From Anaerolineae bacterium (GTDB taxonomy: Bacteria > Chloroflexota > Anaerolineae > B4-G1 > SLSP01): a DNA stretch of 64,000 nt. Where the stretch lies: the NCBI GenBank assembly GCA_025454475.1, contig JALOOJ010000001.1:6015-70014 (forward strand). Direction: 5' to 3'. Below are positions 1-64,000 of the stretch, in pieces. The translations under genes and the position numbers were made by a program. The notes beneath the pieces are model-generated. The model was not told the origin of the DNA. It was given only the letters and a program-made list of their open reading frames with translations, and ran no database searches. Positions within the stretch are counted from its first letter, which is position 1, and each line of letters begins with the position of its first letter.

Positions 1-408
1 GTGCCACCGGCTGGGGCTGAGGTGCCCGTACAGCGAATAAAGGTTAGTTAGGGGGTGGTCCACGATGACCAGCCATCCATACCCGCCGGCCCATCCCGAG
101 AAGCTGACACGTCCATCCGCCATCGCGAAGACCGGCGTTCCGGCCGACCGGTGGTAGTCCTCCGCCGCATGGTACATATGGGTCGGCGAGGACCCTACGC
201 TCGCCTCGCCAAACGATACGTGGTCCTCCGCGTCTCTGATGGGCGACGCATCGAGGGGAAAGCGGAAGGGGAGAGCGTCCGTGGCAGCGATCTCGTCGGC
301 CCGGGAAAGTCCGACAGGTTCGGTCGAGGGACACGAATCTGCGCGTTGAGCGCAACCGGAGAGGGCCAACAACAGGCTGAGACAGGCCCTCAGCCGATGA
401 CTAGCCAC
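1..408 (-). CDS. M23/LytM-family metallopeptidase lipoprotein; C-terminus runs off the left edge of the window
   Basis: Hand translation of the minus strand gives a lipoprotein signal from a GTG at 406-408 (VASHRLRACLSLLLALSGCAQR, lipobox LSGC), then M23 peptidase motifs HMYHAAEDYHRSAGTPVFAMADGRV...GYGWLVIVDHPLTNLYSLYGHL. Not in the ORF track because no stop lies inside the window. Confidence 0.55.
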   Translation of the reverse strand, partial: MASHRLRACLSLLLALSGCAQRADSCPSTEPVGLSRADEIAATDALPFRFPLDASPIRDAEDHVSFGEASVGSSPTHMYHAAEDYHRSAGTPVFAMADGRVSFSGWAGGYGWLVIVDHPLTNLYSLYGHLSPSRWH

Positions 409-543
409 GTCTCGAGTCCTTTCGGCACGACCTGAACAAGCCGGGGTGCTGGCGGACCTATCGTGCTACCAAGCTATTGAGTATGCGGGTTAGGTCACGG
501 AAGGGGCACCAACCACCTGGATGCAAACGCACCCCAAGCGACA

Positions 544-666
544 TCAGGACGGTCGGTACGCCGAACGAGAAAACAATGGGAGCGTACTCCAGACGATGGT
601 GGCGAGGAGGGACAGGAGGATAAAGAGCCAGGGATGTCCTACGAGCACAAATCTCCCTCTTGCCAT
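544..666 (-). CDS. 40-aa hydrophobic micro-protein (MARGRFVLVGHPWLFILLSLLATIVWSTLPLFSRSAYRPS), about 60 bp downstream of the rSAM gene
   Basis: ATG preceded by GAGGAG with a 6-nt spacer; single predicted TM helix; it is the C-terminal part of track ORF 544..1137. No family recognised. Confidence 0.3.
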   Translation of the reverse strand: MARGRFVLVGHPWLFILLSLLATIVWSTLPLFSRSAYRPS

Positions 667-728
667 GCGAAACTCCTCGCATGAACATTGGCTACCTGAA
701 TCCATTATAGGCCGTGCCGTCACGCCTG

Positions 729-1805
729 TCAACCGAATCGTCCGGTTCGGGATGACCCTCTCTGACCTTCTTGGCTCAGTATGGGACGCGCCCAGTCGAG
801 GTTCGCCTGCAGGAAGGGCTCCGGGACGCTCAAATCGCCGTAGCACACCTGAGCGGAGGCCTTGCACCCGCCCTGGCACTCGTCCTTCAGGGTGCATGGG
901 GTGCAGAACGTGGGTGTTGCCGCGGCAAAGCCGGCGATGCGTTCCGGGGCGAGGATGTCGGCAAGGGGCTCCTCCCAGACGTTGCCCAGCATGGTCGGGG
1001 CGTGATTGCACGGCCGCACGTTGCCGGCGGCATCGAAGGTGGGGTAGGCGCGGCCAGACCCTGCGGCGCAGAAACCAAATCCCAGGTGCGGATAGGCAGT
1101 GGGATCGATCAGGCAAGGTTGAATGGGGATCGAGCACGAGATAGGCAGGCGCAGCACCTGTGACGCACTCTCGGCAACCTCGAGCGCCTCGCGCATTTCG
1201 CCAAGCGTGGGCAGCAGGTCGAGATGGGCACTTCCACGCCCGCCGGGGTTAAAACGGTTGAGCATCACGCCACGCACCCCAAAGGCCGCAGCCAGCTTGA
1301 GCGTGTCGTGGAGATCACCGATGTTGCGTCGTGTGGCAACGAACACGGCAACGGCCTTTCCGCGATGGGTGCGGATGTGCGCCAGCGCCGCCAGTACGGC
1401 GTCGAACGCGCCAGGCGCGGCCGATAGCTCATCGTGCGCCTCGCGGCGATAGCTCAACAGCGGCAGCTCGAACAGCGCCACACCCCGCCGGATCAGGTCG
1501 GCCACCGTCAACTCATCGAGCCGGTGGCCGTTGGTGATCAGGTTCACCTGCGCCAGGCGCGCGGCGAAGCTTACGATATCGGGCAAATCGTCCCGCAGCA
1601 GCGGCTCACCGCCGGTCAGCGTGACGTGGTGACAATCGACCTGCGCCAGCACGTGGGCAAGTAGAGGCCGTACGTCGACCGGTGCCGCAGTGACCGCAGC
1701 CGCAGCGGCCTGCGGGTGGTTCCAGATGTTGTAGCAGTGGCTACAGGCGTGATCGCAGGCCTGGGTCACCTCCAGGATGACGGTCTGCAGGCGCGGACGT
1801 GACAC
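729..1805 (-). CDS. radical SAM / SPASM-domain enzyme (peptide- or protein-modifying maturase type)
   Basis: N-terminal CDHACSHC (Cx3Cx2C) radical SAM cluster motif and GGEPLL; C-terminal SPASM cysteines (CAAGSGRAYP...RPCNH...FCTPCTLKDECQGGC = Cx2Cx5Cx3C). GTG start with AGGAAG RBS, 11 nt after the upstream gene stop. Confidence 0.85.
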   Translation of the reverse strand: MSRPRLQTVILEVTQACDHACSHCYNIWNHPQAAAAAVTAAPVDVRPLLAHVLAQVDCHHVTLTGGEPLLRDDLPDIVSFAARLAQVNLITNGHRLDELTVADLIRRGVALFELPLLSYRREAHDELSAAPGAFDAVLAALAHIRTHRGKAVAVFVATRRNIGDLHDTLKLAAAFGVRGVMLNRFNPGGRGSAHLDLLPTLGEMREALEVAESASQVLRLPISCSIPIQPCLIDPTAYPHLGFGFCAAGSGRAYPTFDAAGNVRPCNHAPTMLGNVWEEPLADILAPERIAGFAAATPTFCTPCTLKDECQGGCKASAQVCYGDLSVPEPFLQANLDWARPILSQEGQRGSSRTGRFG

Positions 1806-1816
1806 CGGAAAGCTTC

Positions 1817-2464
1817 CTATTGCCGACCCAACAGCACCTCGACCAGGATGCGAGCGGCCTCGAGCGCAGAGGGCGGCACATCCAGATCGAGCTCCTGCAG
1901 GCTGGGATAGGCCATACTGCCGGCGGCAGCCTCGACAACCGCCTCGACCAGCGCGGCCTCGGCATCATCGGAAAGCGCGAGGAAGGCCATGTCTCGCTCG
2001 ATCGCGCCCCGGACCTGATCAACAATGGCCTGATCGATGCCGCTGCGTCCCGCCATCTCGTCCAGTAACGCGGCCTGCTGCACCAGATCGCTGCTGCTCT
2101 GAACGCCGTACTCGGGATAAAAGGATGGCTCATAGCAGGTGATCGGGGCATTGGCGCGCCACACGTGGGTGCTGGCACCCTCAAAGGCCGCCTGCAGATC
2201 GTCCGCTACGTCCCCATCGACGTCACCACCTGCGACCAATCTGTCAAGCGTGCTACGATGGTCAGCCACAAGCCGGTCTCGGGTTCGCTCACCCTTGTCC
2301 GCGTCTTGGGCATCTCGGGCCAGCCGATCGAGGCCGATCCAGGCGTCGCGAACCCCTGCCCAGGGCTCGTCCCTTACACGCGAAGGAGGCACGCAACGCA
2401 CGACGAGCAGAGATGCCACTGCCACGCCCAGGGAACGCACGAACTCACGCCGAGTAGGAGACAT
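1817..2464 (-). CDS. TAT-signal (twin-arginine) acidic, predicted helical secreted protein of unknown function
   Basis: MSPTRREFVRSLGVAVASLLVV twin-arginine signal peptide; AAGGAGGG RBS; stop 11 nt before the rSAM start, so same operon. Only two Cys (VVRCVPPSR, ITCYEPS). Confidence 0.6.
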   Translation of the reverse strand: MSPTRREFVRSLGVAVASLLVVRCVPPSRVRDEPWAGVRDAWIGLDRLARDAQDADKGERTRDRLVADHRSTLDRLVAGGDVDGDVADDLQAAFEGASTHVWRANAPITCYEPSFYPEYGVQSSSDLVQQAALLDEMAGRSGIDQAIVDQVRGAIERDMAFLALSDDAEAALVEAVVEAAAGSMAYPSLQELDLDVPPSALEAARILVEVLLGRQ

Positions 2465-2492
2465 CTCGCCCTCCTTAGGCTGAGGCGTTCAG

Positions 2493-4298
2493 TCAACCCA
2501 GACTGTGCGCGCCTGTCCGTACATAGTTAACGCAGAAGACCGCAGGCATTGCTGGCTCATCGGCGTGGGGTAAGTCCGCGCCTTCGAACCGGTTGGTGTC
2601 CAACGTAGGCTCGCGCCTTCGTGGCCCCGTGCGGAAGACAAGCCGCTCCACGGTGCGGACCGGCATCGCCAGCGCCCCACCTTCGATGAGCGGTCGATCG
2701 TCCAGCTCCAGATCGAACTGGTGAATCCCCGCGTCGATCCTCACCCGAACCTTGAGCCAAGCGCGGGGTCGGTAGATACCCGCGCTCACAAGGTGTCCCC
2801 CTTCCTTGACCCTGATGATCCCATCGGCGTCCAACACGATCAGGACGGCCAACCGACCTCCGCCGTCCACGACCTCGACCTGGAGCTGCCCGACGCCGGT
2901 ATGGCGCGCGGTCACCTTGAACTCGATGGTCACCCGCGCACTCTCCGGGAAGACCCGCTCAGCCTTGGCATAGTCGTAGGGGTCGTAGTCTCTGAGCTCG
3001 AGACTTCGGTTGTCCGCGCTGGGGAAGGCAATGACGGACACCGGCGCCCATCGCGGGCTGTAGATGTTCCAGTTCGGGATCAGGCCGCCGGGTTCCACTT
3101 CGTTGAACGTGTCGTCGACGGGTTCGTCCACGGCCCACCTGACGGGCACCGGGATGCGGCTGACCCATATGTCTTCCTTATTCATGCTATAGGCCACCCA
3201 TAGGCCCTCATCCGGTGGCAGCCCATTGCCCTCCGCGATCCCGCGCACGTAGTTCTGTCCAAAGTCCTTGTAGGTGCCGATGTACCGGCGGGGCGGAACC
3301 TCGCCGCAGACGCAGAGCAGATTGTCGAAGGCGACTCCATCCTCCCCGCTGACGAGCGCCAGGGGCCACCGATGACTGCCGTCCGGGTTGGGGTTGTAGA
3401 CCAAAGCGTAGGCGCCATCGGACGTGCGCTGGCCCCAGATCTTGGCGCCGCTCATCACCAGCGACGGAACATCCCCCGTGGTCCAGCTCGCGCCCTCGTC
3501 GGCGCTGATCCCGGCCCTGGAGAACTTCCACAGGCCAATCACGCGCCCATCGGGTAGATGGTAATAGGATAGCGCCTTGCCGCCCTCCACCGCATAGAAC
3601 CCGTCGGAGCTGCGATCCTCCTCCCACCACTGAAGCGTCATCAGTTTGTCTGCCAGCAGGGCGTCACACGCTGCTACGAAACCAGCATCCCCCGATGTCT
3701 GGTAGAACGGAAAGGGCGTGTTCATCTCATCCCAGCCGGCGTGACGGTTATAACGCAGGAAGTAGATCGGGCCAAAGCTATCACCGGCGCGCACCTCGCG
3801 CACCACACGGCCTAAGCCCATGCCGTCATTAGGCCCGCCGAGCGTTACGGGGGCACACCCGTAGAAGCCCAGCACGAGCAGTCGACCATCCGGCGCACCA
3901 TAGAACCCCATCCGCTGGTGCATCACCGCCTGGCTGTACGGCGGGAGCGGGTAGCCCTGGTAGACGCCCTCCGGCACATCGATGACCGGGAATACGACCT
4001 CCGGCTTTCCCCAGTGCAGGCCGTCTGCGGACGTGGTCAGCAGCGTGTGCCCAGGCGGCACGTGCTCCCCGATTGGGTTGCTCAGGTACTCCAGGTAGAA
4101 CCGCCCATTCCAGTAGGCCAACATGGGCGCGTGGTTATAGGTCCATCCGAAGCCATCCGCGCGGTCCGGGTGGGAGCGGTTGGCGCGCAAGACCTGGTAG
4201 GAGTGCACACCCACCGCAGGCCGAAGCTGACCGTCGTGATAGTCGGTGTTCGCGGTCTCGGTGCCGAGATAGCGCACAATCTGCGATGAAAGATCCAT
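2493..4298 (-). CDS. hypothetical protein, sialidase/BNR-like beta-propeller plus C-terminal ConA-like domain (possible glycoside hydrolase), no signal peptide
   Basis: 601-aa ORF starting at MDLSSQ (ATG at 4296-4298, strong GGAGGAGG RBS) rather than the track start. The propeller-like sequence impression (WTYNHAPMLAYWNGRFYLEY, repeated G/W-rich blades) is weak; I cannot assign a family. Confidence 0.5.
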   Translation of the reverse strand: MDLSSQIVRYLGTETANTDYHDGQLRPAVGVHSYQVLRANRSHPDRADGFGWTYNHAPMLAYWNGRFYLEYLSNPIGEHVPPGHTLLTTSADGLHWGKPEVVFPVIDVPEGVYQGYPLPPYSQAVMHQRMGFYGAPDGRLLVLGFYGCAPVTLGGPNDGMGLGRVVREVRAGDSFGPIYFLRYNRHAGWDEMNTPFPFYQTSGDAGFVAACDALLADKLMTLQWWEEDRSSDGFYAVEGGKALSYYHLPDGRVIGLWKFSRAGISADEGASWTTGDVPSLVMSGAKIWGQRTSDGAYALVYNPNPDGSHRWPLALVSGEDGVAFDNLLCVCGEVPPRRYIGTYKDFGQNYVRGIAEGNGLPPDEGLWVAYSMNKEDIWVSRIPVPVRWAVDEPVDDTFNEVEPGGLIPNWNIYSPRWAPVSVIAFPSADNRSLELRDYDPYDYAKAERVFPESARVTIEFKVTARHTGVGQLQVEVVDGGGRLAVLIVLDADGIIRVKEGGHLVSAGIYRPRAWLKVRVRIDAGIHQFDLELDDRPLIEGGALAMPVRTVERLVFRTGPRRREPTLDTNRFEGADLPHADEPAMPAVFCVNYVRTGAHSLG

Positions 4299-4651
4299 GG
4301 ATTCCTCCTCCCCATAGGCCTTGTCGAAACGGGACAACACCAGACGAGGTCGCGATCCCGCAAGCGGATCGACCCGAGCGACACTAACTATTGTATACGA
4401 GATCACTTTGGCCACAGAGCGCCCCGCCCCGCGCCCCTTGCGAAGGTCCGGAGAACTGCGGAGGACTGACTGCACCGTTACAGAATCCCGCTGATCGGAA
4501 GAGGATAAGCTAAGACCAGCTTGCCCACGTCGCCCAGAGCCGATGGCAGCAGAGGCTTGACCACTTTCGTCACGAAGCTACTGTCAATGTACTGATCCGA
4601 AGGGCCTCCGTTCTTGTCTTCATACCCGGCGAACGACCGGTCGCCGGCCCC

Positions 4652-4679
4652 TTGACAGGGCCAACGTGCTCCTATAATG
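4652..4679 (+). promoter_or_regulatory. consensus sigma70-type promoter TTGACA-16-TATAAT
   Basis: TTGACA at 4652-4657, 16-nt spacer, TATAAT at 4674-4679; about 140 bp upstream of the ATG at 4823. Confidence 0.6.
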
Positions 4680-4822
4680 AAGCATGTAGGGATGGTGCCC
4701 TCTGTTTCCACACCACGCCAACGCCCCGGTCACCTCGCCCTGAGCTTTGCATTTGGGCCGTTCCCACGCCGCACGACGCAGGAGACGCCCTCTTCTATCA
4801 GCGACGCTGGAGGCGAGGATCC

Positions 4823-6787
4823 ATGGACAACCGCCACCATGGCCGGACGACGCTCTCCTCAGCACTCGCGTTGAGTGTCGTGCTCGTGATGGCTGTCAGC
4901 CTGGGCGAGATCGCTCCCATCAGGCCCGGCATCTCCACGGGCGAACGTCCGGCCTCGCCGCTGGCGGGTTCTATCAAACGGGCGAGTTCCGCCATCGCCA
5001 TCACCGCCGATGGGCTGACCCTCGCAGCTGCAAACCCCGACTCCAACTCGGTCACATTGGTCAACGCCGCCACCCGCAGCGCACTTGCCGAGATCGGCGT
5101 AGGGATCGACCCACGCATGGTCGCCATCGATGAGGGCCACAACCGGCTGTATGTCACCAGCAGGGGCGATGACCGCGTCACACTGATCGATCTTGCCTCG
5201 CTGCAGGTAGTCACCGCGACGCAGACCGGCGGCCAGCCCTATGGGATCGTGGTGGACGCTGCCGGGCAGCTGCTCTACGTGGCGGAACAGGGGGCCGATC
5301 GCATCGCCGTGCTGGACGCTTTGACACTCGACCGGGTCGCGGCTTACCCGACCGCGGACCGGCCCAGTGGACTGGCGCTGTCGGCCGATGGACGGACGTT
5401 GGTCGTCACCCACCTGCTCACCAACACCCTCACGATCCTCACCGTCCGGCCCTTCACGGCCTACCTGCCTCTCCTCATTCGCGAAGGCATCACGACCGCT
5501 GTGTCCGGCGGTACACGAGCCACAGGAACCATCTGGGCTGCGAACATCCCAAGCACCACACTCTCGCTCTGGCCCGACAGCAACCTAGTGCAGTCCATCG
5601 TGATCGCGCCGGACGGGCAGCGGGCCTATGTGGTGCACACCCGCTCGAACACCGGAAACCGTGCCCTGACCTTCGACACGACCGTTTTCCCGGTCGTCTC
5701 GCTGATCGACCTCCCCAGCCGGCGACATCTGCTAGGACAGCAGTTCGACCTGGGCACATTCGATCCGCCGGGGGTGGGATTACCCTTCGATGCCGCACTC
5801 ACCCCGGATGGGGCTCAGCTCTGGGTGGTGAACGCCGGCAGCAATGATGTGACGGTGATTGACCTGACCACTCGGCAGCGCGTGGCGCATATCGAGGTGG
5901 GCGACAACCCGCGCGGCATCGCCTTCGCCCCGGATGGGTCGGAGGCCTACGTCAACGCCACGCTGGCGGGCACGGTCGAGGTGCTCAGCGCTGGCACCTA
6001 CACCATCACGGCGGTGATCACCGCGACCGAAATCCCCCTCCCCCCGGTGCTGCTCAACGGCAAGCGGCTGTTCAACTCCAGCGATGACCCGCGAATGGCG
6101 CGGGCTCAATGGATCAGCTGCGCCACGTGTCACTTCGAGGGTGAGCACGACGGCCGGACTTGGTTCTTCGGTTTCGCCGGACCGCGCAACACGACCAGCC
6201 TCCTGGGTATGATCGAGACCTATCCCCTGCGCTGGTCGGGGGAGTGGGATGAATCCGCGGATTCCGAGTTCGCGGTCCGCCAGGAGAACTTCGGTTCAGG
6301 CCTGATCACCGGCGAGCTGTATTGCGCATTGATGCCCCTGGATTGCGTCCACCAGCCCCCGAACCAGGGCAGATCCGACGACCTGGATAGCCTGGCCGCG
6401 TTCATTGACTCGCTGAGGATCCCGCTCAGTCCGACGCACGCCCACGGTGAGCCACTCAGCGCGGCGGAAACGCGCGGGCAAGCGAGCTTCCATATCCCGA
6501 CGCTGGGCTGCGTGACCTGCCACCCGCCGCCGTTGTATACCGATCTGCAGGCACACGATGTCGGCACCGCCACCGACGACGAGCGCATCGGCCCGGCCTA
6601 TGACACGCCCTCGCTGCGGGGCCTGTATGGCAGCGCACCCTACTTCCACGATGGCAGCGCCGGCACACTCCATGCGGCACTCACCCGCCCTACGCCCAAC
6701 AGCGAACACGATGTGTCTGAGAAGCTGACGGAGACGGAGACAACGGAGCTGGTTGAGTTTTTGCTGGCTCTGCCGTTCCAGCCTTGA
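4823..6787 (+). CDS. secreted YVTN-family beta-propeller fused to a di-heme cytochrome c peroxidase / MauG-family domain
   Basis: Start moved to MDNRHHGRTTLSSALALSVVLVMAVS (signal peptide; GGAGGCGAGGA RBS). N-terminal repeated YVTN-type blades (LYVTSRGDDRVTLIDL, LYVAEQGADRIAVLD, LWVVNAGSNDVTVIDL). C-terminal CATCH and CVTCH heme motifs plus PSLRG and PYFHDGS CCP signatures. Confidence 0.85.
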   Translation: MDNRHHGRTTLSSALALSVVLVMAVSLGEIAPIRPGISTGERPASPLAGSIKRASSAIAITADGLTLAAANPDSNSVTLVNAATRSALAEIGVGIDPRMVAIDEGHNRLYVTSRGDDRVTLIDLASLQVVTATQTGGQPYGIVVDAAGQLLYVAEQGADRIAVLDALTLDRVAAYPTADRPSGLALSADGRTLVVTHLLTNTLTILTVRPFTAYLPLLIREGITTAVSGGTRATGTIWAANIPSTTLSLWPDSNLVQSIVIAPDGQRAYVVHTRSNTGNRALTFDTTVFPVVSLIDLPSRRHLLGQQFDLGTFDPPGVGLPFDAALTPDGAQLWVVNAGSNDVTVIDLTTRQRVAHIEVGDNPRGIAFAPDGSEAYVNATLAGTVEVLSAGTYTITAVITATEIPLPPVLLNGKRLFNSSDDPRMARAQWISCATCHFEGEHDGRTWFFGFAGPRNTTSLLGMIETYPLRWSGEWDESADSEFAVRQENFGSGLITGELYCALMPLDCVHQPPNQGRSDDLDSLAAFIDSLRIPLSPTHAHGEPLSAAETRGQASFHIPTLGCVTCHPPPLYTDLQAHDVGTATDDERIGPAYDTPSLRGLYGSAPYFHDGSAGTLHAALTRPTPNSEHDVSEKLTETETTELVEFLLALPFQP

Positions 6788-6823
6788 CCCCGTACGGAGG
6801 GTATCCGTACCAGGAGGCTCGCC

Positions 6824-9800
6824 ATGCGCAAGATGATGGTTGTGTTTCTCTCCCTGTTCGGACTACTGGTCCTGAGTGCGGCGCTGCGAGCAGCGGAAGC
6901 AACGCCGCAGCCCGCTGCACCGCGCGACGCTGATCCGGCGCCTCCGGCTGAGGCACTGGACCTGTCGGCTAGCATCGTCGTCTCGGGCACCGTCTTCGGG
7001 CCTGGCGGGGGCGTCCCCAATGTCAGCATCCGGATTTCATCAGGTGTCGGCCCGCAGACAAAGATCACGGATGCCAACGGTTTCTACAGCGCCACCGTTC
7101 TCTCCGGCTTAATCGAGTTCGAGGTCCGACCTCCCCTCGTCACCCGCCTGAGCCAGATCAACACGGCCAGCGACGGCGCGCAGAGCGATTTCACCCAGAA
7201 CTTCACGGTGACTGCGGGCAGCCTGCTCAGCATGGTACCCGTGGGGACAGGCGGAGAGCCAATCACCGATACCGTCCTGCTGCGCGTGTGGCCCCTGCAA
7301 GCTGAGTTGACGGGGCTCACGTGGTATGAGATGGACTGGCAGGCCGCTTCTCAGCGGTTCGAGGCCGTGTTGCCGCAGGACGTGACCTACCTCAAGATCG
7401 CCCGGGTGCCCGAGGGCTACTATACGACCTTCGTGCCGGTGGATCTGCGCAGCGGCGATGTCACAGTGAACATCCCGCTCAACACCCACTATGTGCCCAT
7501 GCCGCCTGTTGACCCGCCCGATGCATCGAAGATCACGTTCGGCCCCCCCGATGAGCTGGGCGAGGTGACGGTGACGGGCGGACCCGGTGCGGTGATGCCA
7601 CTGGCACGGGTCTTTCTCAACAACCTGAACAGCATGCACCAGGCCTATGCCGTTTCGGGAGCCGACGGCAGCTTTACGGCCCGCATCTGGGCTCCGCCGG
7701 GTTCCAACATCCTCATCAAGCATGGCCCCAGCGGCTACTCCGCCGCGCCGGACGAAAGCTGGCCCGGTCTGAGCAATGGCCTGCCGGGGGGCAAAGTCAC
7801 CGTGCTTCCGGGCACGATCCTATTTGTGCCGTTTGACGTTCCCGCAGCGCCGGGGGACTTGCCCTTCGCGACGGCAGGCGCCGCTCAAAAGCACCTCGAT
7901 CTGGCCGCGGAGACGCGGGACTACGTCGGTGCGGCTTGGACGTTGACGGGGGTGGTGCATCCCCTGGGCAACGGCAGCTATGCGCTTAGCAGCACGCTGC
8001 GTCTCTATAGCCACGCACTCACGCTAAGCACCGATCTCGGCGCGATTCACACCCCAGGGTCTTTGAGCGTGTTGATGCAGCACAACGCTGATGGCCAACC
8101 TTTGGCCCACAAGAACCGCTTCGTGTCCACACTCCTCTCACCCACCGGGCTGCCCATCGAGACGGCAGCCCTGCCTACGCTGCAGTGGGGTGTTCCCGTG
8201 GACGGTATGAGCTGGCGCCACGTGAGTGAGCACGTCATCGAGGGCGACCTGGGCTGCACCTTTGTGATCAGTGACGACCTGCCAGGCATCTACCGTCCGC
8301 GTATCCAGTTCGCGGCGTTCGAGTCGGGTATGAGCGGGGTCCCGACCGACACGACCTGGCTGGCCTCCGAGGTCGAGACCTTTCAGAGCGCGCCTGACCA
8401 GGCGCTCCTACCCCCCATCGCCATCGGGGAGGTGGCGCGGCCGCGGCTGATCTGGCACCTGCTGACCAACACGTGGGTGCAGGGGCAGCGTGGCATCGGC
8501 GCCATCGGGGACCGCGATACCTTCGGGCTGGTCACTGAGATTGTCACCCAGGGGGATGTCTTCATCGTGCCGCCCGTGGAGGAGGTCACGGGGGAGCCCA
8601 TCACGTACCGGTTGGAGCCCTTCCTGCCCATGATCTCGTACGCGGATAGGGCACAGCCCGGGCCGCCGTATATCCCGTTCGAGCTGCCGGGCGGCGAGCT
8701 CCACGTCGTCGTCCGGAGGCCCGATGGGCAAGTGGTGGACCTCGGAACGGAACCCTTCGCCCAGTCTCTCGCGCAGACGCCCAGCACGGTCTCGGGGCAC
8801 GACGACAACCAGGGCACGCAGCAACTCGACGACGTCTACGCAGTGCGCGCGGCCTCCGAACGGTTCGCCTTCGTCTTTGAGCAGTATGGACGCTACGTCA
8901 TCACGATGACCGGCGTACTCGAGGATGTATGGGGCAACGTCTACACAGGGGGCGGCACGTACGAGGTGTGGGCAGCGCAGCCGCTGGACATTGACCCCGG
9001 CATGATGCCCGGCACACCCTTTGCGATCGGCGATGTCCTCAACCCCACCCTCCAGGTGTACCCGCGCGTCGGCGCCGAGGTGAGTCTGAGGATACGTCAG
9101 TATCAGGGATGGCAGCCCGCAGCGGTGGTCCTTGATCGCACCGTCGTGGGGACCGCAAACGCCTACGGCACCTTCACCCCCGAGATCGTGCCACCCATCA
9201 GGTTCACGGAGCCGGGCGAGTACCGCGTCGATCTGACGACAAGGTATTGGGATGAAGCCGGCAGGCTCAGGATGGGGGTGATGACATGGGGCGGCGTGGT
9301 GATGACACCACCGGCGCAGGCCGATCTGATCGCCCACGGGCGGCGCGGCTACGATGTGGGCACGTTCCCCGATATGACCTGGTTCGTGGGCCTGCGCGAC
9401 GTGGTCCTGCCCGCTGGTGTGGTGTCACACCTGCACGCGCCGTACTTCGCCGGCGACATTATCTGGAGCCGCATGGAGGATGGACTCTACGGCGACTCGC
9501 TGATCCTCAATCCGGGCCTCCAGGACACGACCGGAGGATACTGGTCCGAGCTGCTTCTGGATCGCGCCGTCCACATGCGGCTTGAGGGTATGGCGCCCAA
9601 CGACCTCCAGACGCGCGTTGATCGGGGCGAGATCCCCGTCTTCTTCAGCACAACCACGGGCAACGCCCCGCAGGTGGACCCCACCGTTCTCGATCAGGCC
9701 GCCTATGCCTATGAGTCCTCGCAGCGGCCCGGCGTGCGGGTCCGAGAGTACCTGGGCGACGATAGTCCGATAGCTTATTGGCGGCTCGACACAACCTACG

Positions 9801-10816
9801 ACGACCAATTAGGCGTGGGGGTAAAGGGAGACCAACCGAACGACTACAAGCTCCAGTACCTCGGCGTCGTCTTCCACGATCTGCCGAGTGGGCATAGCGA
9901 GTATCTGGGCTACGCCTCCAGTTGGGTACACCTGCCCGACGCCGACCCCTTGGGTAGCCGCGTGATGCCGCCTTTCGCCGGTGAGGGCAACGGCGGCTGG
10001 ACGACCGAAGGCGGCCCGATTATGACCCTCAAGGGCGAGGACATCCATATCTTCATCCAGCCCACCGGCGTCCAGCCCGGTGCCGTGCTCAATCCGGGAG
10101 ATATGTTCCGCTTCGCAGGTCATGTCAACCCCACGCTGGCCAGTCAGGTGGCCATCACCGTCACGGCACCCAGCGGCACCAAGTATCTCCGCGGCGGTCA
10201 GGCGGATTCCGTGGGCTACTTCTACGACCCTGCCGACAACTTCCCCGTCACCGAGCCGGGGCTGTGGTCGGTTGACGTCCACGTGTGGCACGACGGTGTG
10301 TGTTCCGCGGGCGCCACAATCCCGCCCTACCCACAGGGGGACGTGCTGGGTAGCGAGGGCGGTCGGTACTATTTCTACGTGGTATTTGATGACGCGCTCA
10401 GGCTGGGTGTCACCTCACCGCAGCCAGGCTATCTGCACTTCAGCGACATCGTCACGCCGGTCGAGATCACCGGCCCTGTGCCCCCAGGCCTGAGCAACGT
10501 GACGGTGGACTACACCATCGCTATGCCCGGCTTCATCCTAAGCCATGGCCAGGTGACGCCTGTGAACGGTGCCTACCACATCCTGTTCGATCCCACCGCC
10601 CTGGCCCAGGACTTTCCCAACCTCGATCTGATCAGCCGCGGCGATCTCGATGTACCGGGGTTGTCGGACACGTTCGCGATCGGGCTGCTGCTGCGTGGCC
10701 AACGCGGCGAGGAGCCGGTGTACCGCGCATCTGCCATCACGATCCAGGGGCAGCAGGTGTACGTGGACAATCCGCCCCCGGGGATCAGCGTCTTCCTACC
10801 GTTGGTGGTGAGGTAG
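6824..10816 (+). CDS. 1330-aa secreted protein of unknown function with N-terminal carboxypeptidase-regulatory-like (CarboxypepD_reg) domain
   Basis: Signal peptide MRKMMVVFLSLFGLLVLSAALRAAEA; SGTVFGPGGGVPNVSIRISSGVGPQTKITDANGFYSATV matches the CarboxypepD_reg pattern. No CxxCH, no HExxH. 37 bp after the previous gene and 5 bp before the next. Confidence 0.75.
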   Translation: MRKMMVVFLSLFGLLVLSAALRAAEATPQPAAPRDADPAPPAEALDLSASIVVSGTVFGPGGGVPNVSIRISSGVGPQTKITDANGFYSATVLSGLIEFEVRPPLVTRLSQINTASDGAQSDFTQNFTVTAGSLLSMVPVGTGGEPITDTVLLRVWPLQAELTGLTWYEMDWQAASQRFEAVLPQDVTYLKIARVPEGYYTTFVPVDLRSGDVTVNIPLNTHYVPMPPVDPPDASKITFGPPDELGEVTVTGGPGAVMPLARVFLNNLNSMHQAYAVSGADGSFTARIWAPPGSNILIKHGPSGYSAAPDESWPGLSNGLPGGKVTVLPGTILFVPFDVPAAPGDLPFATAGAAQKHLDLAAETRDYVGAAWTLTGVVHPLGNGSYALSSTLRLYSHALTLSTDLGAIHTPGSLSVLMQHNADGQPLAHKNRFVSTLLSPTGLPIETAALPTLQWGVPVDGMSWRHVSEHVIEGDLGCTFVISDDLPGIYRPRIQFAAFESGMSGVPTDTTWLASEVETFQSAPDQALLPPIAIGEVARPRLIWHLLTNTWVQGQRGIGAIGDRDTFGLVTEIVTQGDVFIVPPVEEVTGEPITYRLEPFLPMISYADRAQPGPPYIPFELPGGELHVVVRRPDGQVVDLGTEPFAQSLAQTPSTVSGHDDNQGTQQLDDVYAVRAASERFAFVFEQYGRYVITMTGVLEDVWGNVYTGGGTYEVWAAQPLDIDPGMMPGTPFAIGDVLNPTLQVYPRVGAEVSLRIRQYQGWQPAAVVLDRTVVGTANAYGTFTPEIVPPIRFTEPGEYRVDLTTRYWDEAGRLRMGVMTWGGVVMTPPAQADLIAHGRRGYDVGTFPDMTWFVGLRDVVLPAGVVSHLHAPYFAGDIIWSRMEDGLYGDSLILNPGLQDTTGGYWSELLLDRAVHMRLEGMAPNDLQTRVDRGEIPVFFSTTTGNAPQVDPTVLDQAAYAYESSQRPGVRVREYLGDDSPIAYWRLDTTYDDQLGVGVKGDQPNDYKLQYLGVVFHDLPSGHSEYLGYASSWVHLPDADPLGSRVMPPFAGEGNGGWTTEGGPIMTLKGEDIHIFIQPTGVQPGAVLNPGDMFRFAGHVNPTLASQVAITVTAPSGTKYLRGGQADSVGYFYDPADNFPVTEPGLWSVDVHVWHDGVCSAGATIPPYPQGDVLGSEGGRYYFYVVFDDALRLGVTSPQPGYLHFSDIVTPVEITGPVPPGLSNVTVDYTIAMPGFILSHGQVTPVNGAYHILFDPTALAQDFPNLDLISRGDLDVPGLSDTFAIGLLLRGQRGEEPVYRASAITIQGQQVYVDNPPPGISVFLPLVVR

Positions 10817-10820
10817 CGCG

Positions 10821-12440
10821 ATGCGCCATAGGGCGGGGGCAGTCTATCTCGTGCTGGTCATCGCGGCCACTATGCTCGGTGCATTATGGTTGCTCGCCAC
10901 CGGTGCTGCCCGTTCCGCAGCGACTGCTATCGTCAGCGGCAGGGTCGTGCGCCTGGATGGCCAACCCGCCGCAGGTGCCTGGGTGCGCGTGCAGACCACC
11001 GAGAACCTCACCACTGCTGCAGCCGACGGCAGCTTTTCGCTGGCTGACCTGATCGAGGGCACGACCGTCACGATCACCGCCTGGTATCCCGATCACAAGG
11101 TGGGCTGGGCTGCGGTCGTGCCCCCTAGCGCCGGCATCACGATCACGGTGAGACCCTACGATACCCGCGACAACCCCGGCTACGAATGGAACACCTCCTA
11201 TCCCGATCCGGCAAACCCCACGTTGGGCTGCGGTCACTGCATGGCACCCTCATTTGATGAGTGGCAACGCACGGCGCACGCCCAGGCAGGCACCAACCCG
11301 CGCTTCTTCTCCCTGTACAACGGGACGGACATCACCGGCACCCTCGTGATCTCGCCGGGCTACACACTGGACTTCCCCGGCACCGCAGGCAATTGCGCCA
11401 CCTGTCATGCGCCGGGCGCCGGATACGACGCGCCTTTCACCACCAATATGAACACCCTCACCGGCGTCGACCAGGAGGGCGTCTTCTGCGAGTTCTGCCA
11501 CAAGGTCGGGACAGTGTACCTGAATCCCGCCACGGGCCGGCCCTATGACAACGCGCCGGGCACCGTCTCGATGCGCCTCTACCGCCCTTACGCGGACGAT
11601 CAGATCTTCTTTGGCAGTGTGGACGACGTGGCACGGCGCGTGAGCTACCTGCCGCTGGAACGGCGGAGCCAGTTTTGCGCGCCGTGTCATCAGTTCTCCT
11701 TCTGGGGCACGCCCATCTACGAGAGCTTCGCCGAATGGCAGGCGAGCCCCTATCCGGCCCAGGGAATTGAGTGCCAGGCCTGCCATATGCCCCCAGGAAC
11801 CAGCCCCACCTTCTGCCTGCCCGAGAAGGGCGGATTGGCCCGCGACGCCTCGCGGCTGGCCTCACACCTGGACCTGGGCGTGAAGGATACGGCCTTCATG
11901 CAGAGCACGGTGGCGATGACGGTCACGGCGGCCCCAGTGATAGGCGCGGTGGAGGTCAGCGTGACCCTGACCAACGTTGGCGCGGGGCACCACGTCCCCA
12001 CCGACTTTCCCGGACGGCATATGATTCTCACCGTCGCCGCCACGAATGCCTCGGGAGATGCCCTCGTGCAGGTCAGCGGTCCCACTGTGCCCGATTGGGG
12101 TGGTCCGCAGGCTGGAGGGCCGGGCAAGGCCTTCGCCAAGATCCTGCAGGACGTGACTACCGGCGAATCGCCCGTGGTCAGCTATTGGAAACAGACTCGT
12201 ATCGTGAGCGACAATCGCCTGCCGGCTATGGGCAGCGACACGTCAACCTATACCTTCGCGGCGCCGGATTCCGGCGGACCGGTCACGGTGACCGCCGAAC
12301 TGCGCTTCCGGCGGGCCTTCGCGCAAGTGATGCACGATAAGGGCTGGCCCGACGATGATGTCTCGATGGCGCTGGGACAGGTCAGCCTGACAACAGCGCC
12401 CTGGTGGCGCGTGCACCTGCCGCTGGTGTTGCGCCGGTAG
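10821..12440 (+). CDS. membrane-anchored/secreted multiheme c-type cytochrome with N-terminal CarboxypepD_reg-like domain
   Basis: N-terminal hydrophobic segment; SGRVVRLDGQPAAGAWVRVQTTENLTTAAADGSFS CarboxypepD_reg-like; four canonical CxxCH (CATCH, CEFCH, CAPCH, CQACH) plus one CGHCM. Confidence 0.8.
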   Translation: MRHRAGAVYLVLVIAATMLGALWLLATGAARSAATAIVSGRVVRLDGQPAAGAWVRVQTTENLTTAAADGSFSLADLIEGTTVTITAWYPDHKVGWAAVVPPSAGITITVRPYDTRDNPGYEWNTSYPDPANPTLGCGHCMAPSFDEWQRTAHAQAGTNPRFFSLYNGTDITGTLVISPGYTLDFPGTAGNCATCHAPGAGYDAPFTTNMNTLTGVDQEGVFCEFCHKVGTVYLNPATGRPYDNAPGTVSMRLYRPYADDQIFFGSVDDVARRVSYLPLERRSQFCAPCHQFSFWGTPIYESFAEWQASPYPAQGIECQACHMPPGTSPTFCLPEKGGLARDASRLASHLDLGVKDTAFMQSTVAMTVTAAPVIGAVEVSVTLTNVGAGHHVPTDFPGRHMILTVAATNASGDALVQVSGPTVPDWGGPQAGGPGKAFAKILQDVTTGESPVVSYWKQTRIVSDNRLPAMGSDTSTYTFAAPDSGGPVTVTAELRFRRAFAQVMHDKGWPDDDVSMALGQVSLTTAPWWRVHLPLVLRR

Positions 12441-12615
12441 GCCGGTGGATATCTCCACCCTTGGCAAGGTTCCACACTTTGCACCGCGTTCCGACGCGCG
12501 GGTGCTAAGGCCGGCACGGTTGAGCGCCTGGGAATCTTGCGAGGGTGAGCCTTCGCATCGCACCCATGCAACGGCCCTCTCCTGAGGTATGACCCCAGTT
12601 CTGCCCCTGAAGCTT

Positions 12616-12627
12616 CTGTGGTATGAT
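12616..12627 (+). promoter_or_regulatory. extended -10 promoter element TGnTATGAT
   Basis: tgtggtatgat about 40 nt upstream of the ATG at 12668. Confidence 0.3.
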
Positions 12628-12667
12628 GCACTATACGGCTGCGAACCCAAGCCATTGGAGGCGACTG

Positions 12668-13543
12668 ATGTCCAAGTTTCGAGCCACCCTCGCGTCGCAC
12701 AAGGTCCTGATCGCCGATGGGGCGACGGGGACCACGCTGCAGAAAGCGGGCCTGCCCCCAGGCACGGCACCGGAACGCTGGAACCTGGAGAACCAGGACG
12801 CCGTGCGCGCGCTGCACCGCGGCTACATCGAGGCCGGCTCCGATATGGTGCTCACCAACACATTTGGCGGGACGTCCGTCCGCCTCAGGCGCGAGGGGTT
12901 GGCCGAGCGCGCCGCGGAGATTAACCGCGCGGCGGCTATGCTCGCACGCGAGATGGCAGGTGAGTCGGTACTCGTCGCGGGGGATATTGGCCCCACCGGG
13001 GAGCTGATGGCGCCGCTGGGGACGCTATCCCACGAAGACGCCGTCGCATCCTTTGCCGAACAGGCCGGTGCGCTGGCCGAAGGCGGCGTCGACGTCATCC
13101 TGATCGAGACGATGAGCGACCTGGCTGAGGTTCAGGCCGCGGTCGAGGGCGTGCGCAAGGTCACGGACCTGCCCCTGATGGTTACAATGAGCTTCGACAC
13201 CAGGGGTCGCACAATGATGGGGGTGAAGCCCGACGGTGCCGCCAGGACACTGGCGTCGATGGGCGTCGACGTTATGGGCGCCAACTGCGGTCGCACGTTG
13301 ACCGAGACGCTGGACGCGGTCCTTAAGATGCGCGAGGCGGTCCCCGACGCGGTCCTGATGGCCAAACCCAACGCCGGGCTGCCCCACGCCGAGGGCGGCG
13401 ACCTGGTCTACGACGTGACGCCGGAGGTGATGGCGGAGTTCGGGCGCCGGTTCGTGAATGAAGCCGGTGTCAAGATCTTTGGTGGATGCTGCGGCAGCAC
13501 GGCCGAGCATATCAGGGCCGTTGCTGAGGCGCTCAAACTGTAG
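12668..13543 (+). CDS. homocysteine S-methyltransferase domain protein (standalone MetH/MmuM/BHMT-type Hcy-binding domain)
   Basis: Start at MSKFRATL (GGAGG RBS). LIADGATGTTLQ, VLTNTFG and the zinc-ligand GGCCG motifs of Pfam S-methyl_trans. Confidence 0.8.
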   Translation: MSKFRATLASHKVLIADGATGTTLQKAGLPPGTAPERWNLENQDAVRALHRGYIEAGSDMVLTNTFGGTSVRLRREGLAERAAEINRAAAMLAREMAGESVLVAGDIGPTGELMAPLGTLSHEDAVASFAEQAGALAEGGVDVILIETMSDLAEVQAAVEGVRKVTDLPLMVTMSFDTRGRTMMGVKPDGAARTLASMGVDVMGANCGRTLTETLDAVLKMREAVPDAVLMAKPNAGLPHAEGGDLVYDVTPEVMAEFGRRFVNEAGVKIFGGCCGSTAEHIRAVAEALKL

Positions 13544-13570
13544 GTCTCGCTGGTCTTTAGGAGGATTGAC

Positions 13571-14257
13571 ATGCGCTACGAGATTCACGGAACTGTGATG
13601 CAGACGCTGGATATATTCCTTGCGCCGGGCGAATCTATGTACACCGAGTCCGGCGGCATGGCCTGGATGAAGGGCAATATCGAAATGAAGACCGATACCA
13701 AGGGCGGGCTTATGGCCGGATTGGGCCGCAAGCTCGCCGGGGAATCGCTCTTCATGACGACCTATGTGAACCGCGGCCCCGAGGAAGCGCTGGTGGTTTT
13801 CACGCCCGAAGCGCCGGGGAAGATCATCCCGGTGAAGTTGGGCGCGAATCAGAGCATCATCTGCCAGCGCGACGCCTTCATGTGCGCCGAGAACACAATC
13901 GAGCTGACCATGCACTTCCGCAAGCGGCTCGGCACGGGGCTCTTCGGCGGCGAGGGGTTCGTCCTGCAGAAAGTCACCGGACCCGGATTTGCCTTCCTGG
14001 AGATCCCTGGCGAGGTGCGTGAGTATTCGCTGGTCCCGGGCGAGATGATGAAGATCGATCCGGGGCATATCGCGCTCTTCGAGCCCAGCGTCACCTATGA
14101 AATCACGACAGTAAAGGGCCTGACGAACGTGCTGTTTAGCGGCGAGGGGCTGTTCCTGGCGACCGTGACCGGTCCGGGGCGCATCTGGCTGCAGAGCCTT
14201 CCGCTGTCGAACTTGGCGGCGAAGTTGGCCAAGTACCTGCCGACAAAGTCATCTTGA
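13571..14257 (+). CDS. AIM24 / TIGR00266-family (DUF124) protein
   Basis: AGGAGG RBS; sequence pattern (LAPGESMYTESGGMAWMKGNIEM...LFGGEGFVLQKVTGPG...) typical of the AIM24/TIGR00266 family. Confidence 0.7.
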   Translation: MRYEIHGTVMQTLDIFLAPGESMYTESGGMAWMKGNIEMKTDTKGGLMAGLGRKLAGESLFMTTYVNRGPEEALVVFTPEAPGKIIPVKLGANQSIICQRDAFMCAENTIELTMHFRKRLGTGLFGGEGFVLQKVTGPGFAFLEIPGEVREYSLVPGEMMKIDPGHIALFEPSVTYEITTVKGLTNVLFSGEGLFLATVTGPGRIWLQSLPLSNLAAKLAKYLPTKSS

Positions 14258-14290
14258 CGTAGGGCGGCTCGCCTGGCGAGAAGACCCCCA

Positions 14291-14329
14291 GTCCTCCTCC
14301 GCGACATTACGATGTCGCGGAGGAGGGAC
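14291..14329 (+). terminator. strong GC hairpin (15-bp perfect stem, 4-nt loop) between the AIM24 and DegV genes
   Basis: cctcctccgcgacat-tacg-atgtcgcggaggagg; no clear U-tract, so it is a terminator/processing site candidate only. Confidence 0.35.
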
Positions 14330-14364
14330 GAAATCGATTAGGGCTCCAGAAAGCGTCAGGCACA

Positions 14365-15219
14365 ATGGTTCGGATCATTGCCGATACGACGTCGTGTGTT
14401 GCGGAGTCGTTTGCCGCGGCGCACGACATCCCGATCATTCCACAAGTCATTATCTTCGGCGACGAGTCCTTTCTCGAGGGTGTGGAGATCACCCAAGAGG
14501 TCTTTATCGAGCGACTTCGAGCTGCGACGAAGCCACCCAAAACCGCGGCGCCTCCGCCGGATCTCTTTACGGAGGCTTTCATGCGACTGGCCCCGGCGGG
14601 CGAGCCGATCCTCTGCATCCTACCCTCGTCGCTCGTAAGCGGTACCGTGCGTTCAGCCACGGTCGGGCTGCGTATGGCCCGCGAGCAGGGGCTGGACGGC
14701 CTCGACGTCCGGATCATTGACACGAAGCTCATTGCCAGCCCAGTAGCGACGCTGATCCGGCTCGCTCTACAATGGGCAAAGCAAGGCGAGCCGATCGACG
14801 TGATCGAGGCGCGCATCCTTGAGATGAGCGCGCGCTGCCGTATCTACTTCGTCGTCGATACGCTCAAGTATCTGGCCATGGGGGGACGCATCGGCGGCGC
14901 GGCGGCCTTGCTGGGCGGCGTGCTTCAGGTCAAGCCGGTCCTCACCTTCATCGAGGGTCAGGTGGAGACCTTCGAGAAGGTGCGCACGCACCAGCGCGCG
15001 ATCGAGCGGTTGAGGCAAGTCGTCCTCGAGCAAATCGGTCCGGGCGATCGGGGATACCTCCAGGTGATGCACGCTGATGCTCTGGAAGAAGCAGAGGAGC
15101 TCGCTGCCTTTTTCTGCACACGACTAGGGCTCGCGGAGGTGCCGATTCGCAGCGCCCCGCCCGCCATCGTGACCCACGGGGGGCCGGGCGTTCTGGGTGT
15201 TGGGTTTTTCCAGGAGTGA
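14365..15219 (+). CDS. DegV-family fatty-acid-binding protein
   Basis: MVRIIADTTSCVAESFAAAHDIPIIPQVIIFGDESF N-terminus and overall DegV pattern. Confidence 0.8.
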   Translation: MVRIIADTTSCVAESFAAAHDIPIIPQVIIFGDESFLEGVEITQEVFIERLRAATKPPKTAAPPPDLFTEAFMRLAPAGEPILCILPSSLVSGTVRSATVGLRMAREQGLDGLDVRIIDTKLIASPVATLIRLALQWAKQGEPIDVIEARILEMSARCRIYFVVDTLKYLAMGGRIGGAAALLGGVLQVKPVLTFIEGQVETFEKVRTHQRAIERLRQVVLEQIGPGDRGYLQVMHADALEEAEELAAFFCTRLGLAEVPIRSAPPAIVTHGGPGVLGVGFFQE

Positions 15220-15224
15220 GTTCT

Positions 15225-16343
15225 ATGAGGATCCACGAGATCGACACACGTGACTCCAATGACGTCCGCGAGTTCATCAAGGTCCCGTTCCGGCTCTACC
15301 GGGACTGCGCCCAGTGGACGCCGCCCATCGTGCCGAGCATCAAGCAGGCGCTCAACCGTCAGCGACACCCGTTCTACCACCACTCGGATGCCGGGTTCTT
15401 CGTCGCCGAGGACGAGGGGACTGCCGTGGGTCGGATCGCCGTGCTCGAGAATCGCCGCTACAACGATTACAACAAGGCCAGAACCGCCTTCTTCTATTAC
15501 TTCGACACGGTCGAGGACATCGCGGTCGTCAGGGGTCTGTTTGACGCCGCCGGCGCGTGGGCCAAGGCCCGCGGCCTGGAGATCCTCAAGGGGCCCAAGG
15601 GCATGCTGCGCGCTGACGCCTACGGCATCTTGGTCGAGGGCTTTGAGTATCCGGCAGGGATGGGCATCCCCTACAACTACCCCTACTATGGGCAGATCCT
15701 TGAGCAGATCGGCCTGGAGAAGGAGATCGACTACCTGTCGGGATACATGACGACCGAACAACAGCTCCCTGAGCGCCTGTTCCGCACGGTCGAGCGGCTC
15801 AAGGAGCGCGGCGGCTTCTGGGTCAAGTCATTCGAGTCCAAGCGCGAGCTGCAGAGCTGGATCCCCAAGATCCAGCAGATCAACAACGAGGCCTTCACGC
15901 AGGTCTGGGGCTATTACCCCATCGACGAAGAGGAAGTCCGCATGATCGGGCAGCAGATGCTGCTTGCCGCCGACCCGCGGCTGTTGAAGGTGGTGATGAA
16001 GGGCGACGACATCGCGGGCTTTGCGTTCGTCTTCCCCGATATCGCGGAAGCCCTGAAGGCCACTGGCGGGCAACTCTGGCCCTTCGGCTGGGCCAGGCTG
16101 CTGATCTCGCTGAAACGCACGAAACGGCTGTTGGCCAACGGTGTGGGGCTGCTGCCGCAGTTTCAGGGGCTTGGGGGCAGCGCGATGATGTACGTGGAGC
16201 TGCACGATATGATCCGGGCGCGCAAGGCCACCTATTGTGAGTTCGTCCAGGCGATGGAGACCAACGTCAAGAGCCTGGGCGACGCGAATATGCTGGGCGT
16301 CAACTGGCACAAGCGCCATCGGGTCTACCGCCTGCCCATCTAG
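15225..16343 (+). CDS. GNAT-like acyltransferase-fold protein (about 370 aa)
   Basis: Start at MRIHEIDTRD, overlapping the DegV stop. Weak GNAT-like core (VGRIAVLENRRYNDYN...); family assignment tentative. Confidence 0.45.
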   Translation: MRIHEIDTRDSNDVREFIKVPFRLYRDCAQWTPPIVPSIKQALNRQRHPFYHHSDAGFFVAEDEGTAVGRIAVLENRRYNDYNKARTAFFYYFDTVEDIAVVRGLFDAAGAWAKARGLEILKGPKGMLRADAYGILVEGFEYPAGMGIPYNYPYYGQILEQIGLEKEIDYLSGYMTTEQQLPERLFRTVERLKERGGFWVKSFESKRELQSWIPKIQQINNEAFTQVWGYYPIDEEEVRMIGQQMLLAADPRLLKVVMKGDDIAGFAFVFPDIAEALKATGGQLWPFGWARLLISLKRTKRLLANGVGLLPQFQGLGGSAMMYVELHDMIRARKATYCEFVQAMETNVKSLGDANMLGVNWHKRHRVYRLPI

Positions 16344-16465
16344 TTGGACGATTCCGGCTTCTGCCGACCGTGCCGCTCAGAAGCGGGGGCGATCGTAGAT
16401 GGCCTTCAGGCCACCCGCCCGCTCCGGGCGCGACTGGTCATCTTTAGAATGGAACTCACTAGCTG

Positions 16466-16553
16466 TCAGGTAGGCGGTTGCGGTTCGTAGTAACGGCTTT
16501 AGCCGTCAGAACCGCTGAAGCGGTTACTGCGAACCAGTCTACCTGAGTACTAG
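16466..16553 (+). repeat. structured palindromic intergenic repeat, copy A
   Basis: ggttcgtagtaacggctttagccgtcagaaccgctgaagcggttactgcgaaccagtctacctgagtactag; shares the core with copy B at 34088-34184 in the same orientation. Confidence 0.7.
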
Positions 16554-16598
16554 GCACTCCAGTGTGTCGCCACACTGATATGGGGTCGGAGGTCGTCC

Positions 16599-18035
16599 AT
16601 GACGCAGCAAACCGAACGGATTCCAGTTATCACCAAGATCATCTACGGCACCGGCGACTGGGGAGTGGCGTCGTTCAACACCCTGCGCCAGATCTTCTAC
16701 GCCATCTTCCTGACCGACGTGGTGGGGCTGGACCCGCGGCTGGCCTCCTTCGCCGCCTTCATCGGCGTGATCTGGGACGCGGTCAACGACCCGCTGGTCG
16801 GCGCCTGGAGCGACAAGCTGCGCAGCCGCTGGGGCCGTCGCCGTCCATTCCTGCTGCTCTTCGCGGTCCCCTATGGACTGGCCTTCCTGATCCTGTGGTG
16901 GGCGCCGCCGTGGAAGAGCCAGATCCTGCTGATGATCCATATGATGCTCGCCTACGCACTCAGCGACACCTTCCAGACGCTCGTCGTCGTACCCTTCCAC
17001 GCGCTGACGCCCGAGATGACCTCAGACTACGACGAGCGCACCTCGCTGGCGAGCTATCGCATGTTCTTCAACTTCCTGGCCTCGCTGGCTGCAGGCGTTG
17101 TCGCCCCCATGATCGTCGATGCGACGCTGGCGGGCGGCGGGACGCAGCAACAGGGGTACCTGGTGGCCTCCGCGATCTTCGGTGCCACATCGGTGGTCCC
17201 CTACCTGCTCATCTTCTTCGCGGTGCGCGAGAAGGTGCAGCCGGAGGATCTGCCCAAAGAGGTCTCGCTGCGGGACACGGTTCGCCAGGTCTGGGAGAAC
17301 GTGCCCTTCCGCTACGCGACCGCGATCTACATGCTGAACTGGGTGACCTTCGATCTGGTCGCCGCGGTGCTGCCTTTCTTCCTGGTCTATTGGATCGCCC
17401 AGGGCGACCTGCTGCTCAAGATGCCCCTGCTGGGCATGCCGATTGAGAGCACAGTCCTGGGCATCATGGCGATCCTGGCCGTCCCGGCTCTGCCGCTGTG
17501 GTCGTGGGCAGCGCATCGCTTCGGCAAGCGCCCGGCCTACCTGGCCGCCATTGCCTTCTGGGCGCTGATCCTGCTATCGCTGCTCTTCGTACCGCCGATG
17601 AAACTGGGGCTGGCGATGGTCATTGCCGTGCTGATGAGCTTGAGCTACTCGGCGGCGCATATGCTGCCCGAATCGATCTTCCCCGACGTCATCGACTGGG
17701 ATGAGCTGCGGACGGGCGAGCGCCACGAGGGCATCTATTACGGCGCCAAGAACTTCATCCGCAAGCTGACCACGGCGTTCGCGCTCTTTCTCACGCTGCA
17801 GGTGCTGGGATGGCTGGGGTATCAGAAGCCGCCCGACGGCGCCATTGTCTTCACACAGCCCGATGCGGTAATCACCGGCATTCGCGTCCTGGTGAGCCCG
17901 GTGGCGTCGGTGCTCCTCATCGCGCTGATGGTCGTCACCTGGTTCTATCCGCTCGACCGGCGGCGCTACGAGCGCGTGCGGCGGCTGTTGGCGCGCCGCC
18001 AGCGCCGTGACGCCCTCCGCCGTGCCTCTGCGTAG
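16599..18035 (+). CDS. MFS transporter, glycoside-pentoside-hexuronide (GPH):cation symporter family
   Basis: 12-TM profile; N-terminal IIYGTGDWGVASFNTLRQIFYAIFLTDVVGL and DPLVGAWSDKLRSRWGRRRPF typical of MelB/GPH permeases. Confidence 0.75.
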   Translation: MTQQTERIPVITKIIYGTGDWGVASFNTLRQIFYAIFLTDVVGLDPRLASFAAFIGVIWDAVNDPLVGAWSDKLRSRWGRRRPFLLLFAVPYGLAFLILWWAPPWKSQILLMIHMMLAYALSDTFQTLVVVPFHALTPEMTSDYDERTSLASYRMFFNFLASLAAGVVAPMIVDATLAGGGTQQQGYLVASAIFGATSVVPYLLIFFAVREKVQPEDLPKEVSLRDTVRQVWENVPFRYATAIYMLNWVTFDLVAAVLPFFLVYWIAQGDLLLKMPLLGMPIESTVLGIMAILAVPALPLWSWAAHRFGKRPAYLAAIAFWALILLSLLFVPPMKLGLAMVIAVLMSLSYSAAHMLPESIFPDVIDWDELRTGERHEGIYYGAKNFIRKLTTAFALFLTLQVLGWLGYQKPPDGAIVFTQPDAVITGIRVLVSPVASVLLIALMVVTWFYPLDRRRYERVRRLLARRQRRDALRRASA

Positions 18036-18312
18036 CACGAACTGCGGCCCCGCGTCTGCGCGGGCGTTCGCCCGCGACCAGGCGCCTTTCGACTCACGTG
18101 CACTGCTTCGTCGCAAAGCGCCCTCCGGCCCGTGGGCTCGCCGCGTCGCCCGGAGGCGAACGCCCGTTCCGGGTGCAGGCAAGACAGTTCGCCGTATACT
18201 TCGAACATGGGGCAACCGGTCGCTCTACACCGCAATAGCGGGATAGACATCACTTGGTGGCGCGCCGGTCGCGTGTTACACTGCCCTCACGCCAACGGGA
18301 GGGCGTCACCCT

Positions 18313-19683
18313 GTGCCGGCACTCACAACCTATCGCAATGCTATCCCTCTCGGATTCTGTCCCGGCTGCGGTCACCGGCTGATCCTCGAGTCTCTCGATC
18401 GCGCCCTGGTGCGCCTACAGTGGGACCCCGCCAAGGTTGTCATCGTGAGCGACATCGGCTGTGTGGGGCTCTCGGACCAGTATCTCATCACCAGCGGGTT
18501 CCACGGGCTGCACGGGCGGAGCCTGACCTATGCCACGGGCATCAAGCTGGCCCGCCCTGACCTCCACGTGATTACCCTGATCGGCGATGGGGGCTGCGGG
18601 ATCGGTGCTGCGCACCTGGTCAGCGCGGCACGGCGCAATATCGGCGTGACCACGCTGGTCTTTAACAACCTCAACTTCGGCATGACGGGCGGCGAGCACA
18701 GCGTCACGACGCCCACGGACGGTAGGACCACCACCACCCCCTGGGGGAACACCGAGGTGCCGCTCGACATCGCGCAGACCGTGGCAGCCAACGGTGCGAT
18801 GCACGTGTGGCGCGGCACGGTCTTCGAGCCGGACCTCGACGACCGGATCGAGGCGGCGCTGCGCCACAACGGCTTTGCGCTGCTGGATATCTGGGACCTG
18901 TGTGTGGCCTACTATGCCGCCACCAACAAGGCAACGCCGCAGGCGCTCCTGGCAACGATGGAGCAATTCGGGCTGGCGCGGGGAACCCTCCGCTATCCAT
19001 CCGCAGACTCCAGACCCGAAGGCAGCGCCGCGCTCGCCGCGGTCTGGGCTCCCCTGCGGGGCAAGCCTGCAAGCCCGCCCAAGCCGCTGGACATGCGGTT
19101 TTCGTCGGCCCTGACGCGCCCCTTTGGCGTGACGCTCGCAGGCGCCGCCGGCACGCACGTCCGCGCCGCGGGACACCTCGTCGGCGCCGCCGCGACGCTG
19201 TCCGGCCTCTGGACCGCCCAGCGCGACGACTATCCCACCACCGTGCGGGCCGGTCACAGCACCAGCGAGGTCCTGATCTCGCCCGACCCGATCCACCACA
19301 TGGGGATCACACGCCCCGACGTGCTCTTCGTCCTGGCCCCCGAGGGGTACAAGAAGGCAGCGGCGAGCATTGGAAGGATGACGCCTGAGAGCTGGATCTT
19401 CGTCGTCCCCGAGCTTGCGGATCAGGTCACCGCTCAACTCGCCAATCACCCATCACCGCCTCACATACGGATCCTGGCTTTGGACGCGTTGAAGGGCATC
19501 GCGAGGTCGAGCAGGATGCTCGCCGCCGTCGCTGCGGGGGTCGCTTCTCTGGGCATCCTCGATCCCGAGGCGCTGATCGCCGGGGCTGGCGAGCTCGGCG
19601 CGGCCTACGCGCAGGTGAACCAGGACGCCGTCCGCACGGCACTGAGCGCGGCGGATGACATCGTCCGCCTCCCCGACGCATAG
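18313..19683 (+). CDS. 2-oxoacid:ferredoxin oxidoreductase beta subunit (TPP-binding) fused to a gamma-subunit-like domain
   Basis: YRNAIPLGFCPGCGH and GDGG TPP-binding motif of KorB/PorB; C-terminal about 180 aa resembles the POR gamma/catalytic domain. No alpha subunit gene nearby. GTG start. Confidence 0.65.
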   Translation: MPALTTYRNAIPLGFCPGCGHRLILESLDRALVRLQWDPAKVVIVSDIGCVGLSDQYLITSGFHGLHGRSLTYATGIKLARPDLHVITLIGDGGCGIGAAHLVSAARRNIGVTTLVFNNLNFGMTGGEHSVTTPTDGRTTTTPWGNTEVPLDIAQTVAANGAMHVWRGTVFEPDLDDRIEAALRHNGFALLDIWDLCVAYYAATNKATPQALLATMEQFGLARGTLRYPSADSRPEGSAALAAVWAPLRGKPASPPKPLDMRFSSALTRPFGVTLAGAAGTHVRAAGHLVGAAATLSGLWTAQRDDYPTTVRAGHSTSEVLISPDPIHHMGITRPDVLFVLAPEGYKKAAASIGRMTPESWIFVVPELADQVTAQLANHPSPPHIRILALDALKGIARSSRMLAAVAAGVASLGILDPEALIAGAGELGAAYAQVNQDAVRTALSAADDIVRLPDA

Positions 19684-21601
19684 ACGAGGCAATGTGAGGC
19701 CGGACCTGTCACGCCGGGCGATCCTGATCATCGGCGTCCTTACCGCCGGTGTACTGATGGCCCTCGCGCTCAACCTGAGCCCGTACCTTCGCGGCCCCGA
19801 GAGCTGGCGCTGGGCGTATGCCATCCCCGGCTGGCCGTGGCGACACCTGATCCCCGCGGTCGTCGTGGGCGGCTATTGCCTGGCCGTGACGCGCGCGCTA
19901 CAACGCTCACCAACTGGTCCAAAGGCCGCCGCACGGTTCCTGCTCCTGACGGCGGTGAGTGTTCCGCTGATCCAGGCGGCGCTGCTTTTCCCCGAGTCGC
20001 CGGACATCCTGCGCCCGCTCTTCTATCGCACGATCTCCGCGGGCGCAAGCGGCGTCTTCACCGTTGGAAGCCGCATTCAGGCGCTCCTGCCGTCCCTGCG
20101 CGACTACCCTGCGCTTATGCCCACCTTCCCGGTGCATCCCCAGCGCTATCCACCCGGCCTGCCCGTCCTATTCTACCTGGCGCGCAGGGCCTTCGAGTTG
20201 GCGCCCGGCCTGGCGGATCGGGTGGGGTTCACGCTCCGCCTCTACCAGTGCCACGATCTGGCGCTGATGCGCCTGTCCAACGCGACGCTCGCCACGGCGG
20301 CGATCCAGATGGCCCTGCCCATTGTCAGCGGCCTGGTCGTCTTTCCACTCTACGGGTTGGCAAAGGCAGTGGGCGGGAAACAAGCCGCGTGGGTAGCCGT
20401 GGGACTCTACCCCCTGGTGCCGTCGTTCGCGCTGTGGAGCGCCCGCTGGGATCAGGCCTATCCCCTCGTGGCGTGTCTGGCCTGGTGCCTGTTCGTCACC
20501 GGCCTCGTCAAAGATCGACTGTGGCTGCTGTTTGCCGCGGGGCTGACGCTTGGAGGAGGGCTGTTCCTGAGCTTTGGCCTGATCTCGATGGCGATGCCGC
20601 TGGGCATCACAGGCATCCTCTGGGCGATCTTGCGGCCCGGCGATCGCCGTCTGCGGCGCTTGGTACTGCGTGGTGCAGTAACGCTATCCGGCGTAGTTCT
20701 GCCCTGGGCGGCCTACCAGTGCATCGTGGGCAATGGGTTCGCCGACATCTGGCGCGTGTCGATGTCCTTCCATCTGGGGCTCTCCAGGGACTACTGGACC
20801 TGGCTCCTCTACCACCCCTACGATTTTCTCCTCTTCCTGGGACTCCCCATCGCCGGGCTCTTTGCCATCGGCGTCGTCCGGTCGCTGCGGCAGCCGCGCG
20901 AGCCTGCGTCCATCCTGACCCTCGCGTTCGCGCTGAGCCTGGTCGTGCTGATCCTGAGCGGCGTGGCGCGGGGTGAGGTGGCCCGGGTCTGGCTGTTTCT
21001 GTCCCCATTTCCAGTGATCGCTGCCGCATGCGTGCTCGCCCACTGGCCGCAGCGACGGTGCTATCTCCCGGTCATCTTCGGGTTGATGGCGATGAGCGTG
21101 CTCGTCCTCAACATATTCCTGCGTGTTGTGACCACCGGCGTGACCGATCCGCCTCACGTGGAGACCCAGGCCGAGGCGCCCGCGTTGGCCCATCGCTCTG
21201 GCGCCCGGTTCGGGGAGGACATCACCCTGATCGGCTACGACGTGAGCGACCGGACCTTGCGTGCAGGCAGCGCCTTCACCGTCACCGTGGCCTGGGATAC
21301 GCTCGCGCCGCTCTCAACCTCGTACACCGTGTTCAACCACCTGCGATCGTCCGACGGCGATCTGGTGGCGCAGATCGATGGCCTGCCGATGGGCGGCCTC
21401 GCGCCGACGACGTGTTGGCGCCCCGGACAGGTCATCGTGGACACGGTCGTGATCGAGGTACCGGAGAGACTTGCGCCGGGGACATACACGCTGGTGACGG
21501 GGCTGTACGACTACGACACAGGCGACCGCCTGCCCGTCGTCGGGCCCGGCGCCACGGCGGATGGCGAGCTGAACCTGACAACGGTTGAGGCGCCGCCGTG
21601 A
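19655..21601 (+). CDS. polytopic membrane protein, GT-C type (ArnT/PMT-like) glycosyltransferase candidate with C-terminal extracytoplasmic beta-sandwich
   Basis: Multiple TM helices then a soluble C-terminal domain (ITLIGYDVSDRTLRAGSAFTVTVAWD...TYTLVTGLYDYDTGDRL) typical of GT39/GT83-like proteins. Overlaps the previous gene by 29 nt. Confidence 0.45.
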   Translation: MTSSASPTHRRGNVRPDLSRRAILIIGVLTAGVLMALALNLSPYLRGPESWRWAYAIPGWPWRHLIPAVVVGGYCLAVTRALQRSPTGPKAAARFLLLTAVSVPLIQAALLFPESPDILRPLFYRTISAGASGVFTVGSRIQALLPSLRDYPALMPTFPVHPQRYPPGLPVLFYLARRAFELAPGLADRVGFTLRLYQCHDLALMRLSNATLATAAIQMALPIVSGLVVFPLYGLAKAVGGKQAAWVAVGLYPLVPSFALWSARWDQAYPLVACLAWCLFVTGLVKDRLWLLFAAGLTLGGGLFLSFGLISMAMPLGITGILWAILRPGDRRLRRLVLRGAVTLSGVVLPWAAYQCIVGNGFADIWRVSMSFHLGLSRDYWTWLLYHPYDFLLFLGLPIAGLFAIGVVRSLRQPREPASILTLAFALSLVVLILSGVARGEVARVWLFLSPFPVIAAACVLAHWPQRRCYLPVIFGLMAMSVLVLNIFLRVVTTGVTDPPHVETQAEAPALAHRSGARFGEDITLIGYDVSDRTLRAGSAFTVTVAWDTLAPLSTSYTVFNHLRSSDGDLVAQIDGLPMGGLAPTTCWRPGQVIVDTVVIEVPERLAPGTYTLVTGLYDYDTGDRLPVVGPGATADGELNLTTVEAPP

Positions 21602-21694
21602 GCATCTGCCGGAACGTTGCCTCGGCGACTCGCAGAAGGTGAAGCTGAGCCTAAGGTGTGCGTCAAACGCGATCCCATTCGGAAGGAGACCCCC

Positions 21695-22144
21695 ATGGCA
21701 CATGAACGACTGATTGTCAAAGACGCATCCCCATCGGACGCGGATATGATCGACGTCATCGGAGCGCCCCTGGCGGATGCGTGGACCGAGCTGCGCCGCT
21801 TCTTGGTCGAGACCTACGAGATTGAGCCCCTGCTGCAGTACGGCGGAAAACGCTACGGATGGAACGTCCAGCACCGGAAAGGCGGGCGCCCCCTGTGTGA
21901 GATGTACCCTGAACACGGGTCATTCACCGCTATGGTTGTGCTGGGCAAGAAAGAACTCGACCAGGCCATAGAGAGGTTGGAGACCTTCGGTTTGCTTGTT
22001 CGCCAGCGGCTGGTGGATACACCCCGCCACCCCGATGGCTGCTGGCTGTACATCCAGGTCACCGACCCGCAGACCTGCCAACAGGATGTACAGGACATTG
22101 AGCAACTGATCCTGATCAAGAGGAAGCCGCCCCGGAGGAAATAG
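21695..22144 (+). CDS. DUF3788-like small protein
   Basis: Start at MAHERL (GGAAGGAG RBS); YGGKRYGWNVQHRKGGRPLCEMYPEHGSFTAMVVLG pattern recalls DUF3788. Confidence 0.4.
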   Translation: MAHERLIVKDASPSDADMIDVIGAPLADAWTELRRFLVETYEIEPLLQYGGKRYGWNVQHRKGGRPLCEMYPEHGSFTAMVVLGKKELDQAIERLETFGLLVRQRLVDTPRHPDGCWLYIQVTDPQTCQQDVQDIEQLILIKRKPPRRK

Positions 22145-22687
22145 ATCGCTTCCCTATGCTCTGGCCGGGTGAGAGCATCGTCACAAGACAAGCTGACGAG
22201 ACATCCCGAAGGTGCCGATACCTCGACGAAGACCTTTGAGCTCTCCTGCTCCTGAAGGCACCTGCTCCGGCCGCATAGCTCAAAGGTCTCAGACTGCCGT
22301 CTTACCTAACCTGTGCAAGGCGCCCCTCCAGGTACCAGGGACGCTGTCAGTGCCGGGGACTTTCCGCAGTCCCCGGCACTTTACGGACGGAGATGCTGCG
22401 CAAAGGCCGGGCTCGTGCGTCAGGGGCCGAGGGAGCAGCGTGTCTGCCCCCATCCTGAAATGCACCCGCCGCCACTGGGTGGGCGTCACTTTTCCGCAGG
22501 ACTGTGCGCTCGCACGGCTGCCGTAGGGCGAAGTTGCACTTCGGCCATCCGGGCGGCGCATATTCCGAGTGGCGCCGACGCTCGACTGCCGCGGGTTCGC
22601 CCTACGCAGGGAGCGCCTGCCCAAGTCTGGCCGTGTTTGCCGCTATTGATGCGGAAATCTGACGGACACCCCCGCGCCACCGAAACG

Positions 22688-22715
22688 TTGACAGATCCGC
22701 CAACCTCGCTATCAT
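22688..22715 (+). promoter_or_regulatory. sigma70-type promoter TTGACA-16-TATCAT
   Basis: About 130 nt upstream of the ABC ATPase start at 22848. Confidence 0.5.
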
Positions 22716-22847
22716 GCACCCTTAGCCTGGCACGTTGCAGGGTGTCTCATCCAGAGAGCGAAGCACAGCCGCTGGGAATGCGCGGTCAGCTTTGCTCTCT
22801 TCGCATGCTTGTGACCAGATGATCACATTTTCGGGGAGGAGAAGCAC

Positions 22848-23795
22848 ATGATCGATGTCACCGGGTTGACCAAGTTCTACGGCCCGATCCGCGCGCTCGA
22901 GGATGTCTCGTTCAGCATCAAGAGCGGCGAGATCGTGGGCCTGTTGGGACCCAACGGCGCGGGCAAGACGACGTTCCTCAAGATCCTGACGGGGTATCTT
23001 CAGCCAGATGAGGGGACCGTCCTCGTCGACGGGCTGGACGTGCAGGAGCACACGCGCGAGGTCCAGTCGCGGGTTGGGTATCTGCCCGAGACGGCCCCGC
23101 TCTATCCGGAGCTGTCGACGCAGGGCTATCTGCAGATGATCGCCGCGCTGCGGCTGATCCCCGAGGAGGACCGGCAGCGCCTGATCTCCGAGGCCGTGTA
23201 TGCCACGGGGCTCGAGGAACACCTCACCCGCCCCATCGGGCAACTGAGCAAGGGGTTCCGCCAGCGGGTGGGACTGGCCCAGGCCATCCTCCACAAGCCC
23301 AAGCTGCTGATTTTCGATGAGCCCACGGTGGGCCTGGACCCCACGCAGATCGTGGAGATCCGCAACCTGATCCGACGGCTCTCCAAGCACAGCACAGTCC
23401 TCTTCTCGACGCACATTCTCTCGGAGGTCGAAGCGCTCTGCGATCGCGCCATCATTCTCATCAATGGGCGCGTCGAGGCGGATGCGCGGATGGCGGAGCT
23501 GGCGGCAACCTCGGACGCGATCCTGGTGCTGCAGCGCCCGGTGTCCGATGCACGGGCGACCCTGAGCAAGATGGCGCTGGCCCAGACCGTCACGTCGTTC
23601 CAGAGCAGCGATGGGTATCCCGCGCTCCGGGTCCATGGCAAGCCTAACGCCGCCTCAGCCCTGACCCCCGCGATCTATGATCTGGCGCGGCAAAACGGTT
23701 GGCCCGTTCGCGAGCTGCGCCGGGACGTGCGAACGCTTGAGAGCGTGTTCAACGCACTTGCGCTGGGCCCAGAGGCCGCGGAGGTGGCAGCATGA
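22848..23795 (+). CDS. ABC transporter ATP-binding protein (GldA-like, ABC-2 type)
   Basis: Walker A GPNGAGKTT, signature LSKGFRQRV, Walker B LLIFDEPTVGLD; GGGAGGAG RBS. Confidence 0.9.
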   Translation: MIDVTGLTKFYGPIRALEDVSFSIKSGEIVGLLGPNGAGKTTFLKILTGYLQPDEGTVLVDGLDVQEHTREVQSRVGYLPETAPLYPELSTQGYLQMIAALRLIPEEDRQRLISEAVYATGLEEHLTRPIGQLSKGFRQRVGLAQAILHKPKLLIFDEPTVGLDPTQIVEIRNLIRRLSKHSTVLFSTHILSEVEALCDRAIILINGRVEADARMAELAATSDAILVLQRPVSDARATLSKMALAQTVTSFQSSDGYPALRVHGKPNAASALTPAIYDLARQNGWPVRELRRDVRTLESVFNALALGPEAAEVAA

Positions 23796-26700
23796 ACGCG
23801 CGCACAACGACTCCCCAAGACGCATCCTTCGGGTCGAAAATGAACACGATGATCCAACAGACGCTAACAATCACCCGCAAGGAGCTGCGTGGGTACTTCG
23901 GGTCAGCCGTTCCGACGGCCCTGATCTTCATCGGCACGTTCCTGGCCGCAGCCCTCTTCTCGTTCTTCTGGGTGGATACCTTCTTCGCGCGCGGCATCGC
24001 CGACGTGCGCCCGCTCTTCCAGTGGATGCCGGTGCTGATGATCTTCCTGGTCGCGGCATTGACAATGCGGCAGTGGAGCGAGGAGCAGAGCTCGGGGACG
24101 CTGGAGATCCTGCTCACGCTGCCGGTGTCGACGGTCCAGTTGGTGCTGGGCAAGTTCCTGGCGGTGGTAGCGCTCGTGGCAGTGGCTCTAGGACTGACGC
24201 TGTTCCTGCCGCTGACCGTGTCGCTGCTGGGTAACCTCGATTGGGGGCCCGTCGTTGGCGGGTATCTCGCGGCGATCCTGCTCGCGAGCGCCTATGCCGC
24301 CATCGGCCTCTTCGTCTCCTCGCGCACCGACAACCAGATCGTGTCGCTGATCGCCACGGTGCTTCTGTGTGGCGTCCTCTACGGCGTGGGCACCGCGGGA
24401 GTCACCGACTTCTTCGGCAACCAGGTCGGTGACATCCTCAGGGCCATCGGCGCGGGCAGCCGTTTCGAGTCGATCCAGCGCGGCGTGATCGACCTGCGCG
24501 ACCTCGCCTACTACGTCACGTTAGCGGGCATCTTCCTCACGCTCAACGTCCTGTCGCTCAAGGCCAAGGGCTGGAGCGAGGCCGAGCAGGGGCTGCCGAA
24601 GCGGCGCGGCGTCGCAATCACCTCGGCGCTGTTGGCGGTCAACCTGCTGATGGTCAACGTCTGGGCCGCGCCGCTACGCGGGCTGCGCATCGACCTGACC
24701 CAGAACAAGGAATACACGCTCTCACAGACGACGAAGGACCTGCTGCGCTCGCTGCAGGAGCCGCTGCTGATCCGGGGCTACTTCAGTGAGAAGACCCACC
24801 CGTTACTGGCGCCGCTCGTGCCCACAGTGCGCGATATGCTGCAGGAGTACCAGGTCGCATCGGGTGGCACCGTCCAGTTGGAAATCATCGACCCAGCGAC
24901 GGAGCCTGAGAAGGAAGCCGAGGCCAACCAGGTCTACGGCATCCGGCCCACGCCGTTCCAGATCACCGGGCGCTACGAAGCCTCGGTCATCAACTCCTAC
25001 TTCGATATCCTCATCCAGTATGGGGACCAGAGCGCCGTGCTCACCTTCAACGACCTGATCGAGGTAAAGGCAACCAACGCCGGCGACCTGGACGTTGGCC
25101 TCCGCAACCTGGAGTACGATCTCACCAGCAACATCAAGAAGGTGGCCTACAGCTTCCAGAACACCGACGCCGTCCTGGCATCGCTCACCGAGCCGGTCGA
25201 GCTGGTCGCCTATGTCACGCCAAACACGCTTCCCGAGGCGCTGGCCGCAGTCCCCGCCACGATCGAGACCGTCCTTCAGGACATCGCGAGCCGCTCGGCG
25301 GGAAAGTTCACCTACCGCTTCGTGGACCCGGGCGCCGCTGATAGCGAGATCACCCCGCAGGAGCTATACGACCGCTACGGGCTCCAGCCGCTGGCAGCCT
25401 CCCTCTTCTCGGGAGAGAGCTACTACCTCTATATGGTCCTCGAGGCCGGGGGCCAAGCGCACATCATCTACCCGCAGGGCGAGCTCGCCGAAGCGGATGT
25501 GCGCGCGGCGGTCGAGTCCGCCCTCAAGCGCTCCGCATCAGGGTTCCTGCAGGTGGTTGGCCTGTGGACCCCGCCCGCGACGCCCACCCAGGATATGTTT
25601 GGCCAGATGCAGCAGCCGATCTCATCCTGGGAGCAGATCAGCCAGGCGCTGGGCGAGGAGTATGAGGTGCGCACCGTCGATCTGAGCACCGGCGTTATCG
25701 CGGGCGATATCGATGTGCTCGTGCTCATTGGCCCACAGGGCCTCGACGAGAAGGCGCTGTACGCGATCGACCAGCACCTGATGCGCGGCGGCGCGCTGGT
25801 GGTCGCCGCCGGAAACATGACCATCATGCCCGACCAGTTCAGCGGCGGCCTCGGTTCTCAGCCCGTCACCGGGGGGCTCCAGGAGATGCTGCAGGCCTAC
25901 GGCTTCACGGTCGAGAACACGCTAGTGTTGGACCCGCAGAACGAGCCGTTCCCCATCCCGGTGGTCCGTGAGGTCGGCGGATTCCAGGTTCAGGAGATTC
26001 AGGCGCTGGACTATCCTCTGTTTGTCGACATCCGTTCCGATGGGATGGCGGCAAACAACCCCATCGTCTCGGGCCTGTCGGCGGTGACACTGAACTGGGC
26101 CTCCCCAATCACGGTCGACGCGACCAAGAATGCAGGTCGCGAGGTAGCAGTCCTGTTACAGTCCACAGCAGGGGCGTGGACACAGCAAGACTTCAACATC
26201 CAGCCCGACTTCACCCTCTATCCCGATGCGGGCTTTGCCCAGGTAGGGGACACCAAGGCCTACACGTTGGCCGTATCGGCGCGAGGCACGTTCGAGTCCT
26301 TCTTCAAGGGCAAGCCTTCACCGCTTGAGGCGGTGGCTACCGCTGAAGAGGCCCCGGCAGAGGATGCGACGCCAACACCGGCGCCGGTGAACGTGGGCAC
26401 AATCGAGATCTCGCCTGATACCACCCGCGTGGTCATCATCGGCAGTTTGGAGTTCATCGACGATATCGTGCTGCAGCTCTCCTCCACATTGAGCGGCGAC
26501 CGGTACCTCAACAACCTCAAGCTGGTGCAGAACGCCGTCGCGTGGACGGTCGAGGACCTGGACCTGCTGGAGATCCGCTCGCGCGGCACAGCGGCGCGGG
26601 TCCTGATCCCACTGACGGAAAGCGCGCAGTCATTCTGGGAGCTGGTGAACTACGCTCTGGCGCTCATCTCCATCGTGGCGATCGGCATCGTCAGCACGAT

Positions 26701-26851
26701 GCGGCGGCGCAATGAAGCCCCGATGACGCTGCTCACCCCGGAAGAGGTGGGGTACACGGGCCGCAAACGCAAGGTCGATACGGCCCCGGCAGCTAAGGCA
26801 GAGGACAAGAGCGGCGATGCTGACGCCGACTCGGAGGAGGTGGAGGCATGA
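23792..26851 (+). CDS. ABC-2 family permease (GldF-like) fused to a GldG-like auxiliary domain
   Basis: N-terminal about 260 aa with six TM helices of ABC-2 permease type; long extracytoplasmic GldG-like domain; C-terminal TM anchor. Overlaps the ATPase stop (ATGA). Confidence 0.7.
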   Translation: MNARTTTPQDASFGSKMNTMIQQTLTITRKELRGYFGSAVPTALIFIGTFLAAALFSFFWVDTFFARGIADVRPLFQWMPVLMIFLVAALTMRQWSEEQSSGTLEILLTLPVSTVQLVLGKFLAVVALVAVALGLTLFLPLTVSLLGNLDWGPVVGGYLAAILLASAYAAIGLFVSSRTDNQIVSLIATVLLCGVLYGVGTAGVTDFFGNQVGDILRAIGAGSRFESIQRGVIDLRDLAYYVTLAGIFLTLNVLSLKAKGWSEAEQGLPKRRGVAITSALLAVNLLMVNVWAAPLRGLRIDLTQNKEYTLSQTTKDLLRSLQEPLLIRGYFSEKTHPLLAPLVPTVRDMLQEYQVASGGTVQLEIIDPATEPEKEAEANQVYGIRPTPFQITGRYEASVINSYFDILIQYGDQSAVLTFNDLIEVKATNAGDLDVGLRNLEYDLTSNIKKVAYSFQNTDAVLASLTEPVELVAYVTPNTLPEALAAVPATIETVLQDIASRSAGKFTYRFVDPGAADSEITPQELYDRYGLQPLAASLFSGESYYLYMVLEAGGQAHIIYPQGELAEADVRAAVESALKRSASGFLQVVGLWTPPATPTQDMFGQMQQPISSWEQISQALGEEYEVRTVDLSTGVIAGDIDVLVLIGPQGLDEKALYAIDQHLMRGGALVVAAGNMTIMPDQFSGGLGSQPVTGGLQEMLQAYGFTVENTLVLDPQNEPFPIPVVREVGGFQVQEIQALDYPLFVDIRSDGMAANNPIVSGLSAVTLNWASPITVDATKNAGREVAVLLQSTAGAWTQQDFNIQPDFTLYPDAGFAQVGDTKAYTLAVSARGTFESFFKGKPSPLEAVATAEEAPAEDATPTPAPVNVGTIEISPDTTRVVIIGSLEFIDDIVLQLSSTLSGDRYLNNLKLVQNAVAWTVEDLDLLEIRSRGTAARVLIPLTESAQSFWELVNYALALISIVAIGIVSTMRRRNEAPMTLLTPEEVGYTGRKRKVDTAPAAKAEDKSGDADADSEEVEA

Positions 26852-27819
26852 AACGACATCAGCAGATCCTACTAGGTGTCTTGGTGCTGCAGGTGATCCT
26901 GAGTGTGGTCGTCTTCTGGCCCCGTCAAGTCTCGTCGGGATCCGGCGAACCGATCTTCCCCGATCTGACGGTGGATGATGTAGTGGGTCTAACAGTTACG
27001 GATAATACGGGCGGGCGCATCCTCATGCGCAAAGTCGATGGGGCGTGGCTCCTTCCCGAGGCCGGAGACTACCCGGTGAAGGAGGATTCCATCAAGCCGG
27101 TGATCGAGAAGCTGATCACGCTCGACAAAGCGACGCTGGTCGCACGTTCGGAGGCCAACCACAACCAGCTCGAGGTGGCCGAAGACAAGTTTCAGCGGCG
27201 GCTCGATGTCGAGACCGCCGACGGCAAGACAGTCACGATCTTCCTGGGGACCGCGCCACGTTACACCGCAACGCACTTCCGGGTTAGCGATCAGCCTGAG
27301 ACCTATCTCACGACCGCAGCCTCGAGTTGGGAGTTCTACACCCGCCCGACAAGCTGGGTTGATACGAGCTACATTGCCGTCGATCAGGCCACTGTCACCG
27401 GCGCAGTACTGGAGAACGCTCAGGGGATATTCACATTCGTGAAGTCCGGCGAAGACTGGACACTGGCGGACCTGCAAGAAGGCGAGACGATCTCGGCGGG
27501 CGCGACCAACGCCATCGTGCGTAACGCAAGCACCCTCTCGCTCTCGGTGCCTCTGGGCAAGGCCGAGGACCCGGCGTACGGCCTGGATGCGCCCAATGCT
27601 GTTGTCACGCTTGAGACTGAGGATGGCGCGACGCACGTGTTGCTGGTGGGCGCCAAGAATGCTGACGACAACACCTACGTGGTCAAAGCATCAGATTCAC
27701 CCTACTACGTCCGTGTCTCGGACTACCTCGTCTCGGCGATGGTCGAGAACGGTCGGGAGAGCTTCCTGACCGTCCCGCCCACGCCGGAGCCGGAGAGCAC
27801 AGCAACTCCTGCGCCCTAG
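26848..27819 (+). CDS. DUF4340-like protein (commonly follows GldG-type genes)
   Basis: N-terminal TM anchor, overlapping start (ATGA); composition and order match the usual GldG/DUF4340 pairing. Confidence 0.55.
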   Translation: MKRHQQILLGVLVLQVILSVVVFWPRQVSSGSGEPIFPDLTVDDVVGLTVTDNTGGRILMRKVDGAWLLPEAGDYPVKEDSIKPVIEKLITLDKATLVARSEANHNQLEVAEDKFQRRLDVETADGKTVTIFLGTAPRYTATHFRVSDQPETYLTTAASSWEFYTRPTSWVDTSYIAVDQATVTGAVLENAQGIFTFVKSGEDWTLADLQEGETISAGATNAIVRNASTLSLSVPLGKAEDPAYGLDAPNAVVTLETEDGATHVLLVGAKNADDNTYVVKASDSPYYVRVSDYLVSAMVENGRESFLTVPPTPEPESTATPAP

Positions 27820-27832
27820 CGCATATCGCAGA

Positions 27833-27866
27833 AGCGCCCCCGCCAATTGGCGGGGGCGCTTTGTTT
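27833..27866 (+). terminator. rho-independent terminator
   Basis: agcgcccccgcc-aatt-ggcgggggcgct followed by ttgttt, 14 bp after the DUF4340 stop. Confidence 0.8.
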
Positions 27867-27943
27867 CCACGTTGTGAGCCGTTGCCCCGCGGGTCCAGGC
27901 ATTCCGATGCCAAGCCATTCCGATGCCAAGCCATTCCGATGGC

Positions 27944-29470
27944 CTACATCCACTTCGGGCGTTCCTGCTTCTTCTCCGGCTCCTTACGCCCGTAGGCCAG
28001 CGCCATCGTGTTCAACCTGGTGCGGTGGAACGGTTTCACATCCTCGAGCTTGAACCGCCACGACCAATTGTTGCCGAACTTACCCGGCGTGTTCATCCGG
28101 GCCTCGGTCCCCAGCCCCAGGACGTCCTGCAGTGGCGTGATAGCCAGGTCGGCCACGGAACGATAGGCCAACCGGATCAGCGCCCAGTTGATGGGCTCGT
28201 CCGTGGGGCCGACGTATTCGAGGCAGTTCTCGAGCTCCGATCCCTCGCGGGTAGCATACCAACCCATCGTTGTGTCGTTGTCGTGCGTACCGGTGTAGAT
28301 GACGGCGTTGTTACGGAGATTGTGCGGCAGATAGGGGTTGCCGGCGTCAGTCGCAAAAGCGAATTGGAGGACGTTCATCCCTGGGAGGCTGAACGCCTCG
28401 CGCAACTCCAGCACATCATCCGTGATGTGCCCCAGATCCTCAGCAATGATGGGCAGCTCACCGAGCGCATCCCGGATCGCCGTGAAGAACTCAACAGAGG
28501 GGCCCTTCCGCCACTCGCCGTTGATCGCCGTGGGCTCTCCGGCAGGCACGGCCCAGTAGGCGGCAAAGCCGCGGAAATGGTCAAGGCGCACGATGTCAAC
28601 GGTCGCCAACGTCTGCGAGAAGCGCCTCACCCACCACGTGTACCCGCCTTCCGCCATAGCATCCCAACGGTAGAGCGGATTACCCCACAGTTGACCGGTC
28701 GGGCTGAAGTAATCGGGCGGCACACCCGCTACCTCCGTCGGCAGCAGATCCTCATCGAGATAGAAGACCTCCGGATGCGCCCAGACGTCGACGCTATCGT
28801 AGGCAACGAAGATGGGGATATCGCCGACGATCTGGATGCCGTTGTCATTGGCATAGGCCTTCAGCGCGGCCCACTGCTTGAAGAACTGGAACTGGTAGTA
28901 GTGCTGGGCAAACACGGACTCGTCGAGGCGCTCGCGCCACGCTTCCATCACGTCAGGTTCCCGCAAGACCAAACCGCGCTCCCACGTGTTCCAGACAGCG
29001 CCGCCGTGGGCATCCTTGAGCGCCATGAAAAGCGCAAAGTCATCGAGCCAGTCCGCGTTCTCGCGGCAGAAGCGGTCGAAGGCAGCCCGCCGCTTCTGGT
29101 CCGCAGTCTCGCGGAAGGTACGGGCCGCGCGCCGCAATATCGCGTACTTGAACGAGATGACCGGACCGAAGTCCACGCGGTCAACGGGAAACTCGGACGC
29201 CTGCGCGAGGTCCTCAGGATCGACGTCCCCTTCCTCGACAAGCTGATCGAGGCCGATGAGCAGCGGGTTGCCGGCCAGCGCCGAGAAACATGCATAAGGT
29301 GAGTCCCCGTACCCGGTAGGCCCCAGGGGCAGGATCTGCCAGAGCGACTGCCCGCACTCAACCAGCAGGTCGATGAACGAAAAAGCCTCTTTGCCCAACT
29401 CGCCTATACCGTACGAGCCGGGCAGCGAGGTGGGGTGCACCAGAACGCCAGCAGACCGTTTGAAGCGCAT
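27944..29470 (-). CDS. malQ: 4-alpha-glucanotransferase (amylomaltase, GH77)
   Basis: Start at MRFKRSAGVLVHPTSLPGSYGIGELG (GGGAGGGAG RBS); LWQILPLGPTGYGDSPY, DIVRLDHFRGF, GTHDNDT signatures. Confidence 0.9.
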   Translation of the reverse strand: MRFKRSAGVLVHPTSLPGSYGIGELGKEAFSFIDLLVECGQSLWQILPLGPTGYGDSPYACFSALAGNPLLIGLDQLVEEGDVDPEDLAQASEFPVDRVDFGPVISFKYAILRRAARTFRETADQKRRAAFDRFCRENADWLDDFALFMALKDAHGGAVWNTWERGLVLREPDVMEAWRERLDESVFAQHYYQFQFFKQWAALKAYANDNGIQIVGDIPIFVAYDSVDVWAHPEVFYLDEDLLPTEVAGVPPDYFSPTGQLWGNPLYRWDAMAEGGYTWWVRRFSQTLATVDIVRLDHFRGFAAYWAVPAGEPTAINGEWRKGPSVEFFTAIRDALGELPIIAEDLGHITDDVLELREAFSLPGMNVLQFAFATDAGNPYLPHNLRNNAVIYTGTHDNDTTMGWYATREGSELENCLEYVGPTDEPINWALIRLAYRSVADLAITPLQDVLGLGTEARMNTPGKFGNNWSWRFKLEDVKPFHRTRLNTMALAYGRKEPEKKQERPKWM

Positions 29471-29947
29471 GACGTCTCCCTCCCTTCGATGGTGTGAGGC
29501 ACCGATGTCATCGGGCGCCATCGCCGATGACGATAATCAAACTTCAGGCAACATCAGGGGCTGCGATGAACTGAATGCACTATAGGCGCGCAGCGGGGAA
29601 TGGCAAGCCATCGTCTCCGTCCGTACGGCTAACTGTCTAGTTCGCCTCTGGATGACGAGCCGCCTTGAGGCCCACCAGTGGCCATATTCTCGCGGTGAAG
29701 GCCCGCCGCTCTCCGCGCCCAAGGCTTCCGGAAAACCCTTGAGCGGGCAGATGGTCGCTCCCAAGGGGCTGGCTGGGGCCTTAGGCGCTTCTGCAGCGCC
29801 GGAACAGACCAGCCCAACGCTTGCCCTGCCGAGTCCTCTTGGCCAAACCCTTGGGCAGGCAGACAGTCACGGCACCGGAACGCGTTGGCAGCGCAGGCGG
29901 ATCACGCTACAATGCCGGCGTAGACGATTCGTACCCTGGGAGGTCTT

Positions 29948-30754
29948 ATGATCACCTTTCTGAGCCAGTTTCCTCCGGTCATCCAAGCCCTCTTCGGCAC
30001 GCTCTTCACGTGGGCGATGACCGCCTTGGGGGCGGCGGGCGTCTTCCTCAAGAAGGATGTCGACCGCCGATTGCTCGATGTCATGCTCGGATTCGCCGGA
30101 GGCGTGATGATCGCGGCGAGTTTCTGGTCGCTGCTTGCACCGGCGATCGACATGTCGGCTGAACTACCACTGCCGGTGTGGCTGCCTGCCGCGGTTGGGT
30201 TTCTCCTGGGCGGTGGGTTCCTGCGGCTGCTAGACCGGATCTTGCCCCACCTCCACGTCGGCGAGGATCAGCCGGAGGGCTTGAAAACCACCTGGCGCAG
30301 GATCACGTTGCTAGTCCTGGCGATCACGCTGCACAACTTCCCGGAGGGCTTGGCGGTGGGCGTGGCGTTTGGCGCGGCGGCTGCGGGCATCCCCTCGGCC
30401 ACGATCGCGGGCGCCCTCGCGCTTGCCCTGGGCATCGGCATTCAGAACTTCCCCGAAGGGCTCGCGGTCGCGATGCCCCTGCGCACCACAAAGATGTCAC
30501 CACCCCGGAGCTTCTGGTTTGGGCAGCTATCAGGTCTAGTTGAACCCATCGCGGGCGTCCTGGGTGCGGCCGCCGTGCTGCTCTTCCGGCCGATCCTGCC
30601 CTTTGCCATGGCGTTCGCGGCAGGCGCCATGATCTTCGTCGTCGTCGAGGACCTCGTCCCTGAGTCTCACGCCGAGGGAAACGTTGACCTGGCCACTATG
30701 GGCGTGATGTTGGGGTTCGCCGTAATGATGATTCTAGACGTGGCACTGGGCTAA
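29948..30754 (+). CDS. zupT: ZIP-family zinc/metal transporter
   Basis: [10 protein letters not shown] and [13 protein letters not shown] signatures; 8 TM. Confidence 0.9.
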
Positions 30755-30773
30755 AGGCTCTGCGGGAGACGCA

Positions 30774-31457
30774 ATGGCGCAGAAAATCCTCGTTGTGGAT
30801 GACGAATCTGAGATCGTCCGTGTTGTACGCAGCTATCTTGAGAAGGCGGGATACCAGGTCGCAGCCGCAGGTAACGGACGTGACGCCCTCTTTGCCGCAC
30901 GAGAGATGAGACCAGACCTGATTGTGCTCGATCTGCAGATGCCGGAAATGGACGGCCTCGAGTTCACGCGTCGTATACGCACCGATCAACCCAACGTCGC
31001 CATCATCATGCTTACGGCGCGCGTTGAAGAGGTAGATCGCATACTGGGATTGGAGCTCGGGGCTGATGATTACATGACCAAGCCTTTCAGCCCTCGGGAG
31101 CTTGTGGCGCGAGTGCGCACTGTGCTGCGACGATCTCAGAGCATACAGCCCGCTGCAGAAGTGCTGGAGCACCGCGGCCTGGTCCTCGACAGGGGACGCC
31201 GGGAGGTGCGGAAGGAGGGCAAAGCAGTCGACCTCACACCTACAGAGTTCGACCTTCTCGCTGCGCTGATGAGTGCACCGGGGCGGGCTTTCTCACGGGG
31301 CGACCTTCTGGAAACAGTCCAGGGCGTGGCCTTCGAGGCCTACGAGCGCACAATCGACGTCCACATCAAGAACCTGCGACAGAAGCTCGAGGAAGACCCG
31401 GCCGACCCCGTCTACATCGGCACGGTGCGCGGGATCGGGTACCGCTTCAACGACTGA
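30774..31457 (+). CDS. OmpR-family two-component response regulator
   Basis: Receiver domain (VVDDESEIV...DLIVLDLQMPEMDG...MLTAR) plus winged-helix C-terminal domain (RTIDVHIKNLRQKLE). Confidence 0.9.
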   Translation: MAQKILVVDDESEIVRVVRSYLEKAGYQVAAAGNGRDALFAAREMRPDLIVLDLQMPEMDGLEFTRRIRTDQPNVAIIMLTARVEEVDRILGLELGADDYMTKPFSPRELVARVRTVLRRSQSIQPAAEVLEHRGLVLDRGRREVRKEGKAVDLTPTEFDLLAALMSAPGRAFSRGDLLETVQGVAFEAYERTIDVHIKNLRQKLEEDPADPVYIGTVRGIGYRFND

Positions 31458-31462
31458 CGCTC

Positions 31463-32842
31463 ATGAGCCTATTTCAGAAGGGGCTGCTGGCCTTTGGGGC
31501 CGTCATCGTGGTCGCCGTGAGCACCGTCGCAGTTATCGCCGGCTACAGCAGCGAGACGGCGTTCCGGCGATACGCGACCCTCTACAGCGGCCGCACGGCG
31601 ATGACGGCGGAGGCGCTCATCACCTATTACGAGGCCCAGGGCAGTTGGGCGGGCCTTCAGGAAGCACTGCCGCAGCTGGTCCTCCCCGGAAGGGGTCGTG
31701 GACGCGGGGGGAGTGAGGGGACCTCTACGGACCAGACCCTGGCCTACAGAGTAGCGGACGCACAACGCACGGTCGTGGCAAGCAGCACAGGAACGCCGGG
31801 CGGCACGTTTACCTCGGCAGAGGTCGCTGCGGCACTGCCCCTGACAATCGAGGACTCGGTAATCGGTTATCTTGCCCCGGAGCTTCATTGGAGCGCGACG
31901 AGCGCTCTGGACGAGCCCGCCAACGCCTACCTCACCCGACTGCGCTGGGCGCTAGCCTTGGGTGGGGGCGCCGCAGCGATTACGGCGCTCCTGATCGCCG
32001 GGGTGCTGACCCGCGGCATCGTCTCTCCCGTGCGGTCCCTGACGCAGACAGCGGAGGTCATCGCGCAGGGGAAGTTCGACACCCGCGTGGATGTGCGGGG
32101 CAAGGATGAAATCGCGCGGTTGGCAGTGACGTTCAACCTGATGGCCTCCAGCCTGGAACAGGCCGAAGCGGCACGGCGTGCCCAGACCGCTGACATTGCC
32201 CACGAGCTGCGCAACCCGCTTGCCGTGCTCCAGAGCTCGTTGGAAGCGTTGGCGGATCAGGTGTACGAACCGACTCCCGACAACATCGAGCCCGCACTGG
32301 ATCAGGTGCGGACCCTCAACCGCCTCGTCGAGGACCTGCGGACGCTTGCCCTGGCTGATGCGGGCCAGTTGCGCCTCGACCCGCAGTTGCTTGACCTCCG
32401 CACTGCGGTCGCCCGGGTCGTTGAAGCCCATCGTGATGCGCTAACCGAAAAGCAGATTGGGGTCATCGTGTCCCAGTCGGACACGACGCTCCCCCCTGTC
32501 CTGGCCGACTATGTGCGGCTGACTCAGGTGTTGAACAACATCCTTGGGAACGCGCTTCGATACCTCCCCGGGGGGACCACAATGCACGTGACCCTTGAGG
32601 CCAGGGACGGCGGTGTTGTGGCCTGCTTCGCCGACAACGGCCCCGGCATCCCGGAGTCGGACTTGCCGCGGCTGTTTGACCGTTTCTGGCGGCGCGAGCC
32701 CTCGCGAAGTCGCGATTCCGGGGGCTCAGGGCTGGGGCTGGCTATCGCACAACAGATCATCGAGGCCCACGGTGGACGCATCGGGGCCAACCCCACGCCG
32801 GGGGGCGGGCTGACGCTGAGTTTCTGGCTGCCCGCCGCCTAG
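31463..32842 (+). CDS. sensor histidine kinase (TM-HAMP-HisKA-HATPase)
   Basis: H-box ADIAHELRNPL, N/G boxes (LGNALRY, DNGPGIP, GGSGLGLAIA); 6 nt after the response regulator gene. Confidence 0.9.
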   Translation: MSLFQKGLLAFGAVIVVAVSTVAVIAGYSSETAFRRYATLYSGRTAMTAEALITYYEAQGSWAGLQEALPQLVLPGRGRGRGGSEGTSTDQTLAYRVADAQRTVVASSTGTPGGTFTSAEVAAALPLTIEDSVIGYLAPELHWSATSALDEPANAYLTRLRWALALGGGAAAITALLIAGVLTRGIVSPVRSLTQTAEVIAQGKFDTRVDVRGKDEIARLAVTFNLMASSLEQAEAARRAQTADIAHELRNPLAVLQSSLEALADQVYEPTPDNIEPALDQVRTLNRLVEDLRTLALADAGQLRLDPQLLDLRTAVARVVEAHRDALTEKQIGVIVSQSDTTLPPVLADYVRLTQVLNNILGNALRYLPGGTTMHVTLEARDGGVVACFADNGPGIPESDLPRLFDRFWRREPSRSRDSGGSGLGLAIAQQIIEAHGGRIGANPTPGGGLTLSFWLPAA

Positions 32843-33022
32843 CCTCGCTCTGGCGCTGCAAGGGTCGGCCCCGCGAGCCTGCCCGCTGTCTTGGTCCCCT
32901 CCCTGAAGCCATCTTCACGCAACTCACACCTCCCCTTCATCGCTCCTTCATTGCCCACGGCTATCCTACAGCCGAGTTGAATCAATAGACACGCGCCGTT
33001 AGGCGCAGTCGGGAGGAGAGAG

Positions 33023-33361
33023 ATGAACAAAAGCATGTTGAACTACTGGCTTGATATCGTGGTTGGACTGGCGTTTGTACTTGCAGCAGTAACAGGAATC
33101 GCCTTTCTCTTTATGGGGTCGGGTGGCTATCAGGGCGGGAGAAATGCCCTCTTCCAGGTAGCTTTCCTGGGCATCGCCCGTGATACCTGGAGCGACCTCC
33201 ACACGCTAAGCAGCTTGGTCATGACAGCGGGCGTCGGTCTGCATCTGGTGTTTCACTTCAACTGGATAGTCTGCGTGACCAAGCGTATGCTGCATAGGCC
33301 AGTCAGGAAGACGATCGCCCCCGCGCTGCAGCGCGAAGAGTCTTGCCCAGTTACAGCATAG
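33023..33361 (+). CDS. small membrane protein, DUF4405-like
   Basis: Two TM helices; GGAGGAGAG RBS. Confidence 0.4.
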   Translation: MNKSMLNYWLDIVVGLAFVLAAVTGIAFLFMGSGGYQGGRNALFQVAFLGIARDTWSDLHTLSSLVMTAGVGLHLVFHFNWIVCVTKRMLHRPVRKTIAPALQREESCPVTA

Positions 33362-33390
33362 TCACAGCGTTTATAGAAGGAGAAGGAGTG

Positions 33391-34065
33391 ATGTTACAGA
33401 CGTTGAAGGTCGGCTTGATCGTTAGCTTGCTGGTTGTTCTCGTGGGTGGTACCGTCGCCATTCTGGCCCGGCCCTCGGAGGCACGCGCGGACCAGACGGG
33501 TCGTACCCTTACCTCGGCACTCGGGTCCACGGTGGCCCATGGTGGGCGTCAAGGAGCGGGCGTAGGCATCGAGGGTGGTGGGTTGGACACCACAGGACAG
33601 GGACGCGGCGGATGGAGCACCACGAATAACGGCGCCGAGACCTATGGCGGTGGGCTGGGAAATGGTCGCGGCGTGGGTAGCAGCACGCAGGGCACGGCAG
33701 ATGACACCTCCGCATACGCCTATGGTCAAGGGCAGGGACGCAGTGCAGGGGGCGTTGCCGCCACCGAACCCGACCAGTGGGAGACGATCGAAGGATCGGT
33801 AGTTGTCGCGGGCAGTGACCTCACTATGCGTACCGCCGATGGCGACATCCTGGTCGGACTGGGCCAGGAGTGGTACCGTGAGCAGGAGGGATTTGTAGTA
33901 GAGCTCGGCGACCAGATCCGGGTCAAGGGATATTACGAGGATGGTGAGTTCAAGGCCGGCGCCGTCGAGAACCTCACGCGGCACACAAGCATAACGCTAC
34001 GCGATGACACCGGACGCCCGATGTGGTCCGGCAGGGGCAATCGACAGAACTCCAGCCGCCCCTAG
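33391..34065 (+). CDS. Gly-rich secreted/membrane-anchored protein of unknown function
   Basis: ATG at 33391 with GAAGGAGAAGGAG RBS (the track start is a TTG); signal anchor MLQTLKVGLIVSLLVVLVGG; Gly/Thr-rich low-complexity middle. Confidence 0.45.
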   Translation: MLQTLKVGLIVSLLVVLVGGTVAILARPSEARADQTGRTLTSALGSTVAHGGRQGAGVGIEGGGLDTTGQGRGGWSTTNNGAETYGGGLGNGRGVGSSTQGTADDTSAYAYGQGQGRSAGGVAATEPDQWETIEGSVVVAGSDLTMRTADGDILVGLGQEWYREQEGFVVELGDQIRVKGYYEDGEFKAGAVENLTRHTSITLRDDTGRPMWSGRGNRQNSSRP

Positions 34066-34087
34066 TGGTCAGTTAAGCTGATGTCTG

Positions 34088-34184
34088 GGTTCGTAGTAAC
34101 GACTTCAGTCGTTCCGCCCCAACAGACTGGGCGGTAGCAGAACCGCTGAAGCGGTTACTACGAACCATCCTACCTGAGCACTAG
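34088..34184 (+). repeat. structured palindromic intergenic repeat, copy B
   Basis: ggttcgtagtaacgacttcagtcgttccgccccaacagactgggcggtagcagaaccgctgaagcggttactacgaaccatcctacctgagcactag; same core and orientation as copy A. Confidence 0.7.
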
Positions 34185-34193
34185 TCTCTCTCC

Positions 34194-34234
34194 AGAAAAA
34201 AAGGCGGGGCAGTGGCTGAACGCCACTGCCCCGC
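34194..34234 (-). terminator. rho-independent terminator for the GDT1-family gene
   Basis: On the minus strand gcggggcagtggc-gttca-gccactgccccgcc is followed by a run of seven U. Confidence 0.8.
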
Positions 34235-34276
34235 AGAGGTCCCAGGAACCGGTTCGCTGACCTTACCTTGATCAGG

Positions 34277-34924
34277 CTACAGGATGCCCATCCCCATCAA
34301 CACACCCATGACGACGAAGGCTCCCGCAGAGATGCGCAGCAACAACCGCTCGGGGATGAGCTGACAGAGCTTCTCGCCACCCACCACGCCGATGGCGGTG
34401 ACCGCGGTTAGCGCGGCAGCGCCGCCGGTGAACGCCACCCAGGCCGAAGGCTGCTTGCTCGCCAGACCTAGCACGGCCAACTGCGTCTTATCGCCGAGTT
34501 CCGCCAGGAAGAGCAGACTGAAGGTCGCGCCAAACGCGCGCCAGTCCCATACACCCGGGGCGGTGGCGCACTCACCCTCATCGGGGAGCTCGCACGCAGC
34601 ACGCGCATCGGCCTTCTTGGCCTCACGCCAGATGAGGAAGCCCATCAGGACGAAAGCCAGCGCAGCAACGATACGGATCACGTCCTGGGGGATGAAAGCA
34701 TTCAGCACGCGCCCTCCCGCGGCCCCGATCGCCGTCACGGCGGTCAGCGCCAGGCTGCCCCCGAGAAACACCGCCCATGGGCGTCGAAACTTGCACGTTT
34801 GAGACACGACCGCCAACTGCGTCTTGTCCCCCAGCTCCGCAACAAAGACCAAGCCAAAAGCCGAAAGCCACGTGCCCCAGTCCACCCACACCTCCCACAG
34901 GAAATGGCGTGGCCTCATGGCCAC
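34277..34924 (-). CDS. GDT1/TMEM165 (UPF0016) family cation transporter
   Basis: Two copies of the E-x-G-D-K-T motif (VAELGDKTQLAV, LAELGDKTQLAV). Confidence 0.8.
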   Translation of the reverse strand: MAMRPRHFLWEVWVDWGTWLSAFGLVFVAELGDKTQLAVVSQTCKFRRPWAVFLGGSLALTAVTAIGAAGGRVLNAFIPQDVIRIVAALAFVLMGFLIWREAKKADARAACELPDEGECATAPGVWDWRAFGATFSLLFLAELGDKTQLAVLGLASKQPSAWVAFTGGAAALTAVTAIGVVGGEKLCQLIPERLLLRISAGAFVVMGVLMGMGIL

Positions 34925-34954
34925 GCCAGCGTCCGCCTGCCGAACGATCCCGGA

Positions 34955-35380
34955 TCAGCCCTCGTCGTCAGGATCGACAGCCCCGGGCATAGCGAGATCG
35001 ACAACATCGCCATGCACGTCGATCACCACGCGAAACCCCATCATGCCCAGCCATTGTCGAGCCTCCTCGGGCAACCCCACGGCGAGCAGCTGCTGCATCT
35101 GCTCGCCCATCTGCCCAAGGGAACTCTCAACGGCGGCCTTGGTGAAGAGGTCATCCTTGCCCAAGTAGTCCAGCATCGCCCGGACCACTGCTTCCCTGTT
35201 GGAGAGGACCCCTTCCTGCAGGGCGGTCAACACATGGCGGTCGACGGCCTCCGAAGGGACGTGTCGCAGGAATCCCTCGTCATCAACCACATAAAAGGCC
35301 TCTTGCCCGACCTGGGTTGCCGTTACAGGTCGGTCGTTCTCATCCACGACAAGCCCGACGAAAACGGCTGTGCGTGCCAC
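34955..35380 (-). CDS. hypothetical acidic protein (about 141 aa)
   Basis: GTG at 35378-35380 with GGGAGGA RBS 8 nt upstream, preferred over the track ATG at 35428, which lacks an RBS. Confidence 0.4.
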   Translation of the reverse strand: MARTAVFVGLVVDENDRPVTATQVGQEAFYVVDDEGFLRHVPSEAVDRHVLTALQEGVLSNREAVVRAMLDYLGKDDLFTKAAVESSLGQMGEQMQQLLAVGLPEEARQWLGMMGFRVVIDVHGDVVDLAMPGAVDPDDEG

Positions 35381-35617
35381 CTTAGCTATCCTCCCACAGG
35401 GTACTCGCGCCTTTCCCTCGATTGACAATCCGATGGCGAGATCGCTTGCACCTGAAAACGATCACAGTACACTCAGATATCCAACTGCCGCGGTCGCGGC
35501 AGGACGGAGTATAGCTTATCCTACCAGAACTCGGCGTCTAGATCAATACCAGGAAGCATCGCACTCTGGCATCGCACTCTGGCATCGAACCAGAGCGTCA
35601 TTGATCAGGAGGGTCCC

Positions 35618-36574
35618 ATGGAGTCCGCTCCCATCGTTGCTGTGGTCACTGATTCCGCCGCAGGCATTCCGACCGATCTGCTCGCGCGCTATAACATCAA
35701 GGTCGTCCCCTACTGGGTCCATCTCGGGAGCGAGTCCTTCATCTCCGGCGAGACCATCGAGCCGCCCGAGTTCTTCAGGAGGCTGCGCGCCAACCCGGAG
35801 ATCGAGGTCCATACGGGTGTGCCGGCAGCGGCAAAGTTCGCCGAGATCTACAAGAGCCTGGCCTCCTGGGCCAAGAGCATCGTCTCGGTCCACGTCGCCA
35901 GCAAGCAGAGCGGGACGTGCAGTGCGGCGGCATTGGGTGCCAACGACAGCCCGATCCCGGTTGTGGTCCTGGATACCGAAACCACGGCGATGGGCGAAGG
36001 GTTCGTGGCGTTGGAGGCCGCACGGGCTGCTTCGGAAGGCGGCACCCTGGATCACGTGATCGCCAGAGCAAAAGCCGCGATTCCCTATGCAGGCGTCGTG
36101 GCACTCTTGGAGAGCGTCACCTACGCGCTCAAGGGCGGGCGACTGTCCAGCGCCGCCGGCAAAGTGGGCAGTTTCCTCAAGATACAGCCTTTGGTGCGGG
36201 TACACGACAACAAGGTGAGCCTGATCGGACAGGCGCGGCGGAGGAGCAAGGGTATCGAGGCGCTCATCGAGCGCATAACCGACGAAGCGAAAGAAGATCC
36301 CGTTCATCTCACCGTACACTACGCCGAAGACGAGCAGGAAGGGCATTCGCTGCTCGACACCCTGAAGGCGCGGCTGAACTGCATCGAGGCGTATCTGACG
36401 CGCGTGCCGGTGGAGCTTGGCGTCCACGCGGGGCCCGGATCGATCGGTGTGGCCTATCACATCGAGCGCGAGAACGTGGGGTTGGCGCAGCAGTTAGAAC
36501 AGCAACTGGAGCACCTGAGCCGGCTGGGAAACCAGGCCAAGGAAGCCATTCGCTCCCGCCTGCCCGGCGGGTAA
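35618..36574 (+). CDS. DegV-family fatty-acid-binding protein (second paralog)
   Basis: IVAVVTDSAAGIPTDLLARYNIKVVPYWVHLGSESF N-terminus; GGAGGG RBS. Confidence 0.8.
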   Translation: MESAPIVAVVTDSAAGIPTDLLARYNIKVVPYWVHLGSESFISGETIEPPEFFRRLRANPEIEVHTGVPAAAKFAEIYKSLASWAKSIVSVHVASKQSGTCSAAALGANDSPIPVVVLDTETTAMGEGFVALEAARAASEGGTLDHVIARAKAAIPYAGVVALLESVTYALKGGRLSSAAGKVGSFLKIQPLVRVHDNKVSLIGQARRRSKGIEALIERITDEAKEDPVHLTVHYAEDEQEGHSLLDTLKARLNCIEAYLTRVPVELGVHAGPGSIGVAYHIERENVGLAQQLEQQLEHLSRLGNQAKEAIRSRLPGG

Positions 36575-36625
36575 GCACCCAAACAGGAAGCCGCACAGTG
36601 GCGATCAAAGAGAGAAATCAGCAGA

Positions 36626-37029
36626 TGCGGGTCGTGGCCGAGCTCCTCACGGTGCACGTGCCCGAGCAGCTTGGGCAGGACCCGGATCTTGCGCGGGATC
36701 TCCTATCAGTTGCCGGGACCGCGCTCCACGAGATCTACGAGGATGCCGAACAGTCGGCAAAGGCCTGGGACAAACGCGCCTACCACTCGAAGGCTGACGA
36801 GTTGCGACGGGACTGGGACTGGGCAGCGGGCGCATCGAACTACGCACTGGGGCTCGCGCTCCGCCCCCAGCCGCTTGGGCAGATCGATGTCGACAAGCTG
36901 GTGCGGCTTATCCGACCGGGGATCGAGAAACCGGCGCGCCGCCAGATCAGCGATCCGGTCCGCTTTCGCGGCGCAGCCCGCATCGTCAAGCGCCAGCAGA
37001 CCGAGCGACGCAAGCCGCTGCGGGAGTAA
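36626..37029 (+). CDS. hypothetical protein (about 134 aa)
   Basis: ATG at 36626 within a longer alternative-frame track ORF; downstream of DegV; no motif recognised. Confidence 0.3.
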
Positions 37030-37041
37030 GGAACAGACCGG

Positions 37042-38690
37042 TTAGGGCTTTAGTGCCTTCAGCGCATCCTCCACGGTCAGCCAGCCGGCGCCGGGGAACA
37101 GCCGGGCGATCTGGGTTGCGAATCCTGTCGACCCAGCCAGAACTGTGTAGGGGTCGCCCTGCGCCACAATGCGCCCATCGCCCATCAAGACCACCCGATC
37201 GGCGACCGCGGCAGCTAGCTCCACGTCGTGGGTCACAAGCAAGACCGCCAGGCGTGCGTCGCGTGCCTGCCGGATCAGATCGGCTAGACGCGCCTTGGCC
37301 TCGTAGTCTAGACCGCGCGTTGGCTCGTCTAGCAACAGCACGCCGGGCTCTGTGACCATGATCGCGGCGAGCGCGACCCGCTGGCGCTCCCCCACGCTCA
37401 GGTCGCGGGGATAGGCAGCCACCTTGTCCGCCAGCCCCAGCCTCCCAAGCAGGACTTCAGGTGGAACAGGTGCCGCAGATAGCGCGATCCCATGGTTGCG
37501 GAGCGTGATGTGCAACTCCTCCACTACCGTCTCGGCAAAGAGCAGCGCGTTGGGATCCTGGGGCAGATAGGCGACATCGCGGCAGATTTCGGCGACCGGC
37601 GCGGCGGTGATATCGCGACCATCCAATCGGACGCGTCCACGTTCGGGGCGCACAAGACCGACGAGGCTCTTGAGCAGCGTGCTCTTCCCGGCGCCATTCC
37701 GTCCCATCAGGACGGTCACCTCCCCGCGACTCAACGTCAGGCTCACGTCGGACACCACCCTCTGGCCAGTATAGGCGACATCCAACGATTCTGCGACCAG
37801 ATAGGTCGCCGACGAGGCATGCCCCGCGTCGCTCGCAGGGATCGGCGCAGTGAGTGTGCCCGACGAGACGCCCCCGAGTATCTCAGGCAGGCTGCCGGCA
37901 ACGAAGGGCTGCGCCTCCTCTAGCGTGACCGGCAGCGGCGACCAGCCCAACGCCTTGCCCAGCTTCGACACCGGAGGCGCAAGCGCGATGCTCGCAACGA
38001 CCTCCCGTGGACTGCCCGCGATAACCGGCGCCGCACCGCCAGGAACGAAGATCACGCGGTTGGCAAACGAGAGTACCCGCTCCAGACGGTGCTCGGCCAA
38101 CACGATGGTCAACCCCGCCTCGACGTTGAGGCGGGCAACCGCCGTCAGCACATCCTCCGCGGATTGGGGGTCCAGTTGTGAGGTAGGCTCGTCAAGCACA
38201 AGCACCCGCGGCCGCAGGGCAAGCGCCGCCGCGATAGCCACCCGCTGCTTCTCGCCGCCGGAGAGCGTCGCCAGGGTCCTCCCGCGGAGCGACGCAAGCT
38301 CAAGCAGGCCGAGCACCTCTTCAACGCGCGATCGCATCTCCTGCGGGGCCATAGCCGCGTTCTCCAGCGCGAACGCGATCTCATCCTCGACCCGATCCAT
38401 CACGAATTGCGCCTCGGGATCCTGGAACACAAACCCCACGTGCCGACACATACGCTGCGGCCCGACCGCGACGGGCTCGAACCCGTCCACGACGAGGCGC
38501 CCGGAGAAGGTCCCGCCCGTGAAGTGTGGTACCAGGCCATTCAGGCTGCGCAGCAGCGTTGACTTACCCGCGCCGGACGGCCCGACCACGACGACGAAGT
38601 CACCTTCAGACACCGTGAACGACACGTCCGACAGGGCCGGCTGTGCTGCATCCGGGTAACGAAAGCTCACACGCTCACACGTGATCATGC
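37042..38690 (-). CDS. ECF transporter ATPase, fused duplicated EcfA1-EcfA2
   Basis: Start at MITCERVSFRY (GGGGGAG RBS). Two ABC domains, each with Walker A (GPSGAGKST, GRNGAGKST), signature (LSGGEKQRV, LSVGERQRV) and Walker B. Confidence 0.85.
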
Positions 38691-39805
38691 TGCTCCCCCG
38701 AGTGCCCGATGGTGCCCAGTTCGGGCGAGTGGCCTGAAGGGCATCTTCGATCGCCTCCGCTTCCGAGCGGCCCGCTTCCGAGCGGCCCGGTCCCGCGCAA
38801 GCCCGGCACAAGCAGGCCCAGAAAGGCAATGCCCACGCGAAGGTCGAACGCCGGCGGGGAGAGCCGCGGGTAGGGCGAGTAGTCGTGCGCCAGGACCAGA
38901 AGGGGGATCACCGCAAGGACGCTCAGAACGGCGACGGCGCTATCGATGCCGGCCCAGACAGGTCGGCGATAGCGCGTGTACCGCACCTGGCTACCCACAC
39001 GCCACACTACCCACGCGGTCGCTAGCGATCCGGCAAGCAGCAGAGGCAACGACACGGCGCTCCCCTGAGGCAGCAACCGCATGACGCCGCCCGCAAGCAC
39101 ACACAGGAGCCCTCCCGTCAGGACGAGCTGGGAGACCACCGTTCTGCCGCCGTTTCGCTTGCTCGCCTGCTCGCCGGATTCGTCGCTGGCGAAGCCACGC
39201 GCGGTCATCGCTTCAGCCAACTGCAGCGCCCGCTCCAGCCCACCGATCAATACCGGCATGAACAGCGGCAACCAGTCGCGCAGGCCGCGCATACGATACC
39301 CACGGATGGCCTGCGCCTCGCGCACCTGCTGAAACTGGCGCAGGCTGCTCGGCACGAAGGTCGCGGCGATGGCCGAGACGACGGCGATGGGATAGAACGC
39401 CCGCGGCAGATACGCGATGAGGTCTCGCACCGGAACCGCCAGTGTGAGCACGGCAAACGCGCTGAAGAGCGTCGCCAGGATCAGGCCATTGATAGCCCCG
39501 TAGACCAACGACTCAACCGTCAGCGGCCCACCAATCAAGGGAATAGCATCGGGGAGGCGCAGGAAAACGGCCTCGCCGACATGACTGGTGAGGACGTTGA
39601 AGAGGGCGCCCGCGGGAACGGCAAATAACCCGAATCGCACAGGCGAGACGAAGGCGGGGAGTGGACCCTGAGGAAGCTGCCCGCGCACTGCGTCCGCAAC
39701 GACGCACGTGACCGCGAAATCAATGACCAGATACAGCGGGTTGCGGGTCGCGAGAGGCACCAGCGCCGCCGCAGCGATCCACAGGAACCACGCCAGGGGA
39801 TGCAT
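38675..39805 (-). CDS. ECF transporter transmembrane (T) component, CbiQ/EcfT family, with C-terminal extension
   Basis: EAMTARGF coupling motif typical of EcfT; the tail contains a GPLGSGPLGSG duplication caused by a 17-bp tandem DNA repeat. Confidence 0.7.
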   Translation of the reverse strand: MHPLAWFLWIAAAALVPLATRNPLYLVIDFAVTCVVADAVRGQLPQGPLPAFVSPVRFGLFAVPAGALFNVLTSHVGEAVFLRLPDAIPLIGGPLTVESLVYGAINGLILATLFSAFAVLTLAVPVRDLIAYLPRAFYPIAVVSAIAATFVPSSLRQFQQVREAQAIRGYRMRGLRDWLPLFMPVLIGGLERALQLAEAMTARGFASDESGEQASKRNGGRTVVSQLVLTGGLLCVLAGGVMRLLPQGSAVSLPLLLAGSLATAWVVWRVGSQVRYTRYRRPVWAGIDSAVAVLSVLAVIPLLVLAHDYSPYPRLSPPAFDLRVGIAFLGLLVPGLRGTGPLGSGPLGSGGDRRCPSGHSPELGTIGHSGEQHDHV

Positions 39806-40701
39806 CAGCCACGCGCCTCACGCGTCGCCGTACCGCTTGCTGCCGCACGCTCGCCTGCGACGTACGCCGCAGGTCCCGCCGCCACCGTGAAGAAAAAGCG
39901 CCGGGCGAACCGACGGAGGGTACGCACGGTCGGCGCCCCGAACAGCAGGATCATGGCCACAGTGCCCACCGCCCGCATCGCGTCCCAGATAAGGGAGGTA
40001 GCGATATAGAATGCCAGGAAGCGCTGAAGCGTCTCGCCAAGCCCAACCCCAGGCTGCCAGTGCTGCGTGTCAGGGCCGATGGCAAAGGGCCAGAACCAGA
40101 GGTCCATCAAGGCGCCAAAAGCCAGGCCCCAGACAGCGCCATAGCCCGCAAGCAGGACCAACTCCCATCGCGTGCCCTGCGCGTGGAACGCACGACTCAA
40201 CGCGAGCACCAGGGGCGCGCCCAGCCCGATCCACCCGGCAACGAGCATGCGGTAAGGGAGCCACGGCCCGATCCCGCCCGTGATGAGCGCCGAGACAAAG
40301 AGCGTGAGCGAGCCCAGCAGGAAGCCGAAGCGCCCCCCATACACGTAACCGCCCAGGATGATCAGGAAGAAGGTTGGGCTGAACCCACCTGGCCCGGGGA
40401 TCGCCGTCTCCAGAAAGCCCAGGACCGCGTTGAGCCCCACCAGCACACCAAGCAGCGCGGTGCGCTTGGCGTCGGACGTCGCTTCGCCCTGCGCCTCGAG
40501 CAACAGCGCCACCAACGAAAAACCACCCAACAGCCCCAGGAAGAGGGGCGAGTCCACGGCATGGGCAAGCCCACCCGAGGAGGTCAGCGAGGGGATGAAG
40601 AAGGGGTAAAGAAACGCCACGACCCCGATAAGCGACGTGAGGCCATAAACCACCCAGCGCAACGCGTTCGCTGTCGAGCGGACCGCCTTCCTGGCAGCCA
40701 T
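39805..40701 (-). CDS. ECF transporter substrate-specific (S) component, candidate corrinoid-specific (CbrT-like)
   Basis: Six-TM small integral membrane protein directly upstream of EcfT/EcfA, inside a cobalamin-riboswitch operon. Confidence 0.55.
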   Translation of the reverse strand: MAARKAVRSTANALRWVVYGLTSLIGVVAFLYPFFIPSLTSSGGLAHAVDSPLFLGLLGGFSLVALLLEAQGEATSDAKRTALLGVLVGLNAVLGFLETAIPGPGGFSPTFFLIILGGYVYGGRFGFLLGSLTLFVSALITGGIGPWLPYRMLVAGWIGLGAPLVLALSRAFHAQGTRWELVLLAGYGAVWGLAFGALMDLWFWPFAIGPDTQHWQPGVGLGETLQRFLAFYIATSLIWDAMRAVGTVAMILLFGAPTVRTLRRFARRFFFTVAAGPAAYVAGERAAASGTATREARG

Positions 40702-41600
40702 TACCCTTCCCTGCGCCTATGCCTCAGGAACAGCGAGACGCTCCCCACCGCCGCCAGGATAACCGCGAACGCGACGTAGCCGGACGAACTGGACGGCTCC
40801 GAGATGGGTGCTTCGGTATCAACAGGCTGATCATCGGGCCTGGCTGTGGGCGCCAACGCTGTTGGGAGCGGCGGTTCCGGAGACGAAGGAGCAGGTGTAG
40901 CGGAGGCCGTCGCGGGGATGGCTGCCGGTGAGGCCGTGGGGGTCGCGGAGGGCTCCGGCGTCTGCGTCGGATCGAGTGCTTTCATCGTAGCCGTCGGGCC
41001 GGCTGTGACTGCAGGGACTGGGACCGGCGTCGTGGTGGGCGCCAACGTCGCGGGTGTGATGCTAGCCTCCGTGGGAACAGGTGTCGCAGAACTCTGCACG
41101 GGCGCAGCCCCACAGATGGCCTCAAAGCTCACCGCAGGGGGAAGCGACGTCGTGTCACCCCACATCCAGCCGTCGACATCCCCATTCCCGAGCTGCCGCA
41201 GAGCCGCCCCCAAGGGGGCATAGGCCCAGGAGCCATCGGCGTTACGTTGGAAGTAGATCCAGTAGGCGCACGGAGTGCCTTTACACTCGCACCAGCAGTC
41301 CGAAGTTGGGCAGCCCTCGCCGTTCAGCGAGCAGATTGTAGCGCCCATCGGACCGGTGGAAGCGGTGAAGAGGATACCCGAACGCTGCAGGAGAGTGAGT
41401 CCCGAGATCTGCGCCTCGTCGAAGCGAACACAGCGTGTCGTGACCCGCCCATCGCCGTGGACAACAACCAGGCCCGCCTGGTTGCCCCCTTCCTGCGCGC
41501 GAATGGGAGATGCGAAGACGACAGACAACAGGAGCAGGGGCAAAGCTCGCTTTGCCCCGCTCCTGGTTAGCCGCATCACGAGCCGCAGACCCTGCCTCAA
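40701..41600 (-). CDS. secreted, membrane-anchored DUF4430-like protein (transcobalamin/intrinsic-factor beta-domain-like)
   Basis: Signal peptide; GLVVVHGDGRVTTRCVRFDE...ISGLTLLQRSG...GPMGATICSLNG...YWIYFQRNADGSW...NGDVDGWMWG follows the DUF4430/transcobalamin beta-domain pattern. Pro/Thr-rich linker, then C-terminal TM plus basic tail. True start may be the ATG at 41576. Confidence 0.55.
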   Translation of the reverse strand: MRQGLRLVMRLTRSGAKRALPLLLLSVVFASPIRAQEGGNQAGLVVVHGDGRVTTRCVRFDEAQISGLTLLQRSGILFTASTGPMGATICSLNGEGCPTSDCWCECKGTPCAYWIYFQRNADGSWAYAPLGAALRQLGNGDVDGWMWGDTTSLPPAVSFEAICGAAPVQSSATPVPTEASITPATLAPTTTPVPVPAVTAGPTATMKALDPTQTPEPSATPTASPAAIPATASATPAPSSPEPPLPTALAPTARPDDQPVDTEAPISEPSSSSGYVAFAVILAAVGSVSLFLRHRRREG

Positions 41601-41624
41601 GACCCGGCCCTCATCTGCTTCAGG

Positions 41625-42770
41625 TTAACGGCGCCGCCGCGCCGCGTTTCCAAGCCCCGAGACCAATCCGGCGAGCAGCACAGTCCCGGACAGGAGAAGG
41701 GTCGCTATGACACCGGCGGATGCACCCGACTCGGGCAGGAGAGGTACCGCTGCCGCAGCGACTGCCACACCCTGGGGTGGACGGGAAGCACCTACAACGC
41801 TCAGGGAGGCCAGCGTCAGCCCTTCAGTAGCCTGGACTGCCTGCGCAGTAGCCAGCATATTGGCGAAGGGCACCGCGGCCTGCCAGAAGTAGGCACCGCT
41901 CGCGCTGTCCGCCAAGGACAACAGCGCGCCAGTCGGGTCGGTGCCGCTGGACGCAAAGGGACCCATCTGCGCACCGAGCGCCTTCAACGCCTGCAGCACC
42001 ACCGCAGTGGAGTTAGCATCGCTGTCTGTGCCCCAGGCCGAGGGCTTCTGATAGGGGAAGCCGCCATCCGCGTTCTGCATACGCTGCAGATAGGGCAGCG
42101 CGCCGGCCGCAGCGTCGGCTCTGCCAACGGCGATCAGCGCCTGCATCACCAGCGCGGTCGTGTTCGTATCCGCGGTTCCGGGCGTCGTCCCGCCGAACAG
42201 CGCCCAGGCGCCATCGTCGGTGAACTGCGAGGTCATCGCAGCTACGGCGCTCTCAGGGATCGGCGCTCCCGCGCTATGCAGGGCCAGGACAACATAGGCA
42301 TGCTTGAACAGGGTATCGCCATACACCCCCGTCGACGCGTTCTGCTGCGCCGCCATCTTCTCGATCAGGTTTGTCCCGCCGAACGCCCGGGGATCCTGCC
42401 CCGTCGCCACGGCGACGAATGCGGCCTTGCTCAGGTCACCTACATCCGTCACCTGCCCAGCCGCAACCCGCGACGCCACGAAATCCAGCGGTGTCCTGTC
42501 GGCTGCGGTCACCCAGGTGCTGACGTCCTGACCGGCAGCGATAGCGGCGAGAATCACCTCAGCCGTCGTACCAAAGTCTGACCCGGCGGCAAACCCTGAG
42601 GAAAAACCACCATCCGATTCCTGACTCTGGCGCAGCCATGCCAGCGCCGCATCATTCTGTGGGAAATCCGCCGCCATCACCGGGGCCGCCGTCACCGGCG
42701 CCGCCGTCACCGGCGCTGCGACCATCAGCGCAGCGAGCGCCAAAGCAATTATGCTACCCAATCTGTTCAT
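41625..42770 (-). CDS. secreted alpha/alpha-toroid (prenyltransferase/squalene-oxidase-repeat-like) protein with LPESG sortase-type sorting signal; transcobalamin alpha-domain-like
   Basis: Start at MNRLGS with AGGAGGAG RBS; signal peptide; repeated DGGF...AL.A.G units; C-terminal LPESG plus hydrophobic stretch plus RRRR. Confidence 0.5.
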   Translation of the reverse strand: MNRLGSIIALALAALMVAAPVTAAPVTAAPVMAADFPQNDAALAWLRQSQESDGGFSSGFAAGSDFGTTAEVILAAIAAGQDVSTWVTAADRTPLDFVASRVAAGQVTDVGDLSKAAFVAVATGQDPRAFGGTNLIEKMAAQQNASTGVYGDTLFKHAYVVLALHSAGAPIPESAVAAMTSQFTDDGAWALFGGTTPGTADTNTTALVMQALIAVGRADAAAGALPYLQRMQNADGGFPYQKPSAWGTDSDANSTAVVLQALKALGAQMGPFASSGTDPTGALLSLADSASGAYFWQAAVPFANMLATAQAVQATEGLTLASLSVVGASRPPQGVAVAAAAVPLLPESGASAGVIATLLLSGTVLLAGLVSGLGNAARRRR

Positions 42771-42821
42771 GGTCCGACTCCTCCTGATGAGATCACGCAA
42801 CTAGAGCGTGCCCGAGAAACA

Positions 42822-43075
42822 AAAAAACCTTCCCCGCAGATCGAGGGAAGGTTCGGCGACAGTCTGTGGCCTGTGACCACACATCCTTGTCGCGTGCCAC
42901 CTCCTTTCCGCGAAGGGCAGCTAGCACTGACCGGGGCGGAGTATCGGGCTTGCCTCTAGCTAAGAGAGGTCACCGTTGCGGGACAGCGCCGGATTCTCAC
43001 CGGACTTCCTCACATCAAGCACCAGCCCATCGACGGGTCTGGCGCACCCCAGCCATATCGCTATTTGCTTGTACG
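42822..43075 (-). promoter_or_regulatory. cobalamin (AdoCbl) riboswitch with terminator-type expression platform
   Basis: Minus-strand RNA contains aggaagtccggtgagaatccggcgctgtcccgcaacggtga, near-identical to the B12-box consensus AGGGAAGCCGGTGAGAATCCGGCGCGGTCCCGCCACTGTGA. At the 3' end the hairpin ccttccc-tcgatctgcg-gggaagg is followed by seven U and lies just 5' of the RBS (AGGAGGAG) of the ATG at 42770. Confidence 0.85.
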
Positions 43076-43083
43076 ACGAGAAC

Positions 43084-43111
43084 AGTATAGCACGCGAGTG
43101 GGCGAAAGCAA
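43084..43111 (-). promoter_or_regulatory. sigma70-type promoter for the riboswitch transcript (TTGCTT-16-TATACT)
   Basis: Minus-strand ttgctttcgcccactcgcgtgctatact immediately upstream of the riboswitch. Confidence 0.45.
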
Positions 43112-43614
43112 GCGCATCGACCTTTCGGGTCCTTCGGGATGCTCGTCACATCCGCGCATCGTGGGTACCGCGTACGGCCAGAAGTAGGCAGGTGCTCTCC
43201 GCGTGGGACGACCGCTTCCGAGCGGCTCTATCTTGCCTGCGCCCGGAACGGGCGCTCACCCGCGGCAAGGTGACGAGCGCATAGCCAGGCATACTGCGTC
43301 GGCAGGCACTCTCTGCGCGGGGCGAACCTGAAGCTCGCCCCCCGGCAGCCGAGTACTGACGCTATGCGGAGAAGACACTCCTACCGGATGGGCGACATGC
43401 AACGTCGCCCTACTGCAGCGGGGAGCGCGCACGGTTGTGCAGAATGGGAATGGACACCCGGGCGTTCGCATCCGCTGAAGCGCCGCCGTCCTGGCGGCCA
43501 TCACCTCGATTGTGGCATGCGAGTACGCAGGCTTTGGCGCAAGCCGGAGGCCTGACCACTTGGCCGGTTAGCGTTATCGCCTAGACTAAAGACATCACCC
43601 GTCAAGGAGGGCTT

Positions 43615-44691
43615 ATGCGCGCGAAGGTCTCGTTGATCACCGGGGCGGCCGGTGAGGTTGGACAGGCGCTGATTCAGCGGCTGTCCACCGACTATGCCTG
43701 CGAGCAGCCGACAGCTGCTGCGACGCCACGGCAGATACTGGCACTCGATCTGAACCCGCTGCCGACAGCTCTGCCCGCCAACGTTCACCAGGTGCAGGGC
43801 AGCATCCTCGACACGGGGCTGCTCGATCGCCTCGTCAGCGAGTATGAGATCGAGGAGATCTACCATCTGGCTGCGCTGCTCTCAACGCGGGCCGAGTTCT
43901 CGCCGGATGCAGCCCACCGGGTCAACGTCGAGGGAACGCTGGCGCTGTTGCACCTCGCGGCACAGCAGTCGGAGTGGCGCAACGAGCCGGTCCGGTTCAT
44001 CTTCCCCAGCTCGATCGCGGTCTTTGGGCTGCCTGACCAGAAGACCAAGGCGACGGCGCCTCGAGTCCGCGAGTGGGAGTGGAACTACCCCACGACGATG
44101 TATGGGTGCAACAAGCTCTACTGCGAGCTCTTAGGTGTTTACTTCAGCCGACATTACCGGCAACTGGCCGCGGATCGTCCCACGAGCCTGGATTTCCGGG
44201 CGGTCCGGTTCCCAGGCCTCGTGAGCGCATTCACGATTCCCAGCGGCGGGACGAGCGACTACGGCCCTGAGATGCTGCATGCGGCCGCACAGCGCAAGCC
44301 TTATGCATGTTTTGTACGTGAGGACGTGCGCATCCCCTTCATGGCGATGCCGGATGCGGTGAAGGCATTGATCGATCTGGCACGCGCACCACAGGAGGCG
44401 CTGAGCCGTCCGGTGTACAACGTGACCAGCTTCAGCCTGTCCGCAGCGGAGTTCCGCGACCACGTTCTGCGCCACTTCCCCGATGCGCAGATCGGCTTCG
44501 CGCCGGACCTTAAGCGACAGCAGATTGTCGAGACCTGGCCCGCGGATCTCGATGACAGTACGGCGCGGCGCGACTGGGCATGGCACCCCGACTACGACGT
44601 CGACCGAGCCTTCGCCGAGTATCTCGTTCCCAACATCCGCCGTAGATACGAGGTGGGTGTGCCGGTGCCCACTGGCGACAACTGCGCTTAG
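43615..44691 (+). CDS. NAD-dependent epimerase/dehydratase family SDR (L-threonine 3-dehydrogenase-like)
   Basis: GAAGEVG Rossmann motif, YGCNK catalytic Y-x3-K; AGGAGGG RBS. Confidence 0.75.
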   Translation: MRAKVSLITGAAGEVGQALIQRLSTDYACEQPTAAATPRQILALDLNPLPTALPANVHQVQGSILDTGLLDRLVSEYEIEEIYHLAALLSTRAEFSPDAAHRVNVEGTLALLHLAAQQSEWRNEPVRFIFPSSIAVFGLPDQKTKATAPRVREWEWNYPTTMYGCNKLYCELLGVYFSRHYRQLAADRPTSLDFRAVRFPGLVSAFTIPSGGTSDYGPEMLHAAAQRKPYACFVREDVRIPFMAMPDAVKALIDLARAPQEALSRPVYNVTSFSLSAAEFRDHVLRHFPDAQIGFAPDLKRQQIVETWPADLDDSTARRDWAWHPDYDVDRAFAEYLVPNIRRRYEVGVPVPTGDNCA

Positions 44692-44768
44692 CGACGTAGC
44701 ATTATTGCGTCATAGGGCGGAGAACTGTGCTTCGCCCTGCGGCGCTACGACGCCAAAGCGCTAGCCCC

Positions 44769-45380
44769 TCAGAAAAGCGATAGCTGCTCCGCCTCCGGCG
44801 GCGGGGTGTAGGTCTCAGCCGCCAGCTTATCATCAAGCAGCGCCCGCAGCAGCCCAAAATCCGCATCGATTACACTTCGGAGACTTGGCTGGTGCAGCGC
44901 TGCTGCCGGATGATACATAGGAAAGTAGATCTGACCGGCAGCGGACCGCGGCTGTCCGTGGATTTGGGAGATCTTCGTCTCAGGAAACGCGCGGGCCATC
45001 GAGTGCCGCCCGAGCGTCACAATAACCTTGGGCGCGATGATCTCGATCTGCGAATCGAGAAAGTGCTTGCAGGCCGTCACCTCGTCAACCTCCGGATCAC
45101 GGTTGCCTGGAGGGCGGCACTTAATCACGTTCGTGATGAAAACCTGCCTACGGGCGATGCCGGACTTCTCCAGTAGTTCGTTGAGGAGGCGGCCGGCTGC
45201 CCCAACAAAGGGAACGCCCTGCTGATCCTCGTGGAATCCCGGCGCCTCGCCGACGAACATGATGAGCGCGTCCGCAGGACCGTCACCAGGCACAGCATTC
45301 GTGCGACCACGATGGAGCGGGCACGCCGTACAGGCGCGGATCTGAGCGTGCAGGGCATTAAGGGTTTCTTCTCGGTGCAT
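44769..45380 (-). CDS. uracil-DNA glycosylase, family 4 (UdgA-type, 4Fe-4S)
   Basis: CTACPLHRGRTNAVPGDG...MFVGEAPGFHED...GRLL signature. Confidence 0.85.
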   Translation of the reverse strand: MHREETLNALHAQIRACTACPLHRGRTNAVPGDGPADALIMFVGEAPGFHEDQQGVPFVGAAGRLLNELLEKSGIARRQVFITNVIKCRPPGNRDPEVDEVTACKHFLDSQIEIIAPKVIVTLGRHSMARAFPETKISQIHGQPRSAAGQIYFPMYHPAAALHQPSLRSVIDADFGLLRALLDDKLAAETYTPPPEAEQLSLF

Positions 45381-45397
45381 TCGCTGGTCTCCTTGAG

Positions 45398-46000
45398 CTA
45401 GGGCGCGCTACGGCCCATGTCGGCTGGAACACCCCCAAGTCCGACCGGCCTGATCTCAAGATCGGCCATCAACTCCAATAGGCGCGTGCGAACGCGCGGG
45501 GGGTAATCCGGGTCTTTTTCCAGGTAGACGTGCAGCAGATAAGCGTCCTCACCGTCCGCATAGTAGCGATGCAGTCGCGAGTACTGCACGAATTGCCATT
45601 TCGAATACAGATTCAGCGCGACTTCGTTGGAGACGCGCACCTCGAGGCCTACCATCCGCGCACCGTCGCATATTGCCTGGTCGATCGCGGTCAGCAGCAG
45701 GGCTTCACCTAGCCGCTGTCCACGCCACTCGGGACGCAGTGCCAGCGTGCTGATATGGCCTTGCGTGCCCTCGACCCGCATCCCCACAAACCCGATCAGC
45801 CGGGCTGACTGCCGACGCCGATGGGTGTGCCACGTACGCGCCTGCGCAGGGTCAAGTAACTCAAGGACGAAGTAGTGGGCATTGGTGTTGAAGTACAGTT
45901 CCTGCACATAGGCAGACTCGGGCCACGGATCGCGAAACACCTGTCGGTCCAGCGAGGCAACTGCGGGGATATCCCGCCCTTCCATAGGACGGATAAGCAT
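45398..46000 (-). CDS. rimI: ribosomal-protein-alanine N-acetyltransferase (GNAT)
   Basis: Start at MLIRPMEGRDI; GNAT motif A (RGQRLGEALL); adjacent to tsaB and tsaE. Confidence 0.75.
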   Translation of the reverse strand: MLIRPMEGRDIPAVASLDRQVFRDPWPESAYVQELYFNTNAHYFVLELLDPAQARTWHTHRRRQSARLIGFVGMRVEGTQGHISTLALRPEWRGQRLGEALLLTAIDQAICDGARMVGLEVRVSNEVALNLYSKWQFVQYSRLHRYYADGEDAYLLHVYLEKDPDYPPRVRTRLLELMADLEIRPVGLGGVPADMGRSAP

Positions 46001-46053
46001 AGCCCCCTTGACGCGAATGGCTGGTGTCCCCCCGTGTCCTTCCGGGGCAGTAC

Positions 46054-46716
46054 TCATCTCGCGTACAGCGGCAGGAGCGCCGAAGGCGCATCAACCTGGT
46101 TCGCGCGCAACCTGCGCCACGCGATATCGGCTAGGTAGCCCGCCCTGCGCAAGTGCCGCGCAGGCTCCGGAATCTCCACCCGTCCAAACAGCGGTCGTAA
46201 GGTCTCCCGGCCCGCTGACTCAATCTCACCAACGACGATCGCCGGAAGGTCGAGTTGATCGGCGAACTGTCGCCAGGTGGTCACCTGAACGCCGGTTTCA
46301 GCCTGCCAACCAGCCGGGAACGACGATCCCTCGCGATACCGATAGCGCGCAAAGCCGACGCGCTTGCGCCCCGCGGCGAATATCGGGTACAGCGGGCGAT
46401 CGTCCGGAAGCTGCGCGCTGGCAAGCACGTCCAGCGTCGTGATGCCCACCAGCGGGAGCTTACGCGCGGACGCCAATCCCTTGGCCACAGACACCCCAAT
46501 GCGCACACCGGTGAACGACCCCGGGCCAATGCAGACGGCGATCGCCGTAATGTCATCCGCCGTGAGTCCCGAGTTACCCAACAACTGCACGATGGCTGGA
46601 AGGAGTGTGACCGTGTGCTGGCTTGCGGCCTCCCACGTGCATTCCGCACGGAGCGTCGTCCCGTCGTGCAGCGCGATGCTCGCGCGTTGGGTCGCAGTAT
46701 CGAGCGCTAGTAGCAT
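46054..46716 (-). CDS. tsaB: tRNA threonylcarbamoyladenosine biosynthesis protein TsaB (YeaZ)
   Basis: MLLALDTATQRASIALHDG...IAVCIGPGSFTGVRIGVSVAKGLA. Confidence 0.85.
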   Translation of the reverse strand: MLLALDTATQRASIALHDGTTLRAECTWEAASQHTVTLLPAIVQLLGNSGLTADDITAIAVCIGPGSFTGVRIGVSVAKGLASARKLPLVGITTLDVLASAQLPDDRPLYPIFAAGRKRVGFARYRYREGSSFPAGWQAETGVQVTTWRQFADQLDLPAIVVGEIESAGRETLRPLFGRVEIPEPARHLRRAGYLADIAWRRLRANQVDAPSALLPLYAR

Positions 46717-47219
46717 CACTGGCCTGTAAGCTCCTGTCTGAAGCTGTTCAAAATCATCTGATGCCGTTCCCCCTGAGCTTGAAACACCAGCGACCGACGA
46801 TACTCATCGAGGATGCGAAGGTGAATCCACAGCCGGTCATCAGACAAAAGCCCCATATGACGTTCGGGCCACTCGACCAGACTGACAGCCCCGGGCGAGC
46901 CGACGATCTCATCCAGGCCCAGCATCTCAACCTCAGCCGCAGTGGTCAAGCGGTAGAGATCGATGTGGTAGAGCTCGAGCGCATCCTGGTGTCGCCGGTG
47001 GCGGCGCATCAGCACATAGGTCGGGCTCACAAGGCGCGTGGTCGAGCCCCAGCCCATCCCGACGCCTTGCGCAAACACGGTCTTGCCCGAACCGAGATCG
47101 CCTTCCAACGCCATGATATCGCCCCCCCCGAGATACCGCCCGAGACGTGCCCCCACACGCAGTGTCTGGTCAGGGCTACGGCTGATGAACTCCAGCGTGT
47201 CTTTGGTCAGAATCGGCAT
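46716..47219 (-). CDS. tsaE: tRNA threonylcarbamoyladenosine biosynthesis ATPase TsaE (YjeE)
   Basis: P-loop GDLGSGKTVFAQG; overlaps the tsaB start. Confidence 0.85.
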   Translation of the reverse strand: MPILTKDTLEFISRSPDQTLRVGARLGRYLGGGDIMALEGDLGSGKTVFAQGVGMGWGSTTRLVSPTYVLMRRHRRHQDALELYHIDLYRLTTAAEVEMLGLDEIVGSPGAVSLVEWPERHMGLLSDDRLWIHLRILDEYRRSLVFQAQGERHQMILNSFRQELTGQ

Positions 47220-47308
47220 CTTGTCCTGGCAGGCGACTTGGTTTCAGTGGTAGCGTCATTATACACCAGGCCAGAGGAGTTCAAACACGTGGAACTGCTT
47301 GGGAGAGC

Positions 47309-49867
47309 TCAAAGGCCTTCTGCGCCAGTCGTCACATATTGCAGCAGCCGGATCGCAGCCTGCTTCGCGCCGGGCTCACTCTCACCCGCGGGGCCAACAC
47401 AGGAAGGACAGCCATCGCTGCACGGGCAGGTCTGCACCCGCTCCAGGGCCGCGGCAGCCACGCGGGGCCAAAGGTCCACCAGCCGCGGAGATAGCCCCAC
47501 CCCGCCGGGGACGCCATCGTAGACGATGACGGCAGGCTGTCCAGATACGGCATCGCGCGCCTCGACCGCGGTGCCGAGGTCACCTGGATCACACATCAGG
47601 AACACCGGCGTGAGGTGGCGCAGGAGATAAGCCAAGCCGCTCAACGCCGTTCTGGCGCCGCGAGCGCGCTCCACCTGCTGATGACAGACACTACACAGCG
47701 TCAGCAAGTTCTCCGGGGTGTGGGCAAGCCGCAGTGCCATCGGGCGCGCGAACTTCGCCATAAAAGCTCGCACCGGCGTGAGGTGGTGGACTTCGAGTGG
47801 GTGCGCCGGCTCCTGTGTTCGACCACAGAGGCGACAGCAGTTGGCATCACGCGCGAGGATCTGTGCGCGGATTGCGGGCCACTCAGGCCCATAGTCCAGG
47901 GGGGCGACCATGATGCCTTCGTCCGCAAGGGCCTCTACCACATCGGTGTCGAGCGTCAGCCGAAACGCCTCTGTCTCCATCTGCTGCTCGGGAAGATGGA
48001 TCTCGCCCCAGCCTAGTGTCTCGTGCGTGTCAAGGTGCACCCGACGGTAAGCCGCAGGTTTGATATGCACCATGACCTCCTCATCGGTGCATGCACGACC
48101 GCGGGAGTAGCCCTCGCCGGGGGGTTCGCGACGTCGCAGCGCCAGGCGCTCCACTCTGGTGGATGCAGACGCGACGGTGTAGTAGTCCGTATCAGCGGCC
48201 CGCGCCGAGGCGATGCCCTGCTCCCAGTCAAGCGACTCGATGAGATACGGCTCAGCGCCGTGGAAGTAGATGGCCCCCTCGTGAACAAGCAGCGGCGCGC
48301 TGGGGCGGTCGACGGTGCCTATGACCCCCTGCTCGACCGTGTGCACAACCACGTTGTCGGCAACAGAGCTCCGGAGTGACACCATCTGGGCCGGGTACGT
48401 CTCGCCAACCCAGGTGAACTGGTCGCGGCTCTGGTGCAGCACGCCCTCGGACGACAGCGCCTCCAGCAGCGCGTCCACCTCGACATGGTCGCCGAACCGC
48501 TCGCCACGCTGGAAGGGAAGCTCGAACGCCGCACAGGTCAGGTGGGAGGCCAGCAGGCTCAGCGCATCGGGGTTAGCGCGCGCTTCCTCAGGCGATCGTC
48601 CGAAGAAGTACTCCGGGTGCGCGACCAGGTATTGGTCCAGCGGGTCCGATGTGGCGACCATCACGGAGAGCGAGGTGCTCGCGCGCCGACCGGCGCGTCC
48701 CATCTGCTGCCGTGCCCCGGCGATCGTACCTGGATAGCCAACCAGCACAGAGGCGTCGAGGGCGCCGATATCGATGCCCAGCTCCAGCGCGTTGGTCGCG
48801 ATGACCACTCGCACACGCCCTTGGCGCAACCCGGCCTCGATCGCGCGCCGCTCGTGGGGCAGATAACCGCCCCGGTACCCCTGGACCACCTCAGGATCGA
48901 AACCCAGGTGCGCCGCGCGGGCACGCATCTCCCGCAGCAGCAGCTCGACTGAGAGCCGGGAGCGAGCGAAGACGATCGTCTGCACGTCGGCCTGGAGGAG
49001 CCGGGTCGTCAGCTTGAGCGCCTCATCCGTGGCGCTCGCCCGCAGGCCCAGGGCAGGGTTGAGCAAGGGCGGGTTGTAGAACAGCACGTGGCGCTGCCCA
49101 TAGGCGGCGCCATCCGCATCCACCGTGTCCGCTGGGTGCTCCCACAACGTCTCCGCCAACTCCCCGGGATTCGAGATCGTGGCCGACGCTGCCAGGTACC
49201 GGGGCCCAGCACCGTAGAAGTCCGTGATACGGCGCAGCCGGCGGAGCACGTTGGCCACGTGGCTGCCGAACACGCCACGATAGATGTGCAGCTCATCGAG
49301 CACCACATACCGCAGACCACGCAGGAAGCGCAGCCACTGCGTATGATGCGGCAATAGTCCCAGATGCAGCATGTCCGGATTTGAGACGAGGATGCGCGCT
49401 TCCTTACGGATCTCAGCCCGCAGACGCTGCGGGGTGTCCCCATCGTAAGCGCGTAGAGCAATCGGGACATCGAGCGCGCCGATCCACCGCTGGATTGCAG
49501 TCACCTGGTCGTGGGCCAGGGCCTTCGTCGGGTAGATGAGCAACGCCGTTGCACCGGGATCCCGCAATAGCGTGTGGAGCACGGGCAAGACATAGCCCAG
49601 CGACTTGCCCGAAGCAGTCCCCGTCGCAAGAACCACGTTTTCGCCGCGCAGGGCAGCCTCGATGGCTGAGACCTGATGCGTGTAGAGCTCGGCGATGCCA
49701 AGACCTGAGGCGGCGGACCGAAGGCGGGGGTCGAGCAACGCGGGCCAAGGCGCGATTTGCGCCGGGCGGCCCGGCAGCGTTCTCCACGCCGTCACGTTGC
49801 GGACGAAGCCGGGATCGGCCTGCTGACGCGCCAACAACGAAGCGAGCCGGTCGGGTGCGTCCGCCAT
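47309..49867 (-). CDS. DEAD/DEAH-box helicase with C-terminal DUF1998 zinc-ribbon domain (MrfA/YprA-like)
   Basis: Motif I LATGTASGKS, DELH motif (VVLDELHIY), SAT, and C-terminal Cys clusters (CCRLCGR...CSVCHQQ, CPCSDGCPSC). Confidence 0.85.
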   Translation of the reverse strand: MADAPDRLASLLARQQADPGFVRNVTAWRTLPGRPAQIAPWPALLDPRLRSAASGLGIAELYTHQVSAIEAALRGENVVLATGTASGKSLGYVLPVLHTLLRDPGATALLIYPTKALAHDQVTAIQRWIGALDVPIALRAYDGDTPQRLRAEIRKEARILVSNPDMLHLGLLPHHTQWLRFLRGLRYVVLDELHIYRGVFGSHVANVLRRLRRITDFYGAGPRYLAASATISNPGELAETLWEHPADTVDADGAAYGQRHVLFYNPPLLNPALGLRASATDEALKLTTRLLQADVQTIVFARSRLSVELLLREMRARAAHLGFDPEVVQGYRGGYLPHERRAIEAGLRQGRVRVVIATNALELGIDIGALDASVLVGYPGTIAGARQQMGRAGRRASTSLSVMVATSDPLDQYLVAHPEYFFGRSPEEARANPDALSLLASHLTCAAFELPFQRGERFGDHVEVDALLEALSSEGVLHQSRDQFTWVGETYPAQMVSLRSSVADNVVVHTVEQGVIGTVDRPSAPLLVHEGAIYFHGAEPYLIESLDWEQGIASARAADTDYYTVASASTRVERLALRRREPPGEGYSRGRACTDEEVMVHIKPAAYRRVHLDTHETLGWGEIHLPEQQMETEAFRLTLDTDVVEALADEGIMVAPLDYGPEWPAIRAQILARDANCCRLCGRTQEPAHPLEVHHLTPVRAFMAKFARPMALRLAHTPENLLTLCSVCHQQVERARGARTALSGLAYLLRHLTPVFLMCDPGDLGTAVEARDAVSGQPAVIVYDGVPGGVGLSPRLVDLWPRVAAAALERVQTCPCSDGCPSCVGPAGESEPGAKQAAIRLLQYVTTGAEGL

Positions 49868-49871
49868 CGAG

Positions 49872-51047
49872 TTAGGCCGCAGCGCGCTTTCGCAGTACCA
49901 GCGGAATCGCCACGAGCGAGATTAACGCAGTCAGAGCCAACCCAACCTCCACGAGGACGCCGATCGCAATCAAGAGGTACCCAATCCTGGGTGCCGAGAC
50001 GGTCAGACCGACTCCGCTCAATGCCAGGATGACTGCGAGGTTCCAGAGCCCGTGAAAGGCGATGGCTGTGCCATAGCCCAAAGGCAAAGCCCACTTGCGT
50101 CCCTGCCAGAACCAGCCCCATCCGAGCCCCACAAGGCCACTCGTCACGCAGTGCATCGCCGTGGCGAAGACGCGCAACCCCACGCCCCCCAGCCACGCAG
50201 CACTGCCCCCGAGCCCAATCGCGCTATTGCCGATGCCCTCAAACCATGCAAATCCCAGTCCGCAGGCCGCGCCCCACAGAAAGGCCATCCGCACCGAAGG
50301 CCGGAACCAGATCCCCGTCACGCCCAGTAGCAAAGTCTTCCCCAGCTCTTCTACCACCGGCGTCACCACTGCCAGCGTAAGGACCATAGTGACGAGGACC
50401 GTCGGGGAGGCCAGGAGCGCCATCAAGTCGGACTGATCCGTCGGTGGGCTCTCCGCCCACTGCTGCAACAACGCCGAGAGCCTTTCCACTTCGCCGGCCC
50501 CACCCGGGAGCACAAGCGTGACCAGCACACCTAACGTTGCACTCGCCATCAGGCCGATGAGTTCCACAGGGACAGCGAGGATGATCGTGGACACCCCGGC
50601 GGTCAGCCCCACGATCGACTGCCTGAAGGAGATCGCGGCATCAGAACCGGATGCCACCACGACAAGCAGAATGAGGGCGAGGCCAGGCAATCCGATGAGA
50701 GCAAAATGGAACGCCGAGAAAACTAGGCCGGCCTGAGTTAGGTCGGGAAGGAGTGCGGCAAGGCAACCCAGCGCCAAGCCGGCAAGAAGGAAAACCAGCC
50801 AACCCCGGCGAAAGAAGATCCGATGCGAAGGGCGCCCACGCCATCCACTCAACCCGCTGAAAATGAGTCCAATCCCCAGCCCTATGGCAAGCAGTCCATA
50901 GCCGGATACGACGCCTGAGACCATACCGAAGGACTGTGGAAAGGCGATCGGGATCACTACAAACACAAGGCCAAGGCCGAACAGGCCAAGACCGAGGAGT
51001 GCAGCAACGCCCCAAAGCCAGACCGGGAACGAGGAAACCGACCTCAT
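49872..51047 (-). CDS. PrsW-family intramembrane metalloprotease
   Basis: EELGK, FATAMH and AFHGLWN motifs (EExxK / FxxxH / HxxxN); ATG at 51045-51047 preferred over the GTG track start. Confidence 0.65.
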   Translation of the reverse strand: MRSVSSFPVWLWGVAALLGLGLFGLGLVFVVIPIAFPQSFGMVSGVVSGYGLLAIGLGIGLIFSGLSGWRGRPSHRIFFRRGWLVFLLAGLALGCLAALLPDLTQAGLVFSAFHFALIGLPGLALILLVVVASGSDAAISFRQSIVGLTAGVSTIILAVPVELIGLMASATLGVLVTLVLPGGAGEVERLSALLQQWAESPPTDQSDLMALLASPTVLVTMVLTLAVVTPVVEELGKTLLLGVTGIWFRPSVRMAFLWGAACGLGFAWFEGIGNSAIGLGGSAAWLGGVGLRVFATAMHCVTSGLVGLGWGWFWQGRKWALPLGYGTAIAFHGLWNLAVILALSGVGLTVSAPRIGYLLIAIGVLVEVGLALTALISLVAIPLVLRKRAAA

Positions 51048-51242
51048 AGGCTTCGATCCTATCACAGTGATGGGTGAGAACAGCAACCAACCCACAGTGC
51101 CAAGGGGCACCGATGCCTACCGCACCCGCAATGATCCAGAAAGACCGGACCGCGCAATCTGCGCGCGGTCCGGAATACACTTCTGCCAATAGCCGGATGA
51201 CCTTGCCGAACCCCAGAGGATCCGGTCGCGGCTGCCAACGCG

Positions 51243-52529
51243 TTACTTCGCGATGATCTCGATCGTTTCGAGCACGTCAGCCACGGGGGCCGCGGGATCG
51301 CCCACGGCGCGTCGAGCCAACGAATCGAGCACCTCGAGCCCCTCGACCACCTGGCCAATGAGCGAGAACTGCCCAGTGAGTTGCGCGGCTTCGGCCCCTA
51401 GCGTAATGAAGAACTGGCCGTTTGAGAGCATGCCCACCAGACCGGCACGATCAAACGTGCCCTGCGCCTCACCTTCACAGGTATAGCCAGGATAGCCGAC
51501 CGTAGAGTTGGTGGGATCGCCGGTCACGGCGACGAAATTGTCACGCACGTAGAAGAAATCGGCGCCATCGTACCACTTCTCCTGCGCCAGGAAGACAAAG
51601 CTGTTAACATTTGCCGGCGCCGACGCGGCCAGCAAGTTCACGCGGATATCGCCCTTGCTCGTCTTGAGCACGGCTTCATAGATGTCCTCCGCCGCGACGG
51701 TCACCGCGGGGGGCTCAGAGTAGAAGATCTCGTCCTGCTTCTCAATGATGCTCAGGAACGCTTGTAGACCCTGGAGCGAGAGCCCAATATCCGAAGGGAA
51801 CAACACGTTGTCGAAGATGAAGCTCGGTGTGCCGGGCAGGCCCAACTCTAGCCCCTCATTGTACTGGCTCTTGACCTTCTCCGTATAGGTCCCGCCATCA
51901 AGGGCAGCGTTGAAGGCGTCCACATCCAGTTGCAGCGTTTGCGCATACGAGGTCAGCACCGGGCGGATTGTCTCTACGGTGAGAGTGCTCCACTGCGCAG
52001 TATTGTCGAAGAGCAGATCATGCATCTCCCAGAACTTCCCCTGCGCACCCGCAGCCTCAGACGCTTCCGCCGTGATGGGAGCCAGCGCGTGGAAGTCCAG
52101 CGGGAAATGGCGATAGACCAGGGCCACATTGGGGTTCTGTTCGACGAACATCTCAACAATAGGGTACATCCCACCACAGCCGGGACACTGGAAGTCCGAG
52201 TACTCGTACAACACAAGGTCCGCATCCGCAATACTAGCGCCCTTGACGTGGTCTGTGTCATCGACAGCTCGCACAGGCAACTGGGGCAGCGGCGAGGCGG
52301 TACAGACTCCCGGCACCTCCGGCGTAACGACGGTCACTGGCTCGTTTGGATCGCCAATGACCGGAGTTGCGAGACCCTCTGCGGTCCCGGCAACGGCAGT
52401 CGGCGGTGTTGTGGGCGCAGTCGTCGGGGGGGTAGTTGGTTCAGGGGTCCCAGTCCCGGGTTTGCAGGCCGTCACCAACAGTATCAGGGCCAACCCAAGG
52501 GCCGGCAGGCTTTGCGCGATTTTCCTCAT
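51243..52529 (-). CDS. lipoprotein fusion: DsbA-like thioredoxin-fold domain plus cyclophilin-type peptidyl-prolyl isomerase domain
   Basis: Lipobox LLVTAC; CPGC active site with DsbA-like surroundings; C-terminal FFYVRDNFVAVTGDP...GYPGYTCEGE...FDRAGLVGMLSNGQFFITL cyclophilin pattern. Confidence 0.65.
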   Translation of the reverse strand: MRKIAQSLPALGLALILLVTACKPGTGTPEPTTPPTTAPTTPPTAVAGTAEGLATPVIGDPNEPVTVVTPEVPGVCTASPLPQLPVRAVDDTDHVKGASIADADLVLYEYSDFQCPGCGGMYPIVEMFVEQNPNVALVYRHFPLDFHALAPITAEASEAAGAQGKFWEMHDLLFDNTAQWSTLTVETIRPVLTSYAQTLQLDVDAFNAALDGGTYTEKVKSQYNEGLELGLPGTPSFIFDNVLFPSDIGLSLQGLQAFLSIIEKQDEIFYSEPPAVTVAAEDIYEAVLKTSKGDIRVNLLAASAPANVNSFVFLAQEKWYDGADFFYVRDNFVAVTGDPTNSTVGYPGYTCEGEAQGTFDRAGLVGMLSNGQFFITLGAEAAQLTGQFSLIGQVVEGLEVLDSLARRAVGDPAAPVADVLETIEIIAK

Positions 52530-52607
52530 CTTATCCGCTCCTATTCGCAGTCAAATCGAGGCCATTGTACCAGGTAAAGCACCTGGATCAATGGCAAGTG
52601 TTGACGC

Positions 52608-53642
52608 TCACTTCTGGGTGGGTGTCGGTCGCGCAGGCCAGAATGGGCGACGTTCAAACCGCCACAGGGCCACGAGGCCGGTCAAGGCGACCAGGCCTCC
52701 AACGATGTAACCCTCCAGGAAGTCGGCCCGCGTCACGAAAATGGCCAGGAGGCCATACACGAAGGCCACGATATAGAGCACGAACACTGCCTCGCGCCTG
52801 GTTAGGCCTGCATAGGTGAGCCGGTGAGACGAGTGGTCGGTTCCCGGTGTGGTCAGTGGGTTCAGGCCGCGCCGCAGGCGCGAGATCGTCACCAGGGTTG
52901 TGTCGAAGATCGGTACGCCCAGGACAAGCAAGGGTACCATCCAGGTCACGAAGGGCACGTTCGCGGGGAAACGCAGCTTGATGCCGAGTGAAGCAAGGGT
53001 CAGCCCCAGAAAGAGCGTCCCCGAATCCCCCATGAAGATCATCGCCGGATTCCAGTTGTAGACCAGGAACCCAATGCAGGCCGCCATCACTGCCACTGAG
53101 AGCGCCCCAACCAGGTACTGCCCACTGAAAGCGCAGAGAAGCGAGAAATGCGCCGCAGCAATGGCCGAGATCCCTGCCGACAGCCCATCCATATTGTCCA
53201 GCAGGTTGATCGCATTGGTGATCCCGATCAGCCAGATCGCCGTTACGGCCAGGTCCAGAGCCCGAAATGGGAACAAGTGCACCGTGACGCCGCTCGCCAT
53301 CACCAAGCCCACAGCCAGAAGCTGTCCGGCAAGTTTGGCGCCTGCGCCAAGGCTGAAGCGATCGTCCCAGAAGCCAAGAAAGGAGACCAAGCTTGCGCCG
53401 ATGAGGATACCTGACAGCTCTCGGAAGACGCCCGGCAGCAAGAGCGCCGCGGCCAGTGTGCTCAGATAGATGGCTATGCCTCCCACCCGTGGTGTAGGCA
53501 CCGTGTGAATCTTCCGTAAGGCATCAGGCTGATCCACAATCTTCATCCGTAAGCCCAGCTTCCGTGCCAGAGGGGTACCCACAACAGCCAGAAACAACAC
53601 GCCAACAAAGACGATGAGATAGGTTGCGATGTCCGGTGTCAT
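52608..53642 (-). CDS. undecaprenyl-phosphate N-acetylhexosamine-1-phosphate transferase (WecA/TagO/MraY family, GT4)
   Basis: DD-x-x-D (FWDDRFSLG), NAINLLDNMDGL and PAMIFMGDSGTLFLG motifs. Confidence 0.85.
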   Translation of the reverse strand: MTPDIATYLIVFVGVLFLAVVGTPLARKLGLRMKIVDQPDALRKIHTVPTPRVGGIAIYLSTLAAALLLPGVFRELSGILIGASLVSFLGFWDDRFSLGAGAKLAGQLLAVGLVMASGVTVHLFPFRALDLAVTAIWLIGITNAINLLDNMDGLSAGISAIAAAHFSLLCAFSGQYLVGALSVAVMAACIGFLVYNWNPAMIFMGDSGTLFLGLTLASLGIKLRFPANVPFVTWMVPLLVLGVPIFDTTLVTISRLRRGLNPLTTPGTDHSSHRLTYAGLTRREAVFVLYIVAFVYGLLAIFVTRADFLEGYIVGGLVALTGLVALWRFERRPFWPARPTPTQK

Positions 53643-56600
53643 GGAACCTCCACCGGTTGGGGAACCTCGGGCGCCAACTCAAACCCAGTTAGCTGATCGA
53701 TCAACTGCTGAATGGCGGAGCGCTGGGCCTCCGGAGCGAGAGACAACGCGGCCTGCGCGGTCTCGAGTGCTAAGGCCGATTGGCCCTGATTGGCATAGGC
53801 AATTGCCAGCACCCGGTACATCTCCCAGAGCTCTGCGTCGGTCGGACACGCTCCAATGGCCTCCTCCAAAGTGGTCGTCGCCTGGTCCCACAGGGATTCC
53901 TGAGCCATCAGCGTGCCAACAACACGACGCACTGTGCAGTTGTCGCGGATGAGCAGCGACCGCTGGTAGGCTTCAATGGCCCCCACGATATCGCCCTGGG
54001 AACTCCGCAGATCGCCCATCAGCATCCATGTCTGCTCGAACTCGTCATCCACGGCCAGCGAGCGCGCGATCGTCTCTTCGTATTTTTGCTGATCACCCAG
54101 ATCAATAGCATAGAGCTGCGCCAGCTCGTTCCAAAGGATCGGGTTGTTCGGGCTCAGGGTGAGCGCCGTGTGATAGTCATCAAGGGCATTCTGGAGCAGC
54201 GCCTGGCGCTTTGCATCCAGCCGTGAGATCTCCGTTGCATCGGTTCCTGCGGCAGAGCGATCTAGGTTGACGCGCGCCGCCCACGACTTGTAGAAGCGCG
54301 CCAGATTGGCGCTGTGATCAGTGTTGAGGAGATTGAGCTCCCTGGCCTCGGTGAGGACCGTTTCTGTACGCAGAAAGAGCGCTTCTCGCTCCTCGGCGGG
54401 CGTCGTATCGGGCAGTCCCTGCGCCAACTCGAGATAGGCCTTGCCCAGGAAGAGATAGTAGTAATCCTCCCGCGGTGCATACACGATCGCGCGCTCGAAA
54501 TGCTGAATGCCAACCCGCTTCTCGTTGACGGTCGTAGCATTGGCAAACACGCCGCCCTGCTTGAAGATGATGTCCGCGCGAATCAGGTTGTAGCTCCCAT
54601 CGCGGATTACAAAGACAGCGCCGAGCAACAACACGCCCAGGGCCAGGAGCCCGACAGTACTGCCGGGATCCCGCGGCAGCCGATGCTCCTGCATCAGGGT
54701 CCACCCCAGGAGAATGACGATCGTGAAGATCAGCACGTAGTAATACCCCAGGAGCCCAGTCAGCATATCGGCAACCTCAACGACCTCATCCAGCGTCGTC
54801 ACCTGGACACGGGTCAGCGAGGCCTGGAATCCGGCGACAAGCATGCCGAAGAGTAGAAACCCGACCATCGCGATACCCGCATACACGCCAATGACCGTAA
54901 GCATCCTTGATCTACGCTGTGACCCAAACGCGCCCTCAGCATCCAGCTCACTCAGCCCGATGACACCAAACAACGTTGCGGAGAAGACTATGATCATCAG
55001 CGCGCCATAGGCGCGAAAGGGTTCGGGAGAAGACATCGTGGTCAGTGACCGGATGAACACGGTGCCCCCCTCAGTCAACCGGTCCGGGTTGTTGACGAAG
55101 TCAAACGCTAACGTGCCCAGAAGGAATGCCGACAGCAGTCCAAGCGCCACCACCCCGGTCAGCCAGGGAGCGAAGAGTCCGCTATGTTGGGAGGTCACGG
55201 GACGCGAAGACCGGCCGGAGCGTGTGCGCGAAGCCGCGCGGCCCTGCACGTCCTGAGCTAGTCCGGGCACACCGGATTCCTGCAGCCCCGGCACCCACTG
55301 GAGTCCCAAGACCACCAAGAGCGCTGCATACGCCCAGAAGGTCGTGCGCGTCGAGGCAATGGCGATCCCGAAGTTCATCTCCACAAAGTGCGCGATCACG
55401 CCGGCCAGAATCCCCATCAGCAACAGGCTGTGCGGATGAGGAGCGGGCGGAGCCACGCCCTGAGCTTCAGCGCCCGATCTGCCTGCAGCAAAGAGCTGAA
55501 GAAAGCCCTGGAGCGTCAGATAGACCATCGTCCCGACCAGGATGCCGAGAGGAATCGCCACTGCGAAGAGATAGGCGCCTTCAAGCTGCCACGCAAGGAT
55601 GAAGAAGACGATGGCGATGACCACATCGATGCTAATGTAAGTGAGAAGATCCCGCCGCGATCGGAGCAGGCCTAACCAGTGGAATCCCCATGCAAAGACA
55701 CTGATGAAAGTGAAGAGATAGGCCGCCAGACCTACTACACCCGTGATGACCAGCGAGTCCAGCGTCTCGTTATGCGAGCGATCCGGGGATGCCGTCCGAG
55801 ACTCGTAGTGCCCCAGCTCGGGCGGGTAGAAGGAGTTGTAGGCGACATACATCGACTCGGGCCCATACCCCACGAGAGGGCGGATGAAGTTCAACTTGTC
55901 CTTGGTGCCGTCGGGAAACGCGATCGGCTCGTGGATGGAGATCAGGTCCACAGTCCCCTGCCAGATGAGACCTCGCACCTTGCCCGTGCCCGACTGCAGC
56001 TCCGTGATCGTCGTCAGACGCTGGAGCGCAGATACCTGCCGCACCCGCTGCTGCAGCGGCCCGGGGATGTTGATCAGCACCATGCCGACAGCGATAGCTA
56101 GCCCCACGCTACCCCAGCCGATCCAGAGCCACTGCCAGCCCTTGCGCTCGACGATGAAATAGAGCCAAAGCCCGCCGAAAATCAATAGAGCCAGTCCCAC
56201 GGCCAGATAGATCGCCAGAGTGCCCTCGAACACCAGGAGTATCAGCCCGGCAACGGCTCCTGCCAGCGCGAGACTGCCCCACCCGAACCCGATGCCGCGA
56301 AGCACTGTCCTGAGACCACGCGAGTCACCCCGACCCGCGGCTGCCGCCTGGCGCTGCAGCACGATGAGCGCGAGATAGGGGAATAGGAATGCGGAGGCGA
56401 CAATGCCAAGCCATGGACCGCGACTCTGTGAGTACCATATGGTCAGAAGCTGCACGGCCCACGCGAAGATGTAGCCGGACGCTCTCAACACATCCGTGGC
56501 TCGCGACTCCTCGCGTCCAAGAATATCGCCAAAGCTCTGTACAATCCGCGCGGCGGTGAGCGGCACGATCATAATGAGATAGGCGGCGACAAAGATCGAG

Positions 56601-57142
56601 TTGCCCATATTGGCCGCGACGCGTGAGGTCACATCGCCCGCCCACGGCAGCGGGTCAAGGCCGTTGTGCTGGATGATGCCATACAGCGAGATGGGCAGGC
56701 TGTTCAAGATGAGAACTGTCACAAGCCGGCTGAGCTGCACCCGCGTCCGTAGGCTGGTCAGCACGGTAAAGAAGATCACCAGATAGGCAAACAGCGTATA
56801 TGTGCCCTGAAGGCGCTGATAGGAGCCGATCAGGCTGGTAAAGGGGACCAGCGAACAGAGCGTGCTGATGAGGTAAACCCCCATCGTCGCGAGGGCAGGC
56901 AGGACGAGCGGCGTCTTGACGGAGAAACGAAGCGGGCGTTCCCCACGCACTGTCTCATCGATCACACGGACCATCCACAGCACAGCCATCACCACGGCCA
57001 GCGCCCGCAGTGTGGTTAGCTTGTCGGGCTCAAAGACGCGACTGCTGTAGACGTTGAAAAACACCGGCGTGATCGTGACCCCCAGAAGCCAACCGGCCTC
57101 GAGCGCGCTGCCACAGAAGAGACTTAGCCGCGACGTGTTCAA
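53639..57142 (-). CDS. giant polytopic membrane protein with O-antigen-ligase (Wzy_C-like) domain and C-terminal TPR repeats
   Basis: More than 20 TM helices; YSQSRGPWLGIVASAF region typical of the O-antigen ligase family; C-terminal 300 aa with TPR-like repeats. Confidence 0.7.
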   Translation of the reverse strand: MNTSRLSLFCGSALEAGWLLGVTITPVFFNVYSSRVFEPDKLTTLRALAVVMAVLWMVRVIDETVRGERPLRFSVKTPLVLPALATMGVYLISTLCSLVPFTSLIGSYQRLQGTYTLFAYLVIFFTVLTSLRTRVQLSRLVTVLILNSLPISLYGIIQHNGLDPLPWAGDVTSRVAANMGNSIFVAAYLIMIVPLTAARIVQSFGDILGREESRATDVLRASGYIFAWAVQLLTIWYSQSRGPWLGIVASAFLFPYLALIVLQRQAAAAGRGDSRGLRTVLRGIGFGWGSLALAGAVAGLILLVFEGTLAIYLAVGLALLIFGGLWLYFIVERKGWQWLWIGWGSVGLAIAVGMVLINIPGPLQQRVRQVSALQRLTTITELQSGTGKVRGLIWQGTVDLISIHEPIAFPDGTKDKLNFIRPLVGYGPESMYVAYNSFYPPELGHYESRTASPDRSHNETLDSLVITGVVGLAAYLFTFISVFAWGFHWLGLLRSRRDLLTYISIDVVIAIVFFILAWQLEGAYLFAVAIPLGILVGTMVYLTLQGFLQLFAAGRSGAEAQGVAPPAPHPHSLLLMGILAGVIAHFVEMNFGIAIASTRTTFWAYAALLVVLGLQWVPGLQESGVPGLAQDVQGRAASRTRSGRSSRPVTSQHSGLFAPWLTGVVALGLLSAFLLGTLAFDFVNNPDRLTEGGTVFIRSLTTMSSPEPFRAYGALMIIVFSATLFGVIGLSELDAEGAFGSQRRSRMLTVIGVYAGIAMVGFLLFGMLVAGFQASLTRVQVTTLDEVVEVADMLTGLLGYYYVLIFTIVILLGWTLMQEHRLPRDPGSTVGLLALGVLLLGAVFVIRDGSYNLIRADIIFKQGGVFANATTVNEKRVGIQHFERAIVYAPREDYYYLFLGKAYLELAQGLPDTTPAEEREALFLRTETVLTEARELNLLNTDHSANLARFYKSWAARVNLDRSAAGTDATEISRLDAKRQALLQNALDDYHTALTLSPNNPILWNELAQLYAIDLGDQQKYEETIARSLAVDDEFEQTWMLMGDLRSSQGDIVGAIEAYQRSLLIRDNCTVRRVVGTLMAQESLWDQATTTLEEAIGACPTDAELWEMYRVLAIAYANQGQSALALETAQAALSLAPEAQRSAIQQLIDQLTGFELAPEVPQPVEVP

Positions 57143-57227
57143 TCTGGCACCCCTTGGAGAAAAATCTGCAAGTCAGACATTTGCATTTAATAAACCTACG
57201 AAATGCGTACACACCAATAACTTCTCC

Positions 57228-58643
57228 CTACCCGCCAGTCACCAGTGCTATCAGCAGATCGTTAACGTTGGTGCCGGTGGGACCAAGCCGCAGGAGGTCG
57301 CCGGTGTGATCCAGTAGGTTATACGAATCATTGGCCGCCAGAGCAGCGTACGGGTCCAGTCCCTGGGACAGCGCCCGGCGGATGGTGTTGCCATCAACCA
57401 CAGCACCGGCGGCATCAGTCGGACCGTCAGAACCATCGGTAGCAAGGGCCAGAAGCGCAACACCATCCATACCATCGAGTCCCAATGCAGCCGCGAGCGC
57501 CAGCTCTTGGTTGCGCCCGCCCTTGCCTATGCCACGGACCGTGACCGTCGTCTCTCCGCCCCAGACGAGGCATGCCGGGGGACTCACGGGGTGACCGTGA
57601 GCACGCACGCCCCTGACCAGGGCGACCGCGACCTTGGCCACCTCACGCGCCTCGCCCTCGACAAAGGTCGTCAACAGGAGGCTCTCATACCCCAGGGCTT
57701 TCGCGCGCGCCACGGCAGCCTCTGCGGCCAGACGGTTCGACCCGATGAGCACCTGGGTGACGCTGTCGAAGACTGCGTCACCCGGCTTCGGCGTTTCCGG
57801 GTGGCCCCCACTCGCCCCAACTTGCAGGTATCGGACAACGGCGGACGGCACGCGTGCAAACAGATCGAAGCGCCGCAGGATCGTAAGGGCATCCGCATAC
57901 GTCGTGGGGTCGGGCGCCGTAGGGCCTGAGGCAATGACATCCAGCGGGTCCCCCACGACATCGGAAAGGATCAGGACTTCCATTCGAGCCGGCGCCGCGA
58001 GGCGGGCCATCTGTCCGCCCTTGAGCTGCGATAGGTGCTTGCGCACAGCGTTGAGCTCGACAATCGTGGCTCCCGCTCGGAGGAGCAGATCAGTCGTAAC
58101 CTGTAGGTCGTGCAACGTCAGGCCGGGTGCGGGCGCAGGCAGCAGGGCGGAGGCGCCCCCAGACAACAGCACCAGGACCAAGTCCTGCTCTGTCGCCGAC
58201 TTGAGCAGGTCCAGCACAACCTCACCCGCGCGCTGGCCCGCCTCATCCGGGATCGGATGCCCGGCCTCCATCACACGCAGCACCGGTGGAAGTAATCTCC
58301 CCTCGACGTGCCCAACCTTGGTGACGACTGCGCCACTGAAACGTGGCTGAGTTACGACATCCACGCCCAACGCCTCAACAGCAGCTGCCGCCATCGGCAC
58401 TGCGGCCTTGCCAACTGCGCAGAGGATCACGCGTTCGAAAGATCTGATAGCACGAACTGTGTCCCCGGATCTCTGAAGATAGCGGGTCACAGCAGCAGCA
58501 GGATTCACCGCGTCCAGCGCTACCTTCCGGAGATCCTCCAGGTCGTGACGCAGTGAAAGGCGAGGAGAGATAGGACAGCAAGGGATAGGGGCATCTTGCA
58601 GTCCCCTTGTCCCCTCTCCCTCTTCCGTAGTCCCTTCTGCCAT
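57228..58643 (-). CDS. glycerate kinase (MOFRL/GckA family, glycerate 2-kinase)
   Basis: MOFRL-family sequence pattern (VILCAVGKAAVPMA, LLSGGASALL, VWGGETTVTVRGIGKGGRNQELALAAALGL). Confidence 0.85.
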   Translation of the reverse strand: MAEGTTEEGEGTRGLQDAPIPCCPISPRLSLRHDLEDLRKVALDAVNPAAAVTRYLQRSGDTVRAIRSFERVILCAVGKAAVPMAAAAVEALGVDVVTQPRFSGAVVTKVGHVEGRLLPPVLRVMEAGHPIPDEAGQRAGEVVLDLLKSATEQDLVLVLLSGGASALLPAPAPGLTLHDLQVTTDLLLRAGATIVELNAVRKHLSQLKGGQMARLAAPARMEVLILSDVVGDPLDVIASGPTAPDPTTYADALTILRRFDLFARVPSAVVRYLQVGASGGHPETPKPGDAVFDSVTQVLIGSNRLAAEAAVARAKALGYESLLLTTFVEGEAREVAKVAVALVRGVRAHGHPVSPPACLVWGGETTVTVRGIGKGGRNQELALAAALGLDGMDGVALLALATDGSDGPTDAAGAVVDGNTIRRALSQGLDPYAALAANDSYNLLDHTGDLLRLGPTGTNVNDLLIALVTGG

Positions 58644-58658
58644 ATCCCTTGTCCTTGC

Positions 58659-60209
58659 CTACCGCCTGAGAACGGTCAGCGCCAGACTGGCGGCGGCCTC
58701 GGGCGAATCAACGTCCTGCTGAAGCAGCCCCGTTAGCCCTGCCTGGAGCGCACGCCGGACGGGGGCATCCACGGTCGGGGGCAGTACCGGCACCCCCTTC
58801 GTGAGCAGGTCGCTCAATACAGCCGCAACCTCCGGATCAATAGGCCACGCCTCAATCGCACTCCCCCGGGTCGGCATCAGCGTCGCGGCATAGGCCACAT
58901 CTGCCATGTGCTGGGCGGAGACCAACCAGCGCACCAACCCAAGCGCCGCCTCACGCCGAGCGGGATCCTGAGTAACCACGGCAAGTCCCCAGACCCTCAT
59001 GATAGTGATCGGGTCTCCAGTGACCGTCGGCGCCCAGCTCGGCAGCGTCTGCCGAGGAAGCGGGATGTCAGGAGGAGCCTCCCCGGCGGACGCTCGCGCA
59101 ACCAGGGATTGCCAATACATGCCCGCGGGTACTGGCGTCAACTCGCCAACTCCGGTCTGATAGAGCTCCCAACAAGCTGCGGCGTCAGACAGACTCAGCG
59201 CGACCTCAGCATCCAGAAGCGCACTATCCCGCATCATGCTGAAGAAGGTATAGACCCGCTCAAGGATCGCCCTGTCGAGTGTAGGCTGTCCTCCCTGATC
59301 CATTGCCCTCCCACCGGAGCCGAGGTACATCGACAGAAGGGCATCGCCCGCCAACCCATCGGCGGGCCCAGCAGGGAAGAGCATCTGGTAGTTGCCGCTG
59401 ATCACGTCCATCCAGGATAGGGGCAAGGTAGTAGGTGCCGTTACGACATCCACAGCCGTCGGAGTACCTTCAGCGATCGAAGTGACTTCAGGCGCCGGGG
59501 TACCCTCGGTCGTCGGAGTGCCCTCGGCAATCGGGGGGACTTCGTCCACCGGCACGGCATCGACCGCATACGCCAGATGCTCCGCTTTGGCAACATATGG
59601 AAACGCCCACACCGCTTGGTCCGTCGTCACGGAGCGCAACGCCGTGGGAAAGAACCCCGCATCGACAGGAAGAGCGGACGACAAGGACTGCAGCAGTCCC
59701 GCATCAGCGGCGGCAATGATGTCATGTTGATTCATGACCACCACATCCGGAAGGATCGACGGGGCTACGTCGTACGCGGTGCTTATCAGAGCATAGACGC
59801 TGCCCGCCCCTGTGTCGCTCTTGGCCACCACCTGCACCTGCACGTTCTGGGCAACCCCCACAAAGCTGCTCACCTGTGCAGAGAGCGCAGCTGCTGCTGC
59901 GGTATCCACATTCGGATTGAGGAAATCGGGCACCCAAAGCTGGAGCGACAACATCTGATTACCCTGTGGCGGGGTCGCTTCGCCAGGATCCGTCGGGACT
60001 ATGGCGGTTGCGGCCGGTGTCTCAAACGGATCCACCGACGATGCTGGTGGGCTGGGCATAGGCGTAAGCTCAAGCGTCGCCGTCGAGATGCCGGACAGGT
60101 TCAGGGGCAGACTTTCCAGCCAGGTGCAGCCGGCCATCAGCAGCAAGCTTATGGCCAACAGCCAGAATGTACGCAATACCCTGGTCACCAATACCCTCAT
60201 CCCTTGCAC
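58659..60209 (-). CDS. extracellular solute-binding lipoprotein (ABC SBP family 1-like) with Pro/Thr/Glu-rich insertion; no cognate permease genes adjacent
   Basis: Lipobox LLMAGC; overall SBP-like pattern; internal EGTPTTEGTPAPEVTSIAEGTPTAV repeat. Confidence 0.5.
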   Translation of the reverse strand: MQGMRVLVTRVLRTFWLLAISLLLMAGCTWLESLPLNLSGISTATLELTPMPSPPASSVDPFETPAATAIVPTDPGEATPPQGNQMLSLQLWVPDFLNPNVDTAAAAALSAQVSSFVGVAQNVQVQVVAKSDTGAGSVYALISTAYDVAPSILPDVVVMNQHDIIAAADAGLLQSLSSALPVDAGFFPTALRSVTTDQAVWAFPYVAKAEHLAYAVDAVPVDEVPPIAEGTPTTEGTPAPEVTSIAEGTPTAVDVVTAPTTLPLSWMDVISGNYQMLFPAGPADGLAGDALLSMYLGSGGRAMDQGGQPTLDRAILERVYTFFSMMRDSALLDAEVALSLSDAAACWELYQTGVGELTPVPAGMYWQSLVARASAGEAPPDIPLPRQTLPSWAPTVTGDPITIMRVWGLAVVTQDPARREAALGLVRWLVSAQHMADVAYAATLMPTRGSAIEAWPIDPEVAAVLSDLLTKGVPVLPPTVDAPVRRALQAGLTGLLQQDVDSPEAAASLALTVLRR

Positions 60210-60229
60210 CTCATCAACTCTCGTGCGTC

Positions 60230-61309
60230 CTACGGCCGACCGGCGTTTCCCGTGTATGCCTGAACGCTGCTGTAGATTGGGCGAGTCTGGAACTCCGGTG
60301 TCACAAAAGCGTAGTAGTCCTGATAGTTATACAGCGGCTGAGGAGTCCTGAACATCCACATCGCGACGACGGGACACCAGGGCCAGTGTTCGGCGGCCCA
60401 GTCATAGGCCCCGAGCGTGTACTGCACGCGCTGACCAGGCAGTACAGCCCAAGCCCAGCGTGGATGATCGTTCCAACCGGCCTCCGTAACGTAGATCTCC
60501 TTGTCCACATCGCCATAGCCATCCATGATACCACGCAGAAGCTCAACCCGGCGAAAGTTGATCACATCTTCGGAGGGTGGGGTCTCAGGCGAAAAAGCCA
60601 GGCCATAGGCATGGGCCGCCAGAGCATCGAAATAGGGCGCCGCTCCCGCTTCGTACATAGCCCGCAGGTAGAGCAGGTCATTGAGGCCAACGGAACTGCC
60701 GGCCGGCTCAAGCGTCGGCGCTAGAGCCCCAGCCAACACAACGACATCGGGAGCCGCCTGGCGAACTGCCGGCGTCACAGTCCGCAACAGATCCACATAG
60801 GCGGCCGGGTCAACCGGTCGATAGCCCCACTCAAAGCTCAGGTTTGGCTCATTCCAGATGATGATGTGGTCCACTTCACCACTATACCGCCCGACAAACG
60901 CCCCGACGAACCGTGCAAAATCCGCATAGGCACCCGGGTCGAGGTAGGTAAAGGTCGTCTCGATGTCGCGCGGATCGGGGCGCGCCCACGAAGGGACCAT
61001 GCCCAACCGCGCAACGACTTTGAGTCCCTGGTTGCTCGCGTGCGCGACAACCTCATCGCTGTGCTCCCAGGTAGTCTCACCGGGCTTGGGCTCGATATAG
61101 GCCCACGGAAAGTATTCCACGATCCACGGCGCACCCATCTCCCGTACCATCGCCAACGAGGCCTGGATTTTCCAGGTCTCGACTTCGTCCGTGAGCCGCG
61201 TATGGACGCCAACCTTGGGATTTGTTGTGTGCACCTCCTGGGGCGGGGGCAGGGCGTCCGACACAGGTTGAGGGCGGAGCACCCCCATAAACACGAACAG
61301 CAGGAGCAT
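60230..61309 (-). CDS. secreted glycoside hydrolase, GH5-like (TIM-barrel; NEP acid/base and TEAGW nucleophile motifs)
   Basis: IIIWNEPN and YVTEAGW motifs; N-terminal signal from MLLLFVFMGVL (start uncertain). Confidence 0.55.
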   Translation of the reverse strand: MLLLFVFMGVLRPQPVSDALPPPQEVHTTNPKVGVHTRLTDEVETWKIQASLAMVREMGAPWIVEYFPWAYIEPKPGETTWEHSDEVVAHASNQGLKVVARLGMVPSWARPDPRDIETTFTYLDPGAYADFARFVGAFVGRYSGEVDHIIIWNEPNLSFEWGYRPVDPAAYVDLLRTVTPAVRQAAPDVVVLAGALAPTLEPAGSSVGLNDLLYLRAMYEAGAAPYFDALAAHAYGLAFSPETPPSEDVINFRRVELLRGIMDGYGDVDKEIYVTEAGWNDHPRWAWAVLPGQRVQYTLGAYDWAAEHWPWCPVVAMWMFRTPQPLYNYQDYYAFVTPEFQTRPIYSSVQAYTGNAGRP

Positions 61310-61355
61310 GCGCGCACTTAGGCCGATCCGTTGGTTCGCCGCTCTTGTCCCCCCC

Positions 61356-62099
61356 ATGGCCCAAGGTTATAATCATCGGGTGGAAAGTCCAACCCAACCG
61401 ATCGAGTCTCTCGGCGCGTTCGTCCGAGAGCTAAGAGAAGCCCTCGAGGGGGATCTCCCCGGGATTGCAGCGCAGATGAAGATGGCTCCCGCCCAACGGC
61501 AAATGGAGCCGCTAACGACTGTTCCCCCGCGCCAATCCGCGGTGTTGGCCCTGCTCCACCCTTCTCCCGAAGGACTGGCGCTCTTCTTCACCGTGCGGTC
61601 AAACTCGCTGCGTCACCACGGGGGTCAGATCTCGTTTCCTGGGGGAGGAGTCGAGGCTCAGGACCTGACACCTCAGGACGCTGCGCTGCGGGAGACGGAG
61701 GAGGAACTGGGATTCTCCACTGAGGGCATAGACGTCCTGGGCAAGCTGACGCCGCTGTTCATCGCCCCAAGCCATAACATCGTCCATCCCTATGTCGGGT
61801 GGACGCCTGAGCAGCCAACCTTGCATCCTGATCCAGCCGAAGTTGCCTCGGTGCTAGTCGTGCCGATCGAGGTTCTGCTCGACCCAGGGACACAGAGTAG
61901 CTGCACCTGGAGACTGGATGGGCGAGAGCTGGCGGCGCCTTGCTTTGCAGTCAAGCAAGCTACCATCTGGGGAGCTACGGCGATGATGCTCAGCGAGTTG
62001 ATCGCGGTGATCCAGTCTGTCCCGACCGGAGTCCCCGCCCTGGCCCCGGAACGGGTCAGACGATGCGCCCCGCCAGATCGTAGGGCAGAGCTTCGGTAA
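61356..62099 (+). CDS. NUDIX hydrolase, CoA pyrophosphatase-like
   Basis: Nudix box GGQISFPGGGVEAQDLTPQDAALRETEEELG. Start uncertain: ATG at 61308, 61356 or 61476. Confidence 0.6.
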   Translation: MAQGYNHRVESPTQPIESLGAFVRELREALEGDLPGIAAQMKMAPAQRQMEPLTTVPPRQSAVLALLHPSPEGLALFFTVRSNSLRHHGGQISFPGGGVEAQDLTPQDAALRETEEELGFSTEGIDVLGKLTPLFIAPSHNIVHPYVGWTPEQPTLHPDPAEVASVLVVPIEVLLDPGTQSSCTWRLDGRELAAPCFAVKQATIWGATAMMLSELIAVIQSVPTGVPALAPERVRRCAPPDRRAELR

Positions 62100-63417
62100 T
62101 CTCCACCGTCACCAGACGATGGGGCTCTACCACCTCGCGAACTAACACGAGGCCGTCAATTTCGGGAGCATCGCGATAGGAACGTCCGACTGTCAGGTCG
62201 TCGCCAGAACCCTCCAGCAACACAGTAAGGCGCTTCCCGACAAACGTCTGATTGCGCTCGTACGAGATCTCCTGCTGCAGCGCCATAATCTGGTCATAGC
62301 GCGCTTCCTTGACCTCAGCCGGCACATCGTCGCCCAGCGCCGCAGCGGTCGTGCCTGCCTCGTTGGAATACGTGAAAACGCCAAGACGGTCAAACCGCAC
62401 CTCGGCCACAAAGTCAACGAGGTCCGCAAACTCGGCATCGGTCTCACCGGGAAACCCGACAATGAGCGTGGTGCGCAGCGCCACGTCAGGCATAGCGCTG
62501 CGCAGGGCATCGAGGGTCCGGCGAACCTGGTTCATATCGGCGGGGCGCCGCATACGCCGCAGCACATCAGGGTGAGCATGCTGTAGAGGCAGGTCGATGT
62601 AGGGCAGGATCTGTGGCGTATCGCGCATCACGTCGATCAGCCGTGGCGTGATATAACCCGGGAAGGCATACAGCACCCGAATCCAGGGCACCTCGGGCGC
62701 CACCGCCACCATGCGCTCGAACAGCTGTGCCAAACCATCGCGTTCGCCACGGTCTGCCCCGTAGTAGGTGGCATCCTGGGCGATGAGGTTGATCTCCAGC
62801 ATACCGTAGTCACGAAGCTGGCGCACATCCTCAAGGACGGCGTCGAAATCGCGGCTCACCGTCGGTCCTTTGATCGCGGGGATAGCGCAGAAGGCGCACT
62901 GTCGACTGCATCCATCGGCTATCTTGAGAAAAGCGCTCTTTCCCGAAATCACATAACCGGGAGCGTGAGCCTCCTCCGGCATCGTCGCCAGGCGCTCCTC
63001 CACCAATCGAACGGTTGGCTCACCTACAGCGGCCAGAAGGCGTTCGGCCAAGGGCACAATCTGTGGCCAGGAACGGGTCCCCAGGATGGCATCGATGCGC
63101 GGCACCGCCTCAAGAATGACATCCGGGTCACGCTGCGCCCAGCATCCGGCGGCGACCAGGCGTTGCTGTTTGGTGAGCGAAGCAGCAAGGTCCTGAAGCG
63201 TCTCCAGAGACTCAGCCCGAGCCGCCTCGATGAAGCCACACGTGTTGACGATGACGATGTCGGCCTGCTTCGCATCGAGTGTCGGTGTGTATCCCGATCT
63301 CTGCAACAAGACGCCCATCGCATTGGAGTCCACGGTGTTCTTGGGACAACCCAGAGAGGCGATATAGAAACGAAAGGGGCGCCGCGCGCCCCTGATGACA
63401 CTAAAGCGCTTTCTCAA
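62056..63417 (-). CDS. rimO: ribosomal protein S12 methylthiotransferase RimO (radical SAM MTTase with TRAM domain)
   Basis: FYIASLGCPKNTVDSN N-terminal MTTase domain, CAFCAIP radical SAM motif, C-terminal TRAM. Confidence 0.9.
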   Translation of the reverse strand: MRKRFSVIRGARRPFRFYIASLGCPKNTVDSNAMGVLLQRSGYTPTLDAKQADIVIVNTCGFIEAARAESLETLQDLAASLTKQQRLVAAGCWAQRDPDVILEAVPRIDAILGTRSWPQIVPLAERLLAAVGEPTVRLVEERLATMPEEAHAPGYVISGKSAFLKIADGCSRQCAFCAIPAIKGPTVSRDFDAVLEDVRQLRDYGMLEINLIAQDATYYGADRGERDGLAQLFERMVAVAPEVPWIRVLYAFPGYITPRLIDVMRDTPQILPYIDLPLQHAHPDVLRRMRRPADMNQVRRTLDALRSAMPDVALRTTLIVGFPGETDAEFADLVDFVAEVRFDRLGVFTYSNEAGTTAAALGDDVPAEVKEARYDQIMALQQEISYERNQTFVGKRLTVLLEGSGDDLTVGRSYRDAPEIDGLVLVREVVEPHRLVTVEITEALPYDLAGRIV

Positions 63418-63974
63418 GAGTCTCCAGGTACGTCGTCCAATGAGGTCTCACCTGTTGGAGTCCAGGCGCGCCGGATGATCTCACCCTGTCCGCCCAGAGT
63501 TCCCCAGTCGGTGCCATTGACGTAAAGCTGAAAGGCCCCGCCATTACCGGTGGAGACAATCAGAATCTCCTCTGCGGTAGCCTCCACGACCTGATCAGGC
63601 GCAGCAATCCCCTGAAACACGACCGCAGAATCCGCCGAGAGGCTAACCCACGCGTGACTGAGTGGCACGAGCCGAACGCGGACGGTGCCGTCAGCGGAGA
63701 CAGGGAAACTCGGCGTTGAAGGGACAGGCGTATCCAGCGTGGGTTGCACGACAGGCAAATTGAGTGTCGCGTCAGGTGTCGGCGATGACCCGGTGCCCGC
63801 ATCGGGTCCGAACCGCAGCCACACGAAACTACCCAGGGCAACAAGCACGAAGAAAGCGATCACACCCACAAGCACACGCATCACGCCACCGGAGGCGTTG
63901 GCGCGTACGGCGGCGCGCTCATCCTCAGCCGATGGCGGTGGAGGCGCCCAAGTTCGCGATCCAGGGCGGAGCAT
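63414..63974 (-). CDS. membrane-anchored DUF4115 (RodZ C-terminal domain-like) protein
   Basis: TM anchor then VRVRLVPLSHAWVSLSADSAVVFQGIAAPDQVVEATAEEILIVSTGNGGAFQLYVNGTDWGTLGG, matching the RodZ_C pattern. My local hand translation was off by one base relative to the track, so the exact start is uncertain. Confidence 0.45.
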   Translation of the reverse strand: MLRPGSRTWAPPPPSAEDERAAVRANASGGVMRVLVGVIAFFVLVALGSFVWLRFGPDAGTGSSPTPDATLNLPVVQPTLDTPVPSTPSFPVSADGTVRVRLVPLSHAWVSLSADSAVVFQGIAAPDQVVEATAEEILIVSTGNGGAFQLYVNGTDWGTLGGQGEIIRRAWTPTGETSLDDVPGDS

Positions 63975-64000
63975 GACCGCGCCATCGGCGACACGCGATG

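Follow-up and report, generated by a model that had tools for sequence, protein, structure and literature searches.

Radical SAM enzymes share a partial TIM-barrel core and a CX3CX2C motif that binds the SAM-cleaving [4Fe-4S] cluster, and the SPASM subfamily is further recognised by a seven-cysteine motif (CX9-15GX4C ... CX2CX5CX3C ... C) which, with an eighth cysteine upstream, accompanies two auxiliary [4Fe-4S] clusters. The anSMEs (AtsB/ChuR) act in the cytoplasm on full-length, export-bound sulfatases, in which they read a short linear Cys motif, C/S-x-P/A-x-R, without a leader peptide. QhpD introduces a number of Cys thioether crosslinks within QhpC, a small, dedicated and exported protein encoded adjacent to it, which is the gamma subunit of quinohemoprotein amine dehydrogenase. 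PqqE, which forms a Glu-Tyr C-C link in PqqA, and MftC, which performs Val-Tyr chemistry on MftA, a peptide with a terminal Val-Tyr, both act at a Tyr of a peptide of 20-30 residues. Classical RiPP systems rely on a short leader-core precursor, a PqqD-like RRE fused or adjacent to the maturase, and a linked protease or transporter. Finally, the Haft-type systems pair an uncharacterised SPASM enzyme with a neighbour in which a Cys motif recurs or which has a lipoprotein signal; among them we take TIGR04340 to work with ACGX-repeat peptides and TIGR04133 to represent a radical SAM/lipoprotein pair.

The locus described here lies in a window of 64,000 nucleotides of an Anaerolineae bacterium. On its minus strand, a SPASM-type radical SAM enzyme (729-1805, 358 aa, GTG start; MCU0519075.1, annotated by NCBI as 'radical SAM protein') is encoded after a partner protein and putative substrate (1817-2464, 215 aa; MCU0519076.1, 'hypothetical protein'). 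The functional unit is this two-gene cassette, partner first and dedicated enzyme second, and non-random association within the window is limited to the pair. Two further genes on the same strand fall outside the cassette, namely a propeller gene upstream (2493-4298, annotated by NCBI as 'exo-alpha-sialidase') and a hydrophobic 40-aa micro-ORF downstream (544-666). An earlier note on this DNA placed all four reading frames correctly, apart from small corrections to the propeller length (601 aa, not 600) and to the intergenic gaps (28, 11 and 62 nt from the propeller to the micro-ORF, rather than 29, 11 and about 60).

The same note took the four genes for a likely single operon in which the radical SAM enzyme might act on the 40-aa micro-peptide, or the propeller might participate. 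Their common strand, the short gaps and a GAGGAG 6 nt ahead of the micro-ORF ATG speak for such an arrangement. However, a sigma-70-like promoter match (TTGACA-17-TATAAT; 704-732, minus strand) overlaps the stop codon of the enzyme gene upstream of the micro-ORF; it agrees at 12/12 positions, is the sole such site in 4.8 kb, and is predicted to separate the cassette from the micro-ORF and an M23 unit. The micro-ORF lies within the leader region of a downstream M23 lipoprotein-peptidase gene. In relatives of 70-78% identity no homolog of it is found 3′ of the enzyme gene, where unrelated genes stand instead, tblastn returned no match in about 35 related loci, and a collection of 15 billion proteins includes its neighbours as called genes but not this exact sequence. 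The micro-peptide contains no Cys, and its proposed role as a substrate fails because the micro-ORF is unconserved, uncalled and placed behind a promoter-like site of its own. The M23 gene itself encodes a canonical lipobox (LSGC), unlike the 'xRC' of the partner.

The propeller gene, a same-strand neighbour 28 nt upstream of the partner gene, could be extended to a GTG at 4475, and NCBI likewise adopts the start that gives 601 aa. Its product matches PF24067 (BT_1020-like beta-propeller, E 6e-106), PF22585 (sialidase-like CBM, E 7e-39) and PDB 5MQR (E 1.6e-157 across residues 8-595), and is a cytoplasmic protein homologous to the first ~600 residues of BT1020 (PDB 5MQR), with a sialidase-fold beta-propeller and a CBM; these domains would place it in the GH143/BT1020-like group. 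No propeller homolog occurs in the roughly 35 related loci, and its inclusion in the system was accordingly abandoned. Since neither the micro-ORF nor the propeller is conserved, and both are missing from every related locus, the four-gene operon is for practical purposes refuted.

The linkage of the two cassette genes is, on the other hand, firmly established. A survey of 27 partner-seeded GTDB species loci and 6 enzyme-seeded look-ups placed them together in about 30 independent loci of Chloroflexota. In these, 1-3 tandem partner genes precede the enzyme gene, which begins -4 to +21 nt beyond the last of them. Three loci depart from this spacing: one has a frameshifted third partner copy between partner and enzyme (L015), one has an inserted ParE/HTH toxin-antitoxin pair (L038), and one lies at a contig end (L031). 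All-versus-all clustering of the flanking ORFs of the related loci yielded no third shared gene, and the remaining neighbours vary from locus to locus. The pairing extends to Planctomycetota, whose orthologous enzyme is 46% identical to that of the window and follows six tandem partner paralogs at one locus (L039) and, at another (L035), a single protein of 1478 aa that the partner profile matches eight times. Partner dosage per enzyme thus varies from 1-3 genes to six paralogs or an eight-match protein. This strict pairing across loci bears out the co-conservation of enzyme and signal-bearing partner that the earlier note had set as a check. A full-text literature search returned nothing on the pair.

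The enzyme has a clear radical SAM domain (PF04055, E 1e-14, 55.5 bits against a Pfam cut-off of 29.5), and its SPASM domain match (PF13186, 20.9 bits) falls slightly under the cut-off of 21.5. The CX3CX2C motif for the SAM-binding [4Fe-4S] cluster (C17, C21 and C24; 1734-1757, minus strand) is invariant in an alignment of 30 homologs, including the Planctomycetota ortholog, and the AF2 model (pLDDT 89.8) resembles known radical SAM structures. In the SPASM region (843-1115, minus strand), eight cysteines (C231, C246, C266, C301, C304, C310, C314 and C321) are likewise invariant in the 30 homologs and form the complete pattern C246-x14-G-x4-C266, C301-x2-C304-x5-C310-x3-C314 and C321 with C231 upstream, while C224 is nearly invariant. 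The CX3CX2C and CX2CX5CX3C motifs (the latter C301/304/310/314), already read from the window sequence, are therefore established as conserved cluster-binding residues; on the model of anSMEcpe, the eight SPASM cysteines would be enough for full ligation of two auxiliary [4Fe-4S] clusters. The PDB folds closest to the model are those of the SPASM/Twitch enzymes SkfB, PqqE, SuiB, ChlB and anSMEcpe (TM 0.65-0.71, 13-19% identity). Neither Pfam nor the AF2 model reveals an RRE, the peptide-recognition domain, as the core starts at about residue 8 with no added N-terminal domain.

GDGT-MAS stands among the weaker structural matches of the enzyme (TMq 0.48), which would fit the alternative of lipid or envelope chemistry, in which the enzyme would act on lipids, as the SPASM enzymes Gms, GrsA and Tes do, with the partner as a membrane-tethered accessory or scaffold and not as its substrate. 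The partner does appear from its N-terminus to be membrane-anchored, and lipid-modifying SPASM/Twitch enzymes are known in Planctomycetes (PMC11214058). However, in bacteria gms is found clustered with tes or mss (PMC11214058), no lipid-synthesis gene is linked to the cassette at related loci, and such chemistry leaves the invariant and repeated Cys-Tyr motif of the partner and its variable copy number unaccounted for; we regard this alternative as very improbable.

By an HMM search against NCBIfam, the enzyme lies outside the characterised families, as had been proposed: it reaches no curated cut-off, its best scores being 60-85 bits against cut-offs of 265-650. The best sequence matches are to PqqE (TIGR02109, 85.2 bits against 381; PDB 6C8V, E 1.7e-9) and MftC (TIGR03962, 69.8 bits against 265). 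The invariant Tyr of the partner motif fits the Tyr chemistry of these enzymes, but no PqqD or MftB RRE partner or further pathway gene accompanies the cassette: pqq genes are absent from the window flanks and related loci, no mft genes are linked, and the putative substrate is exported and 215 aa long. The best 25 NCBIfam matches, each of them below cut-off, do not include anSME. The enzyme shares with anSMEs the length (~360 aa) and the lack of an RRE, and would share the two auxiliary clusters and, as proposed below, leader-independent cytoplasmic action on a full-length export-bound protein through a short linear Cys motif; it aligns structurally over its whole length (TM about 0.70), yet at 13-14% identity. 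The partner, in contrast, has no sulfatase domain and its motif is T-C-Y-x-P; one protein can bear several sites, and one enzyme can be accompanied by several partner genes. A QhpD/QhpC system is equally rejected, with no such match within the enzyme's best 25, none for the partner, and no qhp-type neighbours; the partner is helical, much larger than and dissimilar to QhpC, bears 1-3 Cys-Tyr sites and a Tat or Sec signal, and has no linked QhpE/QhpF-type peptidase or exporter and no dehydrogenase subunits. The Haft-type families TIGR04340 and TIGR04133 give weak matches (54 and 50 bits against cut-offs of 400 and 425), and their partner families are unrelated to the one described here, which has no NCBIfam match. 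AhbD, NirJ and AhbC, radical SAM enzymes of siroheme or heme d1 pathways, score 78, 72 and 61 bits where the cut-offs are 500-650, with no conserved heme-pathway neighbours.

The partner, which begins with MSPTRREFVRSLGVAVASLLVVRC, is acidic (pI 4.4), contains two Cys and is predicted to be all-helical, much as first described. It matches no family in Pfam, NCBIfam or the PDB, in line with the view that it is neither a sulfatase nor QhpC-like, and represents a new family. Tat substrates carry an N-terminal S/T-R-R-x-F-L-K motif and a moderately hydrophobic h-region, and are exported by TatABC. The window partner has T-R-R-E-F-V-R followed by a 13-residue h-region, and this Tat-like signal (2393-2464, minus strand) ends at Cys24. 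In the partner alignment C24 is invariant, and R5, R6 and F8 nearly so. The TIGR01409 score of the window partner is sub-threshold (11.5 bits against 16.7), with weak matches in 22/36 family members (best E 0.0014). Bacterial lipoproteins have a signal peptide that closes with a lipobox, [LVI][ASTVI][GAS]C. The window partner does not have it in canonical form but has V-V-R-C; 'xRC' fills the Cys24 column in about 85% of Chloroflexota homologs, lipobox-like SGC, AGC or TGC occur there in some, and Planctomycetota partners have FGGSGC or FGGAGC. Planctomycetota partners have no RR motif and carry Sec/lipoprotein-like or transmembrane N-termini instead; the role given to Tat, folded export of a modified protein, therefore cannot be general.

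These N-termini also bear on a second alternative, that the enzyme makes or tailors a small-molecule cofactor, for instance of tetrapyrrole type, which the partner receives as an apoprotein, possibly covalently at Cys110, before Tat export. Tat signals typically belong to proteins whose folding or cofactor loading takes place in the cytoplasm, and H69, H100, C110 and Y111 are all invariant in the Chloroflexota partner alignment. The partial NCBIfam matches to AhbD and NirJ nearly equal that to PqqE and, as scores for PqqE, GeoRSP, AhbD and NirJ are all about the same (72-85 bits), small-molecule (tetrapyrrole) chemistry is still compatible with the sequence. Nevertheless, Sec/lipoprotein-like or transmembrane N-termini imply unfolded export, at odds with cytoplasmic cofactor loading; both His are apparently not kept in the repeats of the 1478-aa protein, as read by eye from the unaligned sequence; the additional Cys-Tyr motifs lie in Pro/Thr linkers that are disordered and offer no binding pocket; flanking-ORF clustering found no co-conserved cofactor-pathway genes; and the top structural neighbours of the enzyme are peptide-modifying. 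We consider the cofactor route unlikely.

The Cys-Tyr dipeptide is the sole universal feature of the partners, kept across Chloroflexota and Planctomycetota loci, and its conservation is well established. In the window it belongs to the core motif N-A-P-I-T-C-Y-E-P (residues 105-113; 2126-2152, minus strand), whose C110-Y111 pair, the proposed modification site, is placed in a loop between predicted helices 84-105 and 119-139. Throughout 239 family proteins, Tyr follows 348/797 Cys (44%), against a Tyr frequency of 0.023, and a motif logo was built from 343 Cys-Tyr sites. In the 1478-aa Planctomycetota protein, 9/10 Cys are Cys-Tyr (p about 1e-15), and homologs bear extra 'P-T-C-Y-x-P' copies in Pro/Thr-rich, disordered linkers.

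Core-like motifs that recur, and several precursor genes in tandem, are characteristic of RiPP loci, and the partner might be a precursor that is cut into short modified Cys-Tyr peptides released as natural products, the helical domain serving as leader or recognition element. The minimal repeated unit of the Planctomycetota proteins, the Cys-Tyr motif and the next ~45 residues (profile positions 118-169), could likewise be a follower or recognition segment. Yet the export signal is on the whole partner, the helical domain is better conserved than a usual leader and has the motif inside it, and flanking-ORF clustering gave no co-conserved protease, transporter or RRE/PqqD gene. A RiPP precursor is accordingly quite improbable, and a classical RiPP system was rejected, given an enzyme with no RRE, no linked PqqD, protease or transporter, and a partner that is predicted to be a folded protein of 215 aa.

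We favour, with a probability of roughly 0.6, the reading that the enzyme modifies the Cys-Tyr site of its partner before export. Synteny, variable dosage, Cys-Tyr retention, the 3 + 8 cluster cysteines, peptide- or protein-modifying fold neighbours and an anSME-like length and architecture all argue for it. Synteny, copy number and the repetition of the motif lead us to infer a substrate in the partner, and the proposal of a novel maturase-substrate pair has held up in the tests of both family membership and co-conservation. The cytoplasmic enzyme, using SAM and three [4Fe-4S] clusters, would act on Cys-Tyr within a short linear motif with the consensus (P)-x-T-C-Y-x-P/A. The helical domain carries one copy of this motif, in a predicted exposed loop, and in many homologs it recurs in a Pro/Thr-rich tether immediately behind the membrane signal. 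Lacking an RRE or other leader-binding domain, the enzyme may read the local motif directly, as anSMEs do with sulfatases. The modified protein would then be exported, by Tat in Chloroflexota and through Sec/lipoprotein-type signals in Planctomycetota, and would probably remain tethered to the membrane on its outer face.

The chemistry is most likely oxidative, a crosslink or oxidation initiated by H-abstraction and centred on the Cys-Tyr pair. As a rough ranking, a thioether from the Cys sulfur is the tentative first candidate, a Tyr-centred C-C or C-O link in the style of PqqE and MftC is possible but less probable, and a formylglycine-type oxidation of the Cys is doubtful. To our knowledge, there is no precedent for a crosslink confined to adjacent Cys and Tyr residues, and the signal-adjacent Cys24 is likewise invariant, which counts against a reading centred on Cys-Tyr. 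The putative relation between enzyme and substrate is also one of guilt by association. A folded domain of ~190 aa, as in the partner, is atypical for SPASM substrates, and the partner might be a carrier, a chaperone or a cofactor recipient instead.

The cassette is a previously uncharacterised two-gene unit conserved in two bacterial phyla, in which a dedicated SPASM radical SAM enzyme would modify its exported partner.

The four open reading frames that the earlier note had placed on the minus strand of the window, which derives from an Anaerolineae MAG, were all found to be real. They encode, in minus-strand order, a 601-aa propeller protein (2493-4298), a 215-aa protein with a Tat-like signal (1817-2464; hereafter the partner), a 358-aa SPASM radical SAM enzyme with a GTG start (729-1805; hereafter rSAM), and a hydrophobic 40-aa micro-ORF with a GAGGAG Shine-Dalgarno sequence (544-666), separated by intergenic gaps of 28, 11, and 62 nt. 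The first three are named “exo-alpha-sialidase,” “hypothetical protein,” and “radical SAM protein” by NCBI, respectively; an upstream GTG extension of the propeller gene to 4475 is possible, and the NCBI start also gives 601 aa. The traits attributed to the two central products were recovered as well, i.e., CX3CX2C and CX2CX5CX3C motifs in rSAM, and TRREFVR with a hydrophobic stretch, a pI of 4.4, and two cysteines in the partner. Neither a second partner copy nor any other twin-arginine protein was found within the 64-kb window. The proposal of the earlier note stood only in part: the core pair of partner and rSAM is real and the four-gene operon is not, the propeller and the micro-ORF being absent from related loci.

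Conservation was tested from both ends, using partner-seeded and rSAM-seeded collections of loci. The partner-seeded scan, covering one genome per GTDB species, yielded 27 loci, all labelled as Chloroflexota-type MAGs except three, whose labels are probable binning errors, and rSAM-seeded look-ups (homologs of 60-78% identity) added six further contexts. In L020, L021, and L028, a Chloroflexota-type cassette (partner gene or genes plus rSAM) lies on MAGs labelled “Rickettsiales” and “Halioglobus,” which probably reflects mis-binned contigs and not horizontal transfer. Chloroflexota loci carry one, two, or three tandem partner copies, and rSAM starts -4 to +21 nt after the last partner gene in all loci but three (tblastn and HMM checks). 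These exceptions are L031, where the contig edge is reached, L015, where a frameshifted third partner copy separates the second copy from rSAM, and L038, the sole locus where the pair is broken by foreign genes, namely a ParE toxin/HTH antitoxin pair (3362-3987) inserted exactly between partner and rSAM. The third copy of L015 (5291-6552), split by the frameshift just past a PMVCYD motif, represents a pseudogene or else a fault in the assembly. Genes around the pair vary between loci. All-versus-all clustering of the flanking ORFs of 31 loci revealed no third shared component (protease, transporter, PqqD, or Tat genes), the high-ranking extra clusters being shadow ORFs that overlap both genes or synteny limited to a subclade. 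The neighbourhood check that had been proposed for rSAM and the Tat-like protein finds the pair kept across loci and the other flanking genes not. The want of a linked protease or transporter also counts against a rival model in which the partner would be the peptide precursor of a cleaved RiPP.

Neither the propeller nor the micro-ORF has a counterpart in any related locus, where tblastn searches relaxed to an E-value of 50 returned only noise, and the genes found 3′ of rSAM in relatives of 70-78% identity are unrelated to those of the window. Two ideas of the earlier note, that rSAM acts on the micro-peptide and that the propeller is a component of the system, were abandoned on this conservation test. 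A micro-ORF match in L014 (7801-7866, E 9) is suggestive in position but precedes an unrelated gene and was rejected. A 12/12 match to a sigma-70-like promoter (TTGACA-17-TATAAT, 732-704, minus strand) lies across the rSAM stop codon, upstream of the micro-ORF. It is followed by a leader of ~280 nt containing the micro-ORF, and then by an M23 lipoprotein peptidase gene (about 1-417, minus strand), the next one downstream, whose signal ends in LSLLLALSGC and which runs off the window start. The exact micro-ORF peptide matches no called gene in a collection of 15 billion proteins in which its three neighbours are present; it may serve the M23 peptidase gene as a leader or regulatory ORF, or be spurious. 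As for the propeller, it is homologous to the N-terminal ~600 residues of Bacteroides BT1020 (PDB 5MQR, E 1.6e-157; Pfam PF24067 and PF22585), a region that we take to be the GH143 domain of the rhamnogalacturonan-II locus; BT1020 itself is an extracytoplasmic enzyme encoded in a pectin-degradation locus. The propeller combines a sialidase-fold propeller with a CBM and is presumably cytoplasmic because it has no signal peptide. It is a glycosidase-like neighbour outside the cassette system. Divergent from its gene, the region 4652-12440 on the plus strand is a possible extracellular redox cluster, made up of a 711-aa protein in which a beta-propeller is joined to a di-haem CCP/MauG-like domain (two CxxCH), a secreted protein of 1330 aa that lacks informative domains, and a third protein, of 539 aa, that has four CxxCH (cytochrome c554/c7-like) and a CarboxypepD_reg domain.

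The enzyme itself is matched by Pfam Radical_SAM and, at the borderline, by SPASM. Its best NCBIfam scores (PqqE 85, GeoRSP 83.5, TIGR04053 80, AhbD 78, NirJ 72, and MftC 70 bits) are far under the cut-offs of 265-515 bits, and therefore no curated family claims it; the HMM check suggested earlier thus found no placement in a characterised family. In 30 homologs, C17, C21, and C24 are invariant, as are eight further cysteines (231, 246, 266, 301, 304, 310, 314, and 321), which would be enough to ligate two auxiliary clusters fully. The solved structures closest to its confident AF2 model (pLDDT 89.8) are SkfB, PqqE, SuiB, ChlB, and anSMEcpe (TM 0.65-0.71, 13-19% identity), which all modify peptides or proteins; none of them is close. 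Since the core begins at about residue 8, rSAM has no RRE (peptide-recognition) domain, and no linked PqqD-like gene emerged when the flanking ORFs of 31 loci were clustered. With the Chloroflexota query, 942 homologous proteins were listed at E≤1e-3.

The partner family, represented by 589 clusters at 50% identity, was characterized by alignment and a cysteine census. The N-terminus is Tat-like and ends in an invariant Cys, Cys24 of the window partner, found as “xRC” in most Chloroflexota and as lipobox-like SGC, AGC, or TGC in some. The Pro/Thr-rich tether carries zero to two copies of “P-T-C-Y-x-P,” and an invariant core, “N-A-P-I-T-C-Y-E-P,” is located in the loop that joins helix 84-105 to helix 119-139. 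C110 and Y111 of the window partner fall within the tryptic peptide ANAPITCYEPSFYPEYGVQSSSDLVQQAALLDEMAGR; RPTCYTPVPPTP, from a partner homolog, exemplifies the linker-type motif peptide, and homolog P0030 has two linker motifs. Thr occupies position -1 in 81% of 343 Cys-Tyr sites and Pro or Ala position +3 in 68%, while Tyr, which makes up 2.3% of residues, follows 348 of the 797 Cys in 239 family proteins. A large Chloroflexota subclade (e.g., P0042, P0046-P0051) has an extra conserved Cys in “R-L-R-x-C-W-L,” in the column of window A41 and directly N-terminal to the invariant Trp42; this Cys, which supplies most of the family's 118 Cys-Trp pairs, may take part in a disulfide or serve as a second site.

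Counterparts were found in Planctomycetota. At L035 (8001-12437), a 1478-aa protein, P0354, contains eight partner-profile matches behind a Sec-like or transmembrane N-terminus, or six long matches plus three short linker-type units when the profile is run with filters off (--max), and nine of its ten Cys belong to Cys-Tyr dipeptides (p about 1e-15). Its units are joined by Ala/Thr/Pro/Gln-rich linkers. Directly after its gene comes a 350-aa SPASM rSAM that is 46% identical to that of the window and keeps every cluster Cys; homologs of this enzyme number >1300 at E≤1e-60, the named ones being Planctomycetota or Phycisphaerae. At L039 (993-5844), each of six consecutive genes upstream of one rSAM is hit by the partner profile (E 3e-15 to 4e-8) and encodes Cys-Tyr motifs. 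Their N-termini alternate between lipobox-like sequences (FGGSGC, FGGAGC) and double transmembrane anchors, and none of the six has a twin-arginine motif; one 104-aa gene consists of the minimal Cys-Tyr unit only. At L040, the gene overlapping the rSAM start by 4 nt ends with a C-terminal “PSCYAMA” and matches the partner profile weakly (E 0.02). By eye, Thr at -1 is substituted in Planctomycetota motifs (VMCY, VECY, GKCY, PMCY). Also by eye, both invariant His of Chloroflexota partners are apparently absent from the Planctomycetota repeats; a His/His/Cys/Tyr metal site is weakened as a candidate, H69 and H100 apparently not being kept in the repeats of P0354. Together, these loci indicate that partner and rSAM stay paired even as phylum, export signal, and domain architecture change; common to both phyla are a membrane anchor, a Pro-rich tether, a helical unit, and Cys-Tyr. 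A model in which the partner is loaded with a cofactor, consistent with the Tat signal and with the partial AhbD/NirJ matches of rSAM, fits poorly with Sec-type Planctomycetota partners and with motifs lying within linkers. An alternative role of rSAM as a lipid modifier is unlikely: Gms-like enzymes are present in Planctomycetes, but the tes or mss genes with which theirs are reported to cluster (PMC11214058) are not linked to the cassette, and the Cys-Tyr motif would be left unexplained.

We give slightly under even odds (about 0.45) to the reading that the cassette installs an undescribed modification, which could be a local thioether/aryl crosslink or a protein-derived redox cofactor, on the Cys-Tyr of exported, membrane-tethered helical proteins that form a new family and are widespread in both Chloroflexota and Planctomycetota. 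SPASM enzymes start by abstracting hydrogen from their peptide or protein substrate, after which they build thioether, C-C, or C-O crosslinks or carry out an oxidation of Cys or Ser. The tight two-gene linkage, with each enzyme accompanied by one to six putative substrate genes, or by eight repeats, suggests that rSAM acts on the partner, probably at the Cys-Tyr site and in the cytoplasm, ahead of export. Because motif copies occur in disordered linkers and rSAM has no RRE, the motif may be recognised locally without a leader, by analogy with anSME. The chemistry must centre on Cys and Tyr, as only those two residues are universal; a thioether, a Tyr-centred link, and Cys oxidation are all candidates. 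PqqE and MftC, the nearest sequence relatives of rSAM, both act at Tyr.

Systems that pair a SPASM rSAM maturase with a dedicated substrate encoded next to it are already known as a general kind. Few SPASM enzymes modify whole proteins and not short peptides, the textbook cases being anSME and QhpD. We rate the present system as set apart by its substrate being protein-sized, seemingly leader-independent, multi-copy, and found in two phyla. The rSAM clade, the partner family, and the Cys-Tyr motif are absent from the curated libraries consulted (NCBIfam June 2026, Pfam 2025), and full-text literature searching found no description of the partner-rSAM pair. A large uncharacterised rSAM clade is locked to a new exported-protein family, and Cys-Tyr as the sole universal partner feature offers a precise hypothesis, cheap to test in terms of residue, peptide, and mutants. 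A short motif that needs no leader for its recognition could also find use in enzymatic protein tagging, much as happened with the formylglycine tag of anSME and FGE. If the favoured reading is true, the cassette would be a new rSAM protein-maturation system beside anSME-sulfatase and QhpD-QhpC, its T-C-Y-x-P motif would be portable enough for disordered linkers, and a new protein modification, perhaps even a crosslink or cofactor derived from protein and not seen before, would be added to the envelope biology of two abundant, poorly cultured phyla.

Follow-up and report, generated by a model that had tools for sequence, protein, structure and literature searches.

We have identified a pair of adjacent genes, g1 and g2, that is conserved in Chloroflexota and several other phyla, and we propose, with about even confidence, that their products form a two-subunit extracytoplasmic haem enzyme complex with a third protein, g3, as electron partner. 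The three genes lie in a 64,000-nucleotide stretch of DNA (the window) from an Anaerolineae bacterium, where they form a tightly packed set predicted to be co-transcribed, and each product has a hydrophobic N-terminal segment for export or anchoring (Table 1). A scan for promoters and terminators gave no informative signal. A first-pass annotation of the window had described a three-gene unit of exported redox proteins matching no described system. Both points hold: the triad is seen again in Chloroflexota, and g2 falls outside every known enzyme family.

Table 1. Features of g1, g2 and g3, numbered from the first nucleotide of the window
Feature	Position	Strand	Remarks
g1	4823..6787	+	exported YVTN-type beta-propeller and di-haem CCP-like domain, 654 aa
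g1 beta-propeller (about aa 50-400)	4970..6022	+	TIGR02276 YVTN repeats, 2.4e-40; hydrazine_beta, 5.3e-30
g1 YLPLLIR	5462..5482	+	opens a propeller insertion of 25-50 aa
g1 di-haem CCP/HzsC-like domain	6035..6784	+	motifs and alignments
g1 haem motif CATCH	6119-6133	+	
g1 Trp471 within PLRWSG	6224-6241	+	invariant in separate, g2-adjacent g1 genes
g1 haem motif CVTCH	6509-6523	+	
g2	6824..10816	+	exported, haem-free, Cys-poor multi-beta-sandwich protein, 1330 aa
g2 putative Sec-type signal peptide, MRKMMVVFLSLFGLLVLSAALRA/AE	6824..6895	+	from reading of the sequence
g2 conserved core (aa 225-1316)	7496..10771	+	model pLDDT 89.5, pTM 0.90
g2 C-terminal FLPLVVR tail	10793..10813	+	disordered in the model
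g3	10821..12440	+	exported or anchored pentahaem-type cytochrome, 539 aa
g3 putative CarboxypepD_reg/transthyretin-like beta-sandwich (aa 35-112)	10923..11156	+	
g3 haem-binding cap	11208..11885	+	sequence motifs
g3 variant motif CGHCM	11229-11243	+	
g3 CxxCH motifs	11394-11408, 11487-11501, 11676-11690, 11772-11786	+	
g3 Ig-like beta-sandwich stem	11910..12395	+	
g3 AGHHVPT motif	11982-12002	+	conserved; in the Ig-like stem
g3 C-terminal HLPLVLRR tail	12414..12437	+	

Among GTDB species-representative genomes of Chloroflexota and several other phyla, g1 and g2 stand side by side in 49 of the 57 informative loci, and a reciprocal adjacency test gave 19 of 21. The divergences of the two proteins correlate (r=0.90, a value confounded by species phylogeny), and in two natural proteins g2 and g1 are fused. 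We conclude that the conserved unit is the g1-g2 pair. The first-pass annotation had treated the whole triad as the unit; the triad does recur in Chloroflexota, but g3 accompanies the pair in that phylum only, and the pair is equally conserved without g3 and the C-terminal tail in Gammaproteobacteria, Binatia, Acidobacteriota and Thermodesulfobacteriota. Nor is g2 a known enzyme with a spread of its own, its distribution being tied to that of g1. The association is not absolute: g1 is missing within 10 kb at about 15% of g2 loci, and in some genomes g2 paralogues stand in tandem, 2 to 5 or more of them, close to just one g1 or with no g1 in view. These paralogue numbers and g1-less loci would also be expected if g2 were a substrate or a variable surface protein. 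The genes neighbouring the non-Chloroflexota loci include no additional conserved partner, with one exception: Binatia- and Thermodesulfobacteriota-type loci encode a secreted protein of about 174-178 aa that lacks haem.

The g1 product, identical to NCBI protein P0157, is the fusion of a YVTN propeller and a CCP domain that the first-pass annotation had described, as matches to TIGR02276, Pfam CCP_MauG (34.7 bits; gathering threshold 25.6) and PDB structures confirm. Over the propeller region the PDB matches are 1l0q_A (7e-35) and 5c2v_B (9e-21). That annotation had also called g1 MauG-like. Membership of the CCP/MauG superfamily stands: g1 has two CxxCH motifs and the inter-haem Trp471, shares the PSLRG and PYFHDG motifs with bacterial di-haem CCPs, MauG and MbnH, and has Asn456, in GPRNT, aligned to the Ca-site Asn of the CCPs. 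It differs from all of these in its N-terminal propeller and its 1330-aa partner. The closer likeness is to hydrazine synthase (HZS), an enzyme of anammox. In the PDB, the g1 matches 5c2v_B (9e-21) and 5c2v_C (2.6e-16) compare with 1e-9 for the best CCP, and NCBIfam gave 124 bits for hydrazine_BC as against 43.5 bits for TTQ_mauG. Among proteins of solved structure, HZS beta and gamma rather than MauG are thus nearest to g1 by sequence comparison. One close g1 homologue (P0236) is automatically named ‘Hydrazine synthase subunit gamma’ at NCBI. The distal-ligand position of haem 2 is consistent with this relationship, since the Met of classical CCPs is absent from g1 (that of CCP 3o5c aligns to Asn626) and His629, three residues downstream, is invariant and aligned to a His of HzsC. 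We infer that the second haem is bis-His ligated.

Like HZS beta and gamma (HzsB and HzsC, fused as HzsBC in Scalindua), g1 has a seven-bladed YVTN-type propeller followed by a CCP-like di-haem module, here in one chain. The hydrazine_BC, _beta and _gamma models all match, at scores below their curated NCBIfam cut-offs (124 vs 1250, 105 vs 560 and 71 vs 625 bits, respectively). HZS alpha, with its HZS_alpha domain and haem alpha-I, is not encoded alongside g1, and that partner is unlike the all-beta-sandwich g2. HZS gamma-His144 is itself absent from g1 and is replaced in the alignment by Trp471, which is lost in both g2-g1 fusion proteins. An inter-haem Trp is common to CCPs and MauG, and non-anammox HZS homologues have a Trp at the gamma-144 position (PMC12758564). 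Cys501 of g1, aligned to the third haem-linking residue of HZS, gamma-Cys165, was considered as a family hallmark and rejected, being unconserved among 47 homologues. Hagglund et al. (2025) described non-anammox HZS-like clusters that pair alpha with beta-gamma, in clades I-IV (PMC12758564). As in those clusters, g1 is encoded beside a large partner, and FG-GAP and c554-type haem modules recur nearby; the beta-gamma half with its Trp fits these clades, but their alpha-like neighbour is absent here, g2 being unrelated to alpha. The published survey retained only clusters with an alpha homologue (PMC12758564), so the g1-g2 pairing appears to be undescribed in the literature that we found.

The larger partner, g2, contains no haem motif, as the first-pass annotation had stated. 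Relatives were sought in a representative library with a single sequence as query. The family comprises 736 clusters at 50% identity, and no Pfam model covers its core. This 1100-aa core is conserved throughout, at only 23-38% identity; about 30 positions are invariant and over 100 nearly so, among them many charged residues. Invariant residues are densest at about aa 830-1050, and the invariant Tyr and Trp (Y490, Y713, Y961, Y963, Y985 and W986) are concentrated in this best-conserved region. Only two Cys are present, neither conserved across the family. The N-terminus is of lipoprotein type in some homologues, and some contain FG-GAP/VCBS insertions. A confident model predicts a compact array of beta-sandwich domains in which we found no recognisable catalytic or cofactor site. 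Against the PDB it gave no global match, only Ig- or macroglobulin-like domains being matched. Thus g2 is like alpha-2-macroglobulin, complement C3-C5 chains and the Ig arrays of prokaryotic S-layer proteins or adhesins in domain type only; its compact arrangement differs from that of alpha-2-macroglobulin and C3-C5, with no global superposition. We rejected two assignments of g2, to the thioester or alpha-2-macroglobulin proteins (the likeness is local, E 2e-15, with a TM of about 0.1 and no thioester motif) and to HZS-alpha-like proteins (no haem, HZS_alpha domain or propeller). As modelled, g2 is the founding member of an undescribed family with a new domain arrangement.

The third protein is a pentahaem-type cytochrome that adopts the c552/MccSep fold and has gained a transthyretin-like domain at its N-terminus. 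This is a candidate for the CarboxypepD_reg-like domain of the first-pass annotation, which had also described four to five haems. It shares a five-haem cap and Ig-like stem with pentahaem c552 of Thermochromatium tepidum (5ze8) and with MccSep/ExtKL, and differs from them in its N-terminal domain, its C-terminal tail and its first haem motif. Besides four CxxCH motifs, g3 has an invariant CGHCM aligned to the haem-1 CANCH, a putative fifth haem site. It matches Cytochrome_C554 and scores 34.9 bits against NCBIfam ExtKL (cut-off 250). The polysulfide reductase MccSep uses a haem-ligating Cys239 and Sec325 in catalysis (bioRxiv 10.1101/2025.11.18.688581); g3 lacks both and has no conserved Cys beyond its five motifs, and we rejected this assignment. 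Since g3 is far more abundant than g2 and also occurs alone, it is not dedicated to the g1-g2 module. A literature search on Chloroflexota multihaem cytochromes found nothing specific.

In loci of the Anaerolineae type, g1, g2 and g3 each carry the same heptapeptide, YLPLVLR/K. In g1 it lies in the propeller insertion, which is restricted to Anaerolineae-type homologues and conserved within them; the corresponding column is unconserved in an alignment of all phyla. In g2 and g3 it forms a C-terminal tail, and the same tail closes unrelated secreted proteins containing CBM96, BNR, CARDB or Golvesin domains. Its codons vary synonymously, and we therefore rejected a DNA-level repeat. The heptapeptide is probably a lineage-specific surface tag; our literature search on it found nothing relevant. 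The first-pass annotation had suggested a common scaffold or cell-surface attachment from a CarboxypepD_reg-like domain in both g2 and g3. That domain is weak evidence for a scaffold, and the heptapeptide is the stronger common feature.

The proposed complex would echo the architecture of HZS, whose large third subunit holds a propeller lacking any cofactor and a di-haem module of CCP type. The large subunit of the present complex would be g2, an unrelated haem-free beta-sandwich array of about 1100-1300 aa that may act as a scaffold or substrate-binding platform. Pentahaem g3 would exchange electrons with the second, putatively bis-His haem of g1, from which they would pass on to the CCP-type haem, the first of the two. 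A small oxidant would be turned over there, a peroxide or a nitrogen/oxygen species being the default guess. In this Anaerolineae bacterium the heptapeptide probably fixes all three proteins at the cell surface. The sequence and structure comparisons show what the domains are, that g1 and g2 are linked, co-diverge and can be fused, that the g2 arrangement is new, and which fold g3 has. We infer that g1 and g2 bind each other, which way electrons move, how the haems are ligated, which class of substrate is used and what the tail does.

A different reading, which we consider unlikely, sees in g2 a scaffold at the cell surface or of S-layer-like type, with the redox proteins g1 and g3 tethered to it. 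They would serve extracellular electron transfer or scavenge peroxide, and no active site would be formed jointly. The fold of g2 consists solely of Ig/macroglobulin-like sandwiches, resembling complement and alpha-2-macroglobulin chains, S-layer proteins and adhesins; the extreme scarcity of Cys, the lipoprotein-type N-termini or FG-GAP/VCBS insertions of some homologues, and a tail in g2 and g3 that is typical of secreted proteins also fit. However, the pair is just as well conserved in the phyla that lack g3 and the tail. Conservation of g2 spans its whole core, and proteins that are pure scaffolds or form S-layers generally diverge faster than that. As for g1 being a true hydrazine synthase or part of a cryptic anammox-like nitrogen pathway, the argument would be that its best solved relatives are HZS beta and gamma, together with the automatic name of P0236; the alpha subunit is missing, which refutes membership of HZS and leaves this idea highly improbable.

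The first-pass annotation had suggested g2 as a substrate matured by a MauG-like g1, which would install a Tyr/Trp cofactor or cross-link and leave g2 as the working protein. Known MauG-type enzymes are encoded beside their protein substrates, as in mau and mbn clusters, and g1 belongs to the right superfamily and keeps the inter-haem Trp471; the clustered invariant Tyr/Trp of g2, and several g2 paralogues per g1 (one enzyme, many substrates), are also as expected. Yet g1 falls far under the cut-offs for TTQ_mauG (TIGR03791; 443.85) and MbnH (28 bits; 362.85), and mau and mbn genes are both absent, the locus flanks containing no mau gene. In MauG a Tyr is the axial ligand of the six-coordinate haem, whereas the haem-2 distal position of g1 is the invariant His629, an assignment that comes from alignment to HzsC and CCP only. 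No g2 Cys is conserved, which rules out CTQ- or Cys-Tyr-type cofactors. The natural g2-g1 fusions make maturation less likely, since they imply a permanent 1:1 association, which would be uncommon between a maturase and the protein it acts on. We regard maturation as conceivable but unlikely, and as unsupported so far; the evidence lies nearer to the other suggestion of that annotation, a redox module for electron transfer or of peroxide type.

More broadly, and as a tentative suggestion that we judge less probable than the complex itself, g1-g2 may be an unrecognised haem enzyme, a sibling of HZS with a recruited haem-free partner and an unassigned reaction, and in Anaerolineae-type Chloroflexota the heptapeptide may serve as a previously unknown signal for surface sorting or docking. 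If so, the enzyme would span Chloroflexota, Acidobacteriota, Binatia, Thermodesulfobacteriota and Gammaproteobacteria, and candidate reactions would be the transformation of nitrogen oxides, hydroxylamine or peroxide, or oxidation of a g2-held substrate, possibly via a Tyr- or Trp-derived site. Soils, sediments, groundwater and the deep ocean harbour the host lineages (SAR202, Binatia, Acidobacteriota and Anaerolineae) in abundance, and a module of two to three genes would be a tractable target for new extracytoplasmic haem chemistry. The tail may help to explain how surface proteins are retained in Chloroflexota, whose cell envelope is poorly understood. HZS was long believed to have no relatives, distant homologues with alpha and beta-gamma being reported first in 2025 (PMC12758564). 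Our analysis suggests that a beta-gamma half of HZS type also pairs with a wholly different partner, and the g1-g2 module may thus offer a handle on the evolutionary assembly of multi-subunit haem enzymes such as HZS.

The three genes (see table) are separated by 36 nt (g1-g2) and 4 nt (g2-g3) in a window of ~64% G+C, and AGGAGG precedes the g2 start. The upstream neighbour, a BT_1020-like propeller gene with a sialidase-like CBM, is divergently oriented, and a separate homocysteine S-methyltransferase gene lies 183 nt downstream; hence, g1-g2-g3 is a self-contained unit. All sequence motifs cited in the first-pass annotation are present in the window, and the recorded proteins P0001 and P0157, from an Anaerolineae MAG, are identical to proteins encoded here. 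Two further regions of the window are unrelated to g1-g2-g3: an operon-like pair at 23792-27819, encoding a 1019-aa fusion protein that joins an ABC-2 permease to DUF7088 and ABC_transp_aux, then a DUF4340 protein; and, at 47309-49867 (-), a gene for a DEAD-box helicase (852 aa) that carries HNH and MrfA-type Zn-binding (MZB) domains.

Genes of the propeller-cytochrome unit, with positions in the window
Gene	Position	Strand	ORF
g1 (exported YVTN propeller and di-haem CCP-like protein)	4823-6787	same as g2, g3	654 aa
g2 (haem-free giant)	6824-10816	same as g1, g3	1330 aa
g3 (multihaem cytochrome)	10821-12440	same as g1, g2	539 aa

We searched for g1, g2 and g3 by tblastn in 71 loci fetched with a g2 profile from GTDB species-representative genomes. 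Among loci with informative flanks, a g1-type gene directly adjoins g2 in 26 of 29 from Chloroflexota and 23 of 28 from other phyla. The triad of the first-pass annotation recurs in Chloroflexota, and the g1-g2 adjacency extends across phyla; g3 is next in 20 of 31 Chloroflexota loci and 1 of 26 elsewhere. Genomes of the Anaerolineae type have the order g1-g2-g3; in Binatia, Thermodesulfobacteriota, Gammaproteobacteria and SAR202 it is mostly g2-g1. In a reciprocal test, a g1 profile retrieved 80 metagenome loci, 21 of them flanked by 2 kb or more on each side; g2 is next door to g1 in 19 of these 21, and one exception has STAND-NTPase and WD40 genes there. Pairwise divergences of g1 and g2 correlate across 46 loci (r=0.90, to which shared phylogeny contributes). 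The most telling case is that of P0415 (1818 aa) and P0420 (1394 aa), two g2 representatives that are natural g2-g1 fusions: behind the g2 core lie a full g1-like propeller and the two haem motifs (31-32% identity to g1; E=1e-63 and 7e-57). Of the 150 best g2 representatives, no others contain any CxxCH. We read the fusion, the near-obligate two-way adjacency, the co-divergence and the translational coupling as joint evidence that g1 and g2 act as one complex.

Some loci depart from this layout. At locus L090 (12788-20435), g2 is replaced after a close g1 homologue (63% identity) by genes for a STAND-NTPase/RyR-domain protein and a large WD40-repeat protein, which looks like a defence-type insertion displacing g1's partner. 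Some genomes carry several copies of the module or tandem g2 arrays, and Chloroflexota frequently have an additional g2 paralogue that bears an FG-GAP/VCBS insertion. In many Chloroflexota loci a paralogue of ~1900 aa, bearing this propeller insertion, is adjacent to one of ~1330-1375 aa (L003:5786-9913, L076:5856-9974); published HZS-like clusters (HZS, hydrazine synthase) also hold an FG-GAP (CRTAC1-family) gene. Binatia- and Thermodesulfobacteriota-type loci encode an extra conserved haem-less secreted protein of ~174-178 aa, which matched no Pfam family and whose gene precedes g2 in some loci and follows it in others (L157:6285-6809 and 17787-18311; L026:4982-5518; L001:16022-16546).

The annotated fusion of a YVTN propeller to a CCP/MauG-type domain holds for g1: YVTN repeats match at 2.4e-40 (NCBIfam), and lactonase/YNCE-type propeller repeats and CCP_MauG exceed the Pfam thresholds. 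The top full-length NCBIfam models are those of HZS (hydrazine_BC 5.2e-36, beta 5.3e-30, gamma 8.6e-20), all scoring far under the model cut-offs; MauG (2.2e-11) and MbnH (1.1e-6) are weaker. Comparison of the haem domain with PDB entries gives 2.6e-16 for HZS gamma (5c2v_C) and only 1e-9 for the top peroxidase; the propeller matches HZS beta at 9e-21. On alignment with HzsC, the gamma subunit, gamma-His144 corresponds to Trp471 of g1, the third haem-linking Cys165 to Cys501, and a further His to His629; the Met ligand of CCP corresponds to Asn626, three residues before His629. Across 47 g1 homologues, all adjoining a g2 gene, neither CxxCH motif varies, nor does Trp471 or His629; Cys501 is not conserved in this set. 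The Trp471 position is lost in P0415 and P0420 (PLHV versus PLRW). We infer that the second haem of g1 is probably bis-His ligated, like HZS gamma-II, the surface-exposed haem where electrons enter (PMC12607021). Non-anammox beta-gamma-like proteins with the same Trp substitution have been reported, in an analysis limited to proteins whose genes neighbour one for an HZS-alpha homologue (Hagglund et al. 2025; PMC12758564). An Anaerolineales MAG protein 64% identical to g1 (P0236) is publicly named 'Hydrazine synthase subunit gamma', an automatic name that is misleading because these genes have no accompanying alpha subunit.

As first annotated, g2 has no haem motif (no CxxCH, and only two Cys); its CarboxypepD_reg-like domain is only a sub-threshold match, the sole hit to Pfam or NCBIfam families. 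A word-indexed search found 36 proteins, and a scan of GTDB species-representative genomes 196 relatives; when 1.84 billion cluster representatives were searched exhaustively with phmmer, 736 matched at E<=1e-3 (335 of them at E<=1e-30), the majority aligning across the entire 1100-aa core. Judged by sequence, g2 is a real family. Its core has ~30 invariant and >100 nearly invariant positions despite 23-38% identity, densest at ~aa 830-1050 (D878, Y961, Y963, R968, Y985, W986, D1003 and others). An AlphaFold2 model of aa 225-1330 (pLDDT 89.5, pTM 0.90) is nearly all beta. HZS alpha was not among the g2 matches, and the g2 family profile matched no PDB sequence. Together with the model, these results indicate that g2 consists of compactly arrayed beta-sandwich domains, an arrangement for which no global analogue has been described; we rejected homology to HZS alpha.

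The g3 family is large (1957 matches, the best 120 at least 57% identical), and also occurs without g1 or g2 nearby (L075). Four CxxCH and one C-G-H-C-(M) are invariant. The family profile matches pentahaem cytochrome c552 of Thermochromatium tepidum (5ze8, E=8.8e-11), whose first haem motif, CANCH, corresponds to CGHCM of g3, and PHAMPTG to AGHHVPT. CGHCM (window 11229-11243) has Met at the usual proximal His position and a His inside the motif; a haem may be ligated there in an unusual way, or the motif may hold a non-haem metal. The MccSep/ExtKL selenoenzyme has the same haem cap and Ig-like stem fold, and its activity depends on Cys239 and Sec325 (bioRxiv 10.1101/2025.11.18.688581); g3 has no conserved Cys outside its haem motifs and is therefore not such an enzyme.

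A short motif of YLPLVLR type is found on all three proteins. It ends g2 (FLPLVVR, window 10793-10813) and g3 (HLPLVLRR, 12414-12437), and Chloroflexota homologues of both terminate in [FY]LP[LVA][IV]x[RK] plus 0-7 residues, an ending absent from homologues in other phyla. In g1, YLPLLIR (5462-5482, within an insertion region at 5447-5572) opens a low-complexity insertion of 25-50 aa at one fixed propeller site in Anaerolineae-type homologues; the insertion is missing from all other lineages compared, including Dehalococcoidia and SAR202. The fetched loci together contain 3429 ORFs of 150 aa or longer; 58 have such an end, against ~1.9 expected from the motif's internal frequency. The tailed proteins include unrelated ones of secreted type, with CBM96, BNR/sortilin, CARDB/DUF11 or Golvesin_C domains; many such proteins in Chloroflexota loci end in [FY]LP[LIVA][IV]x[RK] then 0-7 residues, with further examples at L015:1432-5994(-), L016:2-3160 and 16862-20329, L025:233-1570 and 17465-21283, and L039:19532-20476. 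Codons vary synonymously, indicating that the peptide, rather than a DNA element, is under selection. The most economical reading is a surface anchoring or docking signal, making the heptapeptide a candidate lineage-specific sorting/anchoring tag; we found no paper mentioning it.

A genuine hydrazine synthase is effectively excluded. We consider it unlikely that the module is a surface scaffold or electron conduit: the g2 fold and heptapeptide tails would fit, but g1-g2 is equally conserved in other phyla, without g3 and the tail, and residue conservation is strong. The MauG-like maturation suggested by the first-pass annotation, with g1 oxidatively modifying g2 as its substrate, seems quite improbable. 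Invariant Tyr and Trp residues and multiple paralogues of g2 speak for it; the His, not Tyr, ligation pattern of g1, its low MauG and MbnH scores and the natural g2-g1 fusions speak against it.

All the parts can be placed in known superfamilies, namely the HZS beta-gamma/CCP type, the c552-type cytochromes and the Ig-like arrays. The g2 family has no Pfam model over its core and no structural analogue. In line with the first-pass annotation, which did not recognise a described system, we found no earlier account of a beta-gamma-like haem protein in conserved partnership with this haem-free giant. We favour, with moderate confidence, an explanation in which g1 and g2 act as one complex and g3 is their electron partner. 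By analogy with HZS, and given the shared architecture and conserved Trp471 and His629, the g1 propeller would serve as structural adaptor, electrons would enter at haem 2 and catalysis would take place at haem 1. The role of g2 is not evident from its fold; it might offer a platform for substrate binding, contribute a second non-haem site or act as a scaffold. As a member of an electron-relay cytochrome family, g3 would be the natural redox partner in Chloroflexota, and other phyla presumably rely on other periplasmic cytochromes.

Follow-up and report, generated by a model that had tools for sequence, protein, structure and literature searches.

Are two related palindromes in an Anaerolineae genome the genes or control elements of a structured RNA, or are they repeat DNA that was copied into place? 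The stretch analysed here, called the window, comprises 64,000 nucleotides of contig JALOOJ010000001.1. The initial annotation had described two palindromes in the same orientation, at 16466–16553 (copy A) and 34088–34184 (copy B), and both are present with the letters given. It had also pointed to a change at paired positions of an inner hairpin, from G:C to A:T, and this too is genuine (AACGGC/GCCGTC in copy A, AACGAC/GTCGTT in copy B). Function at the RNA level was proposed from this covariation, with a REP/MITE-like mobile palindrome as the alternative. The REP version of that alternative proved right: relatives of the element are present in multiple copies on both strands, and their modules flank genes for REP-associated tyrosine transposases (RAYTs). 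With a probability of roughly 85%, copies A and B are RAYT-family REP doublets, GTAG-tagged, arranged tail-to-tail and similar to REPINs and BIMEs. Rather than a new RNA gene, the palindromes are most likely repeat DNA of an ordinary kind, selfish or domesticated. Judged from sequence, the REP family seems to be spread through the Chloroflexota and to be served by a RAYT of ∼198 amino acids, predicted to be an HUH/Y1 enzyme.

The building block of both copies is a 21-nt module, composed of a GTAG-T head, AAC-NNN, a 4-nt loop and NNN-GTT. The left module is of the Y type (AACGRC/GYCGTT, with either GGC/GCC or GAC/GTC) and is read on the plus strand; the right module is of the Z type (AACCGC/GCGGTT, with CGC/GCG) and is read on the minus strand. 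In both window copies the modules thus point their GTAG heads outwards and form a tail-to-tail doublet, and each doublet is wrapped in outer arms of ∼16 nt with a terminal CTAG. In total, the 64-kb window contains four modules in two doublets.

Copy A as a whole measures 95 nt (16459–16553) and consists of the REP doublet between its two outer arms. The left arm, CTAGCTGTCAGGTAGG (16459–16474, plus strand), pairs imperfectly with the right arm, CTACCTGAGTACTAG (16539–16553, plus strand), with three mismatches between the left arm and the reverse complement of the right. The Y-type module (16487–16507, plus strand) has the head GTAGT and the hairpin AACGGC-TTTA-GCCGTC, and the Z-type module (16510–16530, minus strand) reads GCAGT and AACCGC-TTCA-GCGGTT on the minus strand. 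The GTAG of this second head has degenerated to GCAG, the minus strand at 16523–16535 being GGTTCGCAGTAAC.

Copy B is a long form of 123 nt (34062–34184). Its left outer arm, CTAGTGGTCAGTTAAG, is followed by an unpaired bulge, CTGATGTCTG (together 34062–34087, plus strand), and the same arm and bulge are found at loci L001, L005, L016, L018, L029 and L038 in other genomes. Next come the Y-type module (34093–34113, plus strand; GTAGT and AACGAC-TTCA-GTCGTT), a linker with its own hairpin, CCGCCC...GGGCGG (34114–34140, plus strand), the Z-type module (34141–34161, minus strand; GTAGT and AACCGC-TTCA-GCGGTT in the minus-strand reading) and the right outer arm, CCTACCTGAGCACTAG (34169–34184, plus strand). 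The spacer between the modules is 2 nt in copy A and 27 nt in copy B. The extents first proposed do cover existing copies but are too short, as the CTAG arms extend them to 16459–16553 and 34062–34184. Likewise, the 24-nt hairpin insertion ascribed to copy B exists as an extra segment of ∼25 nt with its own hairpin, but is not private to this copy: it is a shortened version of a 43-nt linker of the family.

The 13-mer GGTTCGTAGTAAC, with up to two mismatches, has four matches in the 64-kb window, all of them in the arms of the two copies, and four or more matches occurred in none of 100 dinucleotide-preserving shuffles. The second inner hairpin, AACCGCTGAAGCGGTT, was rightly described as conserved: it is present in both copies and, like the 3′ tail CTACCTGAGYACTAG, is found within the window only there. 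A repeat search of the window gave the shared 53-nt 3′ half of the copies, at 89% identity. GTAG-headed hairpins number eight in the window, including three of copy B, against 2.6 per shuffle; the others are at chance level.

Both copies lie 3′ of ORFs. Copy A was thought to sit in the 5′ region of the GPH transporter gene, but it occupies a 255-nt spacer between a 375-aa ORF (15216–16343) and the MFS_2/GPH transporter gene (16599–18035), 46 nt before the ATG at 16599, and directly follows a second, unrelated repeat of 72 nt. In three relatives with GPH proteins 83–87% identical and the same order of DegV, a 372-aa gene and GPH, the orthologous spacers measure 62–100 nt, as against 255 nt, and contain neither repeat. 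Copy B does lie between convergent genes, as first described. Its first CTAG is the source of the TAG stop of a called ORF ending at 34065, and it adjoins an intrinsic terminator on the minus strand (34234–34204) that belongs to the GDT1 gene. No intrinsic terminator, searched for as a G+C-rich hairpin with a T-run, is found inside either element. Part of the window also occurs in the JGI metagenome 3300037461.

At site B the comparison is narrower: a 1.4-kb segment with DUF4405 and a 224-aa ORF is absent in relatives, and the sole informative relative is L133, whose GDT1 protein is 87% identical. In L133 the copy B element is missing, and the interval from the terminator to a 51-nt block (the homologue of window 34000–34050) is 36 nt long; the same interval in the window is these 36 nt plus the 123-nt element. 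The length of the empty site thus accounts for the whole element, so the CTAG-to-CTAG unit appears to be what was inserted. The empty site in L133 has diverged and contains no CTAG.

The element is far from private to this genome. When 185,579 species genomes (596 Gb) were scanned for exact matches to the 20-mer GAACCGCTGAAGCGGTTACT, of which about one is expected by chance, at least 40 loci were found, nearly all in metagenome-assembled genomes (MAGs) of Chloroflexota. Their hosts are Anaerolineae, ‘Chloroflexia’, Ardenticatenaceae and Ca. Leptovillus, and single MAGs hold at least five to eight exact matches on both strands. A BLASTN comparison of the window with all loci matched only the elements and never their flanks. 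Plasmid and phage collections did not contain the element. Flank alignment and module scanning revealed singles, tandem arrays (L012, L020, L034), tail-to-tail doublets and head-to-head doublets (L023, L035, L032, L037), and L001 holds a mosaic REP cluster with a recurrent linker. In an alignment of 33 doublets, the GTAG head is invariant at G6, T7 and G9 and conserved to at least 90% at A8. Crude gene calls place 18 copies in co-directional or tandem contexts, four in convergent and two in divergent ones; six were called intragenic.

Pairwise comparisons of loci capture both movement and persistence. L001 and L029 share an element of 151 nt at 94.7% identity with unrelated flanks, while elements are retained at orthologous sites in L023/L035 and in L011/L020, the latter two loci being 84.8% identical over 3.7 kb. 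Such persistence across species would be expected of a BIME-like DNA site domesticated by the host, which might serve as a platform for gyrase, IHF-like proteins or Pol I, or as the operator of a dimeric regulator; the architecture, with alternating Y and Z modules and the recurrent linker GCGCCCAGCAGACTGGGCGG, also resembles that of E. coli BIMEs. Presence and absence between close relatives argue against an essential, site-specific role, however, the proteins involved are putative, and a domesticated site would still be compatible with a RAYT origin. As an explanation in its own right, domestication is extremely improbable.

An HMM built from the RAYT alignment in the supplement of PMC3733652 was searched against the six-frame ORFs of the window and of loci L001–L040. 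It matched ORFs in L011, L020 and L007 only, and found no RAYT gene in the 64-kb window. Pfam, including Y1_Tnp, gave nothing at E ≤ 1e-3 on the three ORFs, and precomputed database annotation of RAYT homologues has PF01797 weak or absent. With Pfam silent at this threshold, NCBIfam is decisive for the identity of the proteins: the family NF047646, ‘REP-associated tyrosine transposase’, scores 99.3 bits for the L011 ORF and 97.1 bits for the L020 ORF (cutoff 80). Both RAYTs are 198 aa long. Directly upstream of each gene lie two Y/Z doublets, and a third lies downstream, all with exactly the REP sequence of the window. The RAYT-like gene of L007 was set aside: its NF047646 score is below the cutoff and the palindrome at its flanks is a different one, which makes the GTAGTAAC doublet 350 nt upstream of it incidental.

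A search with the L011 protein found 829 homologues at E ≤ 1e-10, of ∼198 aa, in Anaerolineae, other Chloroflexota, Ardenticatenaceae and some cyanobacteria. Five of these were picked by protein alone, and the DNA around them (L041–L046) was then examined. The RAYTs of L041 and L044/L045 are 65–70% identical to that of L011, and their flanks carry GTAGTAAC doublets: three upstream and one downstream in L041, with the GAC/GTC Y type, and one doublet of the GTAGTAAC family on each side of the gene in L044 and L045. L042, L043 and the cyanobacterial L046 retain the GTTCGTAGT head with different hairpin sequences, which indicates joint divergence of REP and RAYT.

Scanning metagenomes with an alignment of 24 RAYT sequences added 80 further loci. 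Of the 20 closest RAYT loci from metagenomes, about 18 have, as judged by eye, GTAG-headed hairpins at the gene flanks; under a strict criterion of perfect stems, at least one GTAG-hairpin lies within 250 nt of the gene in 18 of 26 RAYT loci. Up to 250 nt from RAYT genes, perfect GTAG-hairpins have a density of 4.84 per kb, compared with 0.34 per kb elsewhere. A second RAYT clade (L056–L063 and L066), only 44–46% identical to the L011 RAYT, is flanked by GTAGTGAC-GAC-TTCA-GTC-GTC, the same hairpin as in the Y module of copy B. Among the 24 aligned RAYTs, the HUH triad H85-Y86-H87 and, in the catalytic motif, N149-P150 are invariant, and Y145 is nearly so (≥90%). The RAYT-flanking doublets in the loci examined are all of the short form, none having the outer CTAG arms of the window copies, so extending the action of the RAYT to the long form is an extrapolation.

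The competing proposal is that the palindromes are a structured non-coding or cis-regulatory RNA, either a small RNA or a UTR element, in which folding of the transcript keeps the helices. Both window copies have the same orientation, 3′ of plus-strand ORFs, and both fold strongly as RNA: the plus and minus strands have energies of -54.0 and -45.1 kcal/mol for copy A and of -55.3 and -59.5 kcal/mol for copy B. The z-scores range from -5.5 to -6.7, with plus-strand values of about -6, and DNA parameters give similar z-scores. That the minus strands fold about equally well weighs against this proposal. One T.G pair in the stem of copy A, tolerated on the plus strand only, points the other way, as does the compensatory change in the first hairpin. 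Rfam 15, with its Chloroflexi motifs, gave nothing at the gathering threshold; even at E ≤ 10 its only hits were chance miRNA-like rod matches, well below gathering scores.

The question of which helices are conserved was addressed with 33 distinct doublets, aligned over a 52-column core with 26 nt per side and the spacer removed. Under a model of two local hairpins, 92% of cells are paired, with values of 92.9% and 99.0% for the individual hairpins. Pair 15-22 is GC in 18 doublets, AU in 15 and unpaired in none; pair 30-39 is CG in 29 and GC in four; pair 31-38 is GC in 31 and AU in two. Many of the 33 rows are related copies, and few events may lie behind the GC/AU split; in loci that came from the 20-mer scan, the search pattern itself fixed hairpin 2. 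The two inner hairpins of the initial description are therefore conserved across the 33 doublets, but the minimum-free-energy fold of copy A is one long rod rather than two small hairpins. As a conserved fold the rod was rejected: 29 of the 33 doublets cannot form its pairs 14-39 and 23-30, and 13 cannot form pair 15-38.

Outside the hairpins the picture is different. The outer stem shows no covariation: pair 5-48 is CG in 15 doublets, UG in eight, UA in two and C.A in eight, a mixture indicating independent variation of the two heads. Wobble G.T and C.A pairs are equally frequent, at eight each, so there is no preferred folding strand, and covariation of the outer arms is absent or decaying. 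Judged by crude gene calls, the Y-to-Z direction is that of the upstream gene in six cases and opposite to it in five. Covariation limited to the 6-bp hairpins, mixed orientation and silence of Rfam together leave the step from covariation to RNA-level function unsupported. The hairpin covariation is the subfamily covariation expected of REP hairpins and gives no specific support for an RNA gene: a structure-reading enzyme that acts on ssDNA predicts covariation in the hairpins only, and helix-preserving change is then no evidence for an RNA gene. An RNA gene or UTR element would also have to accommodate unrelated gene neighbourhoods, close relatives lacking the element at both sites, the absence of any promoter-like or terminator-like signal of its own in either element, and the lone, tandem and reversed-order modules, which no single RNA structure explains. 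A function as structured RNA is accordingly very improbable.

The outer arms call for separate consideration. The long form comprises both window copies and members at L001, L005, L016, L017, L018, L024, L029, L038 and L039, with a consensus of CTAGTGCTCAGTTAAG for the left arm and CTTAACTGAGCACTAG for the right. On the left side is the bulge CTGATGTCTG(G), and between the REPs there is usually a linker of ∼43 nt. The full 43-nt linker is found in L001, L029 and L039; that of copy B is shortened, and copy A is without one. The linker motif GCGCCCAGCAGACTGGGCGG is present in L001, L005, L018, L029 and L039, with a second L001 copy inside another REP cluster. CTAG begins and ends most long-form copies, and by flank comparison could be either a duplicated target or part of the element. 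L001 and L029 share their 151-nt match and nothing else, which again suggests that the whole CTAG-to-CTAG long form, and not the inner doublet alone, appears to be the inserted unit.

Behaviour as an inserted unit would also suit a classical MITE, with CTAGTGCTCAGTTAAG and its inverted partner as the terminal inverted repeats of a DDE transposase, for example an IS5-like one with a YTAR/CTAG target, and with the REP doublet as cargo or an earlier insertion. The CTAG at both ends of most copies could be a duplicated CTAG or TA target, and among the loci examined the arms were never found beside a RAYT gene. Yet no transposase ORF, nor any other ORF-containing element, is bounded by the arms in 575 kb of loci, and in the same 575 kb the REP core accompanies the arms everywhere but in two truncated copies (L019, L027). 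Conservation is lowest in the arms, which are often mismatched, and highest in the REP modules; a MITE with functional ends would show the reverse. Furthermore, the empty site of L133 contains no CTAG, and short forms clearly propagate without arms. For these reasons a DDE-driven MITE is decidedly unlikely.

The long form may nevertheless be the one aspect of the locus that is more than routine. It keeps 80–95% identity across species-level genomes, whereas strictly vertical inheritance within single lineages is assumed for REPINs. The long form, with its CTAG-ended arms, fixed 10-nt bulge, Y/Z doublet and modular third hairpin, could conceivably be a distinct composite replicator of Anaerolineae-type Chloroflexota, either moving without the REP heads or representing a REPIN lineage that spreads between species. 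We consider this doubtful; if it were true, either outcome would extend the REPIN/RAYT model outside the Proteobacteria.

For the preferred reading as RAYT-family REP doublets, a course of events can be proposed by analogy with characterised RAYT/REP systems. Each 21-nt module would fold on transient ssDNA into a 6-bp hairpin with a 4-nt loop, and the RAYT would recognise both this hairpin and the unpaired GTAG head and cut nearby, with occasional excision and copying of the doublet as the outcome. An enzyme that reads shape would let only compensated stem mutations survive, which would produce the G:C/A:T pattern of apparent ‘covariation’. The window copies would be old and partly decayed passengers, as the GCAG of the second head of copy A and the mismatched outer arms suggest. 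In E. coli, REP hairpins between cistrons or 3′ of genes stabilise the upstream mRNA. If transcribed, the hairpins of the window copies (∼-54 kcal/mol) could likewise stabilise mRNA upstream or influence the GPH transporter gene downstream; such RNA-level effects are possible, but would be a side effect and not the reason why the sequence exists. We infer mobilisation by a RAYT, the presence of a RAYT in the source genome and any effect on the host, and RAYT-driven transposition of REPINs in this clade is likewise suggested by analogy.

These results remove a false lead: in a repeated palindrome, substitutions that preserve helices do not signify an RNA gene when a transposase acting on ssDNA reads the hairpin. 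A well-defined REP/RAYT system, featuring Y/Z doublets, linkers of the BIME kind and a long form, is now documented in Anaerolineae-type Chloroflexota. To our knowledge, nearly all work on REPIN biology concerns Proteobacteria, and the family could offer a test of REPIN persistence in another phylum. It could also serve as a marker for strain typing and as an annotation mask against miscalled small RNAs, terminators and ORF ends.

How does the family compare with known systems? IS200/IS605 elements have in common with it an HUH/Y1 enzyme that reads subterminal hairpins on ssDNA. They differ from it in that the window elements carry no transposase gene and that the associated enzyme belongs to the RAYT equivalog, not to the TnpA of IS200. 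E. coli BIMEs resemble the family in alternating two REP types, in their recurrent linker motifs and in their intercistronic position or location 3′ of genes; there is no sequence similarity, however, and binding of gyrase, IHF and Pol I is a BIME feature.

Pseudomonas REPINs likewise consist of two inverted REPs with a short spacer that form a long hairpin, are non-autonomous with the RAYT acting in trans, and persist at orthologous sites between species (Bertels & Rainey 2011, PMC3116915). Unlike them, the doublets described here combine the Y and Z subtypes, have a spacer of 1–48 nt owing to the modular linker, and, to go by a few comparisons, may replicate as doublets. The associated RAYTs also differ from those of REPINs: the clade spans Chloroflexota and Cyanobacteria and by this spread fits Group 4 of Bertels 2017, not the REPIN-rich Groups 2/3. 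Group 4 RAYTs are frequent in Cyanobacteria and Caldilineae (PMC5581495), and the distribution of the RAYTs found here agrees with that.

GTAG-tagged REPs remain as a comparison. A search of literature text for GTTCGTAGT-AAC-GRC/CGC, with figures such as the consensus in Figure 1 of Di Nocera lying outside it, returned only unrelated oligonucleotides. The combination of such REPs with RAYTs, termed REPtrons, is said to go back to Nunvar in 2010 and Ton-Hoang in 2012. In GTAG REPs the hairpin is read as ssDNA by the RAYT, and subfamilies have alternative complementary residues in the stem; together with RAYTs they were already listed in 2013 for two Chloroflexi, C. aggregans and T. roseum (PMC3733652). 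The hosts in the present case are Anaerolineae-type Chloroflexota instead, and the window copies have extra CTAG-ended outer arms of ∼16 nt. The two correspond in several other respects. The modules form a stem-loop within the size range of GTAG REPs (palindromes of 20–40 bp, stems of 5–13 bp), and, as in more than 90% of GTAG REPs, they have a GTAG or a near variant at one end, outside the hairpin. Both are built on a 21-nt module in which an unpaired GTAG head adjoins a 6-bp stem closed by a short loop, and both occur as singles, head-to-head dimers, tail-to-tail dimers and clusters (PMC3733652). Most GTAG REPs separate genes that are co-directional or convergent, and a few copies are intragenic and in frame; the placement of the family described here is similar, and in both cases RAYT genes are flanked by the same REPs, as seen here in the other genomes represented by L011, L020, L041 and L044/L045 (PMC3733652).

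Insertion of the REP doublet copy B (34062-34184) may bear on the gene call that precedes it. The called ORF at 33343-34065 on the plus strand (224/240 aa) takes its TAG stop from the first CTAG of copy B, is without a Pfam match, and has a third-position GC of 0.68, lower than the 0.80-0.88 of its neighbours. In the relatives L132 and L133 the segment 32843-34274 is missing, except for a block matching the last ∼60 nt of the ORF, and the L133 DNA homologous to this stretch is intergenic. It is possible that the ORF is not a real gene, or that copy B, on inserting, altered its end.

REP modules, or matches to them, also lie inside ORFs and apparent coding regions. Among the loci from other genomes matched by the core REP 20-mer, L011 (4932-4984) and L020 (2594-2655) carry an in-frame doublet at the same position of orthologous loci, within a long methyltransferase-like ORF (peptide ...SNRFSGLTAEAVTTNVTTN...); the gene for the REP-associated tyrosine transposase (RAYT) has this ORF on one side and a helicase-like ORF on the other. 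A complete Z-type module, head included (GGAACCGCTGAAGCGGTTACTACGAAA), is present in two non-Chloroflexota MAGs (L015, 3002-3023; L022, 1199-1220), where it falls in an apparent conserved coding region with the peptide ...DGTAEAVTTKN/H-II..ATGG. The match may have arisen by chance or convergence, or it may be an old intragenic REP. At L029 (1250-1420), a long-form element, that is, a doublet with CTAG-ended outer arms, is flanked by GAGCGGGGCC and GGGCCCCGCTC and sits within a pre-existing palindrome, which could be a terminator stem; this position hints that the long form prefers hairpins as insertion sites.

The window holds other repeats. A second intergenic repeat, unrelated to copy A (16459-16553), adjoins it directly upstream: ∼72 nt at 16369-16440 (+) are 81% complementary to 38703-38774, part of a minus-strand copy at 38703-38785, and contain the small hairpins CCGCT-CRGA-AGCGG, GGCC-TTCA-GGCC and GCCCG..CGGGC. 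Its 14-mer CCGCTCRGAAGCGG occurs five times in the window (0.19 expected), including a tandem duplication at 38757/38772 and sites at 43212-43225 and 7344-7357, and is seldom seen in other loci; at the copy A site, the repeat was not found in the orthologous spacer of relatives. A 38-nt inverted pair has arms that are 84% complementary, one directly after the GPH transporter gene (18150-18187), the other (43228-43265) adjoining a CCGCTCGGAAGCGG unit and, read on the minus strand, immediately preceding a cobalamin riboswitch (42918-43066, minus strand; RF00174, 51.1 bits, E = 8e-10), the sole Rfam match at gathering threshold in the window.

Other RAYT-like genes have palindromes of their own. 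At L007, such a gene (63.6 bits, under the 80-bit cutoff of NF047646) has a different palindrome, AGACCTGACAGGTTTAAGAAAACCTGTCAGGTCT, on both flanks and a related copy within the ORF itself (3860-3893, 4130-4170, 4558-4592); gene and palindrome together make up a distinct repeat/transposase pair of Ca. Leptovillus. The RAYT of the Oscillatoriales cyanobacterium USR001 (L046) is 63% identical to the Chloroflexota RAYT, and the doublets on its flanks (1780-2000 and 2607-2660) share the GTTCGTAGT head with the Chloroflexota REPs. Their hairpins, AGGGGC-TTTA-GCCCCT and AGGCAC-TTTA-GTGCCT, differ from the Chloroflexota ones, and each doublet again pairs two hairpin types.
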